A DNA stretch of 64,000 bases from a virus. The stretch is taken from the IMG/VR virus record IMGVR_UViG_3300020438_000012, positions 1 through 64,000 of that record, one strand, 5' to 3'. The first letter of the stretch is position 1; each line of letters begins with the position of its first letter. The position numbers and the translations under genes were made by a program. Shown here one piece after another: positions 1 through 64,000 of the stretch. The notes beneath the pieces are model-generated. The model made no database searches. It was not told the origin of the DNA and worked only from the letters and a program-made list of their open reading frames with translations.

Positions 1-2
1 AT

Positions 3-1025
3 ATTATCGTTGGGAATGTTACTGGATATTCATTTACAGGCAGTTTAAACAAGTCAGGGTCTTATCTGATTGTTGGTAGCCAAAGCTTAGACAGTACCAG
101 TGTCACACAAACACTGGTCTCAACGGACTACGACGGAACTGCTGCCAAAGCAACGGAATTTTCTGGAAAATTAGCAGAACTTAGGTTTTGGTCAAAAGCA
201 CTTTCAGAAGAAGAATTAGCAGCTCATGCGCTTAACCCGGGCTCTCTTGGCGTTATAAATCCACATGTTAATTTTGATTTTGGAAAAACAGTTTCAGGGT
301 CTTTCGAGAAACTTCGTTTAGCAGCCACGATGCAGCAGCCAGTAACGACCTCAGATGCTTCTGGAAATATTTCGTTTTTTGATTATGCACAAGGAGTAGT
401 GACGGCTGATGGAACAGGCTTTGAGGCTTCTAAAAGGGTTATAGAAAAATCTAGACAAAGAACTGTGAGATTTAGTTCTAATTTTGATGTTAACTCAACT
501 GATGAAAAGATTGAAGTACAATCTTTAAACAATGCCGCCATTGCTGATCTTATCGGTGCGACTAGCATAAACGATATCGACTACTTAAGGCCAACTGAAA
601 TTGAAATTGATAACAGAATGTTAGTTGAAGTTTCAGTAGCTCAGGCTTTGGATGAAGACATTATGAATATTTTTGCTTCTTTCGAAGAACTTGAGAAAGC
701 ACTCGGCGCCGGAGAAAAACTTTTTGCCGATGACTACTCCGACCTTAGACATCTCCGCGAAATTTATTTTAACAGACTAAATGACAAAATTAACCTAGGA
801 ACGTTTTTTGACTTCTTTAGATTCTTTGACAAAACCATAGAAACGTTACTTCGAATTGTACTCCCGCAAAACTCAAATTTCCTAGGTGTCCACTTTGTTG
901 TAGAGCCTCACGTTCTTGAGCGTGGTAAAATCAAATATTATGGTGAAGACATCTATCTTTCTCCGAAAGATAAAATATTTTCCGATGTTCAGAACTTAGA
1001 AAATGTTGAAGGAGGTATTGAATAA
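3..1025 (+). CDS. 5'-truncated large virion/baseplate protein with a LamG/concanavalin-A-like motif
   Basis: The frame of ORF 330..1025 is open back to position 3 (IIVGNVTGYSFTGSLNKSG...FSGKLAELRFWSKALSEEEL), so the gene starts before the window. FxGxLxELRFWxxAL is typical of LamG-like domain C-termini. Confidence 0.6.
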   Translation: MIVGNVTGYSFTGSLNKSGSYLIVGSQSLDSTSVTQTLVSTDYDGTAAKATEFSGKLAELRFWSKALSEEELAAHALNPGSLGVINPHVNFDFGKTVSGSFEKLRLAATMQQPVTTSDASGNISFFDYAQGVVTADGTGFEASKRVIEKSRQRTVRFSSNFDVNSTDEKIEVQSLNNAAIADLIGATSINDIDYLRPTEIEIDNRMLVEVSVAQALDEDIMNIFASFEELEKALGAGEKLFADDYSDLRHLREIYFNRLNDKINLGTFFDFFRFFDKTIETLLRIVLPQNSNFLGVHFVVEPHVLERGKIKYYGEDIYLSPKDKIFSDVQNLENVEGGIE

Positions 1026-1909
1026 TGGCAAAAATTTCCAAAAGCATTATCGGTGATTCGTTAGGCATTCAAGGCGGGTCTGTACTTGATTTCAAGTTTT
1101 ATGGATCTAGGTCAGGACTTTTTCCGACAATTTCTTCAACGGCAGAACCAAAACTGATTGTCGGCGAATCAAAAGATTTTTCTGATTCACAAACATTCGA
1201 CGATACCGTTGGTACAACAAACATTTCTGGGTCGTCGTTTATCGGAGTAGAAAAGCGACAACTAGCACCTAATCACAAAATAGTCCCCGAGTCACCAGGG
1301 TCACCGATCAATTACGACGGATCAGTAGCTTTCAAGGACCGAGACGACTCTAGTGTTTCTGTATCATCACCAAATCTTACGGTAGATCTAAAATCCCAGT
1401 ATCATGCCGGTCTTCTTGCAAGGCAATTTAGAAACAGCGGTAATGCCGTTGTTTTGACATCACTACCGCAACAAGATATTGTTTACTCGGGGTCCAAGGG
1501 ATCCTCAACTTCAATGCTTGGAACTTTTTTTGGTGCAGCTGAAAGTCATTTTACCGGCGAGACACTTATAACCGATATCTTTGACACGAATGCTGCAGCA
1601 TGCAGAGGTTTTATTGACGGCACAACGTCAAACCTAGGAATGACGAACTTAACAACAGGATCTTTCTTCACAGAAGATATTAGCAATACACCATTTACTG
1701 ACCAGACTGACAAAGAAGTTCTTTTTAAAAAGTTTACCGATACGGAAATTAAGAATACGCTTCCATCATCTGTCAGTGGTTCAGTTTTTTCTAATGAACT
1801 TCTCCCTGGTGAAAGATTTGCAACTGGCGGATTTACATATGAACCGACATCTTTTGGACCAGATACGCATGGAACCGACTCAGTCGCATACGGGGGCTTG
1901 TTAAAGTAA
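1025..1909 (+). CDS. hypothetical virion structural protein
   Basis: 294 aa, S/T/G-rich, coupled by TAATG overlaps to both neighbours in the structural operon. Confidence 0.5.
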   Translation: MAKISKSIIGDSLGIQGGSVLDFKFYGSRSGLFPTISSTAEPKLIVGESKDFSDSQTFDDTVGTTNISGSSFIGVEKRQLAPNHKIVPESPGSPINYDGSVAFKDRDDSSVSVSSPNLTVDLKSQYHAGLLARQFRNSGNAVVLTSLPQQDIVYSGSKGSSTSMLGTFFGAAESHFTGETLITDIFDTNAAACRGFIDGTTSNLGMTNLTTGSFFTEDISNTPFTDQTDKEVLFKKFTDTEIKNTLPSSVSGSVFSNELLPGERFATGGFTYEPTSFGPDTHGTDSVAYGGLLK

Positions 1910-4362
1910 TGGCTGTTATAAGCGGATCAGTAACGAAGTCCGGGATTGTTTCACTTCCTGGCAAGGTATTAAGAGCAAGGTTTGATCAAAATGTTCAAGC
2001 AACTCCGGCAATAACTAGAACAGGCGATCAAGACTATTCAACTGAGTTCGTTACCCCTTTTGATGATACCGATTCTCTTGTGTTTACATCACAGGCCGTT
2101 GTAGCAGGTACCGGCTTACCAGTGGGTAATTCTTTGATCGAAAGGCTTGTCGCCACACCAAACACCGCCCCAACACTTCAGGTAGCGCAGCCGGTTGAGG
2201 TCAGTGTTCTCGACAACCAATCAATGTACCTTAATCCTGACATTCAGGCTTTTAAAGGATTCAATGATTCAAGGGTTTACGTTGAGGCTGGGGTCAGTGG
2301 GTCATCTTTCTATGCAACAGGAACAAATACCGGAATTCTTCCCGGTTTTGAATCACCGCTTTCTTCAAAGGTACAGATTGTAATTGACTTGCCAAACTCC
2401 GAAGATAGGGTTCTAGGCAGAAATACTGCTACAACATCAGATGCCGCTGATTCTGGTGGCTTTTTTGCAGGCCAAAATCTTACAGGCTTTGTATACTACA
2501 ACTTTTCCCTAAATAGATGGGAACAAATAGGCTTAACAGATCCAGCAACAGGAAATGCAATTCACTACGATTACGCTGTTGCACTAAAAGACTACGGGTC
2601 ATCAGCTGCAACCAGCGTTTATTTAATCGATAGTGGGACAAACAATTTTCCTATGCAATTTAAGCCTCCGCTAGCTCGTTCTACCGGTCCATCGATTACA
2701 AATTCAGCAACTAACAGTAATCAAAAAACTGGTTGTCCGACAATTTCTTCTATGGCACCTTTCAAGACAACGTATCACGCAACGTCTAGTCAGGCAATAA
2801 GCTTAAAAAATACGATTAGTCATCCCTTTCTTTTGGAAAAGGCAGTTCTTGAGTTTCCTTTTACGGCAAGAAAAAAATACGACGATGCAGACACTAGGGC
2901 ATGGGTTCAAGACAATTATACATTTTTTATGTATCGACAGGTAGCAGCTAGGGATTCAAACCGATCAATCAATACTGCCGAAATTGTTTCAGGTTCTACA
3001 AGATTCATTGTATGTAGTGCATCACTCTGTATATTCAACTCATCTGGTGAAAATGCTGATGGAACATTCACAGGATTTTCCCCTACACATACACCGGCTC
3101 AAACCTTTGACTTAGGGATTGATGCAACCTCTACTTTAAACACGCTGGTAGAAGTTACAGGAACAATGAGGCTACAAATTGTTCCGGCAATTACACCAGC
3201 TCAGGATTTAGGGTTTTCATCTTTTCCATGCGCCGGCGAAATACACGGTCTTCAGCAAGCTGTTGTAAACCATACATGGCCTGGTGGCTCAACTTCCTCG
3301 CCATTTTTTGAGCTAGCATCTGGATACACGGGTAAGAACGGTGTTTCTGCCAGTTATGCAATTACAGCATCTGCAGGACATACATTCAACCCTAGGACTT
3401 TCGAACAATTTCCAGAAAGCAGAAATTTATCAACATTTTTTGGTAATTTGCCAATACAAACTTTTGATCCACGGCCTGTAAATACGCTCGGCGGTGTTAA
3501 CTCAGCTTTTGAGGCAGGATCAGATGCACTATCGCAGACTGTTGCCGGCTCAAACTCGGTCACCAGCCCTTATCTGCTACTTCCAGATGATGAGTTGGTT
3601 TTTGGCTTTGACGCAGGGATAGGTCAGCCTTTAAGACAGGCTGCTGATGTTCCTCAAATACTGACATCATCTTTTGCAACTTTGAAAGCTGGGTCTGGAA
3701 AATTAACACTTTTTGGAAGTCTTCTTCAAGACAGTAAAGAATATTTTCCAACCACAAACCAACCACTTACGACTGTGGAAATACAGGAAACGCTACACTA
3801 CGATAACCCTGTTTTAGATCAGTTCGACGTAAGTCGGTTTGAAATGTTTTCGGGATCGAACCAAGAAGAAACTATTGGCGGAGGCTACGGCATTGCCGCA
3901 TGGGATAATCAGTTCTCGGCCGGCGTCTCCGGAGATCGTAGGGTCATCGGAACAAGAAGCAGAGGAACTTTAGGAACGACCGGTTCACTTCAGCGATTCG
4001 ATCGCATACCTTCTGAAAACGAAACATTCGTTGATGATAGCAAAAAGAACTCTGCGGTATTTAGATACAACCACTTCGGCCACGTCCGCGATATGATCGA
4101 GCCGGCTTTAGATGGCGCTTTCCAAGGTGACACTAAACAAAAGAACGCAGGCTTGGTTTCCCCGCCGATCTTTGTAAAGTTCATGAGAGACGGTACGCAA
4201 ACGGATCCCACGGACACCTTTTCTCAAAACCTTAGTACGTTTGCAACTAGTTCTTTAGTATATGTTGATAACCCGGCTTCGACTCTAGAAAATCCGCTAC
4301 CCGGCCAGGATCGTCCAGATAACCCGGACAAAACAATCAACGAAGAGTTGGAGATTGACTGA
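1909..4362 (+). CDS. hypothetical virion structural (baseplate-region) protein
   Basis: 817 aa, S/T/G/F-rich beta-type composition, stop/start overlaps on both sides. Confidence 0.5.
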   Translation: MAVISGSVTKSGIVSLPGKVLRARFDQNVQATPAITRTGDQDYSTEFVTPFDDTDSLVFTSQAVVAGTGLPVGNSLIERLVATPNTAPTLQVAQPVEVSVLDNQSMYLNPDIQAFKGFNDSRVYVEAGVSGSSFYATGTNTGILPGFESPLSSKVQIVIDLPNSEDRVLGRNTATTSDAADSGGFFAGQNLTGFVYYNFSLNRWEQIGLTDPATGNAIHYDYAVALKDYGSSAATSVYLIDSGTNNFPMQFKPPLARSTGPSITNSATNSNQKTGCPTISSMAPFKTTYHATSSQAISLKNTISHPFLLEKAVLEFPFTARKKYDDADTRAWVQDNYTFFMYRQVAARDSNRSINTAEIVSGSTRFIVCSASLCIFNSSGENADGTFTGFSPTHTPAQTFDLGIDATSTLNTLVEVTGTMRLQIVPAITPAQDLGFSSFPCAGEIHGLQQAVVNHTWPGGSTSSPFFELASGYTGKNGVSASYAITASAGHTFNPRTFEQFPESRNLSTFFGNLPIQTFDPRPVNTLGGVNSAFEAGSDALSQTVAGSNSVTSPYLLLPDDELVFGFDAGIGQPLRQAADVPQILTSSFATLKAGSGKLTLFGSLLQDSKEYFPTTNQPLTTVEIQETLHYDNPVLDQFDVSRFEMFSGSNQEETIGGGYGIAAWDNQFSAGVSGDRRVIGTRSRGTLGTTGSLQRFDRIPSENETFVDDSKKNSAVFRYNHFGHVRDMIEPALDGAFQGDTKQKNAGLVSPPIFVKFMRDGTQTDPTDTFSQNLSTFATSSLVYVDNPASTLENPLPGQDRPDNPDKTINEELEID

Positions 4363-7307
4363 TGGCTTTAAAGCTTAAAAGGGAAGTCGTAGTTAGGTCA
4401 AAGTTTCTAACAAGAAAAAATTCGCTGACTAACGAAATTATCTCCGTGATTGCGCCGAACGGATTGCAGGTGGGCCTCTCAGGGTCCAACAGCGTCTCTG
4501 CAGAATTTAACTCTTATGGTACGTCAAAGTTTTATGAAGGGCTCTCAGGGAGTCTAACACAGCTTACTGACGGCACGTCCTACCTTGTTGCAGGCTCGAA
4601 CATAACAGTTGCTTCGGCTTCAAATGGTTCTGTTACTATTTCTTCAACTGGGGGAGGAAGTGGTTCGCCGGGGGGAAGTGACACACATGTTCAATTTAAC
4701 GACGGCGGTTCTTTCGGCGGTGATGCAGGTTTTACTTACAACAAAACGACAGACACGGTTTCCGTAGCTGGTGCGGTGACTGCTAGTTTAGGCTTGTCTG
4801 GTTCCTTAACACGGCTAGTCGACGGCACGTCTTACCTTGTCGCCGGCTCAAACATGACAGTCACGTCAGCGTCGAACGGTCAGGTTACATTGGCTGCAGC
4901 ATCCGGCGGTAGCACGTCACCAGGCGGTTTAGATACGCAGATTCAGTACAACGATGGTGGCTCATTCGGTGGCGTAGCTTCAATGACCTTTGACGATTCA
5001 TCTGGTCACCTTACAATTATCGACGATAAGAAACTACAGTTCGGAACAGGCAACGACGCATCGATTGAATATGACGAGGACGGCAACGACGTATTGCTAA
5101 TCAATGGAGCGGCAACCAAGTTTACTGTTGCAGGAGTTGAGATTGAAAATGCATCAGGCTCGGGTGCATCAGCTCTGACCATTGATAATGACGATACAGA
5201 CCGGTTTGCTCTTGATATCGACGCAGCAAACATTAACCAAGACGTAATTAATGTTGCAGCCGACGCTCTAACCACAGCCTTTGTTATGGACGTTACGGCA
5301 GATGCTCTCACAACAGGGGGCATCCTAAACCTTGTTTCTGACTCATCGGACACATCAGCCAGAAACCTTGTCACCGTTCACAACGACAACACTAATTCGG
5401 TTCTGACCAACCTAGCTCTTTTTAAGAATGATTCTGCTGGCACGGTTAACTCTACTGCACTGGTTACCATTGAATCAACTGTTGGTGAACGAAACCCTTA
5501 TTTACTGCTAAAGCAAAGCAGTGCTGATACAAATCGACCACCTACCCTTCAGTTTAAGAGGGCTGACACCACGGCAGAGGCTGATGACATGTCAATAGGC
5601 GAAATGTCTTGGCATGCTGCGGACGATGGCAATAATGACACCCGATATATAGCAATACAGGGAAAAGCGTCTGACGTCACGGGTGGCTCTGAAAGCGGTA
5701 AATTAGAATTTGATTTAATGAATGGGGGCTCTGGTAACGTAGAGTTTCTTTCCCTTGGTGGAGCAGACGCTAATGCCGGAGATAACGCGGCAGTGGTTAT
5801 TAATGACTCCGGTGCAAACATTGACTTCCGTGTTGAATCAGACAATCATGACCATTTCCTAGCCATTGACGCTTCAGCAAATAAGATGATTATTGGCTAT
5901 TCTGGCGCTATGCCCGCCACTACTTCATTGCTTGAAATACATAATGACGATGCAGACGAAACCCTAACAATAACCCACTCTGTGCAGGCTGGTCAGGCTC
6001 TTGATATTGTTGATAGTTCTGAACAAGGTGAATCAATTAAAGTAACAGCTAACAGCCTTACAACCGGCGGTATGCTAAACCTCACGTCAAATGCTAGTAG
6101 CACTAGTAATAGAACCCTTGTTACAGTCAAAAATGACAACACAGCCGCAACCGGCGTCCAAATGGTTCACTTCCTCAACGATGCAATTGGTGGCGCAGGT
6201 GATCCTATCTTATTGGTTGAGTCTACAGCAGCCGAAACCGAGGCACTTGTAGAATTAAGAAATTCTAACGCTGCAACAGATAAGCCCCCAATTCTTAAGT
6301 TCAACCGCTCAGATACCTCAGCCGAAGCCAGTGGTATGGATCTTGGTAGCATTGTTTTTCAAGGTGCAGACGACGCCAACAATGAAACAGTATATGCAAC
6401 AATATTAGTAGAAGCAAAAGACGTTAACAATGGAAATGAATCCGGCGAGGTATTTTTTAAAGCATTGTCGGACGGTACGGAATTAACTTTTCTTAGCTAC
6501 CATGGCACTGGAGGCGCAGATGGCGAAGTCGTTATTAATGAAAATAGCTCCGCTAATGTAAACTTCCGTGTTGAATCAGACGGCGAAGACAATGCTATCT
6601 TTTTGGATTCAAGCACAAATAAGCTTTCTATCAACAAAGGTGAAACAGCTTTTACAACCGAAATTCACAGCACTAACGATGTTGCAATATCGGTTGATGC
6701 TACAGGCGTTGTTTTAAACGAAGATGGACATGCCACAAATGATTTCAGGGTCGAATCTGACAACAACACTCATATGCTTCATGTTGATGCTGGTGATGAT
6801 ACAGCCTCCGCAGGAGGAATCGACGCCACAAATCACAAAGACGGGTTTGCTGTCTTTAATGATTTTCAAGGAACAGCTTTTGAAAGCAAGCTAGCTGATG
6901 GTCAATTCGGAAGTGGCGAAGTATTAAGAATATCAACAGGCACTTCCACGCTTACTTCAGGTCAAATCTATTATTTACGCACTGCTGGAAACTGGGTCGC
7001 AGCAGATGCAGACGGAACATCTGAAGCTCAATCAAACCTATTGGGCGTCGGGTTGGGCGGAAGCGAACAAACAGTAGGCGTTCTTCTAAAAGGGTTTATC
7101 AGAATACCTTCGACTGAAATTCTTAATACTCCGACAAATTGTCCCGGTTTACCGATTTATTTATCTACAACTGCTGGACATTTTGATTTTACAGCACCCT
7201 CTTCAAGTGGGGATGTTGTACGAATTGTCGGTTACGCTATTGATCAAGACAGTTCAGATGTCCTTGTATACTTTAGCCCAGATTCGACCTTCGTGGAGAT
7301 TGCATAA
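4362..7307 (+). CDS. tail fibre/spike-like protein with internal repeats
   Basis: Repeated PGGxDTxxQxNDGGSFGG and GLSGSLTxLxDGTSYLVAGSN units, three FRVESD motifs, G/S/T/D-rich. Confidence 0.7.
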   Translation: MALKLKREVVVRSKFLTRKNSLTNEIISVIAPNGLQVGLSGSNSVSAEFNSYGTSKFYEGLSGSLTQLTDGTSYLVAGSNITVASASNGSVTISSTGGGSGSPGGSDTHVQFNDGGSFGGDAGFTYNKTTDTVSVAGAVTASLGLSGSLTRLVDGTSYLVAGSNMTVTSASNGQVTLAAASGGSTSPGGLDTQIQYNDGGSFGGVASMTFDDSSGHLTIIDDKKLQFGTGNDASIEYDEDGNDVLLINGAATKFTVAGVEIENASGSGASALTIDNDDTDRFALDIDAANINQDVINVAADALTTAFVMDVTADALTTGGILNLVSDSSDTSARNLVTVHNDNTNSVLTNLALFKNDSAGTVNSTALVTIESTVGERNPYLLLKQSSADTNRPPTLQFKRADTTAEADDMSIGEMSWHAADDGNNDTRYIAIQGKASDVTGGSESGKLEFDLMNGGSGNVEFLSLGGADANAGDNAAVVINDSGANIDFRVESDNHDHFLAIDASANKMIIGYSGAMPATTSLLEIHNDDADETLTITHSVQAGQALDIVDSSEQGESIKVTANSLTTGGMLNLTSNASSTSNRTLVTVKNDNTAATGVQMVHFLNDAIGGAGDPILLVESTAAETEALVELRNSNAATDKPPILKFNRSDTSAEASGMDLGSIVFQGADDANNETVYATILVEAKDVNNGNESGEVFFKALSDGTELTFLSYHGTGGADGEVVINENSSANVNFRVESDGEDNAIFLDSSTNKLSINKGETAFTTEIHSTNDVAISVDATGVVLNEDGHATNDFRVESDNNTHMLHVDAGDDTASAGGIDATNHKDGFAVFNDFQGTAFESKLADGQFGSGEVLRISTGTSTLTSGQIYYLRTAGNWVAADADGTSEAQSNLLGVGLGGSEQTVGVLLKGFIRIPSTEILNTPTNCPGLPIYLSTTAGHFDFTAPSSSGDVVRIVGYAIDQDSSDVLVYFSPDSTFVEIA
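4539..4990 (+). repeat. tandem duplicated module (period ~84 aa) in the fibre gene
   Basis: GLSGSLTQLTDGTSYLVAGSNITVASASNGSVT...PGGSDTHVQFNDGGSFGG versus GLSGSLTRLVDGTSYLVAGSNMTVTSASNGQVT...PGGLDTQIQYNDGGSFGG. Confidence 0.85.
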
Positions 7308-7921
7308 TGGGATACAAAGAAGCAACACTAACTTTTCATGAAGACAAAATTACATATGTCGGACTTCCAATGGAAGGTATGGATCCAGAATTAGAAGAGA
7401 CGCTTCCCGAACAAGAGCTAGAAGTCATGATGAGTTGGGAGACACCCATCATGCAAAAAGCGGCTGCTTTTGTGTGTGAAAATGGCGGTGACATTCTGGA
7501 AATCGGGTTTGGCATGGGCATTGCTTCTAATGCGATTCAGTCTCATGACCTCGCATCTCATACGATCATAGAGATGCACCCTCAGATAGCTCAAAAAGCA
7601 AGAGAGTGGGCTGCGGGAAAATCCAATATCACGGTTATCGAAGGAGATTGGGTTAATGAAGTGCCCCTTTTAGGTAAATATGCCGGCATATTCTATGACA
7701 CATACGGCTTTTTTGGACATTGGGGCAAGCTTGCAGAGCTTATTGTGCCGCATGCAAATACGGGGTGTCACATAACATTTTGGAATGCTGCTAAAAGTGA
7801 GACAAACGGTTGCGGATTTGATAATTCATACAATATTGTTTACGAGCAAATGCATGTCTCGCCACCTCAAAACACGTATTTCAATGATCATGTATATTAT
7901 TTTCCTAAAGTTGTTATCTAA
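7307..7921 (+). CDS. class I SAM-dependent methyltransferase, guanidinoacetate N-methyltransferase (GAMT)/Rmt2-like
   Basis: VMMSWETPIM, motif I DILEIGFGMGI, HTIIEMHP, GDW and GIFYDTY match the GAMT/Rmt2 pattern (VMxxWETPxM...LExGFGMxI...HxIIE...DGIxYDTY). Confidence 0.8.
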   Translation: MGYKEATLTFHEDKITYVGLPMEGMDPELEETLPEQELEVMMSWETPIMQKAAAFVCENGGDILEIGFGMGIASNAIQSHDLASHTIIEMHPQIAQKAREWAAGKSNITVIEGDWVNEVPLLGKYAGIFYDTYGFFGHWGKLAELIVPHANTGCHITFWNAAKSETNGCGFDNSYNIVYEQMHVSPPQNTYFNDHVYYFPKVVI

Positions 7922-8652
7922 TGCCTACGATTTATGGTGCAACAACAGATGGTAATGTAGGCAAGGGCGCAACTGGAGGACCAAGTTGGTCTGATGTTCG
8001 GGATGCTGGTACAGGAAGTATTATTCGTGCAACTTCCACTCGCAGGTCTACGGCTGTATTGGTTGCTGCCTCAACCTCACGAGGCGGTAACTACACCGTA
8101 TATCGTTCGTACTATGCATTTGATACAAGCAGTATCACCGCAAACGTTGCATCAGCTACAATAAACATTTTTGGCTATTTTCTATTTACACTAGCGGACG
8201 GTCTAATAGCTGTCAAGGCAACAAAACCTGACTTATCAACAAATCTTGCTGCAGCAGACTATGATGCAATTGATGGATTTGTCGCAGGTGCCTCAATGTC
8301 TGGAAATGCCACAGACTACACAGCGAAAGTTACTTCGTGGAACACTAGCGCCTATAATAGTATAACCTTAACTTCGGACGCCCTTGCAGACTTAAAAAAC
8401 CAAAGTGTTTTTTCTGTTGCTTTTGTCGACCACGCTTATGACTACCTAAACGTAGATCCGGGGACGTCTTTAGGAACAAAACGTGCCGGTATGTATTATG
8501 CCGAATATACAGGTACATCTAGAGATCCTTTTATCGATTATACTTTGGCAGCAGGCGGCTACGGAAACAATGTTAATGGAGTTGCTTCGGCAAACATCGG
8601 TAGTGTCATAGGCGTGGCAACAGCTAACATTGACAAAATCAATGGTGTCTGA
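7921..8652 (+). CDS. virion structural/fibre-associated protein
   Basis: 243 aa, T/S/A/G-rich; RSYYAFDTSSI...ATINIFG segment; C-terminal short repeats (VNGVASANI/VIGVATANI). Confidence 0.55.
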   Translation: MPTIYGATTDGNVGKGATGGPSWSDVRDAGTGSIIRATSTRRSTAVLVAASTSRGGNYTVYRSYYAFDTSSITANVASATINIFGYFLFTLADGLIAVKATKPDLSTNLAAADYDAIDGFVAGASMSGNATDYTAKVTSWNTSAYNSITLTSDALADLKNQSVFSVAFVDHAYDYLNVDPGTSLGTKRAGMYYAEYTGTSRDPFIDYTLAAGGYGNNVNGVASANIGSVIGVATANIDKINGV

Positions 8653-8678
8653 CGTTTACTGAGCACTAAACATGCGAG

Positions 8679-8685
8679 ATACTTA
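8679..8685 (+). promoter_or_regulatory. ATACTTA candidate late promoter
   Basis: Intergenic, 5 nt before ATG 8691; the same heptamer recurs upstream of several structural genes. Confidence 0.55.
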
Positions 8686-8690
8686 ATACT

Positions 8691-9530
8691 ATGGCTGGAA
8701 TATTAAATCAAAACTCGAGAATCCTAGATTTCATTCTCACGACTGCAGGCCGCCGCCGGCTAGCAGAAGACGGAAACTTAGATATTTCTTTTGCATCGTT
8801 TTCTGACAAGGGAGCGTATTACACAAAGTTGTCTAAGACCGGTTCGGTTGCAGATGATGGTTCTCGAAGGTTATACGTCGAAGCAAATTCTCCAACATCA
8901 GACAACTTATACTTTGTCAGCGGATCCGAATCTGCAGCCGCAAGGGTTGAAATATCAGCGGACCAAATGTCCAGTCACTTCTTTACAAACTTTACAAACC
9001 TAAGTGTTCTTACCACGAAGCCAGTTGATGCAATTCAGGATTTTAAGTTTGATAGCACAGGGTTTAATATTGAGTTTGTTCCGGAACAACTTGACGTAGA
9101 ATCAGGCGTCACTTTAGATGTTTCAAACATGAGTGCCGTGTTTCAGGACAAGAGATTTCAGCATTTCGACAACTACAAGTTCCTTCCTCCTATCAATGGT
9201 GATGACGGAAGCCCGCTGGCAGATTATCAAAAACTAAACTCTGAAGAAATTGTAACGCCACAAGCTCTTGAAGATGAGCTAGCCGGGAAAAAAAAGTTTG
9301 TAATAAATTTTGAAGGTGACGCAACCCCGAGAAATATCAGATTTAGAATTTTAGAAAATCAAGTATCCGCAACTGGCAATGCTTGTGAACCCTTACAGAT
9401 TATTGACTACGGTTCCTACACGCTTCGTGATGGACTTAAGAAAAAAGTTTTCTTTGTTGGAAGGGTGTACGAAACAACTGAAGCGATTCCCGTGTTTGCA
9501 AACATGTTTACGTTGGTGTTCAATGATTAG
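8691..9530 (+). CDS. baseplate/tail-collar-type structural protein (N-terminal paralog of 18920..19639)
   Basis: ILDFILTTAGRRRLAEDGNLDISFASFSD resembles IIDAVLTDLGRATLSRNDGTFSIARYSFGD. Confidence 0.55.
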   Translation: MAGILNQNSRILDFILTTAGRRRLAEDGNLDISFASFSDKGAYYTKLSKTGSVADDGSRRLYVEANSPTSDNLYFVSGSESAAARVEISADQMSSHFFTNFTNLSVLTTKPVDAIQDFKFDSTGFNIEFVPEQLDVESGVTLDVSNMSAVFQDKRFQHFDNYKFLPPINGDDGSPLADYQKLNSEEIVTPQALEDELAGKKKFVINFEGDATPRNIRFRILENQVSATGNACEPLQIIDYGSYTLRDGLKKKVFFVGRVYETTEAIPVFANMFTLVFND

Positions 9531-11793
9531 AGTCAAAAGAAAATCGTCAAAAATTCTAAAATTCAGCTCAAGACAGCCGGTCGTTGTTGCCCCTAGTGAC
9601 ACTGGCCTTACCGGTATTACTGTAAATTTTGTTATTGATCCTATTGCTGCCTTAAAGTCAGGGGCAGAAAACGTAAGCCTTTCGATTGTACGAAAGAAAT
9701 TCCTAAGACCTACCGTTATTGATGATTATCAAAAAAATGGTGACATTGCTAGCAAAATTCGTAACTTTTCACAAACAAATGAAAAGGCAAACCAAGAATA
9801 TAACCAATCAACAGTATTGCAGTCTTCGTTCTCAGTTCAAGAAATAATTCAAAACAACGCACCTCAGCTGCTAGATGTTGACTTAGATGACACGAGAGCA
9901 CTTAATCGCTCTTTCTCAAAAACAGAAATTTTAGTCACAGAAAAAACACTTGCTGCTCGTGATAAAAAATCCGCCATTACTATCCCGGCTTCTGCAGACT
10001 TTGTGTTCTCTGGTCAAGAACAGTTGTTTAACCCAAATAATTCTAAGTCATCATTACGTCCGTCCTCCTCTAAGCTTTCTTCAATCTCACAGAATATCGA
10101 TTCTTTAGCAGCAGGGGTGTTTATAGCAAACTGCGCTAGATTCCCATTCCCGCTTCAACAAACCCAGAGAATACACCGTGATCTAAAGGTTTCCCAATAC
10201 GGAGAACTGATTATAGAGCAGGATTTGGCTTTTCTCGATTCATTAAACGAACAAGTAGTCAATGAAACCGTTGTACTGAATGCAGATCAAGCAAAAACGC
10301 GCGCGCCAGTTCAGACAATTAACGTTAATAGCTACCCGCCAAATTCAAACACCGAAGTTTATAATGAATTTTCTGGAATTACTTCTAGTTCAGAAAAGCT
10401 GTTTCTCATTGCTAAGCGACTAAGAAAATTTGAGTTTGGTGTAACCGCAGGTTACGTTGACCCTGCAGGTATAAATAATTTTATAGTCATAGCAACGGTA
10501 CGCAATTCAAACGGTGTTGCACTTCAGAAAATTGAAAAAGAGATTGATGCAACGAAGGTGATCAACTCAGTTTCTAATCCGCTTTCTAAGCCAGGTCTTT
10601 TGGCTACTAGCGGAAACACCGATTCGGATGGAAACTTTAGCATAAGCTGTATCGTAAGTAGGCGTGATTTTTTTAACAGCGGCATTATTATTCTTGCAAA
10701 AGAGCCTGGTGGCAGATTTGAAAAAATCTCTAGCCTAAATCTAAACTTAGACGAACCTTTAGAATTTAGCATAATACCTGAGGCTGAAAAAGGCTTCCTT
10801 AGAATTAGAGCAATTACGGTTTCCGGAAATGAAAGCACATCACAACAGTTTTCTGAAATTGCTGTAAACATTGGCGAAGCATTTGAAATCTTTGAACAGC
10901 CAGTTGGTTCTCAACAAGCTTCAGGGAAGTCTGGATCAATCGATGTCAGAAGCTTGGTTCGGAGTTTAGAAGACGGGTTGTATGAAGTTACGTTAAGTAC
11001 ACTACTACGCACCGCCATCGGCGGTAGAACTTTACCACCTCTGTTTGATCAATTAACAATGAGAAGAGTGAATTTAGCTAATGGTGAACGTCCTGAAGAT
11101 CCGACTTCGGGCATTACGGTATTTGAAACCGGTACAACATTTACCGGTCAATTTGGTGGATCTGTTCGTAATAATGATTTTATAGATCGGGTTGAGGCTG
11201 GATCTTATGTCTATGTTTTTGATGGAACAAACTCAGAGAGCGGCTTTGAAGAACATGCCGTAACATCAATTCCTGTCACTATCCCTGAGGGATTTGTTAG
11301 TGAACCTCGCGGAAAAAAGACTGGATCCGATGGAACGTTGATCCGCTCAGCAGCTTCTGCATCACTAAATTCAGAAAGGTTAGTCGGCAATATTACAATA
11401 AACACTGAAACTGAAGACATAGTGGTTTTGCAAAGCGGAATAGGTCTTGTGTTAGAAGGGTCGAACGATTTTTCAAAGCAAGCTGAAATAAAAATTGAAC
11501 CCTATATAACTGGGATTGAAGAAAAAGAAGACGGAACATTGGAGATTGCTTTTAGCATTCCTGAGGATGATATTCCCGAGGATGTAAAGGATGAAGGCGG
11601 TCGGCTAGTTTCATCTACTTCTTCGGCATCTTTTCAATACGAAAATCGATCACGCGCCCGTCGCCGCCGGCGGCTCATCGAAAGGCAGCGCCGTAGAAGA
11701 GCTAGGGCAGACGGATCTAAGGAAAACATTTCGGAAACAACCGAAGGTATTTCGACGGCAAAAATTGTTAGTAGCTTTGAGGAAGAAAAATGA
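9523..11793 (+). CDS. hypothetical protein (probably virion) with an Arg-rich C-terminal segment
   Basis: Likely start is ATG 9523 (MIRVKRKSSK), overlapping the upstream stop, rather than 9379; RSRARRRRRLIERQRRRRAR near the C-terminus. Confidence 0.55.
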   Translation: MIRVKRKSSKILKFSSRQPVVVAPSDTGLTGITVNFVIDPIAALKSGAENVSLSIVRKKFLRPTVIDDYQKNGDIASKIRNFSQTNEKANQEYNQSTVLQSSFSVQEIIQNNAPQLLDVDLDDTRALNRSFSKTEILVTEKTLAARDKKSAITIPASADFVFSGQEQLFNPNNSKSSLRPSSSKLSSISQNIDSLAAGVFIANCARFPFPLQQTQRIHRDLKVSQYGELIIEQDLAFLDSLNEQVVNETVVLNADQAKTRAPVQTINVNSYPPNSNTEVYNEFSGITSSSEKLFLIAKRLRKFEFGVTAGYVDPAGINNFIVIATVRNSNGVALQKIEKEIDATKVINSVSNPLSKPGLLATSGNTDSDGNFSISCIVSRRDFFNSGIIILAKEPGGRFEKISSLNLNLDEPLEFSIIPEAEKGFLRIRAITVSGNESTSQQFSEIAVNIGEAFEIFEQPVGSQQASGKSGSIDVRSLVRSLEDGLYEVTLSTLLRTAIGGRTLPPLFDQLTMRRVNLANGERPEDPTSGITVFETGTTFTGQFGGSVRNNDFIDRVEAGSYVYVFDGTNSESGFEEHAVTSIPVTIPEGFVSEPRGKKTGSDGTLIRSAASASLNSERLVGNITINTETEDIVVLQSGIGLVLEGSNDFSKQAEIKIEPYITGIEEKEDGTLEIAFSIPEDDIPEDVKDEGGRLVSSTSSASFQYENRSRARRRRRLIERQRRRRARADGSKENISETTEGISTAKIVSSFEEEK

Positions 11794-12215
11794 GCGAGTT
11801 TGAAAGTGATAGGTCAACTGTAACCGAAACACTCGGAGATGGACGAGAAGTACCCGTTGTTGCTTCGTCAATAAATCCCCTAGGGTCATCATCAAATATT
11901 TCAATTCGCAATGCCAGAACATCAATAAACCCTCTTGGTGAAATTGTTTTGCGCTGGTCCGTATCTAGTTCTGATTTAGCTCCTGAAACTTTTATTATTT
12001 GCTGCAGCTTCGGAAGCTATTTTGCACCAGTAGGGGCAGTTCCAGCAGTTTTAGGGGTTAGAAAATATCGTTTTGTAGATCATGTTTTAAATGCTTACGT
12101 AGGCAAAAAAACTTATTCTATCGTTGTTGTTTTTGCTAATGGAGCTGTGAAAACATTTGAGTCTGTTGCGTCGGCAATAAAGAATTCAAGCGTTCCAAGA
12201 GAGTTGTATCAATGA
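11790..12215 (+). CDS. hypothetical protein, possible FN3/Ig-like beta-sandwich
   Basis: IVLRWSV...YRFVD...YSIVVV pattern; ATGA overlaps. Confidence 0.45.
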   Translation: MSEFESDRSTVTETLGDGREVPVVASSINPLGSSSNISIRNARTSINPLGEIVLRWSVSSSDLAPETFIICCSFGSYFAPVGAVPAVLGVRKYRFVDHVLNAYVGKKTYSIVVVFANGAVKTFESVASAIKNSSVPRELYQ

Positions 12216-12631
12216 GCATTAACTCAAAATCTTTTAGTTTGGCTCGAACTCAGCAGCCAAGATCAAGAATTAGAAAAAACATTCCGATTGAATCAAAGAG
12301 CAGTTCGAGAAGCCCTACTAGTACTAATGGTAGAACAGTTGCTCGTAGAAACCCACAAGCAAAAACCTTACCAGAACAACCTGCCCAAAGAAGCTCGGTC
12401 TCTCAGGGTAATTCTAGGTCCGATGACAATCAATCTACGCAAAGAAAATCAGCAAAAAAACAGCGCCCAAAAGACTTACGGCGCGTAAGAGCATTTCAGG
12501 CCGGTGCTTCAAGGCCTAAATTTCAAAAGTCAAGAATTAATGTTGCAAATCCTAGCCAGCAAATTACGAAAAAAAGAAGAAAAGCAAAAACTTCTGTAAT
12601 CAAACCAGGGTTCAAGAAGGTTAAAATATGA
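12212..12631 (+). CDS. highly basic low-complexity protein
   Basis: 139 aa rich in R/K/S/Q with very few acidic residues; ATGA-coupled to both neighbours. Confidence 0.5.
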   Translation: MSINSKSFSLARTQQPRSRIRKNIPIESKSSSRSPTSTNGRTVARRNPQAKTLPEQPAQRSSVSQGNSRSDDNQSTQRKSAKKQRPKDLRRVRAFQAGASRPKFQKSRINVANPSQQITKKRRKAKTSVIKPGFKKVKI

Positions 12632-14415
12632 GCGAAAAATTCTTTATCCAAGATCGAGCACAACTGTTGGCAGTTTGCGACTTTAAGCCGTTCGGAAATA
12701 AGATTGATGATACGCCTTCTGATTCTGAAACTATCTTAAAGCTTCGTGCAACGCTTCGGCAGCTTTCGGAAATTTCTGTTTCTGAAAACTTGGAATCATA
12801 CAGAAGTCAGGGGTCTGCTCTTTCAGCAGATTTTAATGGAGTTCAGCCATACGTTGTTATAAAAGAAGCTGCTGAGTCAGTGTTCGGACCTTCTTTAGAC
12901 GGTAACAGTGGAAAAATTAGACAAGATATTGACGACCTTAACGAGTTAAATCAGACTATTGAAAAAGCAATTCTTTCAATGGATTTTAACAAGTCGTCTG
13001 GTTTTAACGGTGATCTTAAAAACAACGTCTTGGTGCGTGTCGATGATCTCGTTCAAGAAAACCCGCAGCCATATTTTAATGATATCAAGTTCAGTGTCTC
13101 CGACTACCTGACAAATCTTCGCAACCAAGTTCTAGAAGATGCAGGGTTTACCGATGGGGAAAAATCGCAATTTTCATCAACGAAAGTTTTTCACCATTTA
13201 ATAGATTTAGCAGCTCAGTTAATGAATTCACCTAGGCCCAAAGTACTCGAAGGCTCGGTTCCCGGAGTAGGGGTCAGAAGAGCAGATTCAGATGCATTCA
13301 CTTTCAGGCCGACAATTGATTACGATTTAATAAATCCATTGTTGGCAGAAAAACCTCCATTTGCTGTAAGAAATGTAGCAACAAGTCTTTGGAATGATAT
13401 TAAATCTAGCGAGTCCGGAAAATTAGGCAGTGGCTCTAGTGCACTTACGGGCGAGCAAGCTTTTGATGACGAGTATACTATGTCTCAGCACTTTGTTGCC
13501 ATGGCAAGAGAGTTATCAACTTCGGTCGTCGCCGGAAAGTATGAAACTGAACTAAATGATCAAAGCTCTGCTTCATCTGTTGCTTTAAGGGCTCGGTTTT
13601 CTAATCTTTTAGATCCAGCAGGGGCAACACTAAGTTTAAATCGCCAAGTCACAAATCCAAAAACGCTAAATGCAGATGCAACATTCCCAGTTTTGCCGAT
13701 GATTGTCGTAGGATCTTCTGGTCCAATCAAATCTGATCCGGGGCCAAGAGTGGTTTCTCCAGTTCCAGGTTCCGATCTTTTCTTTCCAGACAGATTTCTT
13801 TCCGTTAGAATCATAGATGGTGAATTTCCAGAGCACGAGACTCGCCCCGAATCAGTTGTTGCAGATCAAGCTCAAGCCAGTATTTTTGAGCAACTTGATG
13901 TCAATGGTCCAGCACCAATCGGCAACGTTGAAGGAACAAGGAATTACTTGATCCAAGCGCTTGTTCAATCTGAAGCTCCATCTATTAGATCGGAATCATC
14001 TGGCAACTTGTCAAACAGGGCAAACAGGCTTACTTCGGTTGAAGATGCATTCCAATCTGCGGTAGAAGACTACATTACATATATTTCTCAGTGCGCCAGT
14101 ATAGCCGGCCTAGGTTCAGAAAACAACTTGGACCCGGTTAGAGTTTCAAAAATGCTTTTCTGTCAACCTAAGTTAAGGGAACTGTTGCTCACAATGGGGG
14201 GTCTTGCTATTACTACTGGCTTTGATACTGGCAATACCGATGACGACAATACCGGTGGCGGTGCGAATGATGAAACTCCGTCTCTCGAAATACCAAGTGG
14301 AGACCCCTTTAATCCAGACGGAGACTCCGAGATCGCTACCACTACTACCGGTAATGCTAGTACATTACTTTCAAGCAATACGACACTTCTTACCAGTTTT
14401 ATCCCAGAGCTTTAA
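12628..14415 (+). CDS. hypothetical protein
   Basis: 595 aa ORF in the operon; no recognised motif. Confidence 0.55.
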   Translation: MSEKFFIQDRAQLLAVCDFKPFGNKIDDTPSDSETILKLRATLRQLSEISVSENLESYRSQGSALSADFNGVQPYVVIKEAAESVFGPSLDGNSGKIRQDIDDLNELNQTIEKAILSMDFNKSSGFNGDLKNNVLVRVDDLVQENPQPYFNDIKFSVSDYLTNLRNQVLEDAGFTDGEKSQFSSTKVFHHLIDLAAQLMNSPRPKVLEGSVPGVGVRRADSDAFTFRPTIDYDLINPLLAEKPPFAVRNVATSLWNDIKSSESGKLGSGSSALTGEQAFDDEYTMSQHFVAMARELSTSVVAGKYETELNDQSSASSVALRARFSNLLDPAGATLSLNRQVTNPKTLNADATFPVLPMIVVGSSGPIKSDPGPRVVSPVPGSDLFFPDRFLSVRIIDGEFPEHETRPESVVADQAQASIFEQLDVNGPAPIGNVEGTRNYLIQALVQSEAPSIRSESSGNLSNRANRLTSVEDAFQSAVEDYITYISQCASIAGLGSENNLDPVRVSKMLFCQPKLRELLLTMGGLAITTGFDTGNTDDDNTGGGANDETPSLEIPSGDPFNPDGDSEIATTTTGNASTLLSSNTTLLTSFIPEL

Positions 14416-14426
14416 GGAATTAAATC

Positions 14427-17057
14427 ATGGCAGCAGTAACCCCAAGTTCAACCACTCCGCCACCCACTACCACAACGACGCAAGATACAAACACTGCCGA
14501 AGCTTTCTTCGCGGATGATCAAATATTTTTTGCTGAAGAGTTTGACAACGCGTCGAGTGATTTAACGAAAATTGTTCACGCTTGCCTTTTTTCTGTTGAC
14601 AATCCCAGGTTTTTGATAGCGCTAGAAAGATATTCGTGGATGTATTTTTTAGCGTCTAGACTCTCTTCCGAAGGAACACGCATTGGTGCTCCTTGGTCAG
14701 ATTTTGTTCTTTCGGCAGGAACAGGAATAACAACAAACTTAGACACAGACGAAGTAAAAAATTCGCTGATTACGGACGCTGTCACTGGCGACGGGTGGAC
14801 TGGAGCGGACAACGGGAAAATACCTGCTGTTATTGCTTCAACCTTGGCTACGTACGCCGAACTTGGCGGCACAACGTCGGATGTCGGTTACGTAAAGGTT
14901 GCATTTACCGCTGCACAGCTATGCGATAGTCTTTCGTATGAAGGGTCTCATGCCGAAAACTTTGTTCATTCGGAAAGTCCGTTTGAAATGCTAGCTCAGT
15001 TTTTTGAGGATGTACTAGATGCAACACATGATAAGAGCGTTGCGCTCGACGCAGTTGGCCGATGGAATAAAAGAGGCAATGTAAGTCCCTCCGATCCTCA
15101 GAATATTCAAAGAAGACGTACTTCGTCAAGGGGCTTGTCAGCAGCTAGTTTGTTTGTGGTTTGTTTTAACACGTTTAGAAAATTGTTTTCTGCCGCGCAA
15201 GGTTACGCCGACGCTCCTGTACTTTCAAGAATTCCCACAAAACAGAGGTCAGATTTTGGCCTTAATAATGTTGGGGATTTGACTAAATTCTTGATACCAG
15301 TGAGTGAAACACATACAGGGGGACTCGCCTCCGCTGAAGATCCCGACACCGTCGGTTTGAAACGCGGAACAACATTTCAATTTTCAATCTCTAATGATTT
15401 TAGAAACCGAGGCACAAATGCTGGCAATGCTTGCGGCGCAAATGAGCCTACCGTAAGTTTCACATTGTTCACTGACATAACAAAATCACTCGAACAAGAA
15501 AACAAGTCCGTAGTTAGAACACTTGCGCATATCGGTGCAATAGCCGACACTATACAGGAAAAACGGATTGCAATTGGCAAGAAGACCGTCGGTCTTCAGG
15601 CGCCTGAAATAATTCAGGAACTCTTTCCACGCGGAAGTACGCCGCCTAAGATTGCTGAAGAAATATTTTCAAGAACTGGATCACCACATGTCGCTGGTGT
15701 TTTTAAGACGCTAGAAAGAAGGCTTCCATTTCCAGAAGTGTCTTCTGGAATTCCAAATTCAACTGCATTCTTGCCGTTATCTAAAACTACATCCGGATCT
15801 CCAGCTGGAGCCACAAAGGGAAGGCTGGCTGCTCTAAAATTGCTGCTAAATTCAGAATACCTTAGCGTGTCTGAGGACAATAAATTTGACCCCACTAACG
15901 CCCGTGTATTCTGCGTTGGAATTCCACTTTCAGCTTATTTATCTCTTGCAAATCAGAGGTCTGCAGACTTAGCAACTTCATCGGAGACAGGAGGTTCTGA
16001 CGGTACAGCTACCTCCGAAAATGAGTTAGTTCAAGACCAAACACTAGTCAAAATTATCTTTTCAAAAAAAGATAACATGCTTCCAACGGTAACATTTTCA
16101 GATATATCATATTACTACGACCCCAATCTTTTTGTTGCAGCAAACGGATTCTTTAATATTGATGAAGGCTCAGAAAGCATTGAAGATGTTTTAGGCCTTG
16201 TGGAATTTAAAAGAGCGGTCGTAGCTGAAGATGCTACAGTTTCTATAGAAAACGTTAGATTAGGTGACGATGGAAAGTTTGAGGGTGGTGGATACCTTCC
16301 ATCGTTAAGTCCAGCGGTGTCCAGGCAGCTCGCATATATTACTGTGGTGTCAGATCTTTTGTCTTATTACAATTCGATTGTAGCGGGTTTAGATGTTAAT
16401 GAAGATGCATTTTCTACCGATCCACTATTACTAAACCAACTTGTAGATTCGTCCATTGGCCTAACGGCTCCTATCCCTATCGAACAATTGCTAGGCAGTA
16501 TTGCTGCTTCGACCAATGTTCCCGTTGCACAAAGTGTTGCGGAATCAATGGCATCTGAAGAAGAAATTTTAGAATCTTCTAAAAAGATAAAGTCCTTGCA
16601 GGAAGCGTTCGATGAAGGTTTGCTAGAAGATTCTGATCAGCCTGGAAATTACGTTCAGGCTCAAAAAACAATTTCATCGCTTCTATTTAAACCTGCTTCC
16701 GAAAGATTATTTTCCCTTGTTCCAAAAAGACTTGCAGGAGTTGCCTTCTTACCAGTCGACCCAGATGCATTTAAGGTGGAAGATCCAGGAAACGATGGGT
16801 TTGGAAATGCTTCTGTAGTAGGTGAAGATCCTAGCGTTATTCGTGGTCAAATACAGCAAGCTGGTTTAGAAGTAGAAATTGGCGACAACGTTTTCATAGT
16901 TAAGTCTGGAAACTCAGAGGACTCTACATCTTTAAGCGAAATACTAGTAACAGCAGAATTTGTTTCTTTAGATCTGGGAGGGGTAGAGACAGCAATTGCA
17001 ATTGAAAATGGACTTCCAGATAATCCATTCGATGCTCTCGGCGAGGTTGACCAATAA
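14427..17057 (+). CDS. hypothetical protein
   Basis: 876 aa, AAGGA SD upstream, Pro/Thr-rich N-terminus. Confidence 0.55.
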   Translation: MAAVTPSSTTPPPTTTTTQDTNTAEAFFADDQIFFAEEFDNASSDLTKIVHACLFSVDNPRFLIALERYSWMYFLASRLSSEGTRIGAPWSDFVLSAGTGITTNLDTDEVKNSLITDAVTGDGWTGADNGKIPAVIASTLATYAELGGTTSDVGYVKVAFTAAQLCDSLSYEGSHAENFVHSESPFEMLAQFFEDVLDATHDKSVALDAVGRWNKRGNVSPSDPQNIQRRRTSSRGLSAASLFVVCFNTFRKLFSAAQGYADAPVLSRIPTKQRSDFGLNNVGDLTKFLIPVSETHTGGLASAEDPDTVGLKRGTTFQFSISNDFRNRGTNAGNACGANEPTVSFTLFTDITKSLEQENKSVVRTLAHIGAIADTIQEKRIAIGKKTVGLQAPEIIQELFPRGSTPPKIAEEIFSRTGSPHVAGVFKTLERRLPFPEVSSGIPNSTAFLPLSKTTSGSPAGATKGRLAALKLLLNSEYLSVSEDNKFDPTNARVFCVGIPLSAYLSLANQRSADLATSSETGGSDGTATSENELVQDQTLVKIIFSKKDNMLPTVTFSDISYYYDPNLFVAANGFFNIDEGSESIEDVLGLVEFKRAVVAEDATVSIENVRLGDDGKFEGGGYLPSLSPAVSRQLAYITVVSDLLSYYNSIVAGLDVNEDAFSTDPLLLNQLVDSSIGLTAPIPIEQLLGSIAASTNVPVAQSVAESMASEEEILESSKKIKSLQEAFDEGLLEDSDQPGNYVQAQKTISSLLFKPASERLFSLVPKRLAGVAFLPVDPDAFKVEDPGNDGFGNASVVGEDPSVIRGQIQQAGLEVEIGDNVFIVKSGNSEDSTSLSEILVTAEFVSLDLGGVETAIAIENGLPDNPFDALGEVDQ

Positions 17058-18886
17058 TGCCAAAAGAACTTAAGACATCAAAATCATACATGGCCCCAGA
17101 CGTTCCGGAAGTTTCCGGGTTCGTAGCATCATTTGAATACTTCGGCTATGAAATTAATGAATCGGTTTCTCCAACAAGTGCCGGTACTCGAGTTGTTAGA
17201 GTTGGTTTTAACACGGTTGAAGACACTTCTGATTTTTCAGAAACCCTTGCATCCGGAGCTCAAAACCTTGCAGCTAACATTGACATATCAGAAGTTTTTG
17301 ATGCGCTGAGTTCTGAGGGGGATTTTCTTGATGAATCTTCTGGCGGTTCGGCCGGAGTTGGGGATTCACATAATTTTTCTTCCCTACTAATTCAAGATGT
17401 TTACTCACCTGAAAAATCAATTCAAGAATTAGATGCGGCACTCGCAGGGTTTAATACAGAAATTGATATATTGTCCCCTTCCGAAGGTTCTTCAGCAATA
17501 GCTTCGGAGGTTGCCGGTTCGTATCCGGATGCTGGATCTTCGGTGTTTGAGGAAATTGTTTCTGCAATTATCGGCCAACGCGTAATTGAAGAGTCTGAAC
17601 CAGAAGGTGCAGCAACACCTGGGTCTTCTGTGCTGTCAATTGCATCCGGCGTCCAGTATCTTCATAGTATTGATGCAAGAGTTGCAGCGGACGTTGTGAG
17701 GTTTTCTTCTTCTGATCCCATGAATTCATTTTCATCAAATTTATCTTATGCCGCCGGCCAGTACGACGCATCTCAATCAGACTCTAGGACGCTGTTTGAT
17801 CCAACCTCCTTGTCAGAAGAGGACTATTCGTTTAGCGCTGCGCCGATTGCAGAGTTTAACTACATTACTTCGACTCCGACAAAGATAGGAGATGCACAAG
17901 TTTTCGGTTATTTACTTGAAAAATCAGTAATTGGTAATAACGGAGCTTTGACCAATCTGCCAAGCGTGCTGTTAACTCAACCCCCCGGTGCTTCTGGTGA
18001 GCAGTTTATTTATGATGATTCTGACATCACTCTAGGGGAATCTTATGTCTATGGAATTAGTACAATTGCCCTTGCTAACGTTCCTGATATTCAACTAGAG
18101 GACGGAACGGGATCAGCACTGTTTGTAGTTAAGTCCAGAGTTCAGACTACGACCATTACAGCAGGAACACCCTTCCCAAGTCCACCAGTAGACATAGAAT
18201 TCTTTTACGACGTAGATTCTGGAAATCTTGCTATATCGTGGAACGATAGTCCCGAAACTAAGAACACAACAAAATTTCAAATCCTTCGACGAGACAACAT
18301 ACAGTCGCCGTTTTCTCTACTAAGGCAATACGATTTTGATAATTCGATTGTCAACTTTGAGTCAATAGAGGAAGTAAACTATGGACTTAATGTAAAAATG
18401 GAAAGTCCACTAACGTTCTATATTGATGAAAAATTTGATTCACTTAAACAGTACATATATGCGCTAAGCTCTGTTGATAGTATGGGAACTATTTCACCCT
18501 ACAGTGCTCAGTTTCTTATTAGCATAGATTCTTCGATCGGTGATGTTCGTGTCATTCAGGTTTCACCTAGCGGTGCACCAAGACCTTACCCTAATTTCTT
18601 CATTGACAATCAGTTAACTTCTGAGTCAGCATCTTTGACCGGTGCTTCTAATGTCGAGATTTACTTTACGCCAGAAGTTTACAATGTAACGAAAAATGAG
18701 TTCAATGTATCAACTGGGGTAGTTGAATCAGAAGAGTCATTTAACGTATTCAGAATAGATGGATCGCCTGCTAACTCTGGTGACTATTTATTTGAGATGG
18801 TTGAGTTATCAACAATCGAAAAGCAAACACGGACGATCAAGATTACGAACTCTGAAAGCAGTTCAACCTTATTTGTTGAGACTTGA
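17057..18886 (+). CDS. acidic virion protein with FN3-like domain(s)
   Basis: PSPPVDIEF...LAISWNDS...FQILRR...FYID...YIYALSSVD is an FN3-like pattern. Confidence 0.55.
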   Translation: MPKELKTSKSYMAPDVPEVSGFVASFEYFGYEINESVSPTSAGTRVVRVGFNTVEDTSDFSETLASGAQNLAANIDISEVFDALSSEGDFLDESSGGSAGVGDSHNFSSLLIQDVYSPEKSIQELDAALAGFNTEIDILSPSEGSSAIASEVAGSYPDAGSSVFEEIVSAIIGQRVIEESEPEGAATPGSSVLSIASGVQYLHSIDARVAADVVRFSSSDPMNSFSSNLSYAAGQYDASQSDSRTLFDPTSLSEEDYSFSAAPIAEFNYITSTPTKIGDAQVFGYLLEKSVIGNNGALTNLPSVLLTQPPGASGEQFIYDDSDITLGESYVYGISTIALANVPDIQLEDGTGSALFVVKSRVQTTTITAGTPFPSPPVDIEFFYDVDSGNLAISWNDSPETKNTTKFQILRRDNIQSPFSLLRQYDFDNSIVNFESIEEVNYGLNVKMESPLTFYIDEKFDSLKQYIYALSSVDSMGTISPYSAQFLISIDSSIGDVRVIQVSPSGAPRPYPNFFIDNQLTSESASLTGASNVEIYFTPEVYNVTKNEFNVSTGVVESEESFNVFRIDGSPANSGDYLFEMVELSTIEKQTRTIKITNSESSSTLFVET

Positions 18887-18895
18887 TCTAGCGAA

Positions 18896-18902
18896 ATACT
18901 TA
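18896..18902 (+). promoter_or_regulatory. ATACTTA candidate late promoter
   Basis: Intergenic, followed by GAGG SD and ATG 18920. Confidence 0.6.
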
Positions 18903-18919
18903 TGTCTTGAGGAAAAGTA

Positions 18920-19639
18920 ATGGGATTTCTTGACGGTAGTACAAATAATATTATAATCGACGCAGTCTTAACAGACTTAGGGCGAGCAACACTTTCTAGA
19001 AACGATGGAACGTTTTCGATTGCTAGATACTCTTTCGGTGACGATGAGGTCGATTACGGCATCATCAAGAAGTTCGGAAGAACGGTCGGAAAGGAGAAGA
19101 TTATCAAGAACACTCCAGTCCTTGATGCTAATACAAACTCTGCAGTTGCACTAAACAACAAGTTAATCACTCAGGGAGACCAGGGACTTTCAAGGCTTCC
19201 GATTATTGAGTTGACAGCTGCGCAAGGTGTTCTTAACACATCCGGAAATATTCCTGTCCTATCCGTTTCTAAGAACAAGAATGCACGTTTTACATTGCAG
19301 CAATCAATCATTAACGAAGACAGAATTCCAACTGGCTTGGTTGACACTGCTTTCGTAGTACAGGCAGACAATCGTTTCATTGCAGTTAACAATCGATCAC
19401 CAAACTTTGTCAACGCAAATAACACGGCAGTGTACCGAATTGTTAGAGGCAATACCGGTGTTTCTGCTCAGGGCGGCGCACTTGTCACCTTCGATGTAAG
19501 AGCAAAGGCAATTACAGATTCACAATTTACGACTTTCGGAAACGTGTCTGATAAAACTGTCATTACGACATTTTTAAAGATTCAAGGCATTCAGTCTGGG
19601 GCCACGCAGACCGTCGAAGTTCAGATTTCAAAGACTTGA
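18920..19639 (+). CDS. baseplate/tail-collar-type structural protein
   Basis: MGFLD...IIIDAVLTDLGR...YSFGDDEVDY N-terminus, a pattern I recognise from large-phage baseplate regions. Confidence 0.6.
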   Translation: MGFLDGSTNNIIIDAVLTDLGRATLSRNDGTFSIARYSFGDDEVDYGIIKKFGRTVGKEKIIKNTPVLDANTNSAVALNNKLITQGDQGLSRLPIIELTAAQGVLNTSGNIPVLSVSKNKNARFTLQQSIINEDRIPTGLVDTAFVVQADNRFIAVNNRSPNFVNANNTAVYRIVRGNTGVSAQGGALVTFDVRAKAITDSQFTTFGNVSDKTVITTFLKIQGIQSGATQTVEVQISKT

Positions 19640-19650
19640 GGAATTCATAA

Positions 19651-20898
19651 ATGGCAACTACAAAAGAGCTAGCACCTTCTGACGTTACAACCAGAAGGTC
19701 AAACCTTCGCCAGCTTGTTGACGTAATTCAAGAAGATGTTTCAGGGTCCTCGACTAGAAAAACTTATCAACAGTTTATTACCGGCGGTTTAGGCCCTGGT
19801 GTAACATCTTCATTGTTTCAGACCGTTTTTGATCAAGACTTCTCTCTTCAGACAGCAAATGCAATCTTTGACATGACGATCGGGCTTCGTTCTGGATCAA
19901 CATTGATTGCGAATGCTTCTACTGGAGAGGATTCCGCCGGCAAAATTCTGTTTCCTTCAAACTCGGTAATGATGAGAGAGAAGATTGACAACTACTCTCA
20001 GTTTGCCCAGCTTCTTCTCGGCGATGCAACTAGCCAGTTCTTTGCACCGTTTGCTAGTACGACTGCTGCAGACGGAATTGACGAAGCTCTTTTCATCAAT
20101 TTCAGAAGACTGTTTGCAAGAGACAAAATCGCTCGTGAAACTTTTGCAATGCGTTTCTTCATGACTGGTGTCCTAGATGGATCTGCAAACGACGCCGCTG
20201 TTAACAAAGCTATAGTCCAGGGTCTAACTTCATCAAACCTAAATCGAACCACGACATCTGGGTCTGCAATCTTTACAGATGTAGGGTCTGCTGCAAACCA
20301 AATTCAGTCGTACGCCGGCGAAGTTGGAAACATTGTTGATAGCGCAGATACAACAAGAAAAGTTGGTCTAATGTTCTACGATCTTGGTATCGGCGTGTTT
20401 AACCTAGATCGAATCGTGATGAGCGATCAACACATGTCTGGTGTAATTGATTCGGTAACGGCTGCTAATGACGCTAGTGAAGGCGTTGGCAAAATGGTTC
20501 TCGGAAGCGCAACAGGTAATCCAGCTGCAAAATTTAGTCCAGATTTCCTTGTTTCCGGATCGATCGACAGTATTGTAAACCACATCGCGTCAACAAGGTT
20601 CTCTAGTAGCACAACCACAGCTATGACATTCCAGAACAACACGGAAATTAACTCAACACTAATTACATGTCGAGCTGGAGTCAACGACTTTAACTACTCT
20701 TCAAATTCAACGTTTACGGATGCGAACGGCCAGATTGTTGTTCTAACTCCGAACACTGAGGAGAAGTCATTCTCTTTCATTACGACTGTCGGACTTTACG
20801 ATGCAAACAACCGACTGCTTGCTGTTGCAAAGTTAAGTCGACCGGTCGAAAAGAACGACACGAGGGAGCTAGCATTCAGGGTTCGCCTCGACTTCTAG
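19651..20898 (+). CDS. baseplate/tail structural protein
   Basis: C-terminal FITTVGLYDANNRLLAVAKLSRPVEK...FRVRLDF motif. Confidence 0.6.
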   Translation: MATTKELAPSDVTTRRSNLRQLVDVIQEDVSGSSTRKTYQQFITGGLGPGVTSSLFQTVFDQDFSLQTANAIFDMTIGLRSGSTLIANASTGEDSAGKILFPSNSVMMREKIDNYSQFAQLLLGDATSQFFAPFASTTAADGIDEALFINFRRLFARDKIARETFAMRFFMTGVLDGSANDAAVNKAIVQGLTSSNLNRTTTSGSAIFTDVGSAANQIQSYAGEVGNIVDSADTTRKVGLMFYDLGIGVFNLDRIVMSDQHMSGVIDSVTAANDASEGVGKMVLGSATGNPAAKFSPDFLVSGSIDSIVNHIASTRFSSSTTTAMTFQNNTEINSTLITCRAGVNDFNYSSNSTFTDANGQIVVLTPNTEEKSFSFITTVGLYDANNRLLAVAKLSRPVEKNDTRELAFRVRLDF

Positions 20899-20907
20899 GG
20901 GTGACTT

Positions 20908-23508
20908 TTGGCAATCATAAAATTCGATCGCCAGTTTGATTTTTCAAACCGGTTTGTCCTTCACCCGAGCCGATCTTTTTCGACCGGGGCAGGAGGATCG
21001 ACGGGCTCTGTTCGCCTCACGCAATTCAAACAAGGTATCCGAAAAGACATTGAATTGCGTAACACTGAGGTTGGCGGTACTTCCGCAGTCGTTGAAGACG
21101 ATCCTGTGCACTTCTATAACGAAGCAATTAACGGTGGTAACTCGAGCGACATAACGTTACAGTTTCTCAGCAAAATATCTGATATTCCTACGTATCCAAC
21201 TGACCTAAAGTCTTTTGAAGTTGAAAGATTTACTCCGCATCTAGCAACAGTAACTCTTGATGATTCATCTGGCGCGCCGATCCAATTATCAATAGCCTCG
21301 ACTGGATCATATAGGAAAAACATTGTTAGAAAGTCAATGTACGAGCGAAACGCCGGAACATTTCGAAAGTGCGACTGGGCATACTCTAATGCACACAGCG
21401 TCAACTTTTTCACAGATCCAGATACATCTGTTTCAACAAATCCTCAGCAGCACGCCGTAATATATCCAGACCCGACAGGTTCAGACGGCTCTGCTTTTTA
21501 TAGACCGGACGCTGGATTTACTTTCGAGTTCTACATAAACCCTAGATATACGACAAAAAATAGCAGCACAGCTTTTGATGCCGGAACAATTCTTCACTAT
21601 TCCAGTGCTTATGCACTTAGTCTTGTTTCGGGGTCAAGTACCGATACACAGGGTCGACCAGATGGTTTTAGGCTTCTTCTGCAACTGAGCTCGAGTGCCG
21701 AGTTACCTCCTAACGAAGTTCCTTTAGCCGCTCCTCCTGCCGGTAGTCCGATGATCTATTCCAGTAGTGATAATTCGCTGACTAAAGGCAAGTGGCATCA
21801 CGTTGCTGTAAGGTGGGGTGGATTAGACGTTCTGGGTTCAACCGGAAGTTTTGTTATCGATGGCTTAGTTGATTCAACGTTTGTCATTCCAAGTGCATCA
21901 ATTACCGCCCCTCCAGGCCAAACTAGCTACGCGGGCTTTAACGCAGGAACCGACGATGCAAATGCACTCTTCATCGGAAATTTTGTTCGAGATGCCAACT
22001 CTTCGGCTTCTGGTATCAAGAATTTCTTTAACAGCAACGCAGCTTCTGACGAGGGCCTCATAACTTGGCCAAATGCGGGAATCGGAACAACAGATCCCGC
22101 GAATACATTGAAAAACAAGTTAAATGCTGAAATTCATGAAGTGAGAATTTTTAAGGAACACAGGGATATTGAGCAAATCAAGAAACATATGAACGCTGGA
22201 TTTGGGCAGGCTCAGCTTGAAACAGAAAAGTCGGGATCTCTTGCCTTCTACCTTCCTCCTATGTTTGTAGTAGAAAGCCGTAGTAAGAAATCTTTCGTAA
22301 GGCCTTTCAATCTTCAGACTAGTGCAAGGCCTTTATTTACCCCGTTTAACGTTACCGCATCATTTTCTAGTGAAATGTTCTCACTTAATGCTCCAAACTT
22401 TTTTAGAGATTTTTCAAACAATCGATATCCAAGATTCTTTAATCTTACCGGCTCTACTTCTTTTACCGCCACCGACAGTCAGCCATCAAATCAACAAATT
22501 CTTCAAGATCCTCAAATAACGGCAAGAAACTTTCTAATCATGCCAAATGATAATGGATCCTTCAGTCCGGACTATACGCTTCTTCTAACCGGAACGTTTA
22601 GCCAACTTCCTACGACCTCGAGTCTACTAAGAAGGTTTGTCAATGATCGAGAGGTTACAGATCTTTCAATTATATCTTTAAACAGAATGCTTGGAGGCAA
22701 AGCGCCAGTAAAATCTGGCAGACTGCCAAATGACAATCTTCGTGAGCCCGAATATGTTGAGGAGCACCAGTCTTTTTACAATGATCAAAAATTTGATTCA
22801 AGCTCCGAAACGGCTGCATCTAGAATAGAGACTGAGCGAATTGTTGCGCCACCATTTAATTTAAATGTCAGACTTAGGCCAAATGCATCGAGGAGAAACT
22901 CCCCGAGTTCACCTTCAGCTGGCGGGTTTGATCAGAAAACATTCTATGTTTTTGAAACAACGGGAGATGAATCTTCGAACCAAGCGGTCTTCTTCAATAT
23001 TCCAAACATTTTCTATGGCAAGAGGATAAAGCCGGGAACGCTGACGCTTAAAGACTCCGGTATGACAGGGAGTTACGGCAAGGTTTCGATGACACTTAAG
23101 GACGACGGTTTTGGAAGTCTCTATCGATCAGATTCTCAAAATCCAAACAAACTGCATTCTGTTGGTAATGTTTTCTATGAAGACGGCATTGTTGCCGTTA
23201 AGTCTCCTCACCTGTTTTCTTTCGGGTCAGGGAGCTTTGAGATTGGATTTGAAGGAACTCAAGAAATATTCAATCGCGAAATGTATATTGAAGCTCCTGA
23301 AGGTCTGGTTAATTCATCATCAAATGCAACGTTTGAAAAGCTTGCGCCAACAGATGATGCAAATGAAACCGCTAATGAGTTTGTATACATCACACAAGTT
23401 TTACTACACGACAAAGATTTGAATGTGGTTGGAAGAGCAACTGTTTCTCAGCCGATTAAAAAGAGGCCAACCGATTCTATCACATTTAAACTGAAGAAGG
23501 ACTATTGA
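20908..23508 (+). CDS. structural protein with LamG-like domain; C-terminus paralogous to 19651..20898
   Basis: FTFEFYINP, GKWHHVAVRW, EIHEVRIF (LamG-like); C-terminal YITQVLLHDKDLNVVGRATVSQPIKK...FKLKKDY; TTG start. Confidence 0.65.
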   Translation: MAIIKFDRQFDFSNRFVLHPSRSFSTGAGGSTGSVRLTQFKQGIRKDIELRNTEVGGTSAVVEDDPVHFYNEAINGGNSSDITLQFLSKISDIPTYPTDLKSFEVERFTPHLATVTLDDSSGAPIQLSIASTGSYRKNIVRKSMYERNAGTFRKCDWAYSNAHSVNFFTDPDTSVSTNPQQHAVIYPDPTGSDGSAFYRPDAGFTFEFYINPRYTTKNSSTAFDAGTILHYSSAYALSLVSGSSTDTQGRPDGFRLLLQLSSSAELPPNEVPLAAPPAGSPMIYSSSDNSLTKGKWHHVAVRWGGLDVLGSTGSFVIDGLVDSTFVIPSASITAPPGQTSYAGFNAGTDDANALFIGNFVRDANSSASGIKNFFNSNAASDEGLITWPNAGIGTTDPANTLKNKLNAEIHEVRIFKEHRDIEQIKKHMNAGFGQAQLETEKSGSLAFYLPPMFVVESRSKKSFVRPFNLQTSARPLFTPFNVTASFSSEMFSLNAPNFFRDFSNNRYPRFFNLTGSTSFTATDSQPSNQQILQDPQITARNFLIMPNDNGSFSPDYTLLLTGTFSQLPTTSSLLRRFVNDREVTDLSIISLNRMLGGKAPVKSGRLPNDNLREPEYVEEHQSFYNDQKFDSSSETAASRIETERIVAPPFNLNVRLRPNASRRNSPSSPSAGGFDQKTFYVFETTGDESSNQAVFFNIPNIFYGKRIKPGTLTLKDSGMTGSYGKVSMTLKDDGFGSLYRSDSQNPNKLHSVGNVFYEDGIVAVKSPHLFSFGSGSFEIGFEGTQEIFNREMYIEAPEGLVNSSSNATFEKLAPTDDANETANEFVYITQVLLHDKDLNVVGRATVSQPIKKRPTDSITFKLKKDY

Positions 23509-24065
23509 TTTTAGCGTTAGATATTTCAACCTCCATTACAGGTTATTCAGTTGTAAGCAAAGACGGGAAAATCCAAGCATCTGGTTATGTGGATCTTAGA
23601 AAAAAGAAAAGCTTTGTTGAAAAAGTTTCGCACGCAAAGAATGAGATCATCATGAACTGCGTTGGGTATGATATCGAGGTCGTTGCCGTTGAAAAAAACC
23701 TGCAAGCTTTTAGAAGAGGGTTTTCATCTGCTGCAACAATTGATGCGCTGGCAAGAATGAACGGAGCTCTTTCATATGCTTGTGCCTCGTTTTATGACAC
23801 CCCTCTCAAAAACATTGATGTCAATGAAGCCAGAAAAAAAATGAGCATCAAGATCTATAAAGAAAAGCTGTGCGGAATAAACAAGAAGGAGCAAGTTAAG
23901 AGAGCTCTTGACAGCATCCTGGAAGCTTCCGGACAAAAGATTGTGTGGTCCAAGAAGGTTTTAAAGGGCGGCCCCAGAAAAGGTCAAGAGGTTCTAGCGG
24001 ACGGAGTATATGATGAGGTTGACGCAATTGTTATTGGGCTAGCATATCTGAAAATTGCCGACTAA
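23505..24065 (+). CDS. RuvC-like Holliday junction resolvase
   Basis: ILALDISTSITGYSV, VAVE and DEVDAIVIG carry the RNase H-fold acidic catalytic residues. Confidence 0.8.
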   Translation: MILALDISTSITGYSVVSKDGKIQASGYVDLRKKKSFVEKVSHAKNEIIMNCVGYDIEVVAVEKNLQAFRRGFSSAATIDALARMNGALSYACASFYDTPLKNIDVNEARKKMSIKIYKEKLCGINKKEQVKRALDSILEASGQKIVWSKKVLKGGPRKGQEVLADGVYDEVDAIVIGLAYLKIAD

Positions 24066-24082
24066 CTGCGTTATATTCGTAC

Positions 24083-25048
24083 ATGGCAAGCTTAAGTGAA
24101 AGACTACAGCTGTTGCAGAGAGCGTTTGGCAGATGCGTCTTGGGAAAAGACGGCGTCAATGCTGCGCTTCGATGCGTAAATCCTGAATGCAGCTCTAGGC
24201 TTAGTGCATCAAAGCTTAAGCTTATTATAAGGCTTGATACGGAGCAATATCACTGTTGGGTTTGCGGAATGAAGGGAGGAAAAGTTTATCCCCTTTTTGC
24301 AAAGTACGCACCTTCCTACGCCCAAGACGCAAAAGGGCTTTTTAGAGGACCTTCATCTACTGTTGAAGAAAAGAAAAAAGATATAGTCAAGCTGCCAAAA
24401 GGATTTCAGCTTCTAGCTATGTCAAAGGCAGATCGAGACCCGGATATTCGAGCGGTATTCAAGTATCTTCACAGCAGAGGGATTGACGATTGTGATCTGT
24501 GGAGAATGAGGCTTGGGGCAGTAAAAACAGGAAAACTTCGGCGTCGCGTCATCTTTCCATCGCTAAATTCAGAAGGCGAATTAAATTATTGGGTTTCACG
24601 GGCTGTTGACAAGGAAGTAAAGTTTAAGTACTTTAATTCAAAAGCTCAGAAAAAAGACATTGTCTTTAACGAGTGCGATATAAATTTTAGCGAACAGGTT
24701 ACAATTGTTGAGGGCCCGTTTGATCTTATCAGGTGTGATCGTAACGCAACATGTTTGCTAGGCTCGAGTCTATCAAAAGGTCATGAGTTATTTAAACGAC
24801 TAATGCTTCACAGGACGTCTGTCTTACTTGCTCTTGACTCTGACATGGTTGACAAAACTCACAAGATAGCATCTTTGTTATATTCGGCCGGCTGCGACGT
24901 GTCTATCATGCCACTGGGTAGGTTTGGGGATGTCGGAGAAATGTCAAAGCAAGAATTTATGCAACAAAAAACAAAGGCTTCCCTGTGGAATCCTATGAGC
25001 TCTCTGAGCAACAAAATTTCATCTATTAAGAGTGGGTCTATTTTATGA
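24083..25048 (+). CDS. DnaG-type DNA primase
   Basis: Zn-binding C..C/HCWVC N-terminus, RVIFPS, TOPRIM IVEGPFD and LALDSD. Confidence 0.85.
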   Translation: MASLSERLQLLQRAFGRCVLGKDGVNAALRCVNPECSSRLSASKLKLIIRLDTEQYHCWVCGMKGGKVYPLFAKYAPSYAQDAKGLFRGPSSTVEEKKKDIVKLPKGFQLLAMSKADRDPDIRAVFKYLHSRGIDDCDLWRMRLGAVKTGKLRRRVIFPSLNSEGELNYWVSRAVDKEVKFKYFNSKAQKKDIVFNECDINFSEQVTIVEGPFDLIRCDRNATCLLGSSLSKGHELFKRLMLHRTSVLLALDSDMVDKTHKIASLLYSAGCDVSIMPLGRFGDVGEMSKQEFMQQKTKASLWNPMSSLSNKISSIKSGSIL

Positions 25049-28000
25049 GTTTTCGCTGTGCACACATTGCAGATATTCACTTTAGAGGCCTTTCAAGGCA
25101 CGATCAATATCGTGCGGTCTTTCAAAAGTTTTTTGATCAAATGCAACAAGAAAAGCCTGATGTAATTTTTGTCGGTGGAGACATTGTTCATAGTAAGACG
25201 CAAGGCATTTCACCAGAACTTATCGATGTTTTGAACTGGTGGTTTCGAGGTCTTTCAGAAAGTGCAAAAGAAGTTCATGTTATTTTAGGAAACCATGACG
25301 GGCTTATTCTAAACAATGAACGACAAGACGCAATTTCTCCAATTGTGTCAGCTCTAGAGCTTGACAACGTTTATCTGCACAAAAAGTCTGGAACCTATAA
25401 GACTTGCGTTCCAGGTTACAACTTCTGCGTTTTTTCCTGTTTCGATGAAGATGGTTGGAAAAATGTGAAGCCGATTCCCGGCGAGGTTAATATTGCTTGC
25501 TACCATGGCTGTGTCGTAGGATCATTAACCGACATCGACTGGGAACTTGATGGTGAAGTTGAGGCTAGCTTTTTTGATGCTTTTGATTTTGCGTTTCTTG
25601 GCGACATTCACAGATGGCAATTCCTGGGTAACGACGATCGCATTGCCTACTGCGGCTCTACAATTCAGCAAAACTTTGGTGAGAGTATTGAGAAAGGGTA
25701 TCTGTTTTGGCACATCGTCGACCGAAATCGGTTTGACGTCAATTTCAGGGCTTTAGAAAACCCAACGCCTTTTGTCACAATCGACTGGGCAGGAACTGCT
25801 CAAGAAACCTTGGATAACATCGATATTCCATACGGATCTAGAATCAGAGTGCAAAGCAAGCGACCGATCGAACAAACTAGCTGGTCACACTTAAAAAGTT
25901 ATCTCAAAGAAAGTTACGGCGCAAAGGAATTAGTGTATGATCTCCGCCGCGAGGAAAGAAAAAAGATAAAAGAAGTAACCGTAAAATCGGGAAGTGAAGA
26001 CTATAGAGACTTTTCTGTTCTTAACAAGTATTACCATAAGTGGTTCAAGTCTTTAGAGCTTACCGATGAAGAGATCGAATCTGCCACCCAGTATCTTAAG
26101 AAGGTATTCGATGCTTTGCCTCCACCTGATGGGCTTAGGAATGTTAGGTGGACAGTTGATTCACTAGAGTTTGACAACGCGTATGCTTACGGAAAAGGAA
26201 ACAGGATTGACTTTGAATCCCTGAGAGGTCTTGTTGGGATTTTTGGAAAGAATAGGGCAGGAAAGTCTTCGATCCCCGGAACCCTTATGTACACTTTATT
26301 TAACGGATCCGATCGCGGCTCTTTAAAGAATATTCACATTGTCAATGTTCGAAAAAGCTATTGTAAGGCATCTGCAGATATTTCAGTAAACGGGTATCGG
26401 TATCGCATTGAAAGACAAACCACTAAGCGTTCAAACAGGAAGGGCATTGTCAGTGCTGCAACACACCTAAACATGTTTGAAATCGATGCTGCTGGAAATA
26501 TCATTAAGGACATGACGGATGAACAAAGAAGGGAAACCGAGAAGCATGTTCGTAAGCTAATTGGAACAGGCGAAAATTTCCTGATGACTACATTTGCATC
26601 TCAGGGCGCAATGAACAACTTTATCAAGGAGAGAGCGACAAACCGAAAGTCGGTTCTAACATCCTTCCTTGACTTTGGAGTTTTTGAAGAAATAAGCAAG
26701 TCCGCAAGATCCGATATGGGTTCCCTAAAAGCAAGACTTTCAGACGTTCAGAGGAGAGATTTTGTATCGATTGAACAAGAAAAATCGCTAGATCTAACGA
26801 GAGCTCAGAAAAACTTAGATCTTTTGACAGAGGGCCTTGAAAAAAACAACGAAAAGCTTGACGAAATCCAAGACAAACTTGCACAGCTGCCGTCCGATTC
26901 AGTTGTTCAGTCTGACATCGATGCTCAGCAGAATAAAATCACGGCCGCTCAGAAAGAGATAGCTAGACTCGAATCTGAAAAGGAAGATTTTCTTCAACAA
27001 TGGAGAGATAAGAAAGAAAAGATCGACTACTTGAAAGAAGTGGTTAGTGGCACCGCCGTTGATCAACTGAGTCAAGACGTTGAAAAGGCAAAAAAGATTA
27101 CTTCAGAGCTTGAAAAACTGCGAAGAAATATGTCTCTGATTGAAAAAAAGGTCAAGTCATTAAGCGACCCAGAGTTCTTAAAAGGCTGCAAGTGTCTACG
27201 GGAAGCCGAAGGTGCACTTGAGAAAAAGCCTGGTGTTGAAAGCAGAATTGAGGTTCTACAGACAACCTACGGCATGTTGGACATTGATTCAGTTAACGAA
27301 AGGCTCGGTAAAATCAAGAAGATAAACCAGACTATCGATACCATCGAAAGAGAGTTGAAGTCGAGTGTTTCTATGTCTTCAATCTACGATGAGAAGATCA
27401 CCGTTGCAACAGAAAGATTTCAGATAAACGAAACCAAGCTTTCAAAAATGCAAATGCATTTAACCGATGCCCCTGTTGACGAGATGCTTTCTAATTTAAA
27501 GAAGCAGAAAAGAGAATTAGAGAAGTTGATTAGAGGCGACGACGGTAAAAGAATTTCTGCCGCAAAGACTATTGGGATGATTCAGACACAGATTAAGAAA
27601 CTCCAAGAAGAAAGAAAAAAGTTTCAAGAACTAAATGGAGAATGGAAGATTGCAGAAGTTGTTGCAGAAGCTTCTTCCAAGAAGGGTATTCCTCTACAGA
27701 TCCTTAACGGAAAGCTTCCACAGGTAAATGAGGAAATTGCTCAAATCCTACAAGGGACTACTGGATTTACAGTTGAGCTGGAAGCTGATTCTGAGTCAAA
27801 TGCAATGGACATCTATATCAACTACGGAGATAGTAGGAGAATCATCGAATGTGCTTCTGGAATGGAAAAAATGATGGCTTCACTTGCAATCAGAGTTGCA
27901 TTAATGAACTTGACTGCACTTCCTCGCTGTGATCTCCTAATCATCGACGAGGGGTTTGGGGCTTTGGATGAAACAAACGTTGAAGCTTGTTCTGCTTTAC

Positions 28001-28131
28001 TTCACGGTTTAACAAAGTACTTTAAAACGATTTTGATTATCTCACATGTCGACGCAGTCAAGGATTCTGTTGACAATGTGCTATCAATTTCTAAGAAAGG
28101 ACAAGACTCATATGTCAACACAGACCGATAG
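25045..28131 (+). CDS. fused Mre11/SbcD nuclease + Rad50/SbcC ATPase (T4 gp47-gp46-like recombination nuclease)
   Basis: Phosphoesterase motifs HIADIH, GGDIVH, GNHD, LGDIH; Walker A GKNRAGKSS; coiled coil; signature ASGMEK; Walker B/D-loop LLIIDEGFGALD; H-loop ISH. Confidence 0.92.
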   Translation: MSFRCAHIADIHFRGLSRHDQYRAVFQKFFDQMQQEKPDVIFVGGDIVHSKTQGISPELIDVLNWWFRGLSESAKEVHVILGNHDGLILNNERQDAISPIVSALELDNVYLHKKSGTYKTCVPGYNFCVFSCFDEDGWKNVKPIPGEVNIACYHGCVVGSLTDIDWELDGEVEASFFDAFDFAFLGDIHRWQFLGNDDRIAYCGSTIQQNFGESIEKGYLFWHIVDRNRFDVNFRALENPTPFVTIDWAGTAQETLDNIDIPYGSRIRVQSKRPIEQTSWSHLKSYLKESYGAKELVYDLRREERKKIKEVTVKSGSEDYRDFSVLNKYYHKWFKSLELTDEEIESATQYLKKVFDALPPPDGLRNVRWTVDSLEFDNAYAYGKGNRIDFESLRGLVGIFGKNRAGKSSIPGTLMYTLFNGSDRGSLKNIHIVNVRKSYCKASADISVNGYRYRIERQTTKRSNRKGIVSAATHLNMFEIDAAGNIIKDMTDEQRRETEKHVRKLIGTGENFLMTTFASQGAMNNFIKERATNRKSVLTSFLDFGVFEEISKSARSDMGSLKARLSDVQRRDFVSIEQEKSLDLTRAQKNLDLLTEGLEKNNEKLDEIQDKLAQLPSDSVVQSDIDAQQNKITAAQKEIARLESEKEDFLQQWRDKKEKIDYLKEVVSGTAVDQLSQDVEKAKKITSELEKLRRNMSLIEKKVKSLSDPEFLKGCKCLREAEGALEKKPGVESRIEVLQTTYGMLDIDSVNERLGKIKKINQTIDTIERELKSSVSMSSIYDEKITVATERFQINETKLSKMQMHLTDAPVDEMLSNLKKQKRELEKLIRGDDGKRISAAKTIGMIQTQIKKLQEERKKFQELNGEWKIAEVVAEASSKKGIPLQILNGKLPQVNEEIAQILQGTTGFTVELEADSESNAMDIYINYGDSRRIIECASGMEKMMASLAIRVALMNLTALPRCDLLIIDEGFGALDETNVEACSALLHGLTKYFKTILIISHVDAVKDSVDNVLSISKKGQDSYVNTDR

Positions 28132-28354
28132 GGCAACTGTTCCTGATGCATGTCCATTATGCGATACTTTACTAAGAACATCTGAAGTTGATACTTATAC
28201 TGAGTTTGGGGTATGCACTAACTGTGATATGTCTTTTCGACAACCTAGAATGAAAGATTGGAATTGTGGCTGGAGACCTTCACAGGAGCAAGTTGACAAC
28301 ATGCTAAAGTCTCTTAGAAAACAACCGTTTTTCTATAATCGCAACATTATTTAG
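28112..28354 (+). CDS. small CxxC-CxxC zinc-finger protein
   Basis: CPLC...CTNC; likely start ATG 28112 after AAGGA. Confidence 0.6.
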   Translation: MSTQTDRATVPDACPLCDTLLRTSEVDTYTEFGVCTNCDMSFRQPRMKDWNCGWRPSQEQVDNMLKSLRKQPFFYNRNII

Positions 28355-28370
28355 ATTGAGAGGTAAAAAA

Positions 28371-28739
28371 ATGCTTTGTGTTAAAGGACTGCGAGCGCTT
28401 TCGCAAGAACTTGATTACACTTTTGGCGGTTCAAATGGCGACTACAAAGTTTCTTATGACATTACTGAAGGAAGCTTCAAATTAAGATATAAGTCAATCT
28501 TTCAGTTTGCCGATAATCAAACGCTCAGACTACAAACTGATCGCTTAAACCAAACATCAGAAGACATGCTTAAAGAAGCTATGCGTCGAGGAAAGAGCGC
28601 TTACAATGATGCTTCTGAAGAAAGTTTGTCTACCAAGCTTGTTGGAGACAATGACGACGTTCAGTTGGTTGGAACAACCATTTACTCTCCTCGTAGGACC
28701 GCTTACTACACAAGGGTCATGACGTATAAGCTTGATTGA
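28371..28739 (+). CDS. hypothetical protein upstream of terminase
   Basis: GAGGT SD before ATG 28371; stop overlaps the terminase start. Confidence 0.55.
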   Translation: MLCVKGLRALSQELDYTFGGSNGDYKVSYDITEGSFKLRYKSIFQFADNQTLRLQTDRLNQTSEDMLKEAMRRGKSAYNDASEESLSTKLVGDNDDVQLVGTTIYSPRRTAYYTRVMTYKLD

Positions 28740-30343
28740 TGGCGCCGCGATCTAAACAGCGACAAATCAAGGAAATCGTAAAGTGCGGAAAGGAGCCTGT
28801 TTATTTCTTCAATCGTTATGTGAAGATTCAGCATCCTAACCGCGGCCTTATTGATTTTAAGACCTACGATTTTCAGGATGATTGTACGAAGGAATTTAAC
28901 GACCATCGCTTTAATATCGTCTTGAAGTCTAGGCAACTTGGTTTATCAACCCTTGTTGCAGCTTATGCTGCATGGCTAGCGGTGTTCTACAAAGACAAGA
29001 ATATCCTAGTCATTGCAACAAAGTTGGCTGTTGCTCAGAACTTTATCAGGAAAGTCAAGACTGTTATTCGTAACATGCCACCTTGGCTTTTAATTCCTGC
29101 AATAGTTGAGAACAACAAACAAAGTATCTTGTTCTCGAATGGAAGTCAAATTAAAGCAGTCCCTACGTCGGAAGATGCCGGTCGTTCCGAGGCCCTGTCT
29201 CTCTTGATTGTAGATGAGGCTGCTTTTGTTAGAAACTTTGACGAAGTTTGGAGAGGCCTGTATTCAACGCTTTCTACCGGTGGACGTGCAATTATCTTAA
29301 GCACACCAAATGGCGTTGGTAACATGTATCATAAATTGTACATCGACGCCGAAGCAGGGGTCAATCAGTTTAACGCCATTAAGCTTCTTTGGGACGTTCA
29401 TCCGGACAGAGGCGATAGTTGGTTTGAAGAAGAATGCAGGAACATGACCAAAATGCAAATTGCACAAGAATTAATGTGTGACTTTGCAGCTAGTGGAAAT
29501 ACGTTCCTAGAAAATTCAGACATTGAGTATTTGAGATCCTCGGTTCGACAACCAATAGAGAAATGGGGTCCGCAAGCTGGGGTTTGGTTGTGGAAATATC
29601 CAAAGCCTGGAACCAAATATGTTATTTCTGCAGATGTTGCAAGAGGAGACGGCGCAGACTTTAGTGCGTTTACAGTAATCGATACTAGCGAAAGTGAAAT
29701 TGTCTGCGAGTTTAAAGGCAAAAGTCCTCCCGACGAGTTTGCTTTGGTTCTTGCAGAAGCAGGAAGAAAATACAACGATGCATTACTCTGTCCAGAAAAC
29801 AATTCTTATGGTTATGCGTTAATCATGAAGCTCGTAGAGCTAGGTTACGAAAACATGTACTATGTCAACCCTAAACATAAGTTCGCTGCATCATATGGCT
29901 CGACAGACATATCAAAAATAGGCTTTGCAACAAACTCTAAAACAAGGAATCAAATTCTCACAAAACTTGAAGAAGTTCTTAGAAGGCACGAAATAAAGTC
30001 ATATTCATCTCGACTTTACGAAGAACTAAAAACATTTATTTGGAAGAATGGAAAGCTTCAAGCGCAGAAAGGGAAAAACGATGATTTAGTTATGTCGTTA
30101 GCAATAGGCGTGTGGCTTTACGATACCTCGCCGGCTCTGACACAGCAAGGCCAAAAAATGGCCGATGCAATGCTTGCAGCATTTGCGGTAAACTCAGCAC
30201 CACAAGAAAAGGATACGAGCCCTTTCTTTAACGATCGTGTGAAATCTAGGTATTATGACATATCAAGACCTATACTTACTAGTCAGGACCTTGCTCCTAA
30301 AAGCGAATCAACGATTCCTGATTACTGGTGGTTATTTAAATAA
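28739..30343 (+). CDS. terL: terminase large subunit (T4 gp17-like)
   Basis: Walker A KSRQLGLST, Walker B LLIVDEAAF, coupling motif LSTPNG, nuclease ISADVARG and DDLVMSLA. Confidence 0.95.
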   Translation: MAPRSKQRQIKEIVKCGKEPVYFFNRYVKIQHPNRGLIDFKTYDFQDDCTKEFNDHRFNIVLKSRQLGLSTLVAAYAAWLAVFYKDKNILVIATKLAVAQNFIRKVKTVIRNMPPWLLIPAIVENNKQSILFSNGSQIKAVPTSEDAGRSEALSLLIVDEAAFVRNFDEVWRGLYSTLSTGGRAIILSTPNGVGNMYHKLYIDAEAGVNQFNAIKLLWDVHPDRGDSWFEEECRNMTKMQIAQELMCDFAASGNTFLENSDIEYLRSSVRQPIEKWGPQAGVWLWKYPKPGTKYVISADVARGDGADFSAFTVIDTSESEIVCEFKGKSPPDEFALVLAEAGRKYNDALLCPENNSYGYALIMKLVELGYENMYYVNPKHKFAASYGSTDISKIGFATNSKTRNQILTKLEEVLRRHEIKSYSSRLYEELKTFIWKNGKLQAQKGKNDDLVMSLAIGVWLYDTSPALTQQGQKMADAMLAAFAVNSAPQEKDTSPFFNDRVKSRYYDISRPILTSQDLAPKSESTIPDYWWLFK

Positions 30344-30354
30344 GAGGGTAAAGA

Positions 30355-32283
30355 ATGGCTGACGAAGAAAGCCTTTTCAGTAGGCTGACAAAGTTGTTCA
30401 GGAGCGGTCCAACCGTTCGAAGAAAAGTTAAGAACTACAAAGTACCACTGGCGAGTGAAGAGTTAGACGTTTTTGGCTATGGCTCAAACAACGTTTATAA
30501 TGCCGCCTTAAGTGCATACGGCGCGTTTGATAGAATGAGCCGATACAGCGATTTCTCTGAAATGGAAGCAACACCAGAAATCGCTTCAGCTCTTGACATT
30601 TACTCGGAAGAAACCGTTTCTGTAGATGACAAAGGCAGGTCACTGCACATTTATAGTGATAACAGAAAGATCAAAGAGCTTTTAGATAACCTGTTCTACG
30701 ATATTTTAAATGTTGAATTTAACCTATCAATGTGGGTCAGAAATCTTTGTAAGTACGGAGACTTTTTCTTATTCATCGATGTGAATCCGGAATTTGGAGT
30801 TATGAACGCTTATCCGATTCCAATTGCTGAAATCGAAAGAGAAGAAGGCTTTGATCCTTCAGATCCAGCTGCGGTTAGGTTTAGATGGATATCGAGAGGA
30901 AACCAAGTCCTTGAAAATTGGCAAATTATCCATTTCAGACTTCTCGGCAATGATGCGTTTCTACCTTACGGATCCAGTGTTTTAGAAAGCGCAAGAAGAA
31001 TCTGGCGACAACTAATCCTTATTGAAGACGCAATGCTTGTGTATCGAGTTATTCGTGCACCTGAACGCAGAGTATTCTATATCGATGTTGGAAACATTTC
31101 TCCTGAAGATATTCCAACGTTCATGAAACAGGCACAGGATAGTCTTAAGAGAAACAAGGTCGTTGACAAAAACACCGGCCGCGTCGATCTTAGATATAAC
31201 CCACTATCTGTCGACGAAGATTACTTCCTTCCAGTTCGAGGAACTGAATCTGGAACAAGGATTGATACTCTAGCCGGTGGCCAAAACACTGCTGCTATCG
31301 AAGATGTCGAGTACATTCAGAAGAAACTGTTTGCAGCTCTAAAGATTCCTCGTGCTTACCTAGGTTATGACGAAGATATTGGTTCAAAGGCAACTTTAGC
31401 ACAGGAAGATATTAGATTCTCCCGAGCCATTCAGAGAATTCAGAAGACAGTTCTTTCCGAACTAAACAAGCTTGCAATCATTCACCTATACGCTCATGGC
31501 TTTTCGAACGAAGATCTTCTTGATTTTGAACTTAAGCTTTCGAATCCTTCATCGATTGCTCAACAGCAGAAGCTTGAACTGATTAGAACTAAGTTTGAGA
31601 TTGCTGCAGCAGCCCCTGAAGGAATCGCTGATCGAGAGTGGGTTCGTAGAAACGTTATGGGTTTCAACACTTCTGAAATCGAGGCAATCGAAAAAGGAAG
31701 AGAAGAAGACAAAAAGAGAGACGTTGAACTAGAGGCCGTTATCGCAGAGCCTGAACCTGGCGCTGCTCCGTCTGAAGCACCTCCGGGAGACGAAGGCGGC
31801 GGAAAAGATGACGCAGAAGATCTGTTCGCTAGCGACAATCGGGACGGTAAACTCCTAACCTCTCAGCGGCCTGAAAGCGATGAAGATGACGAACTGGCGC
31901 TTTCAATTGATGACATTGATGCACCAATCAAAGCCCAACAGAAAATTAAGAATGCTTTTGGTGAGCCGCTAAAAATTAAGAGAAGATCTAAGACATCTGC
32001 TAGTACGGCTGAAATGCCAAACATGTCAAAGATGGTTGCTGTTGGAAAGAAAGCCAGGACCCAAGACACAATGTCCCGCCCGTTTGATCGTGATTCCTTG
32101 AAAGGATTTTCAAAGATTAAGCTCGGCGAAGGCGACGATCCGTTTGCTGATCTTGTCGACAGACATACGAAGCAACATGCAACTATGACAAAAGAGTTGA
32201 GATCAACGCTAACTTCGATGAATACGAATCTAAATATTGATGTAAGTTCTTTGCTAAAAGAATCGGGGAACAATGATGAGTAA
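30355..32283 (+). CDS. portal protein (T4 gp20-like)
   Basis: QLILIEDAMLVYRVIRAPERRVFYIDVGN, EDYFLPVRG, IDTLAGGQN, DVEYIQKKLFAALKIP. Confidence 0.95.
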   Translation: MADEESLFSRLTKLFRSGPTVRRKVKNYKVPLASEELDVFGYGSNNVYNAALSAYGAFDRMSRYSDFSEMEATPEIASALDIYSEETVSVDDKGRSLHIYSDNRKIKELLDNLFYDILNVEFNLSMWVRNLCKYGDFFLFIDVNPEFGVMNAYPIPIAEIEREEGFDPSDPAAVRFRWISRGNQVLENWQIIHFRLLGNDAFLPYGSSVLESARRIWRQLILIEDAMLVYRVIRAPERRVFYIDVGNISPEDIPTFMKQAQDSLKRNKVVDKNTGRVDLRYNPLSVDEDYFLPVRGTESGTRIDTLAGGQNTAAIEDVEYIQKKLFAALKIPRAYLGYDEDIGSKATLAQEDIRFSRAIQRIQKTVLSELNKLAIIHLYAHGFSNEDLLDFELKLSNPSSIAQQQKLELIRTKFEIAAAAPEGIADREWVRRNVMGFNTSEIEAIEKGREEDKKRDVELEAVIAEPEPGAAPSEAPPGDEGGGKDDAEDLFASDNRDGKLLTSQRPESDEDDELALSIDDIDAPIKAQQKIKNAFGEPLKIKRRSKTSASTAEMPNMSKMVAVGKKARTQDTMSRPFDRDSLKGFSKIKLGEGDDPFADLVDRHTKQHATMTKELRSTLTSMNTNLNIDVSSLLKESGNNDE

Positions 32284-33100
32284 GCACAACAAGAAAAGAA
32301 ATGTTGGAATCGTGTACCAGCAAGTACTAAGAAGGGCTGCCGAAGCTGCTATTGATGGCGATAAGCCGCATGTAAACGAATGCGTAGAACTTCTAGGCCG
32401 CCATTTTAGACCAGGTACTGAACTGTATAAAGAGCATAAACTATTCAGCTCTATTCTGGAAACCGGTGGAGTTGATGAAAAAACTTCTGAGAAAGTTTTG
32501 TCTATCGTAAAGGAAGTTTCAAGATCTATTGACCAAAATGTAATTGAAAAACAGAAAGGTACATTTATCAACGAAGCAAATCGTGTTTTTGGGAAAGGTC
32601 AACTCTTTAATACACGCGTAAGCAACTACCGAGGACTTGCGACCGTTCAGTTGCTTCTTAACGAATGGAGAAACCCAGGTACTCTAACACCGACTCAGAC
32701 AGCGGAGTACGAAAGACGCCTTCAGGCATACATGATAACCGAAAAACAAGTCCCAACGCTTCAAAAAGAATCTAAGGTTGATGATTTAACCGTCGCAATG
32801 TTTAGAAAGAGATTTGATGATTCCTATGGATCAAAGCTCAGCAACCTTCAGAAAAACTTTGTAGCTGCCGTTGCTTTTAACAAACATGATGTAGTTGAGC
32901 AAATGATTTCAGAAGCAAAGGATAAGGCTATCGAGCTTCTAGATCGTAGACACTTAGGAGAAACTAACAAGCTTCTCTCGGAAAGATATGAAATTGTAAG
33001 AAAAAACATCATAGCATTTAATGGAAGCAGCGAAAGTACGGCATCTATGGCCATGACGCTGTTCAACCTAATCAAAGAGTTGGAGAGTGGCGATGTCTGA
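32273..33100 (+). CDS. head-cluster hypothetical protein
   Basis: KHNKKRNVG N-terminus; lies between portal and protease. Confidence 0.6.
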   Translation: MMSKHNKKRNVGIVYQQVLRRAAEAAIDGDKPHVNECVELLGRHFRPGTELYKEHKLFSSILETGGVDEKTSEKVLSIVKEVSRSIDQNVIEKQKGTFINEANRVFGKGQLFNTRVSNYRGLATVQLLLNEWRNPGTLTPTQTAEYERRLQAYMITEKQVPTLQKESKVDDLTVAMFRKRFDDSYGSKLSNLQKNFVAAVAFNKHDVVEQMISEAKDKAIELLDRRHLGETNKLLSERYEIVRKNIIAFNGSSESTASMAMTLFNLIKELESGDV

Positions 33101-33698
33101 TATTAGACTGATTACATCATGGCAGCCTTTTGAGTATGACTCAAAGATGGTAGCAGAGTCTCGTTTAGAAAATGCCGGAAAAATTATGATGAAAGGTATT
33201 TTGCAAAAAGCAAATACACTAAATCAAAACGGCAGAATTTACCCTCTCCCTATTCTTGAAAGAGAAGTGAGAAACTATCAGAAGTTTATTGAGGAAAAAC
33301 GAGCGCTCGGCGAGTGTGACCATCCAGAAAGTTCTGTGGTAGAACTAAAAAATGCTTCCCACATAATCAGGGAAGCTTACATGGAAGGAGATGTTTGTTG
33401 GGGAACTGTTGAACTCTTAGATACACCATCTGGCAAAATATTACAAAGCCTTGTTGAGTCCGGGGTCACCCTTGGAATATCTTCCCGTGGAGTTGGTTCA
33501 ACTAGAAGGGAAGGCGACTATCAGGTCGTTCAAGATGACTTTCAGCTAATTTGCTGGGATTTTGTTTCAGAGCCTTCAACCCCCGGAGCATTTATGATGA
33601 GAGAAGGTGTTGAAGTAAGAAGATCCGAACTAAACAAGCTGTTTACGAAGTCTGATAGGCTCTTTAGAATATACAACGAAATTACTGAATGGAAGTGA
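33093..33698 (+). CDS. prohead core protease (T4 gp21-like)
   Basis: NQNGRIYP, GECDHP, GISSRGVG, DFVSEPSTPGA; start ATG 33093 after GGAG. Confidence 0.93.
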   Translation: MSDIRLITSWQPFEYDSKMVAESRLENAGKIMMKGILQKANTLNQNGRIYPLPILEREVRNYQKFIEEKRALGECDHPESSVVELKNASHIIREAYMEGDVCWGTVELLDTPSGKILQSLVESGVTLGISSRGVGSTRREGDYQVVQDDFQLICWDFVSEPSTPGAFMMREGVEVRRSELNKLFTKSDRLFRIYNEITEWK

Positions 33699-33708
33699 GG
33701 AAAATAAT

Positions 33709-34167
33709 ATGGCAAAGATTTCTAAGACAGCGCTAAAAGGACTAATCAAGGAATGCCTTGTGGAAATCCTGCAAGAAGGATTGGCTACACAATTAATGGC
33801 TTCAGGTCCAACGCCAAGAAAGAAAAGCCGCCGCAAGCTATCTTCGATTAATTCTGCATCCCCAGGCATGAACGAGCGTTCTGATCCTAGAAATCGCAGA
33901 AACTTCAATCCAACACTCGATACCCCGGTTGCCAGTCTATCTGAAAGAATTTCTCCAACCATCGCGCGCGTATCTAGTGACCCTTCAATTCAGGCATTAC
34001 TTGAAGATACAGCCGCAACAACGTTAAAAAATCAACACAGCGCAGAAAATCAGAGAGGGCCTCAAGCTCAAACCGATGTTCCTCTAGAATCCCTGGGTGT
34101 CAATGTTCGCAACTGGGCAGCCATGGCTTTTTCTGAAGAGAAGAACGATTCGTCTAAACTGGGATAA
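33709..34167 (+). CDS. putative prohead core/internal protein with leader-like N-terminus
   Basis: MAKISKTALKGLIKECLVEILQE resembles the array leader; follows the protease gene. Confidence 0.55.
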   Translation: MAKISKTALKGLIKECLVEILQEGLATQLMASGPTPRKKSRRKLSSINSASPGMNERSDPRNRRNFNPTLDTPVASLSERISPTIARVSSDPSIQALLEDTAATTLKNQHSAENQRGPQAQTDVPLESLGVNVRNWAAMAFSEEKNDSSKLG

Positions 34168-34171
34168 CGGC

Positions 34172-34178
34172 ATACTTA
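34172..34178 (+). promoter_or_regulatory. ATACTTA candidate late promoter
   Basis: Intergenic, before GGAGG SD and ATG 34199. Confidence 0.6.
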
Positions 34179-34198
34179 TCACATGTGGAGGTTGACGC

Positions 34199-34465
34199 AT
34201 GAAAAAAATGTCGGTCACAAGACTTCGTAAATTTATTTTAGAAGAAGCTGCAAAAGTAAACGAGACACTCGAACAAGGTAAAGCAGATGTTGAATCTGTT
34301 AATGCGGATGAAACAGACGCAGAAGATCTTGCTAATACTTTAGAGAAAGATTTAGATCACATGAAAGCTTTAAAGATTCACGAAACAAGAATCCGAAGAA
34401 AGCTTGAAAAGATCTCAGAGGCAAAGAAAACTGTCCGCTCTAGAATTATGAAGAGGCTAAAGTAA
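34199..34465 (+). CDS. putative prohead core/internal protein
   Basis: MKKMSVTRLRKFILEEAAKVNE leader-like start; helical and charged. Confidence 0.55.
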   Translation: MKKMSVTRLRKFILEEAAKVNETLEQGKADVESVNADETDAEDLANTLEKDLDHMKALKIHETRIRRKLEKISEAKKTVRSRIMKRLK

Positions 34466-34960
34466 ATGCCAAGCGTGAAGCAGACAACAGTTGACCCAGC
34501 TGCATCAACAAGAGGCATGGGATCTAGCGATACCGAAGCTTTGACTGAGGCATTTCCTGCTTCACCAATTCATGCTGGTGATATTACTAGAAATTCTCTA
34601 GAGGTCCAATATAACGACCTTGCACTCCAGGGTGTTGTAAGAAACGGTCTTGGAATTTCGTCATACGATCGAGATTTTACAGGGGCAGACTCCGGAGTTG
34701 CGTTTCCAGACGGCGATGTTGCAACTGGTGCCGCAGGACTACCGGCGTCTCAATACGTTCCAAACCCAGCTTCACCTGGACCTGGAAGTCAAAACCCAAC
34801 GGATTTACCAGCGCCACCTGCTGGATTTGGCGAAACACCGAATGGGGATACATACGGTTCAGGCACCGGCGCACTTACAAGGCCAGCTGATACTTCAAAA
34901 ACCATTGCTCGCCACACACTTGGTTCTTATGGGTTAGGAACTTCAGAACCAACAAAGTAG
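34466..34960 (+). CDS. Pro/Gly-rich head-cluster protein
   Basis: 164 aa; YVPNPASPGPGS motif. Confidence 0.55.
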   Translation: MPSVKQTTVDPAASTRGMGSSDTEALTEAFPASPIHAGDITRNSLEVQYNDLALQGVVRNGLGISSYDRDFTGADSGVAFPDGDVATGAAGLPASQYVPNPASPGPGSQNPTDLPAPPAGFGETPNGDTYGSGTGALTRPADTSKTIARHTLGSYGLGTSEPTK

Positions 34961-34967
34961 GCGCTAA

Positions 34968-35561
34968 ATGCCTAAAATAAAAAAGTACGGCCTTAACCGA
35001 GAAAACCACTCGCGCTTTCCGCAGATGGATACGCGAAACGATCTTGGTTATGGCCGTACTAAGTTAAAATTTAGTAAACCTAGACCTTCGGCGAGTTCCT
35101 ACCCCTATAGCATGAACGATGAACAAGAGAAAGAATCTGAAAATTTGCAAGATGTAGAGGTCGAGGACGTCCCTAGAAAAGCGATGACAAAAGTTCGTCG
35201 ACACGTAAGGGTTAACGATTTTGGTGCTGCAGCAGGAACAGACCCTTTTTATTATGCTGGTGCAGCAACTAAAATTAGCGAACAGCAATCTGCAAATAGC
35301 AAAGGTGGAATTGGCGTAACTCTTCCAGCCGGCATAGGATCTTCGACCTCTGGGTTTAGGTCAATTACTAGACCTACTGGAACTAAGAGAGGGTTTTCCT
35401 CTGCACCGTATACGATCGATAATTCTGAAACCAAAAATCGACTCGTAGATTTTGTTGATGACGACGATAAAAGTCTAAGATTATTTGTCAGAACAATCTT
35501 GGCAAAAGAAAAAGAGCGAAACTCAAAACAGAATAATCGGTTTCAAAAGAATACTTACTAA
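34968..35561 (+). CDS. hypothetical head-cluster protein
   Basis: 197 aa, low-complexity, basic ends; C-terminal LRLFVRTILAKE. Confidence 0.5.
   Translation: MPKIKKYGLNRENHSRFPQMDTRNDLGYGRTKLKFSKPRPSASSYPYSMNDEQEKESENLQDVEVEDVPRKAMTKVRRHVRVNDFGAAAGTDPFYYAGAATKISEQQSANSKGGIGVTLPAGIGSSTSGFRSITRPTGTKRGFSSAPYTIDNSETKNRLVDFVDDDDKSLRLFVRTILAKEKERNSKQNNRFQKNTY
35551..35557 (+). promoter_or_regulatory. ATACTTA candidate late promoter
   Basis: At the 3' end of the upstream gene, before GAGG SD and scaffold ATG 35579. Confidence 0.55.
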
Positions 35562-35578
35562 AGTCCAAGAGGATTTGA

Positions 35579-37093
35579 ATGAAAAATTCAATGTACGAAC
35601 AAGCAATTCTGGATGCTCAAAACCTTCGAAAGATGGCTGAAGAGTCCGCAAAAAACAAGCTCATCGAAGCTGTAATGCCACAACTTCGAGAAATTATTGA
35701 GAACGATGTAATTTCTCCAGTAGTGAGCGAATCTATGGAGATCGAAGAAGATCACTGTATGAACGATGCGGAAGAGAAGGAAAATGACGATCTTCTCCTT
35801 GATGAAAACGAGGATGATGAAGACGACATGAATGAAGCCGACATGATGGCGCTGGCGGCATTGGTTGAGGCAACGTCTCACCAAAAAAAGGGTAACCTTA
35901 ACGAAAGACTTTCAATTGTTAGGAAAAAGCTGGCAAGAATGCTGGTGATTTCTGAATCAATAGATCCTAAGCAACTTCAGGCAGACCATGCGTTTGTTTT
36001 TATGAAGAAGCTGAATGCTCTCATTAAAGAAACTATGCAAATCAAAAATGAGGCAATACTTATAAAAGAATCCGGAGACCACCGGTTCTACAATAAATCT
36101 GATAAAACTCTACAGGAGATAAAAGAAATGGCACGTCGTATGAACAGGGGAGTCTTTGCTAGGCTCTTTGAAGCAGATAAGCTTAATGAGCTTGATGCTA
36201 CCCTCGTGCTCGAGCCTTCCGAGGACGAAGCTGATGAGGTCGAGGAGCTACTAGGCGACCTGGACATCGATGTTGAGCTCGGTGGTGCAGACGAGGATGA
36301 GGATGAGGATGATGCAGGCGACATGGACGCTGACGAGGAAGAGGACGATGAAGAAATCGAACTTGACCTTGGCGAAGCTGACATGGACGAAATGGATCAT
36401 GGCAAAAAGGAAGGGTACCACGAGATGGACGAGATGGACGAGATGGATGAGGACATGGACGAGGTCTATGAAATCGACGAGTCTACTCTTCGCCGTGCAC
36501 TTCGAGCCCTTCGAGAAGGTGATGCTGCCGAAAAGGCAGATCAATTTGGTGGAGCTGAAGTCGAAGGCGACGTAATTGTCGACCTTGACGAAGATGATCT
36601 ACTACATGCACTTAATGATGTACTTGGCGACGCTCCGGTTCCGAGACCACCACTTGGTGAGTCACGCCGCAGCCGCCGAAAGTCTAGACGTTCGCGAGTA
36701 AATGAGAGTCGCAAGAATCGTACTCTTATCTCCGAGCTTTCACGGGCCAAAAAGGCCAACGGCGAATTGAAGAAGCATCTCCAAGAGATGAACCTTTTTA
36801 ACGCCAAGCTACTCTACGCAAACAAGCTGATGCAGAATAAGAGCCTCAGTACGCGTCAGCAGAGAGCTGTTGTCGAGGCACTCGATAGTGCCAAGACACT
36901 TAGGGAAGCAAAGCTTCTCTTCCAGAGCCTGTCAAGCGGAGTCAAGAAGGGCAAGGCCCTTTCTGAGTCAACTAGCAGGGTCCGCGGTTCTTCGTCAAAA
37001 TCAACGCCACGTGCTAGCGCTAAGCCGCTACAAGAAGGTGCTGGGCAGACGGATCGTTGGGCAATCTTGGCTGGCATTCCAGGCAAGAAGTAA
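35579..37093 (+). CDS. prohead scaffold/core protein
   Basis: Very acidic centre with MDE repeats, coiled-coil C-terminus (EMNLFNAKLLYANKL), terminal RWAILAGI; directly upstream of the major capsid gene. Confidence 0.8.
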   Translation: MKNSMYEQAILDAQNLRKMAEESAKNKLIEAVMPQLREIIENDVISPVVSESMEIEEDHCMNDAEEKENDDLLLDENEDDEDDMNEADMMALAALVEATSHQKKGNLNERLSIVRKKLARMLVISESIDPKQLQADHAFVFMKKLNALIKETMQIKNEAILIKESGDHRFYNKSDKTLQEIKEMARRMNRGVFARLFEADKLNELDATLVLEPSEDEADEVEELLGDLDIDVELGGADEDEDEDDAGDMDADEEEDDEEIELDLGEADMDEMDHGKKEGYHEMDEMDEMDEDMDEVYEIDESTLRRALRALREGDAAEKADQFGGAEVEGDVIVDLDEDDLLHALNDVLGDAPVPRPPLGESRRSRRKSRRSRVNESRKNRTLISELSRAKKANGELKKHLQEMNLFNAKLLYANKLMQNKSLSTRQQRAVVEALDSAKTLREAKLLFQSLSSGVKKGKALSESTSRVRGSSSKSTPRASAKPLQEGAGQTDRWAILAGIPGKK

Positions 37094-37122
37094 CAACAAC
37101 AAACCCATTAGGAGAGATAAAG

Positions 37123-39030
37123 ATGTCACGTAAGTTTAGTCTTAATACGCTCACCGAGGGTATCCGTCAAAGGCACCTTGGTCAGCAAAACTCCCGTCTC
37201 CTCGAGAAGTGGTCACGTACCGGTCTTCTTCGTGGACTCGACGGGCAGAAGAGAGAAAACATGTCGATGCTCTTGGAGAATCAGGCCGCCCAGGCCCTCC
37301 GTGAGTCATCCACAATCGGTGCAGGCGGCGGAGCCGGCACTGCTTCAGGCGATCTCGGTGGTTTCACCAACATCGCATTCCCAATCGTTCGTAGAGTATT
37401 CGGCGGCCTAGTTGCCAACGAGCTCGTTTCAATCCAGCCGATGAGCCTGCCTTCTGGCCTGCTTTTCTACTTGGATTACACCTATGGTTCCGTGAATGGT
37501 TCAGCTCAGTCTGATAATGATGTGTATACGTCTGGTTCATCGATCTACGGAAACCCTTCAGGCAAGTCACTTCAAACCGGCGCAGCGCAGGCTGGCGGTA
37601 TGTACGACCTCGCTGGTTCAGGTTACTCTAGAGTTTATCAGGAAGCAGGTGCTATTAACCTAATCACTTCAGGTGCTTTTAAGGGTACCTCGGCGATGGT
37701 TGCTACCGCTGTTCTTGACGCTACCGGCTCCGATGGCGCCCTGATTCAGTTTGACCCAGCCCTTACAACTCTCATCGAGGGCGTAAAGGGTGCAGGTGCA
37801 ACAGCCGACAGTTACTCGGCCGTTGTTGTCAAGGCTAACACGATCCAAGCGTCGTCAAATCAGCCTGTTGACTTTACTGCGATTAAGGAAATTGGTCTAT
37901 TCGCCCCGGGTGATACAACTCCATACGGCCCAGTTAGTTCTGACCTCCAAGGTCAAGGCAAGGGACTGATTAACGTTCGTCGCCTTAACCAGCTAGTTAG
38001 AGTTTCTCCTTCCGGTGCAACTGGTGCTTCTGTTACGGGGATCACACCAATTTCGACTATCACTGATCCTACTGGTGATGCTGATGTCGGCGTTCTGTTT
38101 ATCGTCTCAGGTACACAGACTGCAGCTACCGCGGCAACTTTAAAGCTTCAGTACGTCCAGGATCCAAACTTCACGTCATCTAGTGGCGAGACGCTTGTTA
38201 TCCCAACGTTCGAGTCTAACTTTGGCGCAACTCCTTCTCCTGAGATCCCAGAGATCGACATCAAGATTGAGTCTATTCCGGTTGTCGCTGACACCCGTAA
38301 GTTGCGTGCGAAGTGGTCGCCAGAGCTTGCTCAGGACCTCAACGCCTACCACAGCCTTGACGCTGAGGTTGAGCTTACCCAGATTCTTTCGGCTCAGATC
38401 GCTCTTGAGATCGACCGTGAGATCCTTAACGACTTGTTGCAGGGCGCCGCTGGTGCTAACTTCTTCTGGTCACGTTCGCCTGGTAACTTCGTTGACAAGA
38501 CCACCGGCGTTGAAGCTTTCCGTTCTTCTACTCTTGCGTCTGGTCCGGCATTCACCGGTACGGTTCGTGAGTGGTATGAGACTCTTATCGAGACGATCAT
38601 CGACGTTGGTAATACCATCCACCGTAAGACTCTCCGCGGCGCGGCGAACTTCATCGTGGTTGGCCCAGACGTTGCAACGATCCTCGAGGCTTCTGTCTAC
38701 TACCGTCCGTCTCTGAGCATCGACGGTGATGGTCAGGTTGCTACTCCATTCAGCCTAGGTGCTGAAAAGGTTGGCACTCTTTCCAATCGTTTCACAGTCT
38801 ACAAGGATCCATACTTCCCACGGAACAAGATTCTCGTCGGATACAAGGGTGGTTCCTACCTCGAGACTGGTTACGTCTACGCTCCGTACGTGCCGTTGAT
38901 CATCACGCCTACAATCTTTGCCCCAGAGGACTTCACCCCGCGTAAGGGTGTTATGACTCGCTACGGCAAGAAGCTTGTTCGTGCCGACTTCTACGGTACC
39001 GTCACCTGCCTTAAGATGAACATTATTTAA
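37123..39030 (+). CDS. major capsid protein (T4 gp23-like)
   Basis: LLENQ, FPIVRRVF, VSIQPMSLPSGLLFY, RKLRAKWSPELAQDLNAYH, EIDREIL, YAPYVPL, RKGVMTRYG; true start ATG 37123 after AGGAG. Confidence 0.96.
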   Translation: MSRKFSLNTLTEGIRQRHLGQQNSRLLEKWSRTGLLRGLDGQKRENMSMLLENQAAQALRESSTIGAGGGAGTASGDLGGFTNIAFPIVRRVFGGLVANELVSIQPMSLPSGLLFYLDYTYGSVNGSAQSDNDVYTSGSSIYGNPSGKSLQTGAAQAGGMYDLAGSGYSRVYQEAGAINLITSGAFKGTSAMVATAVLDATGSDGALIQFDPALTTLIEGVKGAGATADSYSAVVVKANTIQASSNQPVDFTAIKEIGLFAPGDTTPYGPVSSDLQGQGKGLINVRRLNQLVRVSPSGATGASVTGITPISTITDPTGDADVGVLFIVSGTQTAATAATLKLQYVQDPNFTSSSGETLVIPTFESNFGATPSPEIPEIDIKIESIPVVADTRKLRAKWSPELAQDLNAYHSLDAEVELTQILSAQIALEIDREILNDLLQGAAGANFFWSRSPGNFVDKTTGVEAFRSSTLASGPAFTGTVREWYETLIETIIDVGNTIHRKTLRGAANFIVVGPDVATILEASVYYRPSLSIDGDGQVATPFSLGAEKVGTLSNRFTVYKDPYFPRNKILVGYKGGSYLETGYVYAPYVPLIITPTIFAPEDFTPRKGVMTRYGKKLVRADFYGTVTCLKMNII

Positions 39031-39052
39031 TCTTTTAGATTATTAATTTTCT

Positions 39053-39083
39053 GGGTCGCCCTTTTGGGCGACCCTTTTTTTTT
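39053..39083 (+). terminator. Rho-independent terminator after the capsid gene
   Basis: GGGTCGCCC-TTTT-GGGCGACCC perfect 9-bp stem followed by a run of 9 T. Confidence 0.9.
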
Positions 39084-39098
39084 ATAAAGCGTACAAAC

Positions 39099-39105
39099 AT
39101 ACTTA
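39099..39105 (+). promoter_or_regulatory. ATACTTA candidate late promoter
   Basis: Immediately downstream of the strong terminator, where re-initiation would be needed. Confidence 0.65.
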
Positions 39106-39177
39106 GTAATAGTTCGGTTCAAATAATCACTCAACACCCCGGGGGGACCGAAGCATGGGGAGCAAGGAGAAAGATTT

Positions 39178-39666
39178 ATGCCAAAAGTAACAATTGATAA
39201 CAGTAGAGGTCTCGTTCAAGAGACGGGGACCGGCGTGGTAATTAAAGCATCCGGGGCAATCGGTCAGAAATATACCGCAGTCACATCACTCATCTCTGGC
39301 GGTGCCAACGATGTAGAAATGACACTAACACAACCTGCAAACTCTGTTCTTTGTGATGTAGGGTTTATTTTGACAACTGCAATTGCAGGTTCTAGTGGTA
39401 ACTCAAACTTTAAGGTAGGAACTGCCGACGATGGCGCACAAATTGTTGCAGCAACTGCTTTGATGAGTTCAGCAACGGCTGCGGCAATTGGTTCCGGCAT
39501 TACACTTTCTGGTCTTAAGAGTGAAGGAGCAGCAGCCCTTGCCATTGTAGCCGATGCTGCAGTCTACACGGCAACAGAGCGAACACTTTTTCTTCGTCTT
39601 GAAAATTCTGCAGCAATTACTGCCGGTGCTGGAAAAGCATTCATTAGTTACATGATCTTGCCGTAG
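39178..39666 (+). CDS. putative head decoration/accessory protein, copy 1
   Basis: Follows the capsid gene; A/G/T-rich beta protein; paralog of 39693..40184. Confidence 0.55.
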   Translation: MPKVTIDNSRGLVQETGTGVVIKASGAIGQKYTAVTSLISGGANDVEMTLTQPANSVLCDVGFILTTAIAGSSGNSNFKVGTADDGAQIVAATALMSSATAAAIGSGITLSGLKSEGAAALAIVADAAVYTATERTLFLRLENSAAITAGAGKAFISYMILP

Positions 39667-39692
39667 GGTTAGGATTACAAAGGAGAAAAATT

Positions 39693-40184
39693 ATGCCAAA
39701 AGTTGTAATTACAAATTCTAAAGGTTTGGTTCAAGAGACCGGAACTGGCTTCGAGCCAAACACGTCGGGTCTAGCAAGAGTTTTTTGGACTGCCACTACG
39801 ACCTTAAACGCTGTAGGGGCTAATGATGTAGAAATGACACTAACACAGCCTGCAAACACGGTCATTACTGATATGGGCTGGGTCTTTGATACGAATCAAA
39901 TTGCAGGTACATCGGGAAATAGCAAAATTAAATTCGGAACTGCTGACGACGGTGCTGAGCTAGTTGCTCTTACCGACATCATGAGCAGTGCAACTGCAAC
40001 TGCTGCCGGATCTGGTATCTCGCTTTCAGGTCTTCGAAGCGAAGGAGATGCGGCTCTTGTCGTAGTTAACAGTGCACCGATGTACACGGCAACTGCGAGA
40101 ACTGTTTTTATTCGCATTGAAAATTCAGCTGCAGTTACAGCAGGGGAAGGTCGTGCGTTTATAGTCTGCGAGAATCTTGGATAA
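39693..40184 (+). CDS. putative head decoration/accessory protein, copy 2
   Basis: Shares GLVQETGTG, ANDVEMTLTQPAN, GTADDGA, LSGLxSEG, YTAT and ENSAA with copy 1. Confidence 0.55.
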   Translation: MPKVVITNSKGLVQETGTGFEPNTSGLARVFWTATTTLNAVGANDVEMTLTQPANTVITDMGWVFDTNQIAGTSGNSKIKFGTADDGAELVALTDIMSSATATAAGSGISLSGLRSEGDAALVVVNSAPMYTATARTVFIRIENSAAVTAGEGRAFIVCENLG

Positions 40185-40201
40185 ACATAGTTTGTTAAAT
40201 G

Positions 40202-40235
40202 GTGGGAAAGGCTTTCCAAAAAAAGCCTTTCCTAC
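40202..40235 (+). terminator. stem-loop, possible terminator or processing site
   Basis: GGAAAGGCTTT-ccaaaa-AAAGCCTTTCC 11-bp perfect stem in an intergenic gap; weak U-tract. Confidence 0.55.
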
Positions 40236-40265
40236 TTGAATTGATACATAGAATACGAGGTAAAA

Positions 40266-40517
40266 ATGGCGACAAGAAAACTTAGCAATAAAGCTAGCAA
40301 TGAGAAAGTAACAACATCAAAAAAAACTTCCACAACAAAGAAAGTTTCTACAGCAAAGAAAACTACGGTTGCAAAAAGACCGCTGCTTAGAAAACCTACC
40401 CATGAAGAACTCATGAGTGGCGGAAAAGGACTAAGTGGAGAAGCTAAACAGGTTGTAGAAGATTTTCTTGCAAACAACCCTGATGCGCGTTTGTTTCTAG
40501 ATCTAGCAAAAAAGTAG
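40266..40517 (+). CDS. small Lys/Thr-rich basic protein
   Basis: KVTTSKKTSTTKKVSTAKKTTVAKR repeats; GAGGT SD. Confidence 0.6.
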   Translation: MATRKLSNKASNEKVTTSKKTSTTKKVSTAKKTTVAKRPLLRKPTHEELMSGGKGLSGEAKQVVEDFLANNPDARLFLDLAKK

Positions 40518-40565
40518 CTTATACAAATTCGGATTTGAAGTTAGCTTAGCTTGCTTCATCTCCGT

Positions 40566-40602
40566 TTGTTCCACCTGTGATACTTATGTACAGGTGAAAC
40601 AA
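40566..40602 (+). promoter_or_regulatory. RBS-sequestering hairpin with ATACTTA in its loop
   Basis: TTGTTCCACCTGT (40566-40578) pairs with ACAGGTGAAACAA (40590-40602, containing SD AGGTG and the A of ATG), 12/13 match; ATACTTA at 40580-40586. Confidence 0.6.
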
Positions 40603-41792
40603 TGTCCTCCTTTACTACAACAGCAAATCCAACACCTTTTGGGTTCTTTGATGCCGATAGCGGCTTCCAGTCAGATGCCGACAGCATGGTCACTTTTGTC
40701 AAGCGAAAGCTTGGTGATGACGTTCTTTCTGTAGAGCTGACGAAAAAAATGGTCTGGGCATGCTTTGAAGAGGCAACCTTAGAATATAGTTCTATTATCA
40801 ACATGCACGAAGCAGAAAGCACGTTGATGAATCTATTAGGTGTTGCAACTGGATCTGCAGTTTCCGGAAGCTTTAACATTGGACCTCACGGAAAAGAAGC
40901 ACTGCTCCAGAGGTTTAATCTAGATTTTGCATCGAGGACTGCTTCTGCTTTTTCTACGGAAGCTTTTGTGGGTGGAGATTATAATCAAATTAGCGGGTCG
41001 ATTCAGCTAGTTAGCGGACAGCAAGATTATGACATCTATTCAGAACTTAAAGATGAAGCCGGAACTGCGCTTACTGCTTCAATGTCTTCTCCTGGGAAAA
41101 TGAGAGTTACAGAAGTATTTCACTTCGACCCTCAGGCTGCCTATAGATTCTTCGATACGACTTCGGCCATGAACTATCTTTCTAACGAATTTGCTTTTGA
41201 AAGTTTTACTCCCGAAACTGTTTTCTATGTTTTGCCTGTCTTTGAAGATGTTCTTCGAGCAGGGCAAATGGATCTCTCTAATAGAGTTCGGCGCTCTAAT
41301 TTTTCTTACAAGATTATTGGAACAAAGATTCGAGTGTATCCTACGCCAACGGCAGAAAGTCCTAAAAAGCTTTTTATGAGAGTTCTTCTCGGCGCAGATC
41401 CGTTTAATCCTGCGTATGAGGATGCATCAATATTTGGAACATCAAATGCTTCAAATGCCCCACTTGGACACCTAACATATCAGAACGTCAACTCGACGGG
41501 CAGACAGTGGATCAGGCAGTACTCGCTCTCTTGCGCAAAAGAACTTCTTGGAATGGTAAGAAATAAATTTTCATCTGTCCCTATTCCTGGAGGCGACGTT
41601 ACTTTAAATGGCGCCGAACTTGTATCACAGGGCCAAGCAGAAAAAGAAGCTTATCGAACTCAGCTAAAGGAGCAGCTCGACAAATTAACTTATGGCGCAC
41701 TGATTACATCTGCTGCCGACGAAGCAGAAGCTTTAAACAGGTTGCTTAGGCTTATTCCAATGCCTAACGGTCTAACAATTTTTACGGGGTGA
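40602..41792 (+). CDS. neck/head-tail adaptor protein (T4 gp13-like)
   Basis: KRKLG..VLSVELT at the N-terminus; WIRQYSLSCAKELLGMVRNKFSSVPIPGGDVTLNGAEL; position after the head genes. Confidence 0.8.
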   Translation: MSSFTTTANPTPFGFFDADSGFQSDADSMVTFVKRKLGDDVLSVELTKKMVWACFEEATLEYSSIINMHEAESTLMNLLGVATGSAVSGSFNIGPHGKEALLQRFNLDFASRTASAFSTEAFVGGDYNQISGSIQLVSGQQDYDIYSELKDEAGTALTASMSSPGKMRVTEVFHFDPQAAYRFFDTTSAMNYLSNEFAFESFTPETVFYVLPVFEDVLRAGQMDLSNRVRRSNFSYKIIGTKIRVYPTPTAESPKKLFMRVLLGADPFNPAYEDASIFGTSNASNAPLGHLTYQNVNSTGRQWIRQYSLSCAKELLGMVRNKFSSVPIPGGDVTLNGAELVSQGQAEKEAYRTQLKEQLDKLTYGALITSAADEAEALNRLLRLIPMPNGLTIFTG

Positions 41793-41795
41793 TAA

Positions 41796-42467
41796 ATGGC
41801 CAGACTATTCATTACTTCTAGAGAGATTGACTTTATTGCCGACGTCACTAAAGAGCTGACGAAGGATGTCATAGGCCAGAAAATTTACTACTACCATGTT
41901 AGAGAAGACCTTTCCGAAGTAAACGAGGTTTACGAAGAAGCTCCCGAGAAAGTATTTGATCCTCCAGTTGAAATTGAATGCCTCGTAGCCTTTCAGCCTG
42001 GCGAATTTGTTTCTAACCGTTTCGGCGTCGACGAAAAATACAAGCAAGAAGTCTACATTCAATGGAGAGATCTCGTTGACAAAGGTTTAAACGAAACCGT
42101 ACAAACTGGTGATTATTACAGCTATGGTCCTAACTTCTTTGAGATTACATCCGTTGTTTTTGATAAAGAAGTATTTGGACAGATCGATCACTATGTTGGC
42201 GTTACGATGTTAGGTGTTCAAGCACGTCAAGGTCAGATCAGGTTTCAGCCTATTGGCCCAATCGGCGAGGAGTATACTGACGAAGGTGCCGTACAAGACG
42301 TATTTGTGCAGCAGAGGGGACTTGAAGAAAATAGACTTGGTGCTACTAACGATAAAAGAGCGTTGCAAGAGAACGGTGTTCTAGACAGTCCAATTACAGG
42401 TCCTGCAGAGGTTAGCCCCCAGGGCTCCGATAGTAAGGCCGGTTCTTCATTTTATGATGAGTCATAA
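41796..42467 (+). CDS. neck/head-closure protein (gp14-like)
   Basis: Synteny between gp13-like and gp15-like genes; KIYYY...VYEEA..KVF. Confidence 0.6.
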   Translation: MARLFITSREIDFIADVTKELTKDVIGQKIYYYHVREDLSEVNEVYEEAPEKVFDPPVEIECLVAFQPGEFVSNRFGVDEKYKQEVYIQWRDLVDKGLNETVQTGDYYSYGPNFFEITSVVFDKEVFGQIDHYVGVTMLGVQARQGQIRFQPIGPIGEEYTDEGAVQDVFVQQRGLEENRLGATNDKRALQENGVLDSPITGPAEVSPQGSDSKAGSSFYDES

Positions 42468-43762
42468 TGTCAACAAGATACTCAAAAACTTCGAATCACG
42501 AATTTGACACTCCGCAAGGATATGAAGGGTCTACAGCTCCGGAAGACTTTACTATTCCTTCGTGCACCATTGAAGACGTTGACAAGGCCGTATTTAATCT
42601 TTTTGAAAAAGATATACCGCTTTTTTACCTGATAGGGAAAGAGACTAGAAGAATACCGGTAATATTCGCAACAGGCGAGCGTTTTGCTATACTTCGTAGA
42701 AAACAACCTTTAAGAGACGAAAATAGCGTTGTTATTCTTCCCTTAATATCAATCATGAGAACAAGCGTCGATCAGAAACCTTCGATTGGTAACGGACCTC
42801 AGCAAACACTCCCGCAAGTTATTAGGCGGCGACTTAGTAAAGAAGATCCAAAATATCAAAGACTCTTAAACAAACTAGGTCTAAAAAACCAAGGCGAGCT
42901 TGGAGCAGAAGACACAAGAAGAACGACAGAGGGTGTTGACGATTATTTAAAGGAATCTGGGAATGTTTTACGTTCGGTTCTTAATAACAACTTAGTAGAA
43001 ACGATAGAAATTCCACCGGTAAAATACTACCAAGCTAGTTACGAAATCACTGTTTGGACTCAGTATACCGCTCAGATGAATGACGTTCTATCTGCAATTA
43101 TGTCATCATACACCAATATGCATATGCGTGAGTTTCGTCTCGAGACAGACAAAGGCTACTGGTTTGTTGGATATGTCGATAGCACGTTTTCCCCAGGCAA
43201 TAACTTTGATGAGTTCTCGTCCGAAGAAAGGATTGTAAGGTATTCTTTTAATTTAGATGTCGTTGCATACCTTATTGAACCAGACATTCCAGGAAGGCCT
43301 GTTGGCGTTAGAAGCTTTGTGTCTGCACCAACACTCGAGTTTGTCGTAGAAGACATACCCGCATTACCACTTGCCGTTGGAGGTCCTGCCTCTGGCGATA
43401 TCAATGCTTATGTTCTACAGGATTTAGATGCTGTTGATGCTTTACTTCCTGGTCAAGCCATTGGATCGTCTTCAACAGCTTCGGCTGCTATGGCTGCAAA
43501 TGGCGAATCTGGAACCGGGGCTTATCGAGCATCTTCCGATGCCCGAAGCCCACAATCATCTGAGCCACCACTTCAGAAATCGACGTCTGTAGGAACGACA
43601 AGCTCCGGTCCGGGTACAGAAATAATTAGAAGAACAATTGTTGATGAACAGACAGGTAATCGGAAAGAAGTGCTAGTTAGAGTAAAGGGAAGAAACTCTA
43701 GAAAAGGTGAGACGGTTCTTCGCGGAGAGATAGGAACTACTCTTGAAGACATTGTCTCTTGA
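42467..43762 (+). CDS. tail completion/sheath terminator (gp15-like)
   Basis: IPVIFATGERF, LPLISIMR, YEITVWT...QMNDVL; directly before the sheath genes. Confidence 0.65.
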   Translation: MSTRYSKTSNHEFDTPQGYEGSTAPEDFTIPSCTIEDVDKAVFNLFEKDIPLFYLIGKETRRIPVIFATGERFAILRRKQPLRDENSVVILPLISIMRTSVDQKPSIGNGPQQTLPQVIRRRLSKEDPKYQRLLNKLGLKNQGELGAEDTRRTTEGVDDYLKESGNVLRSVLNNNLVETIEIPPVKYYQASYEITVWTQYTAQMNDVLSAIMSSYTNMHMREFRLETDKGYWFVGYVDSTFSPGNNFDEFSSEERIVRYSFNLDVVAYLIEPDIPGRPVGVRSFVSAPTLEFVVEDIPALPLAVGGPASGDINAYVLQDLDAVDALLPGQAIGSSSTASAAMAANGESGTGAYRASSDARSPQSSEPPLQKSTSVGTTSSGPGTEIIRRTIVDEQTGNRKEVLVRVKGRNSRKGETVLRGEIGTTLEDIVS

Positions 43763-43815
43763 CTTATCAAATTTGAAAGCATATTTATCGATGAACATAT
43801 TGGGAGATAAGCTCC

Positions 43816-46800
43816 ATGGCGGAACAGACATTTAGATCACCAGGCTTCTTTGAGCAGGAGATCGACTTATCCGGTCGAACGCAAGCTGTTGAAGGCGTCC
43901 CGGCAGGAATTATTGGAACATCAAAGCGTGGACCAGCTTTTGTACCTGTTACAATCGGTACTTTTGCCGATTTTCAGCAAACATTCGGTGGACTAGATCC
44001 GAAGCGTTTTGCTCCTTATGCGGTTGAGCAATGGCTTAAGAATAGAACCGCTGTAACTTTTACAAGGGTCTTAGGCGCCGGCGCAAATAGAACAGCCGAA
44101 GATATTGCTCGAACGCGCCAGTATGGCGTTGCAAAGGCTGCAGGGTTCATCATCAGTGGATCTCAGAACGCAGGGGCTTCCTATGCACGTTCACAGGGTT
44201 CTGTAAAGTTTCTCTGTGCTGTGCACGATGCCGTTGCTCAAGAAACGCAAGGTTTCCCTGTCCTTACTGACAATGCGTCGATTGCTAGTGCAGATGCTGC
44301 AAACCTAGTAAGAGGAATGGTTCTTCTAGCTTCCGGAACTTCGATGTTTGTTACGGGAACTGAGTTAGGCCTTAGTTCTATGACTCCAGCCTTGATTGCC
44401 GGAGATACGCTGGCTGACGACGCAACTGCTGATGCATCGGGAGACTTTAGAATTATTCTCTCATCGTCTGCCACTAACTTTACAAACGATGCAGGCAAAA
44501 AGGGTGGAAACACTCAAGCAAAAATCTTTGCAGCATCTTTTGTTCCACAAAGTGAAAACTACATCGGAAAAGTTCTTAACACTGATCCACTAAAATTCCA
44601 GCAAGAGCAGCATCTATTATATGCCGACTTCCTTGTTGAAGACGAACTTGCAACTACAAAGTCAAAAGCGGTAGCAATCGTTTCAGGTTCGGCAACAACC
44701 GCCGCGCAGAGCGCAGCGGGCGGAACAACGGGTAAGTTTGAAGACTTCTTTGGAAGATTCGATGCTAGGTACACAACACCAACCACGACAAACGTAACAT
44801 CTCAGCCTTTCGGAAAAAAGGTTTATGATCTATTCAGGTTTGAAACGCTGGATGATGGTGAGTTTGCAAATAATCGATTTAAGATTTCGATTGCAAACAT
44901 TGTTGCTTCTACAGATCCTTCCAACAAGTTTGGAAAGTTTGATGTTCAGGTAAGAGCATTTAGTGACACGGATCTAGCACCTCAGATTTTAGAAGTATTC
45001 CCAGAGTGTAATCTTGACCCTACGAGTGATCGATATATCGCCGCGGTAGTCGGTGACAAGAAAGTTGTCTTTGATCATGATGCTCAAATTGCGGAAGAGC
45101 GCAGGCTTGTTATTACAGGCAAATATGCGAACGTTTCGAGATTCATAAGAGTGCTTCCGGAAACAGGCGTTCAAGATGGAGACGTTCCTAACGATGCACT
45201 TCCTTTCGGTTTCAGAGGCATTCCGGTTGTTAAGACATCAGATACAATGACCGACACTAAGGCCGCCCTGGCTTTTGATGGGCGGACCCTAGGCGTAGAA
45301 TCAGCATTCAGACTGCACGGCGTTGTTTCGGAGACTAAGGCAACTGCCGCGGCCAACGGTCTAACAGGCTCAATTGTTCCTCCGCTACCTCTTCGCTACA
45401 AAGTCACTCGCGGAGCTACTCTTGGAACTGGATACGAAGGCAATCCTGGCGCCGATGAAAGAACCGACGGTAGATTCTATTGGGGTGTCAAGTTTGAAAA
45501 AATGGCACACACAGAATCGCTAGGAACCCCGGTTCTAAATCCCAATGTTTCTTCAACACCTAATCCTCTAGTTGCAGCATATACCAAGTTAACTGGAATC
45601 TCTAAGCTTGATATGAGCGTTACGGGATCCGGCGCCGATGCGTTTAACAATAATGCTTTCACTCTTTCTCGAGTGGCTGTCGGCCCTGATACGGATAACG
45701 GTACCCCTGCAACTCCGCCTACAAAGTTTGCTGAGATTACTGGATCTGCAAAAGCACACATGCTTTCATCGGTCTACGTAAGAAATGGTACTCTTAAGTC
45801 TAACGTTGTAGACTCAGTTACGCAACAATACGTTGTTGATACTTCGCTAAACTCTAACCGAGTTACTTTGGCGACTTTGCTTGCGTCCTCTTCGGTTGTG
45901 TTTAATAGGTTTACTCCTTTTGCTAAGTTTACAATTCCATTCCACGGTGGCACAGACGGATTCAACTTGCTTGATCCCGATGCCGGCTTTGGCAATGATC
46001 GATCTACGTCACAAGATGCAGGTGGTTTAGCAGGATCGACAGCAGATATCGGCCTAAGAGCAACTTCTTACATTGCTGATGCTCCTGGGGAAAGCACTAA
46101 CGCCATGGGAATTGGTTTTAACAACAACTCAATTTCTTCCTTTAGGACTGCTGCAGAAATTAACACAGACCCGTTTGCGGTTAGGATTAATCTTCTGGCG
46201 ATTCCTGGAATTAAGGATGCGGCAGTTTCAGACTTTGCAAGTGAGCGCATGCGAGATTACAGCCAAGGGTTGTACGTTATGGATATTCCTGAATTTGGAA
46301 TGAAAGACGGAACTACATCAACTCGGCTGTTTGATGACAGCACTCTTCGCGCGGACGTTTTAGAAACTGCTGAGCAATTTGCCGGAAGAGCGCTTGACAA
46401 CAGTTTCGTTACATCATATTTCCCAAGCGTTATTATTGAAGATAGTCAAAACAAGCGTCGAGTCAAGGTTCCGCCTTCGATTGCTGCGCTTGCTGCTTTT
46501 GGTTTTAATGATCGTGTTGCTTATCCATGGTTTGCGCCGGCAGGGTTTAACAGAGGCGCTCTTGAGTTTGTCAAGAATACATCTACTAGACTTACGCAAG
46601 CCGATAGAGATACCCTGTATGAAAACAGGATCAATCCGATTGCAAACTTCCCAACAGGTGGATTTGTTATCTTCGGGCAGAAGACACTTCAGCAGACCTC
46701 CTCTGCACTCGACCGTGTAAATGTTAGAAGAATGTTGCTTGAAGTGAAGAGAATTATTTCCCAAGTTGCAAGAAACCTCTTGTTCGAACAGAATAACGCA

Positions 46801-47025
46801 ACTACGAGGAATCGCTTTGTCTCTCAGACAACGCCGCTTCTTGCGCTTATTCAAGCTCAGCAGGGAATTGAATCTTTTCAAGTTGTCATGGACAATACAA
46901 ATAATACCGAGCTCGACAGAGAGCAAAATAGGCTTAACGGCAGAATTGTTGTGGTCCCAACAAGAGCAATCGAGTTTGTTGCTATTGACTTCATCATAAC
47001 AAATGCCGGAGTATCCTTCGAATGA
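43816..47025 (+). CDS. tail sheath protein 1
   Basis: SPGFFEQEIDLS, RGPAFVP, WFAPAGFNRG, LYENRINPI, IFGQKTLQ, LDRVNVRRML. Confidence 0.95.
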   Translation: MAEQTFRSPGFFEQEIDLSGRTQAVEGVPAGIIGTSKRGPAFVPVTIGTFADFQQTFGGLDPKRFAPYAVEQWLKNRTAVTFTRVLGAGANRTAEDIARTRQYGVAKAAGFIISGSQNAGASYARSQGSVKFLCAVHDAVAQETQGFPVLTDNASIASADAANLVRGMVLLASGTSMFVTGTELGLSSMTPALIAGDTLADDATADASGDFRIILSSSATNFTNDAGKKGGNTQAKIFAASFVPQSENYIGKVLNTDPLKFQQEQHLLYADFLVEDELATTKSKAVAIVSGSATTAAQSAAGGTTGKFEDFFGRFDARYTTPTTTNVTSQPFGKKVYDLFRFETLDDGEFANNRFKISIANIVASTDPSNKFGKFDVQVRAFSDTDLAPQILEVFPECNLDPTSDRYIAAVVGDKKVVFDHDAQIAEERRLVITGKYANVSRFIRVLPETGVQDGDVPNDALPFGFRGIPVVKTSDTMTDTKAALAFDGRTLGVESAFRLHGVVSETKATAAANGLTGSIVPPLPLRYKVTRGATLGTGYEGNPGADERTDGRFYWGVKFEKMAHTESLGTPVLNPNVSSTPNPLVAAYTKLTGISKLDMSVTGSGADAFNNNAFTLSRVAVGPDTDNGTPATPPTKFAEITGSAKAHMLSSVYVRNGTLKSNVVDSVTQQYVVDTSLNSNRVTLATLLASSSVVFNRFTPFAKFTIPFHGGTDGFNLLDPDAGFGNDRSTSQDAGGLAGSTADIGLRATSYIADAPGESTNAMGIGFNNNSISSFRTAAEINTDPFAVRINLLAIPGIKDAAVSDFASERMRDYSQGLYVMDIPEFGMKDGTTSTRLFDDSTLRADVLETAEQFAGRALDNSFVTSYFPSVIIEDSQNKRRVKVPPSIAALAAFGFNDRVAYPWFAPAGFNRGALEFVKNTSTRLTQADRDTLYENRINPIANFPTGGFVIFGQKTLQQTSSALDRVNVRRMLLEVKRIISQVARNLLFEQNNATTRNRFVSQTTPLLALIQAQQGIESFQVVMDNTNNTELDREQNRLNGRIVVVPTRAIEFVAIDFIITNAGVSFE

Positions 47026-47059
47026 AATATATATTACTAGCAAGATTGGAGCATAACAG

Positions 47060-50000
47060 ATGGCTGAGCTGACTTTTAGAAGCCCCGGCGTTAGCACGAG
47101 GGAGATCGACCTCAGCGGTCCTCAACCGACACAACCTCAGGGAACACCTGCAGCGGTCGTTGGTACCGCAGAGAAAGGTCCGGCATTCGTTCCTGTGACC
47201 TTTGCATCCTATCGGGATTTTGCGTCAAAATTTGGCAACACCGATGGTGAAAAGTTTGGACCAATTGCAATTGCGCAGTGGTTTGCAAACAGGCAAGCCG
47301 GAACTTACTTAAGGGTTCTCGGCGCCGGCGATGGAAAAACAAGAGCCTCAGACGGATCTGTTACGAGAGCAGGCTTTGTCGTTGGCAGCCGGCTTCCTCA
47401 AGCCAGTGGATTGCTGGGAGATAATGTTCATGCAAACACAGGTGGCGTTGGTGAAGGTAGAACATTTTTTCTTGGCTGCTTCATGTCTGAATCAGCCGGA
47501 AGCACGATTTTTTCTGAAGCGGGATTAACTGGTAATAAGGCACACTCTATTCTCCGTGGCGTTATTCTGGCTCCTTCCGGAGTTGTTCCATTCCTTTCTT
47601 CAACACTCGAAACCGATAACGCTCCAAACGCCGCGGCTGGAGCTGCTGGTATTCCAAACTCGGCAGGTGGATCAGATGCCGGAGCATTGATTGGAACTGT
47701 TAATAAAGTTTCTCAAGAGTTTGTTCTTCTCCTTAATGGTCTTAAGCAAACCGAAAGCGAAGGAAAGAATATTATTACAGCTTCTTTCGATCCGCAAGCT
47801 TCCAATTATTTCCCTAATGTCCTTAACACTGATCCGCTTCTTATCGAGTCTCAAGGTCATTTACTTTACCGTCATTATGACGTCTACAGTTCATATGCTC
47901 AAATTACAGGAAGCGGATATGCCGGAAGCCTAGGCGCTCCCGTTCTCGGTGGAAATTTAGAGCAGGCAGCCTTTATTACAACAGGGTCACTTGCTAAGAA
48001 TACCCAGTCTGCAGAAGTTCCAAACTTCGAAGCATTCAAAGATCGCTTCCAACATGCATTCTCTCCGTTCGTTGTTTCACAGAAATTTGGTGGTTCACCT
48101 ACAAACCTCTTTAAGGTCCACTGCTTAGATGCTGGCTTGTATCCAAATAAGCGGTTTAAGGTAAGTGTTGAAAACATTCAGAAGTCCAACAATCCAGACG
48201 TTAAGTTTGGAAAGTTTGACGTTGTTGTGCGAGAATTTGGCGATGATGACAGAAACCTAAGAGTTCTCGAAGCTTTCCGTGGCCTCTCTATTGATCCAAA
48301 TTCAGAGAGATATGTCGCACGCGTCATTGGCGATCTAAACACTTTCTACGACTTTGATCAGAGACCCGGTAGCCAGAAGGTTGTTGTTGAGGGTAAGTTC
48401 CCTAATTCGTCAAACCTTATTCGAGTTCAGATGAACTCTGTGGTTGATGACGGAGAAATTGACCAAGAAGCTCTCCCGGTTGGCTTCAGAGGATTAAACC
48501 ACCTCGTCACATCAGGAACTACCGCTGCTGGAAACGTTATGTTAGCGTCAACCGGTTCAACGGTTGGAGCTGTCGTTCATGTTTCGGCTTCATTGTTTAA
48601 GGGAACACCTGTTGAGCCACCTGTTCCATTCCGCAGAAACGTTGCAGTTGGAACCGGTACTGCTAAGAGATCAGATGCTCAGCTTTACTGGGGCGCTCAA
48701 TTTGAGCCTCTGGACAGCTTGACACTGCCCAACAAGAATAACGCACCTCAAATCCAGCGTTCTCCGATGGATGCATACACAAATTACTTTGCAAACTACC
48801 ATGTTGGTTCAAGAAATCCATCTGTCGGTGGTAACGAAGGAACGGCAAACGACGGCGGTGTTGTTCTAGACGCAGATGCGTTTAACAACAACATCTTCTC
48901 CCTAGAGAGGGTTCAGGTCGTAACAAGTTCAACCGACGTTGTTGATTCCAAGGAATGGCAGGCAGCCGTTTACAGAAGAGACGAAGCACTGGCTTCGAGC
49001 CTTACTAAGAATGATGGAGTCACTCAACCTGGAAGATTCTTGAACATTGATAAAGACTTTGGTGATATTGCATCTAAGCAATTCTTTAAGTTCTCATTCC
49101 CGGTTCAAGGTGGGTTTGACGGAGTAAACATCTTCGACGATGACAAGTCAAACCTTCTTGATGTTGCTATCAAGCGAGAGGTTGCCGACTCTAATCAGGG
49201 CGGCATCAACGGACCAACCGTACAGTCTTACAGAAAGGCTATAGACATTCTAGAAGAAAAGTCAGATGTCGACATTCAGTTGCTTGCAATTCCAGGTATC
49301 CGTCAGTCGCAGGTCACAGACTATGCCATTGACGCCGTTGAGAACAGGTTCGATGCTCTCTACATTATGGACATCCCTGTTAGCGATGCCGAAAACAATG
49401 AAATTACCGGGTCGGCCGGCCTGCCAAATGTAACAAACACTGTTACGACATTCAAGGGTCGCCCACTCGATAGCAGCTTTGCCGCAGCGTACTTCCCCGA
49501 CGTCGTCGTCACTGATCCAACTACCAACACTAACGTGCAAGTGCCGCCAAGTGTTGCTGTTCTCGGTGCCTTCGGTCTCAACGATGCCGTGGCTTTCCCT
49601 TGGTTCGCGCCTGCCGGGTTTGCCCGCGGTGCTCTTGCAGCCTCTGAGGTCGCAGTTAAGACGAACAGATCAAACCTCGATGCTCTATACGACGCTAGGA
49701 TTAATCCGATTACGGTATTCCCAGGTCAGGGTGGCCCAACGATCTTTGGACAGAAAACGTTGCAGGCCGCAGAGTCTGCGCTTGATCGTGTTAATGTTCG
49801 TCGCCTCCTTATCGAGATCAGACGCCAGGTCCGGCAGGTCGCGAACACCTTTATCTTCGAGCCGAACAGGGAGACGACGCTTGCTCGATTCTCTGGCGCG
49901 GTAACTCCGATCCTTAATAGAATTCAGCAGCAGCAAGGTGTTGATAGGTTCAGAGTGCAGATTGATACGACAACAACGACCCAGGCGGACGTTGAGAACA

Positions 50001-50095
50001 ACACGGTGAGAGGAAAGATTTTCCTCCAGCCTACTCGCTCCGTCGAGTTCATCTCTCTTGACTTCGTCGTTTCGAACGCCGGTGCAGAGATCTAA
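47060..50095 (+). CDS. tail sheath protein 2
   Basis: SPGVSTREIDLS, KGPAFVP, WFAPAGFARG, LYDARINPI, IFGQKTLQ, LDRVNVRRLL, FEPN. Confidence 0.95.
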   Translation: MAELTFRSPGVSTREIDLSGPQPTQPQGTPAAVVGTAEKGPAFVPVTFASYRDFASKFGNTDGEKFGPIAIAQWFANRQAGTYLRVLGAGDGKTRASDGSVTRAGFVVGSRLPQASGLLGDNVHANTGGVGEGRTFFLGCFMSESAGSTIFSEAGLTGNKAHSILRGVILAPSGVVPFLSSTLETDNAPNAAAGAAGIPNSAGGSDAGALIGTVNKVSQEFVLLLNGLKQTESEGKNIITASFDPQASNYFPNVLNTDPLLIESQGHLLYRHYDVYSSYAQITGSGYAGSLGAPVLGGNLEQAAFITTGSLAKNTQSAEVPNFEAFKDRFQHAFSPFVVSQKFGGSPTNLFKVHCLDAGLYPNKRFKVSVENIQKSNNPDVKFGKFDVVVREFGDDDRNLRVLEAFRGLSIDPNSERYVARVIGDLNTFYDFDQRPGSQKVVVEGKFPNSSNLIRVQMNSVVDDGEIDQEALPVGFRGLNHLVTSGTTAAGNVMLASTGSTVGAVVHVSASLFKGTPVEPPVPFRRNVAVGTGTAKRSDAQLYWGAQFEPLDSLTLPNKNNAPQIQRSPMDAYTNYFANYHVGSRNPSVGGNEGTANDGGVVLDADAFNNNIFSLERVQVVTSSTDVVDSKEWQAAVYRRDEALASSLTKNDGVTQPGRFLNIDKDFGDIASKQFFKFSFPVQGGFDGVNIFDDDKSNLLDVAIKREVADSNQGGINGPTVQSYRKAIDILEEKSDVDIQLLAIPGIRQSQVTDYAIDAVENRFDALYIMDIPVSDAENNEITGSAGLPNVTNTVTTFKGRPLDSSFAAAYFPDVVVTDPTTNTNVQVPPSVAVLGAFGLNDAVAFPWFAPAGFARGALAASEVAVKTNRSNLDALYDARINPITVFPGQGGPTIFGQKTLQAAESALDRVNVRRLLIEIRRQVRQVANTFIFEPNRETTLARFSGAVTPILNRIQQQQGVDRFRVQIDTTTTTQADVENNTVRGKIFLQPTRSVEFISLDFVVSNAGAEI

Positions 50096-50108
50096 GCAAG
50101 CAAACCTG

Positions 50109-50115
50109 ATACTTA
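50109..50115 (+). promoter_or_regulatory. ATACTTA candidate late promoter
   Basis: Intergenic, before AGGAG SD and tail tube ATG 50135. Confidence 0.65.
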
Positions 50116-50134
50116 TCGCTAGGAGAACAAAAAA

Positions 50135-50623
50135 ATGGCAGAGACACTTTCAGTCACCGATATGTTGCCGAACAAGTTTGAGCCGAAGCGACAGTTTCGG
50201 TGGGTGTTCGCGATCGAGGGTATCGACGCGTTCCTCATGAAGACTGCTGCTCGTCCAACAATTAACACCGAGGAAGTGACGATTCCTTTTATCAACTCAA
50301 CTCGCTACATCGCCGGCAAAACAACGTTTGATACGCTCAGCGTTACGCTCCACGATCCGATTGCACCTTCCGGTGCACAGCAGGTTATGGAATGGATCCG
50401 CACCCACTTTGAGTCTGTTTCAGGCCGCGCTGGTTATGCCGACTTTTACAAGCGAGATTGCCAGATCAAGATGCTTGACCCGGTCGGCACCGTCGTAGAG
50501 CTTTGGGACATCAAAGGATCGTTTATTACTTCTGCCGGGTTTGGAGACTTGAGCTACGATTCCTCAGATCCTTCTGAGATTTCGCTAACACTTAGGTTTG
50601 ATAATTGCGTCCTGCAGTTCTGA
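50135..50623 (+). CDS. tail tube protein (T4 gp19-like)
   Basis: FEPKRQFRW, YIAGK, VTLHDPI, QQVMEW, YKRDCQIKMLDPVG, ISLTLRFD; follows the sheath genes. Confidence 0.9.
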   Translation: MAETLSVTDMLPNKFEPKRQFRWVFAIEGIDAFLMKTAARPTINTEEVTIPFINSTRYIAGKTTFDTLSVTLHDPIAPSGAQQVMEWIRTHFESVSGRAGYADFYKRDCQIKMLDPVGTVVELWDIKGSFITSAGFGDLSYDSSDPSEISLTLRFDNCVLQF

Positions 50624-50639
50624 TGTAGGGAAAACACTG

Positions 50640-50930
50640 ATGAAAATCACAAAACGACAACTTAGAAGAATCATCAAGGAGGCAATGCACTCCGAGTATG
50701 AGGATCTCTTCGACAACTCCCCGCCTCGACGCAAGGAGTCAATGCACTCCGACCCTCGCGAAGAAGCGCGAGATATTCTGCGACACTACGATATGATAGC
50801 GTCAGATGTTGGCGAGATCTATGTTGATGATTTAATCGATCACTGGGTTGGTCAAGGAAACCCTTCGCCAGGCCCTGGTGTTCGGGCGGAATTGATCAAG
50901 CTAAATTACGGAAACGAATATTTTAGGTGA
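50640..50930 (+). CDS. leader-array protein 1
   Basis: MKITKRQLRRIIKEA; start 50640 rather than 50598. Confidence 0.8.
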   Translation: MKITKRQLRRIIKEAMHSEYEDLFDNSPPRRKESMHSDPREEARDILRHYDMIASDVGEIYVDDLIDHWVGQGNPSPGPGVRAELIKLNYGNEYFR

Positions 50931-50939
50931 TGGTTTAAA

Positions 50940-51206
50940 ATGCGAATTACAAAGCGACAGCTTAAAACAATCATTAAGGAAGAGAGGTTCCGTCTTTTGA
51001 ACGAGGCCTCGCTTCAGCGTTCCAAGGCCCAGGTAGAAAATGCTTTGGGCAGCTTGCTCGTTGATTACATGGAAGAGCACTTGGACATGAGCGGCTCAAA
51101 TAGAGAAGACGCTTTGCGTCGTGCAAAGGAAGACCTCAAAAGCTTCGTTCGTGGCGCAATTGCAAACGCAGTAGACTTTGAACGAGATCCGCAGTCATAC
51201 ACTTGA
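50940..51206 (+). CDS. leader-array protein 2
   Basis: MRITKRQLKTIIKEERFRLLNE. Confidence 0.8.
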   Translation: MRITKRQLKTIIKEERFRLLNEASLQRSKAQVENALGSLLVDYMEEHLDMSGSNREDALRRAKEDLKSFVRGAIANAVDFERDPQSYT

Positions 51207-51224
51207 TACACTTAGGGAAATACA

Positions 51225-51488
51225 ATGAAAATTACAAAGAGACAACTTAGAAGAATCATCAAGGAAGAGAGAACGCGCATTCTCAGTGAGAACATGCATG
51301 ACGCTCAGGGTTTCTACGAGAAGAAGCTCACAATTCTCAACACAGCACTTTCGGCCCTAGAGGCAGCCAAGGATCACGAGAGAACAAGTGCAATGGGCGA
51401 AGATCCTGATCTAAACCAGCTTGTTAACATGGTCATTGGTTACATCGATGCCGTTGGTTCCATGGTTCAAATGGGAAGGCGCAGATAA
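51225..51488 (+). CDS. leader-array protein 3
   Basis: MKITKRQLRRIIKEERTRILSE. Confidence 0.8.
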   Translation: MKITKRQLRRIIKEERTRILSENMHDAQGFYEKKLTILNTALSALEAAKDHERTSAMGEDPDLNQLVNMVIGYIDAVGSMVQMGRRR

Positions 51489-51489
51489 A

Positions 51490-51828
51490 ATGAAAATCAC
51501 TAAAAGACAACTAAGAAGAATCATCAAGGAAGCCGCTATGCCGGGAGAAATGGTCAAAGTCACCGTTTCAATGGACGTTCCGTTCGGCTTGTTCCTTGAT
51601 GTCGACGACCGCCGGCCGAACCCAGAAATGGAAAGTTTGGAAGATATTGAGATGAATATCGAGGACGCATTGCGCGACTGGTTACAGCAATCTCTCAGAG
51701 AATTTCAGGGAGGCAACAGTGCTGCGTTTAAGGGCAAGCAGGGTGTTGAGCAACTTAGTCATGTCGAAATAATTGAAACCGCAACCTATTCAGCAATGGA
51801 TGACATCAAAGTATCAGTGAAGAGGTAA
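51490..51828 (+). CDS. leader-array protein 4
   Basis: MKITKRQLRRIIKEA; start 51490 rather than 51421. Confidence 0.8.
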   Translation: MKITKRQLRRIIKEAAMPGEMVKVTVSMDVPFGLFLDVDDRRPNPEMESLEDIEMNIEDALRDWLQQSLREFQGGNSAAFKGKQGVEQLSHVEIIETATYSAMDDIKVSVKR

Positions 51829-51830
51829 CC

Positions 51831-52091
51831 ATGAAAATCACAAAGTCACAACTGAAGAGAATCATCAAGGAAGAAAGAGCTAAACTCGTGAACGAGGCTC
51901 CTTCGGAAGACCTTATTACACTAGCCGCCATAGAAAACCATATTGGCATGCTAAAGCGTATGCTTGATGTGGCGGTAGACGGGGGCATGATGTCCTACAA
52001 TGAACATGACGACCTGGTCGACGCGCTCTACGATGTGGAAGGCGCGCTTCAAAAAGTAGCAGAAGGCGGCTCCGGCGCTCCGAGTTTCTAA
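51831..52091 (+). CDS. leader-array protein 5
   Basis: MKITKSQLKRIIKEERAKLVNE. Confidence 0.8.
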   Translation: MKITKSQLKRIIKEERAKLVNEAPSEDLITLAAIENHIGMLKRMLDVAVDGGMMSYNEHDDLVDALYDVEGALQKVAEGGSGAPSF

Positions 52092-52107
52092 AAGGATTAC
52101 CAAGCAT

Positions 52108-52524
52108 ATGAAAATCACGAAGCGCCAGCTTAGAAGAATCATCAAGGAAGAGTTGACTCGCGGTAGATACGATGAGTTAACCGACGAGTTGTCAGACTTG
52201 TACTCCAAGATCGAAGACGCAAAAAGTTTACCTGAACCAAATCGCACTGCCTCTTTTCAGTTTTACCAGAATGCCATCAATCAGCTTCAAGCTTATCTTG
52301 CAAAAGCTCGTGCGGAAGGCCTTTCAGAAATAAGCGAAGACTCGAATCCCGGTGATTACTACGCCAGAAAGGATCGAGAAGCTCGCGCACTTTCCGGCCA
52401 AGTTAATGCAATGCGTAAAAAGTTAAGCGGTTTACGTCAAGGTTCTCCCGAGCATCGCAAAGCCACTAAAGAACTCCGGGGACTAGAACAACGCCTTGAG
52501 TTAGCAAAGTATGTAGGAGATTAA
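52108..52524 (+). CDS. leader-array protein 6
   Basis: MKITKRQLRRIIKEEL. Confidence 0.8.
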   Translation: MKITKRQLRRIIKEELTRGRYDELTDELSDLYSKIEDAKSLPEPNRTASFQFYQNAINQLQAYLAKARAEGLSEISEDSNPGDYYARKDREARALSGQVNAMRKKLSGLRQGSPEHRKATKELRGLEQRLELAKYVGD

Positions 52525-52525
52525 C

Positions 52526-52795
52526 ATGAAAATTGCAAAACGACAGCTTAGAAGAATTATCAGGGAAGAGAAGCAGAGAGTCATCAATGAAAAACTTGCC
52601 GGACACCAGCATCAAAGACTGCTTGAAGACATTAGCATCATGTTTGAGAAAGAAATAAACACAAGGCTCAGCCAGGTCGACGGCGACTGGTATAGAGACC
52701 CTGAAACAGTGCAGGCTGTATCCGATATGCTTGACATGCTAAAGCGGCAAATGAAGTCATATGGGAAAGAGCGCTCTTGGTGGAGGGAGCGGTGA
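52526..52795 (+). CDS. leader-array protein 7
   Basis: MKIAKRQLRRIIREEKQRVINE. Confidence 0.8.
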   Translation: MKIAKRQLRRIIREEKQRVINEKLAGHQHQRLLEDISIMFEKEINTRLSQVDGDWYRDPETVQAVSDMLDMLKRQMKSYGKERSWWRER

Positions 52796-53058
52796 AAATC
52801 ACAAGGCACCAACTCAGAAGAATCATTAAGGAAGAGAAGGCCCGGCTAGCCGAGGCAAACCCTGACGGAACTGTGTCCGACAACGAGGATGCAGAGATTT
52901 TTGTCTTTCTTGCCGACGTTGAGGAACGCATCGAAGAGCTCGCGCAATTCATTGTAATGGAGTCTGAGAGAATCGGTGGTCGCTTCAGAGCACCCGGGCT
53001 TAGAAAGAGAGCGTTTCAGTCGATCCTCGAAATCATTCGTGAAGACTATAGGTTTTAG
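52792..53058 (+). CDS. leader-array protein 8
   Basis: GTG start at 52792 after GGAGGGAG; (M)KITRHQLRRIIKEEKARLAE. Confidence 0.8.
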   Translation: MKITRHQLRRIIKEEKARLAEANPDGTVSDNEDAEIFVFLADVEERIEELAQFIVMESERIGGRFRAPGLRKRAFQSILEIIREDYRF

Positions 53059-53130
53059 AGTTTCGCGACGAAGCTCGTCAGCGTATCATGAACAATTTAG
53101 AGCACGCTTCAAACCAAAAAGGAAAGTAAA

Positions 53131-53556
53131 ATGAGAATCACAAAGAGGCAGCTTAGAAGAATTATTAAGGAAGAGAGATCACGTCTGCTTGCGGAGACCC
53201 GCGTTCGCCGTTTTGTAAGACGAAAGCTTATGGAACAGCGCGGAACTGCGGTCATTGATGAACTTGCCGTGGACTTGCTGAGGGATCTCACCATGTATCA
53301 CCAGCGAGGCGTCGACTCTCTGGCTAATGAGTACAGATCTAGAGTTGCTGCACTTGGGCTTAGCAGAGAAGATTTCGAGGAGCAACTCGGCGATGCCTTC
53401 ACTGACGGTGATCCAGAGGCTGCATCTCGTTTTGAAGAGTATCGTGATGAGGAAGACGCAATGCGCGACGGAATGCCTCACAACGAAGAGATGGCTGCAG
53501 CATGGGACGACTTTGGTTTGATCCGGCGTGATTTGGCAGCAGCACTGTACCGATAG
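53131..53556 (+). CDS. leader-array protein 9
   Basis: MRITKRQLRRIIKEERSRLLAE; C-terminal domain shared with protein 10. Confidence 0.8.
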   Translation: MRITKRQLRRIIKEERSRLLAETRVRRFVRRKLMEQRGTAVIDELAVDLLRDLTMYHQRGVDSLANEYRSRVAALGLSREDFEEQLGDAFTDGDPEAASRFEEYRDEEDAMRDGMPHNEEMAAAWDDFGLIRRDLAAALYR

Positions 53557-53564
53557 GAAGTTCT

Positions 53565-54455
53565 GTGCGAATTAGAATTACGAGAACTCAGCTGCGTAGA
53601 GTCATTAGGGAATCCTGCCGCAGGATGGGTTCTCGTAATTCCTCTATTCGCTTGCTAGAAGATAATCACACCTATTGGGACCGATACCACGCGAAATGGC
53701 TCGAAACCGCACAGATGAGTGAGGAAGATTTTCAAGCGCTCGCGGACGAGTACAGGGCCATGGCCGCCGCCGGTGAAAAGGCGGCGAAGGGATACAAGGA
53801 GCGCGACCCAGACAACGTCCCTCAGGGTCCATGGACCGGTAATCGCGAGTATTGGAAAAACCCTGACATGAAAGGTTACAAGTTTACAGCGCGTCATCGG
53901 AATGTCGTCCCGCCCATGAATCTTGACATTCGACCCGAATACCCTATATTGTTTGGTATGTCTCTCGAAGATGCTTACAATATCCACGCGGCCTCGCCCG
54001 CCGGGTTATATCCCTATGGTTCTGGCAAGCCGGCGGGGACGGGGTACGCGGACTACGTGGAATACTACACGCGGAAAGACGTGAAGGCTCGCATTGCTCA
54101 AGCGAAAAAAAAATTCGCAAGTACACCGAAAGCCAAGCGTGATTTTGAAGACGAGCGCTACAGATGGGCGATCTGGCAGGTCGGCGACGAAGGACCTCCA
54201 GAAGCAGTCATAGATGATCTTGCTTTGGACTTGTTGAGAAACGTTCGCAAGTACGCCAAGAGCGGCGTCGGGCGCCTGGCCGGCAGATACAGGAAAAAAA
54301 TCCTTAAGCTTGGAATGAGTAAGGAAGATTTTGACACTGCGTTTGGCGATGCCATGACGGACGGTGATCCAGAAGTCTCTGACCGATTTTACAGGTACAA
54401 GGGTGATGATCTCCCGCAACTCATAAATGACTTAGTGTCAAAAATATATCGATAA
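53565..54455 (+). CDS. leader-array protein 10
   Basis: MRIRITRTQLRRVIRES; C-terminal GDAMTDGDPE domain shared with protein 9. Confidence 0.8.
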   Translation: MRIRITRTQLRRVIRESCRRMGSRNSSIRLLEDNHTYWDRYHAKWLETAQMSEEDFQALADEYRAMAAAGEKAAKGYKERDPDNVPQGPWTGNREYWKNPDMKGYKFTARHRNVVPPMNLDIRPEYPILFGMSLEDAYNIHAASPAGLYPYGSGKPAGTGYADYVEYYTRKDVKARIAQAKKKFASTPKAKRDFEDERYRWAIWQVGDEGPPEAVIDDLALDLLRNVRKYAKSGVGRLAGRYRKKILKLGMSKEDFDTAFGDAMTDGDPEVSDRFYRYKGDDLPQLINDLVSKIYR

Positions 54456-54464
54456 GGAATTTCA

Positions 54465-54659
54465 ATGCGAATCACAAAGCGCCAGCTTAAAAGAATCATT
54501 CTCGAAATGTACCATGATGACCAGCCGGATAGCATCTCGCAGAGACTAAAACTACGAAATGATATCGGAGAGCTGTCAATGAGCTTTGTTAGAACCGGTC
54601 TTGACAGAGACGAGGTTGCAGGAATCTTGCGTGACGTTGCAGACGGAATTGAGAGATAG
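54465..54659 (+). CDS. leader-array protein 11
   Basis: MRITKRQLKRIILEM. Confidence 0.75.
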   Translation: MRITKRQLKRIILEMYHDDQPDSISQRLKLRNDIGELSMSFVRTGLDRDEVAGILRDVADGIER

Positions 54660-54727
54660 TAAAAAAACGTAAGCTCTCTATTTATCTTTTACACAACCAC
54701 GTTATGATTGTGTGAGAGGTTTATAGT

Positions 54728-55555
54728 ATGAGCAACCGTGGATCAAACGCCGTCTTTTCGGGTGGCATTCAACAAACAGACGTAATGAAGGATTCTTTCG
54801 GCTACGAAGTGCCGGTTGAATCTGTTCCCCTGCCATCGCTTGGAAAGGCGTATCCAGAAGGAAACCCTCTCAGCGGTCAGGAAACCGTTGAGATTCGGGC
54901 AATGACAGCAAGAGAGGAAGATATCCTAACCTCTCGTGCGCTTATTAAAAAGGGCACTGTTATCACCCATCTTATTAAGTCTTGCCTCACAAACAAGTCT
55001 ATCGATGTCCGGAACATGATTTCTGGCGATCGTAACGCTTTGATGATCTCGCTGCGAATCACGGGTTACGGCCAAGAGTACGGTGTCGAGGTTGAGTGTC
55101 CGGCATGCGGAACTCGCTCAAAACAAGACTTTGATCTTGCAGCACTCGAGGTTAAGACCCTTGATATCGACCCGGTCACTCCCGGTACAAACGAATTTGA
55201 ATTTGTTCTTCCGGTTACAAAGAAAAAAGTAACCTTTAAGTTTCTAACAGGGGCAGACGAAGAAGAGATTGCAGTTGTTCAAGAGCGCAAGAAGAAGAGT
55301 GGCTTTAAGTCCGATAATCTTATTACAACGCGCCTTATGTATTCCATTGTTTCAATCGACGGAATTACGGACAAATCAAAAATCAACGGCTTTATTCGAA
55401 ACATGCCGGCTCGAGACTCACTCTTACTTCGCCGCTATATTGATCAGAATGAGCCAGGCATCGACATGAAGTCTTGGATGTCCTGCCAGAGTTGCTTTAC
55501 TGATTCGGAGGTACGGTTGCCACTGGGCGCCACGTTTTTTTGGCCTGACGCCTAG
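54728..55555 (+). CDS. tail/baseplate-hub assembly chaperone (T4 gp26-like)
   Basis: VPLPSLG, MTAREEDIL, LRITGYG, CPACG and CQSC Zn knuckles, FFWP end; upstream of the tape measure gene. Confidence 0.75.
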   Translation: MSNRGSNAVFSGGIQQTDVMKDSFGYEVPVESVPLPSLGKAYPEGNPLSGQETVEIRAMTAREEDILTSRALIKKGTVITHLIKSCLTNKSIDVRNMISGDRNALMISLRITGYGQEYGVEVECPACGTRSKQDFDLAALEVKTLDIDPVTPGTNEFEFVLPVTKKKVTFKFLTGADEEEIAVVQERKKKSGFKSDNLITTRLMYSIVSIDGITDKSKINGFIRNMPARDSLLLRRYIDQNEPGIDMKSWMSCQSCFTDSEVRLPLGATFFWPDA

Positions 55556-55805
55556 CGACAAAGAGGTCTACCTCGAACAGATCTTTCTCTTGATGTACTA
55601 CATGGGCTTCAGCTATAACGAAGGCTATGACCTTCCGATCTGGAAGCGGGTGTGGTTTATCAAGAGAATTAACGATGAGATTAAGAAGTCTAACGATGCC
55701 AACGCCCCGGCTTCTCGTGCTGCTCACGATAACACACCCGATCAAAGAGCGGTTTCAGGTAGAAGTCGTGCAAACGTTCCTGCAAAGCTCAGAAGGTTCA
55801 CATAA
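55536..55805 (+). CDS. downstream chaperone segment, probably reached by frameshift from 54728
   Basis: The frame is open from the run of 7 T: FFGLTPSDKEVYLEQIFLLMYYMGFSYNEGYDLPIWKRVWFI; no well-spaced SD for 55590/55593. Confidence 0.6.
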   Translation, partial: FFGLTPSDKEVYLEQIFLLMYYMGFSYNEGYDLPIWKRVWFIKRINDEIKKSNDANAPASRAAHDNTPDQRAVSGRSRANVPAKLRRFT

Positions 55806-55807
55806 CG

Positions 55808-56029
55808 ATGGATAAAAAACAGCGGCATGATATTGCGACCTATTTGTTAGGTGCCTCAGAGATGCCAACTGGAATCTCTGGAAACACTCAGCAGGCCGCC
55901 TTTGCAACCAAAAAGCTTAAGATGGCTCTTGACACTGGTGACATTGGTGGTATTTCTGATGCGATAAAGGTCAGGAGCACCGCCGCGGCGGCATACACGG
56001 TTCAAACTAAAAAGCCTTGGCCCTTTTGA
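55808..56029 (+). CDS. small hypothetical protein
   Basis: 73 aa ORF filling the gap before the tape measure gene. Confidence 0.5.
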   Translation: MDKKQRHDIATYLLGASEMPTGISGNTQQAAFATKKLKMALDTGDIGGISDAIKVRSTAAAAYTVQTKKPWPF

Positions 56030-56045
56030 GCACCCGCGCAAGAGA

Positions 56046-56052
56046 ATACTTA
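56046..56052 (+). promoter_or_regulatory. ATACTTA candidate late promoter
   Basis: Intergenic, before GAGG SD and GTG 56071. Confidence 0.6.
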
Positions 56053-56070
56053 TAGCCTGAGGATTCTGAC

Positions 56071-59000
56071 GTGGCAGACGATCTAGGAACACAACTGGGC
56101 ATTCAGAACGAGATCAACAAAGTTCTCGTTGCACGCGAAGCAATAATGAAGCGTAATGCAAGCTTGCTTCAAGGACAGGCTCAGCTTGCTAAAGAACTTT
56201 GCAATGCTCTGCGCTGCGAAAATTTAGACGGCATGGATGACCGGCTAAGAGGCATCAACGATGCCATGGAAGATGCTGCAAATGCTGCTCAAAATGCCGG
56301 AAATAACTTTAATAGCACAACAGAAGAAATTGGGCAAATGGTCGATGAGCTCGATAGCGCTTCGACTTCGACCAAAGCCTTAACCGCTGCGTCTCAAGGA
56401 CTTAAGGCCGTCGGCTCGGCTTTTAAGGTTGTCGGCGGATCGATTATGGGAGCCTTTAGTGCTGCATTTAACGCGGTATCTGCAGTGGCGGCCGGCATTG
56501 GAAAAGCATTTAGTGCAATCTTGGCGGCTTCAAATGAAGCTGCAGCTGCCGGAAGGGCCGTGGCGGAAGCGTTTGAGGACGTTCGTGAAACATTCGGAGA
56601 CCTTTCGACAGGCGAAGGCTTAGCGGTTACCGAAGCTTTTCATCACGTCGATAAAGCGGCTAACGATTTTGGCGTAAGCCTAGGAAGCCGTTTTGGTCCT
56701 TTTGCCGAGGGTACTGTTGCAAAGCTAAAGGCTATGTCGGCGGCGATGGAGAATCTAGGATCTTTAGGTCCGCTACTTGAAAAGCAATTTACTGGAAAAG
56801 TCGTATTTGCAATGGATAGCCTTGCAAAGGGAGCAGGAATTAGCGGAGAAGCTTTCCAGTCCCTTGCAAATAGATCCCTAAACGCAGGCCAGTCCCTGGA
56901 AGGAGTTCTTGAGCAGACTTCCAAAAGCATTGCGGCTGTCGCAAGGGGAATCGGCGTTAGTACAAAAACCCTTGGCAAGAGCTTTGATGCAATCGCTAAA
57001 GATGTTTCAAACTTTGGACATCTAACCGTTCAGGAGATGACAAACCTTGCGGCCGTCATGACAAAGACCGGTATCACGATGACAACGGTTCAAGGGGTTG
57101 CTTCAAAGTTCGATCAGTTCGACAGTGCGGCAGAAAGTGTTGCAAAACTGACTCAAGCGTTTGGCTTAAACCTTAATGCGATTGATCTGCTAAACGCATC
57201 CGATGAAGAGCGACTTCAAATGCTTAAGACTTCCTTCATGCAGCAAGGAAAGTCGATCGACCAACTTAGTAGACAAGAGAGAGCTTACCTAGCATCTAGC
57301 GCCGGTATAGCAGATTCCGATCTCGAGCGTGTCTTCGGAGACCAAGCTGGCTCAATTGATGAAACTGCAACGGCGGCCGAGAGAGCACAGGAAGCTCAGA
57401 TCACCATGGCAGCTTCAATGCAGGAAATGGAGAAGAGCATCAAGAAAATATTCGGCCCTCTTCTTTCTCTAACCGGCTTGTTTTCATCTTTCTTTGAAGG
57501 GTTTGACAAAGCGTTCTTATTGAGTGGAATCCTAAGTCCTCTTAGGCAAGTACTTCAGGAAATATTTGATCTAGGTTTTAAGTCCGGGACTGACTTTGCG
57601 GCGGCGATTAAAAGTATCAATGAAAATCTAGGCGGCTTGGACGGAGCTCTGGGGGGCTTAAAGAAACCGTTTGAGATACTCAGGGATTTTTTCTTTGAGA
57701 TTAAAATTGCATTTCAGGAAGGGTTTGAAGAAGACATTTTTGGAAATAAAACTTTCAACCCCGGCTATCTCAAAACTGCGTTTCTCAACTTTTTCAATCG
57801 TTCTATAACAGTGATTGAATCAGTTGTAACCGAAGTTGCACCTACAATTGCAACTGCCATGGGATCCGTGTTTGGTGCTGCGATGCAGGCAGTCAAAAAT
57901 AACCCTGGTGCTATTGCTTCAATTCAGACAGGGGTTAGTGAAGCGCTTACTTTTGTGTTTGATCAACTTACTAGTTTTCTTACAAGTGGCCCTGGGAAAG
58001 CACTAATGATGGCTTCGGCCGGCGCCATTGCTGTCTCTTACGGTCCGATGATAATTGCGATGTTTGCTCCTCTAATGGCGTTTGCTGGTCCTTCAATCAA
58101 AACCGGCCTTGAAGCAGTCGGATCTATATCACCGGCAACGGTCGGCAAAGCTGCCCTAGCAATTGGGGCTCTGGCACTTCTGGCGTCAGGTAGTCTGTTT
58201 CTGTTTGGTCAAGCGCTAGGATCTATGGCCGGATTAACGATGCAAAACGTAAAAGTCGGTGCAGCGGTAATGTTGTTTGCGCTTGGTAGCATTGGTGCAA
58301 TTGCAGTAGCGGCCGGTATTATGGGGGCCGTATTGTCCGCACCGCCGATTGTGTTTGCCGTTGGCGTCGGAGCAGTTGCTATTGCAGCGTTTGGGGTCTT
58401 TCTAACAAAGGTTCTGGTTCCGTTAGCTGTTCAAATGGTGGATGGTTTAAAGAAAATTAAGCCTGGAGCTGCGAAAAAAGCTTCTGAAGTTGCCTCTGAC
58501 CTAACGTCTGCAGCAGCATCTCTGGCTGCCCTCGGCGCCGTTCTTGCAGGGACAAGTGTGGCTGGTGCAGCATCGGGAGTTGTTTCATTCCTAACCGGCG
58601 GCAAAATAAGCCCGGAAGATGGTATGAAAAAACTGGTTAGCGTTGGAATGCTTGCTGCAAAACACATGCCTAGGCTTGACAGAGCTATATCGAAAGCCAA
58701 CGTCGATGCGGATGCGATTTCAGCATTTACAAGAGACACGATCCGAACCGGTATCAATATATCGAAATTTGCCGGCGGGATCAAAGAAATGTCTGAAAGT
58801 CTAGACATTGCCAAAGAAGCACTTGGTTCTGGAAATGCAGGAGCGCTGGCTGTTGCAACCGCCCTAGTGACAGATTATAACTTGGTTGTCGACGAACTTC
58901 GAAAGCTAGGACACAACGGTGTTGATCTTGACGCTACGATTGACACGATTCAGAAAGGAATTACAACCAATAAAACGAAAATTACAATCGATAGAGATAA

Positions 59001-59127
59001 GATTGAGTTGAACGTTAAGCTAAATGTCAACCTTGTTGCGGACAAGCTAGCCGAAGCTCTTTCTGACCGAAGCGTTGTTAGCGACGAATTCAGACTGGTA
59101 AGATCCGGCGGCGGAGTGAATGTATAA
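56071..59127 (+). CDS. tape measure protein
   Basis: 1018 aa, Ala/Gly-rich and helical with hydrophobic segments; follows tube and chaperone, precedes baseplate genes. Confidence 0.8.
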   Translation: MADDLGTQLGIQNEINKVLVAREAIMKRNASLLQGQAQLAKELCNALRCENLDGMDDRLRGINDAMEDAANAAQNAGNNFNSTTEEIGQMVDELDSASTSTKALTAASQGLKAVGSAFKVVGGSIMGAFSAAFNAVSAVAAGIGKAFSAILAASNEAAAAGRAVAEAFEDVRETFGDLSTGEGLAVTEAFHHVDKAANDFGVSLGSRFGPFAEGTVAKLKAMSAAMENLGSLGPLLEKQFTGKVVFAMDSLAKGAGISGEAFQSLANRSLNAGQSLEGVLEQTSKSIAAVARGIGVSTKTLGKSFDAIAKDVSNFGHLTVQEMTNLAAVMTKTGITMTTVQGVASKFDQFDSAAESVAKLTQAFGLNLNAIDLLNASDEERLQMLKTSFMQQGKSIDQLSRQERAYLASSAGIADSDLERVFGDQAGSIDETATAAERAQEAQITMAASMQEMEKSIKKIFGPLLSLTGLFSSFFEGFDKAFLLSGILSPLRQVLQEIFDLGFKSGTDFAAAIKSINENLGGLDGALGGLKKPFEILRDFFFEIKIAFQEGFEEDIFGNKTFNPGYLKTAFLNFFNRSITVIESVVTEVAPTIATAMGSVFGAAMQAVKNNPGAIASIQTGVSEALTFVFDQLTSFLTSGPGKALMMASAGAIAVSYGPMIIAMFAPLMAFAGPSIKTGLEAVGSISPATVGKAALAIGALALLASGSLFLFGQALGSMAGLTMQNVKVGAAVMLFALGSIGAIAVAAGIMGAVLSAPPIVFAVGVGAVAIAAFGVFLTKVLVPLAVQMVDGLKKIKPGAAKKASEVASDLTSAAASLAALGAVLAGTSVAGAASGVVSFLTGGKISPEDGMKKLVSVGMLAAKHMPRLDRAISKANVDADAISAFTRDTIRTGINISKFAGGIKEMSESLDIAKEALGSGNAGALAVATALVTDYNLVVDELRKLGHNGVDLDATIDTIQKGITTNKTKITIDRDKIELNVKLNVNLVADKLAEALSDRSVVSDEFRLVRSGGGVNV

Positions 59128-59351
59128 TGAAAGTTTATGACTATATGATGGAAAACAAGATGCTAAGTGGACTGATCGATGCGTGCGAATCGGATGATCA
59201 GAAAGAAGCCATTAAGGCATACGCAAAAGATGTTTGCGAAAAGTACGAACCATTCCTGAAGAGCGTTAGAGAAAACGTTAAGACAAAAGATGACAGAGAC
59301 GCTCTTTTAAAAGCAATTATGAATTCAAGGAAGCGTGGAAATGCCGACTGA
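59127..59351 (+). CDS. small hypothetical protein
   Basis: 74 aa, TAATG overlap. Confidence 0.5.
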   Translation: MKVYDYMMENKMLSGLIDACESDDQKEAIKAYAKDVCEKYEPFLKSVRENVKTKDDRDALLKAIMNSRKRGNAD

Positions 59352-62300
59352 TCCACCTGACAATTATCTAATCGATGATACGAATGGAAGCGGAGACTTT
59401 AACGAGGGCGACGATCTTAAGCCCGCGTTAAAAAGAACTCTTGGTAGCTTTATTTCTGAGCTTACAAAGACGCAACCTACCAAGAATTCGTATCAGATTG
59501 AACCTGATATTGTCGAGCCGGCATCTTTTCAAGAAGTAACAAACCGAACTCCCGGAATGGTTTCTGCAACAAGTACGCTTTCTGATTCTTTTATTAAAGA
59601 AGTTTCAGAAGATGCAAAGGCTTATTTCGAGTCTCTTAACCAGGGCGACTACGGCGGCGGAAAAAATCCTCTCATTGATATATTTGACAAAGAGCTTCGC
59701 CAGGCAAAGCACGGTGAAAAAATTGCGGCCATTACCGGGAAAGGCCGAAAAACAAAAATTGAGAAAAAAGTTTCAGAAGTTCTAAAGAATAACAGGTTTC
59801 ACCCCGGCGGAAACACTCCGTATGTAAACAATAGAGGGATTTCAAAAGATCTCAGAGTTCAGAAACTTTTTGGCGAGTACATACCCGAAGGCGAAAACGG
59901 CGCTTCCGATTATAGCATCGACGACATGCAGCGAATTGCATATTCGCTTTTGCTCAAAGCATCAGGAAGATTACAGTCCGATGACAACCCAGATGAATTT
60001 GACTCCGGAAAAATTCTAACGACAACCGGCGGTGAAGGAGTTCAGGTTGCTACGGTACGTGTTGGAAATAAAAAGGTAGACACCGGCGATATGTACGCCG
60101 CAAACGCTTACCAAGGTCCAAACAACGAAAAGATCGTAAAAGAAAATGCTGCCGAATACTTTGTCAACGACCCTGAATTAAACGAGAAGGCAGGTCCAGG
60201 TGGATTCAGAAAGCCTGGAACATCGTTCGGTCAGACGTACAGTCACCTCGAACAATTTGCTCCGTTTGGCGCTTATTCACCATCGCCTATCGCTCTACTG
60301 GTCCCTCAGTTTGTCACAATTGCTGCGTCCACTGCAGCCGTCGGAGCTCTTCTTCAGCTTCTTGTTTTAGGGTTTGATCTTGGTGCTAACGATTTAGACC
60401 CTAATTCTAATGTTTTACCTTTTGGAAAGTCAAAAGAATCCGTAAGAGACACTTCTCCCTTAGGTTTTCCTCCAAGCTTTCGAAGTATATTAGGGATTCC
60501 TTACTTAGAGCACGGTCCTTCTTTGATAGTCAATGTTGCATTAGGTCTTGGCTGGTTTCAGGCAGCTTCGTTATGGGGCGGAGCAGGATTTGTAACCTCT
60601 GTCCAAAGAACTGTTGCACGAGACGTTGTCGATTTTATGGGAACTTTTACTGATCCCAATGGGCCTTTCTCTGGTGGACCAATCTCTGACTTATTCGGGG
60701 TTGGGGTTGTCATAGACTCGCTACTTAGATCACCGTTCTATCGCTTTGTAGTCGTAATGATGATTATTGGCGACAAGATTCAAGCAAAGCGTCTCTACAA
60801 GACTGACGATATTGATCCCAAGGATCTCCCCAAGCATAGGGGAGGCGCAAACAGAAAAGTCTCTGGTGAAAAATCACTTGTATGGGCCTCGAACCAATCT
60901 AAAAGTGCTTACATCGAACCTACACTGTTGCCTAAGGATAACCAATTTAAAAAACCTACAAGTGGCAACGATCAATTTTTCCCCCTTGAAAAAGGAATCT
61001 CTAGAATCTCTGCCGACAATGTAAGGGAAATTGAAGACAACCTCGACGCCGAGTACATGCCTTTCTATTTTCAAGACCTTAGAACGAATGAAATAATTTC
61101 TTTTCATGCGTTTTTGTCTAACATATCTGATTCATATTCTCCAACCATTAATTCACAGACTGGCATTGGTAGAATTGAGCCTGTATTGATTTATGGAGGA
61201 ACAAGCAGATCAATTTCGCTTGAATTTGTTGTTGCTTCACTTAATCCTGCTGACCATAATTCAATGTACACAAAAATCAATAAGCTTACGACCATGGTCT
61301 ATCCTCAGTTTTCACGCGGTAAGCAGCTTTTAATTGAAGATGGCGGCAAGTTTGTGCAGCCTTTCTCACAAGTTCAGACGTCTAGTCCCTTAATTCGAGT
61401 CAGACTTGGTGACATTCTTTCTTCGAATTATACAACAGCTGCAATCCAAAGACTTTTTGGCTTACAGAAAGAAGGTACTTTTGAGTCACCAACGCCACAG
61501 CCTGAGGGACAAAGCGCCGGCGACGATAATGCCGCTGAAGTGTCTCAGAAAGAAATTGAAATAGAAGCATCACGATACGAAACACCTAAGTTTCCCGGGG
61601 ATCCAAGCAGCGGACTAAAGCCAGGTGATAAGGTTGATCTAATTGGTCTTCCTAGCATCGGCGTTAAAAAACCGACAACTTTACCTACGTCACCGTTTGA
61701 TTTTCAAGTTCCGGTAATTGGTGGCGCCCCGATATCTTTGACAATTAACGCCATGGTCGGGTTTCAGTATTACAGAAAAGACCCTTCAGGGTTAAGTCCG
61801 AATGCGTTAGTATTAGCCGGTGCCGGCGCTAAGCCGTCGCCAGATTCGGACATAATTTTAAGTGACCCGATATACTCCGCAACATACTCTAAAGAAACTT
61901 TTGATGAACTCAGTCGAAACGTTGATTTTCCAATAGTTCAAACTACTACGATTACGCATCGCACATTCCAGGGTTTTGGATTTTTAAATGGAAAATTTTT
62001 AACAGACGAGGCAAGAAGACAGATAGGTGGTGATGCTGCGAACCAAGCGTTTAAAGAAGATTTTTTCGCACCAGAAAAGAACGCAATTATTCGTAGCTTC
62101 GAATCTACGCGCGGAAGAGGCTTGGCGGGCATGATTACAAACCTTGACATTAAGTGGGGAGATACATGGTCGGTCGACAAAGGATCGAGGGCTCCTAAGT
62201 ACTGCACAATTTCAATCGGATTCTCGCCGATACATGATATTACTCCGGGAATCGACCATAACGGAATCAATAGATCTCCAATATACGGTGTTGGATCTAC

Positions 62301-62352
62301 GTCTAGATCAATTAGAGGTGGAGACGTTTACGACAGTGAGGACGAATCATGA
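59341..62352 (+). CDS. baseplate/tail-tube-initiator-like structural protein
   Basis: FHAFLSNISDSYSP...GRIEPVLIYGGTSRSISLEF and PLIRVRLGD, a tube-like fold pattern; start ATG 59341. Confidence 0.6.
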   Translation: MPTDPPDNYLIDDTNGSGDFNEGDDLKPALKRTLGSFISELTKTQPTKNSYQIEPDIVEPASFQEVTNRTPGMVSATSTLSDSFIKEVSEDAKAYFESLNQGDYGGGKNPLIDIFDKELRQAKHGEKIAAITGKGRKTKIEKKVSEVLKNNRFHPGGNTPYVNNRGISKDLRVQKLFGEYIPEGENGASDYSIDDMQRIAYSLLLKASGRLQSDDNPDEFDSGKILTTTGGEGVQVATVRVGNKKVDTGDMYAANAYQGPNNEKIVKENAAEYFVNDPELNEKAGPGGFRKPGTSFGQTYSHLEQFAPFGAYSPSPIALLVPQFVTIAASTAAVGALLQLLVLGFDLGANDLDPNSNVLPFGKSKESVRDTSPLGFPPSFRSILGIPYLEHGPSLIVNVALGLGWFQAASLWGGAGFVTSVQRTVARDVVDFMGTFTDPNGPFSGGPISDLFGVGVVIDSLLRSPFYRFVVVMMIIGDKIQAKRLYKTDDIDPKDLPKHRGGANRKVSGEKSLVWASNQSKSAYIEPTLLPKDNQFKKPTSGNDQFFPLEKGISRISADNVREIEDNLDAEYMPFYFQDLRTNEIISFHAFLSNISDSYSPTINSQTGIGRIEPVLIYGGTSRSISLEFVVASLNPADHNSMYTKINKLTTMVYPQFSRGKQLLIEDGGKFVQPFSQVQTSSPLIRVRLGDILSSNYTTAAIQRLFGLQKEGTFESPTPQPEGQSAGDDNAAEVSQKEIEIEASRYETPKFPGDPSSGLKPGDKVDLIGLPSIGVKKPTTLPTSPFDFQVPVIGGAPISLTINAMVGFQYYRKDPSGLSPNALVLAGAGAKPSPDSDIILSDPIYSATYSKETFDELSRNVDFPIVQTTTITHRTFQGFGFLNGKFLTDEARRQIGGDAANQAFKEDFFAPEKNAIIRSFESTRGRGLAGMITNLDIKWGDTWSVDKGSRAPKYCTISIGFSPIHDITPGIDHNGINRSPIYGVGSTSRSIRGGDVYDSEDES

Positions 62353-62642
62353 TTAGACGCTACACTAATGACAACAAGATTCGTACTGGCAGAATGATTG
62401 GAACTCCAAAGGCTTCAAGAATTCTTTCAAAGGCAGTTCGAAACGGAACAATTCGAGTAAACAATCGAGTGCTTAAAGAAGGCGAACGGCTAGACTCTAT
62501 CGCCGGAGAACTCTACGGAGATGCAAGACTCTGGTGGATCATTGCTGCGTGTAGCGGCGTCGGATGGGCGCTACAAGCTCCGGGCGGAACAATTCTGAAA
62601 ATACCGGCTTCGCTGGCGCAAGTTCGGGCATTGGTGGGTTAA
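62349..62642 (+). CDS. LysM-like baseplate wedge protein (gp53/tail X-like)
   Basis: LKEGERLDSIAGELYGDARLWWIIA...GTILKIP. Confidence 0.85.
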   Translation: MIRRYTNDNKIRTGRMIGTPKASRILSKAVRNGTIRVNNRVLKEGERLDSIAGELYGDARLWWIIAACSGVGWALQAPGGTILKIPASLAQVRALVG

Positions 62643-62643
62643 A

Positions 62644-64000
62644 ATGGCCGTTGATTCTAATGGCACAAGCCTTGCTGCGCTGCAAGAGCTGGCGGCTTAC
62701 TTCGGAGGAAAAAGCGAGGTTGAAAACCAGGCATTCACCGTTTCCGAAGGAAAGATGCTTCTTGATGAAGTCAGAAGCTACTTGCACAAAGAAGTCCTTC
62801 CAAGGATTACTCGGAGTGAACTTGGCGGAGCAACAGCTCTGCAGCTTGCACAAATCATAACAACTGGCATCGATCAAGAAGATGTCAACGCCGCAAGGAA
62901 GATTATTGCAATCACGGCAGAGGCTGGTGCTGGTAAATTTGAAACGGCAGTAAAGCCTTCCGAATGTGTTTTTGGCCTCGAGTCTGGAGACAACGAAAGC
63001 GTGTCGGCAATACAGGTATTTCCGGTGGATCTCAGTTTTTCCGGAAGAAGCAGCGAGATTCTCGATGTTTTTTTCAACGGAATCCCGAACATCGAATGGT
63101 CAAGGTGCGTTCCGTTCTTCGACCTCATGATTGTGTCATCGAGATTTCCCACAGATGAAGGGGGCAAACCGAGCACCATGAGCCAGTCGTTGTTCCTGTC
63201 AAGCGGTGAGTCACTAGATCCAGACATCGGCATGAAGATTGCAAAAGCGAAGCCGGAGGGATTCAAACCACCAGGCGGTGCCGATGAGGATGAGCAGTTC
63301 ACGGTTTCCGGGATGGAGCTGTTTACCTCACCACAGACGCTAGTAAACGCCGATAACGAATACTTCGAGGTTGACGAAACCGGGCAGGGAGGCACTGCGA
63401 TCCTAGACCGCTTCCGGCCGTTCATGACAATCAAGTCGTTCGCCGTTAACGTTACACCGGCTTTCGGTCTTCAGGGATTCAAGAAGGCAAAGATGTCCCT
63501 CACCCTGCACGATCGATCTCGCCTAGGGCAGATCGAGCCGCTTGTCCAGCCAGACATGTACGGAAAAACAGAGCTAAGGGTTGAGTACGGTTGGTCACAT
63601 CCAGCAATCAACGATCCCGGAACGAATCCTATAGGTGAGTTCCTCAACTCTCTTCGCGTAAAAGAAAAGTACGGAATCATCAATTCAAGCTTTTCGTTTA
63701 CTGACGATGGCCAGGTCGACATAAACCTAGAGCTTGCGATGAGAGGTGCTTCGGACTCATTCACCACAAACGTGAATGACACGGCCACGTCCTCAAACTT
63801 GCTCGAGCAGCTGGATGGCACGGTAGAGAAACTGCAGGAAGAATTGTCAAGAATCCGAGGTGCGAACACGAAGCTCTCGGATGTTGTCGGAAAAACAATC
63901 ATTCCCGCATCGTCAAGCACGAGCTCGGTTTTAAGAATCAGCGATAAGGATCGAGTCGTAATCCAGCAGTTCATAAGAAACAGATCAAATAAAGGGACCG
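62644..64000 (+). CDS. 3'-truncated baseplate hub-like protein
   Basis: ATG 62644 (MAVDSNGTSLAALQE...) appears open to the window end and contains LTLHDRSRL and LRVEYGWSHP; absent from the ORF track because it has no stop in the window. Confidence 0.6.
   Translation, partial: MAVDSNGTSLAALQELAAYFGGKSEVENQAFTVSEGKMLLDEVRSYLHKEVLPRITRSELGGATALQLAQIITTGIDQEDVNAARKIIAITAEAGAGKFETAVKPSECVFGLESGDNESVSAIQVFPVDLSFSGRSSEILDVFFNGIPNIEWSRCVPFFDLMIVSSRFPTDEGGKPSTMSQSLFLSSGESLDPDIGMKIAKAKPEGFKPPGGADEDEQFTVSGMELFTSPQTLVNADNEYFEVDETGQGGTAILDRFRPFMTIKSFAVNVTPAFGLQGFKKAKMSLTLHDRSRLGQIEPLVQPDMYGKTELRVEYGWSHPAINDPGTNPIGEFLNSLRVKEKYGIINSSFSFTDDGQVDINLELAMRGASDSFTTNVNDTATSSNLLEQLDGTVEKLQEELSRIRGANTKLSDVVGKTIIPASSSTSSVLRISDKDRVVIQQFIRNRSNKGT

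What the first reader, a model, noticed from the sequence alone, without database searches (positions are those of the whole stretch)
33709..36520. The same leader-like helix occurs in head-assembly genes, linking the array to the prohead core
Seen: the two genes right after the protease start MAKISKTALKGLIKECLVEILQE (33709) and MKKMSVTRLRKFILEEAAKVNE (34199), matching the KIT..QL..IIKEE...xNE pattern. The scaffold has PQLREIIE and IDESTLRRALRALREG, and gene 34968 ends with LRLFVRTILAKE. Inference: the motif is a core-assembly helix that the array proteins use to co-assemble with the scaffold. This is independent positional support for the packaging hypothesis.
Basis: partly seen in the sequence, partly recalled or inferred. 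Interest (0 to 1): 0.75.

Follow-up and report, generated by a model that had tools for sequence, protein, structure and literature searches.

The report
Cargo-array leader shared with head genes
Two conserved small genes next to the head protease of this uncultured T4-like ocean phage start with the same kind of short helix that tags its array of 13 variable small proteins, so the tag is probably a "load into the head, then cut off" signal like phage T4's, though no loading or cutting has been measured.

Summary
All quoted peptides are at the stated coordinates. Two of the five claimed occurrences are real matches to the array leader (MKITKRQLRRIIKEE): the N-termini of geneA (33709) and geneB (34199), just after the gp21-type protease.

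- Profiles built only from geneA or geneB orthologs pick array members as their best other hits in this genome (E down to 7.6e-4).
- Profile-profile scores are 26-28. The best of 500 control windows scores 13.7, and 220 column shuffles never exceed 15.4.
- The two scaffold segments and the geneD segment are conserved but score at background level.

Both N-termini are predicted helices under peptide-level selection. They carry [ILV]-x-E, the motif T4's gp21 protease cuts after, at the same two positions as the leader.

Best reading: a T4-style capsid-targeting propeptide shared by conserved head-module proteins and variable cargo, as in T4 (gp24, Alt, internal proteins). Binding to the scaffold, cleavage and a core role for geneA and geneB are all inferred.

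This scan has already found such leader arrays on other DNA, and this array itself. The head-gene link is the new part.

The parts
33087..33698 (+). Prohead maturation protease (T4 gp21 type)
   Evidence: Pfam Peptidase_S77 1.2e-25; PHROG 207 head maturation protease 1.1e-48
33709..34167 (+). geneA: conserved 152-aa head-module protein of unknown family
   Evidence: Found next to the protease in 75 of 80 related loci. More than 1300 relatives, all unnamed. AF2: helix 6-31, disordered 32-66, helix 92-115. [LI]-x-E motifs enriched, z 3.4.
33709..33783 (+). geneA leader-like N-terminal helix (residues 1-25): MAKISKTALKGLIKECLVEILQEGL
   Evidence: Most conserved part of the protein. Invariant L9 K10 K14 E15 C16 E19 L21, encoded by freely varying synonymous codons. 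Aligns to leader positions 2-24 (hhalign probability 84-94%). I-K-E15 and L-x-E23 are followed by G/A/S.
34199..34465 (+). geneB: conserved 88-aa helix-loop-helix head-module protein of unknown family
   Evidence: Present in 71 of 80 related loci. AF2: helix 6-25, acidic loop, helix 42-87, pLDDT 78. No Pfam, PHROG or PDB relative.
34199..34270 (+). geneB leader-like N-terminal helix (residues 1-24): MKKMSVTRLRKFILEEAAKVNETL
   Evidence: Orthologs read K[LI]TPxLL[RK][KR][ILM]V[LM][EQ]E[KR]x[KR][ILM]xE. The geneB-family HMM retrieves array members at E 7.6e-4 to 7e-3. The array HMM hits geneB orthologs of other phages at 17 bits, E 0.003. hhalign probability 87-94%.
34968..35561 (+). geneD; near-C-terminal LRLFVRTILAKE at 35475-35510
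   Evidence: The motif is conserved in orthologs, but its similarity to the leader is at background level (11.8).
35579..37093 (+). Putative scaffold (gp22 position); PQLREIIE at 35678-35701 and IDESTLRRALRALREG at 36473-36520
   Evidence: Lies between the protease and the capsid gene and is acid-rich. It has 24 [LI]-x-E motifs against 10.1 expected, z 5.3. No sequence match to T4 gp22. Both quoted segments are conserved but score 10.9-12.6 against the leader and geneB profiles, which is background.
37120..39030 (+). Major capsid protein (gp23 type)
   Evidence: Pfam Gp23 7e-75. L-R-E61|S lies about where T4 gp23 is cut.
50640..54659 (+). Array of 11 small genes that all start MKITKRQLRRIIKEE (the comparison set)
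   Evidence: Two more members lie outside the window at genome positions 68439 and 68654.

Best explanation
The first ~15-25 residues of geneA and geneB form a basic amphipathic helix of the same motif family as the array leader: [KR]-[ILV]-[ST]-x-x-x-L-[KR]-x-[ILV]-[IV]-x-E, followed about 8 residues later by [ILV]-x-E. The most likely function is a T4-type capsid-targeting propeptide. It would dock its carrier into the assembling prohead core, and the phage's gp21-type protease would then cut it off after one of the two Glu residues. GeneA and geneB are the conserved carriers, encoded inside the head module. The 13 array proteins are variable cargo using the same address.

Shown:
- the motif family is shared;
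- it sits at the N-terminus;
- it is predicted to be helical;
- selection acts on the peptide;
- a gp21-type protease is encoded;
- cut motifs are enriched in the head-module proteins.

Inferred: docking, the docking partner, cleavage, and a core role for geneA and geneB.
For: - Reciprocal profile searches: the geneB-family and geneA-family HMMs pick array members as their best non-self hits in the genome (E 7.6e-4 to 4e-3).
- The array HMM hits geneB orthologs in other phages (17 bits, E 0.003 among 18,833 segments).
- hhalign scores of 26-28 against at most 13.7 for 500 control windows and at most 15.4 for 220 column shuffles.
- The motif starts at residue 2-3, downstream of a Shine-Dalgarno sequence.
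- The segments are predicted helical: geneB 6-25 and geneA 6-31.
- Invariant residues are encoded by many synonymous codons.
- The two aligned Glu positions each follow [ILV]-x. In geneA the residue after E23 is G, A or S.
- The protease belongs to Peptidase_S77. T4 gp21 cuts after L/I-x-E, and T4 propeptides of 10-20 residues target internal proteins, Alt and gp24 into the core (PMC9026906, PMC5694885).
- [LI]-x-E is enriched in the scaffold (z 5.3), geneA (3.4), MCP (2.7), gene 32273 (2.7) and geneB (2.0). It is not enriched in the coiled-coil SbcC-like protein, TerL, the portal or sheath 2.
- In 92 leaders from five relatives, the sequence diverges right after IIKE.
- A second lineage with the leader MIKLKDLLKE has MKLKDILEE on the gene right after its protease and MAKSDLLKEA at a scaffold N-terminus. 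These are the top two of 1688 N-termini.
- T4's own tag MKTYQEFIAE resembles the gp22 N-terminus MLKEQLIAEA, and gp24 starts MAKINELLRE.
Against: - There are no proteomic, cleavage or packaging data for this uncultured phage.
- Array-profile scores for this genome's own geneA and geneB are weak (E 0.09 and 0.46). The link therefore depends on ortholog profiles.
- GeneA and geneB show no detectable homology to T4 gp67, gp68 or internal proteins.
- The scaffold itself has no sequence match to gp22.
- The leader is strongly basic, unlike T4's tag, so the docking chemistry may differ.
- The geneA helix is more conserved and longer than a disposable tag needs to be. It may be part of the mature protein.
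Confidence: 0.6

Rival explanations
1. GeneA and geneB are not assembly or core components. They are simply the oldest, conserved members of the same cargo class (ejected internal proteins) that happen to be encoded in the head module. The shared leader then says nothing extra about a core link.
For: T4 internal proteins and Alt are also built into the core and are not essential (PMC9026906). In the second lineage, the gene after the protease (MKLKDILEESIGGIV...) has a paralog in an array of the same contig (MIKLKDLLKESIGGIV...). No homology to gp67 or gp68 was found.
Against: GeneA and geneB are present in nearly all related loci at a fixed place between protease and scaffold. Array contents, by contrast, are hypervariable. 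GeneA and geneB are largely disordered or helical and rich in cut motifs, like T4 core proteins.
Confidence: 0.22
2. The shared helix is only a protease recognition and cleavage propeptide, for example one that keeps the proteins inactive or soluble until maturation. It has no targeting role.
For: Conserved [ILV]-x-E at two aligned positions. The protease gene is adjacent.
Against: T4 gp21 needs only L/I-x-E (PMC9026906). A 14-residue near-invariant leader (92 variants) and invariant non-cut-site residues in geneA (L9, K10, K14, C16, L21) exceed what a cut site needs. In T4, targeting maps to the residues upstream of the cut site (PMC9026906).
Confidence: 0.12
3. The resemblance is chance or composition. 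Any basic amphipathic helix at the N-terminus of a small phage protein would look alike.
For: With single sequences of this genome the scores are marginal. The scaffold and geneD 'matches' are indeed at background level.
Against: Of 500 control windows, including long coiled coils, the best scores 13.7 against 26-28. None of 220 column shuffles reaches the observed scores. Reciprocal HMM searches give E below 0.01 and only array members as top hits.
Confidence: 0.03
4. The conserved element acts at the DNA or RNA level, for example as a translation-control site or a recombination block, and not as a peptide.
Against: GeneA and geneB are only 58% and 51% identical to the array leaders at the nucleotide level. 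Invariant residues of the geneA leader use 2-6 synonymous codons in near-equal numbers across 50 orthologs.
Confidence: 0.02

Closest known systems
Phage T4 capsid targeting sequence (CTS): N-terminal propeptides of IPI, IPII, IPIII, Alt and the vertex protein gp24, removed by the gp21 prohead protease
   Same: A short N-terminal peptide is shared by otherwise unrelated head proteins and ends in [IL]-x-E. A gp21-family protease is encoded in the same head module. Both a conserved head protein (T4 gp24: MAKINELLRE|S) and variable cargo (internal proteins: MKTYQEFIAE|A) carry such propeptides (PMC9026906, PMC5694885, PMC3012670).
   Different: The sequence is different, longer and strongly basic (14-25 residues, two nested cut motifs). 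It is carried by 13 array genes here and by 13-39 in relatives of 242-293 kb, against four cargo proteins (IPI-III and Alt) in T4. The conserved carriers are two new small protein families, not a capsid paralog. Nothing has been tested experimentally.
T4 prohead core proteins gp67 and gp68
   Same: Small, charged, largely helical or disordered proteins encoded beside the protease gene and rich in cut motifs. T4 gp67 even contains IDLIKEEK.
   Different: No detectable homology (hhalign probability below 1%; no Pfam or PHROG hit). They lie downstream of the protease, not upstream.
Propeptides of giant-phage (phiKZ, 201phi2-1, SPN3US) inner-body and ejection proteins cut by gp21-like proteases
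   Same: Many head-internal proteins are processed after Glu by a gp21 homolog. Conserved N-termini between diverged paralogs are thought to act as targeting signals (PMC5694885, PMC9026906).
   Different: Those propeptides are mostly longer than 100 residues and are not one short portable tag on unrelated small proteins.
Leader arrays of other uncultured T4-like phages noted earlier in this scan (for example MIKLKDLLKE)
   Same: The architecture is the same: one short tag ending in the cut motif on many unrelated proteins. In that lineage the tag also recurs on a protease-adjacent gene and on a scaffold N-terminus.
   Different: The tag sequence differs. Those notes are unpublished AI notes. 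Only four contigs were examined here.

Membership tests
T4-type capsid targeting propeptide (CTS) | Lies at the extreme N-terminus and is about 10-20 residues long | tested here: met
   The motif starts at residue 2-3 of geneA and geneB, and both starts have a Shine-Dalgarno sequence. Orthologs keep this position.
T4-type capsid targeting propeptide (CTS) | Ends in the prohead protease motif L/I-x-E | tested here: met
   GeneA has I-K-E15 and L-Q-E23 followed by G. GeneB has I-L-E14 and V-N-E22 followed by T. Both are aligned with I-K-E14 and L-x-E22 of the leader.
T4-type capsid targeting propeptide (CTS) | The phage encodes a gp21-family prohead protease | tested here: met
   Peptidase_S77 at 1.2e-25, immediately upstream.
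T4-type capsid targeting propeptide (CTS) | Shared by proteins that are otherwise unrelated | tested here: met
   GeneA, geneB and the array proteins align only over the first ~25-35 residues.
T4-type capsid targeting propeptide (CTS) | The propeptide is removed during head maturation | not testable with these tools
   Needs virion or prohead mass spectrometry, or an in vitro protease assay.
T4-type capsid targeting propeptide (CTS) | The peptide is necessary and sufficient to carry a protein into the prohead | not testable with these tools
   Needs fusion-protein packaging experiments.
Array leader family (MKITKRQLRRIIKEE) | Significant match to the leader profile | tested here: inconclusive
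   The array profile scores this genome's geneA at E 0.09 and geneB at E 0.46. But it hits geneB orthologs elsewhere at E 0.003. The reciprocal geneA and geneB family profiles hit array members at E 7.6e-4 to 4e-3. hhalign gives 84-94%. GeneA and geneB are best treated as related but distinct subfamilies.
T4 gp67 / gp68 prohead core proteins | Sequence homology to gp67 or gp68 | tested here: not met
   hhalign probability 0.1-0.6%. No Pfam or PHROG match.
T4 gp67 / gp68 prohead core proteins | Small protein encoded beside the protease and cut into fragments by it | tested here: inconclusive
   Adjacency is met. [LI]-x-E is enriched at z 3.4 (geneA) and 2.0 (geneB). Cleavage itself was not tested.
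T4 gp22 scaffold (for ORF 35579-37093) | Sequence homology to gp22 | tested here: not met
   BLASTP E above 1; no Pfam hit. The scaffold assignment rests on position, acidity and cut-motif enrichment of z 5.3.

The most novel reading that the evidence does not exclude
In T4-like phages generally, cargo tags may arise by copying the N-terminal docking propeptide of that lineage's own conserved head-module proteins. Here the models would be geneA and geneB. In the MIKLKDLLKE lineage they would be the scaffold and the gene after the protease. In T4 they would be the gp22 and gp24 N-termini. If this holds, comparing head-module N-termini with the rest of the proteome would predict the whole capsid-delivered protein set of any uncultured T4-like phage. 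The docking partner could then be found through co-variation.
Probability: 0.3. Interest if true: 0.65.

Novelty: new member of a known kind. Interest (0 to 1): 0.45.

Why it matters
The shared helix ties the hypervariable leader array to the head-assembly module by sequence evidence that does not depend on the array itself. That strengthens the reading that this abundant ocean phage clade loads 13-39 diverse small proteins per genome into its capsids, probably to deliver them into the host.

It also defines two widespread unnamed protein families (more than 1300 relatives for geneA) as probable prohead components.

Finally, it suggests a practical rule for finding capsid cargo in uncultured T4-like phages: look for proteins whose N-terminus copies that of the protease-adjacent head genes.

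Tried and rejected
- Scaffold PQLREIIE, scaffold IDESTLRRALRALREG and geneD LRLFVRTILAKE as further leader copies. They are conserved in orthologs but score 10.9-12.6, within the control range. The scaffold TP-x-I-R-x-L-I-E element also occurs in phages where the geneA and geneB profiles found nothing and the array-leader profile found nothing (Mel-JY01) or one gene (immuto).
- Homology of geneA and geneB to T4 gp67 and gp68, and of the scaffold to gp22: none.
- Pfam, PHROGs and PDB sequence searches for geneA and geneB: nothing meaningful.
- Names from 5.8 billion proteins for the geneA family: only 'hypothetical'.
- A literature search for the leader string: no paper.
- Co-variation between the array leader and the geneA and geneB leaders within this clade: not possible, because the array leader is almost invariant.
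- A DNA- or RNA-level explanation: rejected.
- Co-folding the leader with scaffold segments: not possible, because the structure tool folds single natural chains only.
- The large representative-protein search was not used.
Full report
**Context**

The window is the first 64 kb of a 102,473-bp contig of an uncultured T4-like phage. The head module reads:
- large terminase, 28736-30343;
- gp20-type portal, 30355-32283 (Pfam Portal_T4, 1e-75);
- an unnamed conserved gene, 32273-33100;
- gp21-type prohead protease, 33087-33698 (Peptidase_S77, 1.2e-25);
- four small unnamed genes: geneA 33709, geneB 34199, geneC 34466 and geneD 34968;
- an acid-rich 504-aa protein in the scaffold position, 35579-37093;
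- a gp23-type capsid protein, about 37120-39030.

The 'array' the finding refers to is at 50640-54659. It holds 11 tandem genes that all begin MKITKRQLRRIIKEE. Two more members lie at genome positions 68439 and 68654. An earlier follow-up in this scan (e1-5984810) already read that array as an expanded T4-like capsid-targeting tag. My task was the claimed recurrence of the tag in the head genes.

**Observation**

Every quoted peptide is at its stated place. The one inexact statement is that gene 34968 'ends with' LRLFVRTILAKE: 16 residues follow it.

It gave a marginal result.
- With a profile of 104 distinct leaders against 865 ATG-started N-termini, geneA ranks 14th (E 0.09) and geneB 17th (E 0.46). 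They come just after the 11 ATG-started array members.
- Two genes outside the window score about the same, at genome positions 91982 and 89298.

The case becomes strong once orthologs are used. A scan with the protease returned 80 related marine viral loci. GeneA is present in 75 of them and geneB in 71, always right after the protease. Their N-termini are the best-conserved parts of the proteins:
- geneA: MAK[ILV][ST][KR]xxLKx[LI][VI]KECL[VF]EILxEGL;
- geneB: K[LI]TPxLL[RK][KR][ILM]V[LM][EQ]E[KR]x[KR][ILM]xE.

The statistics are as follows.
- An HMM built only from geneB orthologs, searched against the six-frame translation of this genome, returns geneB and then eight array members in a row (E 7.6e-4, 9.5e-4, 2.2e-3, 7.2e-3 and upward). 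They align over the leader region.
- The geneA-family HMM returns geneA and then five array members, the best two at E 0.003-0.004.
- In the other direction, the array-only HMM finds geneB orthologs of other phages, for example RRITPSFLRRIVKEEARKLQSE at 17 bits and E 0.003 among 18,833 segments.
- Profile-profile scores are 26-28, with probability 84-94%.
- Among 500 thirty-column control windows from 18 conserved families of the region, including a 1028-aa coiled-coil protein and the scaffold, the next best score is 13.7.
- Among 220 column shuffles of the geneA and geneB windows, the mean is 7.5, the sd 2 and the maximum 15.4.

The three other claimed occurrences fail the same test. PQLREIIE, IDESTLRRALRALREG and LRLFVRTILAKE are each conserved in orthologs but score 10.9-12.6, inside the control range. 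The scaffold element TP-x-I-[RQ]-x-[LM]-[IV]-E is also found in scaffolds of more distant phages (Flavobacterium phage immuto, Microcystis phage Mel-JY01, LR756508). In those phages the geneA and geneB family profiles found no match, and an empty result from this tool is weak evidence. It looks like a general scaffold feature.

**What the motif is**

- It is a peptide-level feature. Across 50 distinct geneA orthologs, the invariant residues L9, K10, K14, E15, C16, E19 and L21 are each encoded by two to six synonymous codons in comparable numbers.
- GeneA and geneB are only 58% and 51% identical to the array leaders at the DNA level.
- AlphaFold2 with the ortholog alignments predicts helix 6-25 in geneB (then an acidic loop and helix 42-87) and helix 6-31 in geneA (then a disordered linker and a conserved helical C-terminal part).
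- The alignment puts two Glu residues in register in all three families. Each follows [ILV]-x: I-K-E14 and L-x-E22 in the leader, I-K-E15 and L-x-E23 in geneA, I-L-E14 and V-N-E22 in geneB.
- In geneA the residue after E23 is G, A or S in all 50 orthologs.
- In 92 distinct leaders from five relatives of 242-293 kb, which carry 13-39 leader genes each, the sequence is near-invariant to IIKE. After that it either diverges or continues to the second motif.

**Mechanism**

T4's gp21 cuts after L/I-x-E. Short N-terminal propeptides of 10-20 residues, the capsid targeting sequences, carry the internal proteins, Alt and gp24 into the prohead core and are then cut off. The residues upstream of the cut site do the targeting (PMC9026906, PMC5694885, PMC3012670).

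This phage encodes a gp21 homolog next to geneA and geneB. [LI]-x-E motifs are enriched over shuffles in:
- the putative scaffold (24 against 10.1, z 5.3);
- geneA (z 3.4);
- gene 32273 and the capsid protein (z 2.7 each);
- geneB (z 2.0).

They are not enriched in the coiled-coil SbcC-like protein, the terminase, the portal or sheath 2. The capsid protein has L-R-E61|S about where T4 gp23 is cut.

I therefore read the shared helix as a targeting-plus-cleavage propeptide common to two conserved head-module proteins and the variable cargo (confidence about 0.6). Docking, the docking partner, cleavage and a core role for geneA and geneB are all inferences. GeneA and geneB show no homology to T4 gp67 or gp68, and the 'scaffold' shows none to gp22.

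**A wider pattern (lead, modest evidence)**

- The gene right after one protease starts MKLKDILEESIGG. It has a paralog with the full tag elsewhere in the same contig.
- One scaffold starts MAKSDLLKEAIADAK.
- These two are the top hits of that lineage's leader profile among 1688 N-termini (E 0.026 and 0.043).

In T4 itself the tag MKTYQEFIAE|A resembles the gp22 N-terminus MLKEQLIAEA, and gp24 starts MAKINELLRE|S. Cargo tags may thus generally copy the N-termini of a lineage's own head-module proteins. This rests on short peptides and few genomes.

**Comparison and novelty**

Sharing of a protease-clipped targeting propeptide between a conserved head protein and variable cargo is established in T4. 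The present case is a new sequence family, on two new unnamed protein families, in an abundant uncultured marine clade. The geneA family has more than 1300 relatives, all 'hypothetical'. I found no paper containing the leader string.

Leader-like genes also occur in the 484-kb uncultured phage LR756508 (8 genes) and once in the cultured Flavobacterium phage immuto. The immuto gene offers an experimental handle.

I rate the finding a new member of a known kind, of moderate interest. It is useful mainly as independent support for the capsid-cargo reading of the array and as a possible rule for cargo prediction.

Noticed in passing
G000 contig, 89298-89810 and 91982-92212 (+), outside the window: Two further genes have leader-like N-termini (MNTRKAKLLKRLISEATDE and MSKFNLRGVIRQEIVRSLEQ). 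They score like geneA against the leader profile (E 0.06-0.09). MTKRQLYHI at 97756 may be another. These could be diverged carriers of the same tag.
   Followed up: partly
G000 contig, 68439 and 68654 (+), outside the window: Two more genes with the full array leader (MKITKRQLRKLVLEA, MKITKRQLKKLINEEKARL) lie apart from the main array.
   Followed up: partly
L229:2645-3403 (Flavobacterium phage immuto_3-5A, immuto35A_190): A cultured phage has one 252-aa hypothetical protein starting MKKSQLRQIIKEAL, a leader-like N-terminus. It could allow an experimental test by virion proteomics.
   Followed up: partly
LR756508.1 (484-kb uncultured phage), e.g. 194332, 189655, 143588, 161569: Eight genes start with a related leader (MRLSERKLRRIVKEEISRVL, MKLTERRLKRIILDE and others). 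The geneA and geneB family profiles found no match in this record.
   Followed up: partly
window 33754-33756 (Cys16 of geneA): A cysteine directly after the first candidate cut site (K-E15|C16) is invariant in all 55 aligned geneA orthologs. No reason is known.
   Followed up: no
window 36473-36520 and 35475-35510: The scaffold segment EIDxxxLRRELRRLRE and the near-C-terminal geneD segment [LV]Rx[FI][VI]Rx[IV]LxKE are each conserved across relatives. Their roles are unknown. They are not significantly leader-like.
   Followed up: partly
window 32273-33100: The gene between portal and protease is conserved in all relatives. Its N-terminus resembles genes at the same place in Mel-JY01 and the second lineage (KHSKYKNTG..FELL.RQITADI). 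[LI]-x-E is enriched (z 2.7). It is possibly another core protein.
   Followed up: no
L008:10606-11010, L011:7894-8409, L012:5507-6509: Many relatives have one or two extra genes (134-171 aa, for example MSTNWPNLNHNYVPEYQ and MSMNWPEPGINEVGEYLVSGRPF) inserted between the protease and geneA. This window lacks them.
   Followed up: no
L082:4118-4147 against L114 (T4 ipII, ipIII); L082:7324-7353: T4's own tag MKTYQEFIAEA resembles the N-terminus of its scaffold gp22 (MLKEQLIAEA). The gp24 propeptide MAKINELLRE resembles the MIKLKDLLKE tag of the second lineage. I did not find this stated in the papers I read.
   Followed up: partly
window 43816-47025 and 47060-50095: Two adjacent ORFs of about 1000 aa (1069 and 1011 aa) with similar N-termini look like tail-sheath paralogs by position. 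No family search was run on them.
   Followed up: no
protein P0030: A geneA relative on a 278-kb contig is labelled in NCBI as from a 'Euryarchaeota archaeon' MAG. It is probably a phage contig binned with the wrong organism.
   Followed up: no

Follow-up and report, generated by a model that had tools for sequence, protein, structure and literature searches.

Why should a row of small viral genes that otherwise have almost nothing in common begin with the same peptide? This question was raised by positions 50640-54659 (+ strand) of the window, meaning the whole 64,000-nt stretch of DNA that was analysed, which comes from an uncultured T4-like phage of the ocean, where 11 consecutive ORFs share the start M[KR]IT[KR]xQL[RK]xII[KRL]E. 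The initial annotation had interpreted this start as a packaging tag fused to swappable payloads. Judging from the sequence features described below, the shared N-terminus is probably a leader that targets its proteins to the capsid, and would thus be an analogue, diverged and expanded, of the tag of the T4 internal proteins. No published description of this leader was found.

The shared leader and its array

The 11 genes of the array, and the relatives of their cargo in sister contigs, are as follows:

50640..50930 (+), leader gene 1: 96 aa, start MKITKRQLRRIIKEA; cargo pI 4.8, without a relative in three sister contigs
50940..51206 (+), leader gene 2: 88 aa, start MRITKRQLKTIIKEERFRLLNE; second site LLNE
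51225..51488 (+), leader gene 3: 87 aa; second site ILSE; C-terminal 54 aa found again inside longer or shorter cassettes in all four sister loci
51490..51828 (+), leader gene 4: 112 aa, start MKITKRQLRRIIKEA; cargo pI 4.4, in this contig only
51831..52091 (+), leader gene 5: 86 aa; second site LVNE
52108..52524 (+), leader gene 6: 138 aa; first 78 aa with 64-70% identity to 82-aa cassettes of L069 and L099
52526..52795 (+), leader gene 7: 89 aa, MKIAKRQLRRIIREEKQRVINE; cargo unique
52792..53058 (+), leader gene 8: 88 aa; GTG start, 4-nt overlap with the previous stop; cargo identity 91% in L069 and L030, 58-73% in L099
53131..53556 (+), leader gene 9: 141 aa; second site LLAE; gene 10 carries a paralogue of its C-terminal domain
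53565..54455 (+), leader gene 10: 296 aa; GTG start; two-residue insertion in the leader, MRIRITRTQLRRVIRE; sole basic cargo of the array (pI 8.8); two relatives only among 1.84 billion representative proteins
54465..54659 (+), leader gene 11: 64 aa, MRITKRQLKRIILE; cargo identity 63-69% in L045 and L099

The back-translated leader pattern gave 9 matches in the window and none in 100 shuffles. A 22-residue leader HMM, applied to the 102,473-bp contig, retrieved exactly 13 genes, namely the 11 array members and two genes at 68439 and 68654, which lie on the same contig at about 68.4 kb, outside the window. The array of consecutive small genes with a shared leader was thus recovered as first described. 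Genes 68439 and 68654 adjoin gp32-like and UvsX-like replication genes, with no structural operon there. Beyond the leader the cargo diverges fully, as had been claimed, with one exception: a C-terminal domain is common to the genes at 53131 and 53565 (51% identity over 69 aa), which are the sole related cargo pair.

The leader is a helix of 14-22 residues in which M1, I3, Q7, L8, I12 and E14 are invariant. It is basic and amphipathic, with one hydrophobic face formed by I3, L8, I11 and I12 and then by residues 16, 19 and 20. An AF2 model of leader gene 5 gave a discrete, confident leader helix at residues 5-22, followed by a low-confidence break at residues 23-26 and then the cargo, a two-helix hairpin. 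The motif [ILV]-[IL]-x-E14 closes the leader in all 13 genes, as a motif match only. The second hydrophobic-x-E sites in the array were exactly those reported initially (LLNE, ILSE, LVNE, VINE, LLAE and RLAE). The information content of [ILV]-x-E is low, and it is also found within the cargo (2-3 per 100 aa), so the motif cannot define cutting by itself.

Nucleotide identity within the leader was 0.80 at codon positions 1 and 2 and 0.55 at position 3, and the invariant I, Q and L residues were each encoded by 2-5 synonymous codons, with five for Leu8. Because third positions vary more and several synonymous codons are used, the conservation of the leader reflects selection on the protein and not on the DNA. 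No conservation was observed in the DNA 5' of the array genes, ribosome-binding regions included, and the peptide was kept across lineages that differ in codon choice. These results make it extremely improbable that the repeated start is a recombination joint or an A-rich initiation region whose peptide has no function, even though the start is A-rich (ATGAAAATCACAAAA), leader-only nucleotide matches of 60-75 nt occur between cassettes, and left-flank nucleotide homology with the sister contigs extends to 50675-50680, precisely where the first leader ends.

Genomic context, cassette turnover and distribution

The array is flanked by two tail genes, the first of which is preceded by a short repeated sequence:

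50109..50115 (+): ATACTTA heptamer, 26 nt upstream of the tube gene
50135..50623 (+): tail tube gene, T4 gp19-like, left flank; 96-97% identical in sister contigs
54728..55555 (+): T4 baseplate protein (PF12322, gp26-like), right flank; 93-95% identical in sister contigs

The heptamer precedes several structural genes. As it stands ahead of the tube gene and its next copy is found only at 56046, ahead of the tape measure gene, the array probably belongs to the tube transcription unit. Neighbouring genes of the array are separated by -4 to 72 nt, and signals of promoters or terminators in it did not exceed chance.

In the three sister contigs the tube and baseplate flanks were 93-97% identical and the cassette sets differed. 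There were 11 cassettes here and 5, 11 and 11 in the sisters, forming 21 cargo clusters over the four loci, five of which were present only in the window. The order of the cassettes had changed and domains had been fused, and homology with the sisters started again to the right of the array at 54656-54677. Array content is thus variable among close relatives, as the initial annotation had anticipated. Leader and cargo form modular cassettes that are gained, lost, reordered and fused, probably via recombination at or beside the leader-coding DNA.

The position of the array between the tail tube and gp26-like baseplate genes, here and in the three sisters, might indicate that the leader addresses its cargo to the tail lumen or baseplate and not to the head. 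This is very unlikely. In the cultured relative Mel-JY01 the tube gene and the counterpart of 54728 (a 290-aa ORF, annotated as hypothetical and recognised by its position and the similarity of its N-terminus) directly adjoin, which makes the array appear inserted. Furthermore, the arrays of other lineages are distant from tail genes, and the N-termini that most resemble the leader belong to the head module.

The leader is carried by hundreds to thousands of uncharacterised proteins on uncultured marine viral contigs. A scan of IMG/VR gave at least 222 leader ORFs in at least 120 loci, and leader matches in a set of 5.8 billion proteins comprised 644 short and 290 long proteins. Unrelated cargo therefore carries the leader beyond the array, both on this contig and many times in IMG/VR. 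The leader was not mainly a feature of non-phage proteins: in a search of 185,579 species genomes it was absent from isolate bacterial genomes, and the only matches were 12 leader stretches, spread over 8 contigs that belong to 6 metagenome-assembled genomes (MAGs). A gp21-type protease was present in three of the five leader-bearing MAGs tested. No leader was found in cultured phages. The protease was also encoded by 22 of the 30 leader-bearing contigs of at least 50 kb, and by all six of those that were at least 90% complete. These counts agree with the proposal that only phages with a T4-type protease carry the leader, but they are confounded by ancestry: the leader occurs solely in T4-like lineages, all of which, to our knowledge, possess gp21, and the association may reflect nothing more than this.

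Head-module genes and the putative route into the capsid

The genes of the head module that may bear on packaging are listed below:

33093..33698 (+): prohead protease, T4 gp21 type (Peptidase_S77); PF03420 at 90.6 bits
33709..34167 (+): small head-module gene directly 3' of the protease; start MAKISKTALKGLIKECLVEIL
34199..34465 (+): second small head-module gene; start MKKMSVTRLRKFILEEAAKVNE
35579..37093 (+): acidic scaffold protein, gp22 analogue; N- and C-terminal helices conserved
37123..39030 (+): major capsid protein, gp23-like; A-L-R-E61

The gp21-like protease originally assigned at 33093 was confirmed, in addition to its PF03420 match, by 31% identity to T4 gp21 and by matches to phrog_207 (1.4e-48) and PDB 5JBL (2e-15). 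It is presumably the enzyme that removes the leader. When the N-termini of about 98 non-array genes were matched to the leader consensus, the two small genes beside the protease ranked first (33709, score 34) and second (34199, score 28), the null chance of a score of at least 28 being about 0.002 per 30-aa window. The leader-like starts of both families were kept in 13 leader-bearing relatives. The strict leader HMM did not match the head-module proteins, and the resemblance is that of a rank test. In the capsid protein, A-L-R-E61 aligned with the F-L-T-E65 maturation site of T4 gp23, with L-R-E kept.

A route into the capsid may be proposed. The basic amphipathic helix (residues ~3-22) would act as the capsid-targeting leader and, late in infection, would dock unrelated small proteins onto the prohead core before the shell closes. 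The acidic scaffold, together with small core proteins whose genes adjoin that of the protease, would make up this core, and the scaffold is a candidate receptor for the basic leader. The gp21-type protease would then cut after the invariant Glu14 of I-I-K-E. Roughly half of the proteins may be cut once more, after the second hydrophobic-x-E (residue 21-22), and cleavage would free the mature cargo within the head. We infer docking and cleavage, and likewise that the cargo stays in the virion and is delivered to the next host. The interpretation of the leader as a capsid-targeting tag, as initially put forward, fits the unrelatedness of the cargo, the distribution, the cassette turnover, the motif and the head-module starts, although its tie to the protease is confounded, the motif is short, and both the leader sequence and the acidity of the cargo depart from T4.

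A basic helix with one hydrophobic face would also suit binding to a membrane or a partner, and the leader might instead be an uncleaved docking helix that brings its proteins to a hub shared by all of them but not located in the capsid, for instance the inner membrane, a phage-encoded factor or some host machine. Small acidic orphans are typical among phage host-takeover genes. In addition, the location of 68439 and 68654 beside replication genes and the presence of some enzymatic cargo, which could act unpackaged, favour such a hub and were counted against packaging. We nevertheless consider this explanation unlikely, as it does not account for an invariant Glu in an I-x-E frame in the middle of the helix with a second x-E eight residues later, for the best look-alikes being the two genes beside the prohead protease, or for an 11-gene array lacking its own promoter inside a tail operon.

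Cargo and comparison with known systems

The cargo is mostly acidic, with a pI of 4.3-7.0 in 10 of the 11 window genes; among the IMG/VR matches listed, the median pI was 4.7 and 79% were below 6. Searches of 10 array members (all except 54465) with Pfam and PHROGs profiles gave no match above threshold, and when the 110 longest leader proteins from elsewhere were considered, only 7 had a Pfam match. Enzymatic cargo in leader proteins elsewhere included polynucleotide kinase and 2H phosphoesterase. As about 95% of the cargo has no recognisable domain, an anti-defence or effector role for it is purely conjectural. Tentatively, the leader might mark, in uncultured marine T4-like and jumbo phages, a large and fast-turning library of proteins that are packed, matured by the protease and injected with the DNA as first-strike effectors of host takeover or anti-defence. 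Acidic DNA-mimic-like proteins and RNA-repair enzymes would be possible members of such a library.

Acidic and largely helical cargo is also what would be expected of scaffold proteins, and the proteins might be targeted and cut merely as expendable filler of the prohead core, adding accessory scaffold mass for a large capsid, with the cargo degraded or expelled at maturation and never delivered to the next host. The acidic core fragments of T4 do exit the head (PMC5694885), and the numbers of leader genes per record were highest in records of 240-293 kb (9-35, with one record at 1) compared with 1-8 in records of 123-190 kb. We regard this as distinctly improbable, since filler has no need of 21 unrelated cargo families in four near-identical phages or of enzyme domains, and records of similar size may have as few as 1 or as many as 35 leader genes.

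If the capsid-targeting tag works as inferred, the head-carried proteins of abundant, uncultured marine T4-like and jumbo phages could be listed from their sequences alone. For orphan proteins numbering in the hundreds to thousands, this would indicate where in the cell they belong and probably when they act. The T4 internal-protein principle would then be a widespread and greatly expanded strategy beyond the T-even phages, and the leader would both point to a pool of candidate counter-defence proteins and serve as a further packaging tag, unrelated to the first, with which capsids could be loaded with foreign proteins. If the proteins are in fact injected effectors, a 14-residue motif alone would reveal an injected proteome in metagenomes. 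If the interpretation is wrong, the leader is still among the most widespread uncharacterised peptide modules of ocean viromes and calls for a different explanation.

The T4 internal proteins are diverse, and all that they share is the capsid-targeting sequence (CTS), by which they become encapsidated in the scaffolding core (PMC3012670). As in the array, the CTS of IPI, IPII, IPIII and Alt is a short N-terminal peptide shared by unrelated proteins and ending in hydrophobic-x-Glu, it is associated with a gp21-type protease, and close relatives have a hypervariable locus, known in T-even phages from the polymorphic internal-protein loci. The T4 tag likewise resembles the start of the scaffold (gp22 MLKEQLIAEA, CTS MKTYQEFIAEA). 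The parallel drawn by the initial annotation holds for the I-x-E end, the protease and the variable locus; the peptide sequence and the charge of the cargo differ. The two leaders are not similar in sequence, only the initial M-K and the final I-x-E being common; ipII and ipIII (NC_000866) start with MKTYQEFIAE followed by A. The leader described here is longer (14-22 versus 10 residues), strongly basic and often accompanied by a second site. At least 13 leader genes are present in this partial genome and up to 35 elsewhere, compared with 3-4 in T4, and the cargo is mostly acidic (pI ~4.7), whereas T4 ipII and ipIII are basic (pI 9.6); basic, DNA-associated cargo typifies IPI-III without strictly defining them. 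Packaging and cutting are proven in T4, while in the present system both are predicted.

Proteases related to gp21 cut after Glu, and propeptides with multiple sites are known (PMC5694885). The ejection and inner-body proteins of the giant phages phiKZ, 201phi2-1 and SPN3US, which a gp21-related protease processes, are likewise numerous packaged proteins in a large capsid, the phiKZ-type propeptides are N-terminal and cut after Glu, sometimes at several sites, and the SPN3US paralogues gp53 and gp54 have an identical 15-residue start (PMC5694885). The phiKZ and SPN3US propeptides differ in being long and family-specific, with A/S/G-x-E sites and an S80 protease, and their proteins are larger and form paralogue families (PMC5694885). 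The single short universal leader, the I-x-E motif and the S77 protease do not match processing of the phiKZ/SPN3US type.

Encapsulin cargo-loading peptides are also short conserved addresses on diverse cargo that is carried inside an HK97-fold shell, but most of them are C-terminal, they attach directly to the shell protein and stay on the cargo, and they are non-viral and unrelated in sequence. The MuF polymorphic toxins and the Dar proteins of phage P1 are similarly variable head payloads that have been proposed or shown to act on arrival. Their targeting differs in depending on a large MuF domain or on ordered protein-protein loading (DarA, Hdf), and not on a short cleavable leader.

Genomic setting and sequence of the leader array

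The source of the window is a single viral contig of 102,473 bp, which was ~40% complete by CheckV, and the full phage genome is probably roughly 250 kb. The head genes of the contig are of T4 type, and the nearest capsid proteins were those of an uncultured huge phage, Microcystis phage Mel-JY01, the Flavobacterium 'immuto' phages and Rhodothermus phage RM378. The initial annotation had reported a gp21-like protease at 33093, and all the profile, sequence and structure matches agreed with this.

Structural genes and leader array
Large terminase: T4-type head gene
Portal: phrog_213
33093-33698: prohead protease (phrog_207, 1.4e-48; PF03420, 90.6 bits; 31% identity to T4 gp21; PDB 5JBL)
33709-34167 and 34199-34465: the first two genes 3' of the protease (post-protease genes)
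37123-39030: major capsid protein (phrog_138)
50135-50623: gp19-like tail tube gene, left flank of the array
50640-54659, + strand: leader array, 11 genes of 64-296 aa, with gaps of -4 to 72 nt
54728-55555: T4 baseplate-family gene (PF12322, 57.8 bits; phrog_150 'baseplate hub'), right flank of the array

The gene 3' of the array (54728-55805) had its matches to PF12322 and phrog_150, and not to a tail assembly chaperone. Two tail-sheath-like genes lie in tandem at 43816-47025 (1069 aa) and 47060-50095 (1011 aa), with a mutual identity of ~35%, and both were kept in the sister contigs; to our knowledge, a giant sheath gene in duplicate is unusual. Outside the window, the N-terminal sequences alone suggest that 76821-80435 encodes the alpha subunit of a DnaE-type polymerase III (1204 aa) and 93537-95135 a GroEL-like chaperonin (532 aa).

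The shared start M[KR]IT[KR]xQL[RK]xII[KRL]E was present in all 11 array genes, with two additional residues in gene 10 and a GTG start codon in genes 8 and 10. The back-translated pattern had 9 matches compared with 0 in 100 shuffles. A second hydrophobic-x-Glu site had also been noted, and EE[KR]x[KR]-hydrophobic-hydrophobic-x-E was found in 6/11 genes, the same members as first listed. When the whole contig was searched with a 22-residue leader HMM, exactly 13 genes were recovered, the 11 of the array plus 68439 and 68654. The array lies between tail tube and baseplate genes, and a tail address is an alternative, though an unlikely one, for the leader. The pair at 68.4 kb directly precedes gp32-like and UvsX-like genes, and a structural operon does not house every leader gene. 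Beyond the array, a single internal segment was leader-like, RRIRSIIREELSKK (HMM E 0.18). It lies in L175, a 355-aa DUF5824 ORF on the minus strand (98130-99197, outside the window), which is among the few minus-strand ORFs of the contig and is the sole one of these matching a family.

Another unlikely alternative is that the leader is a module at the DNA level. Nucleotide identity among the leaders was 0.80 at codon positions 1 and 2 and 0.55 at position 3, five codons were in use for Leu8, and the ribosome-binding regions were dissimilar between genes; the leader is conserved as a peptide. For gene 5 (86 aa), AF2 with a 64-sequence alignment (pLDDT 82) predicted a helix at residues 5-22, a weak spot at 23-26 and a two-helix hairpin, and the leader module would therefore be a separate helix preceding the cargo, the remainder of the protein. 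The single-sequence model of a 141-aa member was all helical, with no further detail warranted at its pLDDT of 52.

Scans for sigma-70 promoters and terminators within the array returned chance-level sites. The heptamer ATACTTA was found 12-28 nt 5' of seven structural gene starts (copies at 8679, 18896, 34172, 35551, 40580, 50109 and 56046), and the + strand of the 102-kb contig carried 13 copies, against ~6 expected for a 7-mer. The copy at 50109 precedes the tube gene and the following one, at 56046, the tape measure gene. ATACTTA could be a late promoter or an element of the initiation region. We infer that the array is co-transcribed with the tube gene, in which case it would be expressed late.

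Cassette turnover and distribution of the leader

Three sister contigs from IMG/VR and a partial fourth (L030) were compared with the window; amino acid identity was 96-97% for the tube gene and 93-95% for the baseplate gene. Between these flanks the three sisters carried 5, 11 and 11 cassettes, with altered gene order and with domains joined or split. The cargo of the five loci fell into 21 clusters, of which 5 were found in the window only and 1 was common to all five, so the array content does vary among relatives as had been anticipated. Nucleotide homology on the left flank stopped at 50675-50680, in the final leader codons, and restarted on the right at 54656-54677, past the last cassette. 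In Mel-JY01 the tube gene is directly followed by a 290-aa ORF annotated as hypothetical, which was equated with 54728 from its position and similar N-terminus; if this is correct, the array would be an insertion at the tube/baseplate site.

An exact-pattern scan of IMG/VR detected the leader on unrelated cargo at at least 120 loci, with at least 222 leader ORFs, on contigs of 4-293 kb. Among the matches listed, the ORFs were frequently in tandem and the consensus was MKITK-x-QL-[KR]-[QR]-IIKEE. Conservation among these matches extended to positions outside the search pattern: residue 15 was E in 77% and A in 13%, residue 16 was hydrophobic in 71%, residues 19 and 20 were hydrophobic, and residue 22 was E in 40%. 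A second [LIVMF]-x-E, ending at residue 21 or 22, was present in 51% of the matches listed. In a set of 5.8 billion proteins, the leader matched 644 short proteins and 290 long ones, every one of them metagenomic and without a name, and several of the long proteins carried two to four complete leader copies internally. In five of these (P0137, P0138, P0142, P0148 and P0170) the 2-4 complete leaders, each with its Met, link separate cargo units in one chain; such ORFs may encode true polyproteins, or they may be fused cassettes in which translation also starts internally.

A tblastn search of 50,697 phage records with two leader proteins gave chance-level matches only, and a nucleotide search of cultured phages with the array DNA gave no match; neither search showed the leader in a cultured phage. 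Among genomes of bacteria and archaea totalling 596 Gb, the leader was limited to 8 contigs from 6 metagenome-assembled genomes and was found on no isolate genome; its distribution was virus-specific. A gp21-type protease was present in 3/5 of the leader-bearing metagenome-assembled genomes tested. A full-text search with leader substrings found no paper containing the motif.

Relation to the head protease and capsid

The best-supported reading, rated with moderate confidence on sequence grounds, is that the leader is a capsid-targeting element acting in the manner of T4. A less likely rival is that the leader is an uncleaved docking helix for some other target. The phrog_207 protease was present in 22/30 leader-bearing contigs of ≥50 kb and in 6/6 of those ≥90% complete, the 8 contigs without it all being ≤58% complete (among the matches listed). 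The proposed restriction to one protease clade was borne out only in this co-occurrence, as gp21 is common to all T4-like lineages; because the leader is confined to such lineages, the co-occurrence is necessary but not decisive. The capsid protein is more specific evidence: A-L-R-E61 aligns in the sole invariant Glu column, shared with T4 gp23 E65, the maturation site in T4, and thus the hydrophobic-x-Glu specificity of the protease was probably retained.

For every contig gene, the similarity of the first 30 residues to the leader consensus was scored. The leader genes aside, the two post-protease genes ranked highest, 33709 (MAKISKTALKGLIKECLVEIL, score 34) and 34199 (MKKMSVTRLRKFILEE, score 28). 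A score of ≥28 was reached in ~0.2% of random internal windows, all from one site of one other gene. Both post-protease families, with similar starts, were kept in 13 leader-bearing relatives, and neither protein had a match by tblastn in the 50,697 phage records. Homology of the leader to head-module proteins or to a scaffold PQLREIIE segment was dropped, as the strict 22-residue HMM gave E above 10 for both; a resemblance is therefore claimed, and the rank test alone was retained.

All T4 internal head proteins enter the core via a targeting leader, before gp21 removes the propeptides (PMC5694885). By capsid targeting, the basic leader could bind the strongly acidic scaffold, or core proteins whose helix resembles its own. 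An extra cut might be made at the second x-E site, which would fit the several cuts known to be used to clear propeptides (PMC5694885), and the cargo may afterwards be kept and injected, or expelled. In T4, the leader that ipII and ipIII have in common (MKTYQEFIAE-A) is similar to the beginning of gp22 (MLKEQLIAEA), which parallels, on a smaller scale, the resemblance between the leader and the post-protease genes. The leader sequence is, however, unrelated to that of T4, and the cargo here is acidic whereas T4 internal proteins are basic. The principle of capsid targeting is not itself new, and the system would be a variant of the T4-type scheme; what is new is the rank test linking the leader to the post-protease genes, the conservation of the cleavage-site column in the capsid protein, the four-way comparison of cassettes, in which the breakpoints fall at the leader, and the finding that isolate genomes lack the leader. 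The Tara viral-particle metaproteomes are an existing dataset bearing on packaging (PMC9502166).

Properties of the cargo

Divergence after the leader was also upheld: kinship of cargo inside the array was seen for genes 9 and 10 only. Pfam and PHROGs searches with 10/11 array members (all except 54465) gave nothing above threshold, and the ESM Atlas gave no usable match for two cargo proteins. An exhaustive HMMER search of 1.84 billion representative proteins found two relatives of gene 10 (296 aa), one probably its own paralogue. Among the 110 longest leader proteins of the IMG/VR matches listed, only 7 had a Pfam match (AAA_33 kinase twice, 2H phosphoesterase, FliG_C, EF-hand and two DUFs). 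That nearly all cargo is unannotatable was counted against an effector role. A less likely rival to the main reading is that the cargo is expendable core filler. The cargo pI (after residue 14) was 4.3-5.6 in 8 array genes, ~7 in 2 and 8.8 in 1; for the IMG/VR matches listed, the median cargo pI was 4.7 and the median cargo length 108 aa. Tyr within the final six residues was weakly enriched among these matches (26% compared with 18% expected, p ~0.002, the sequences being non-independent) and was left out of the evidence for any reading.

At L098:297-1510 and L067:4786-5502, the leader was carried by a P-loop protein resembling polynucleotide kinase (AAA_33, phrog_505), with another leader gene immediately 5' of the kinase gene in L098. 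The 2H phosphoesterase match (tRNA_lig_CPD) was in a single protein of the 110, and by family assignment the leader-tagged kinase and phosphoesterase set resembles an RNA-repair set. Among the IMG/VR matches listed, Cys was very rare in the cargo (0.4%), and Arg as the final residue was in 2.6-fold excess.
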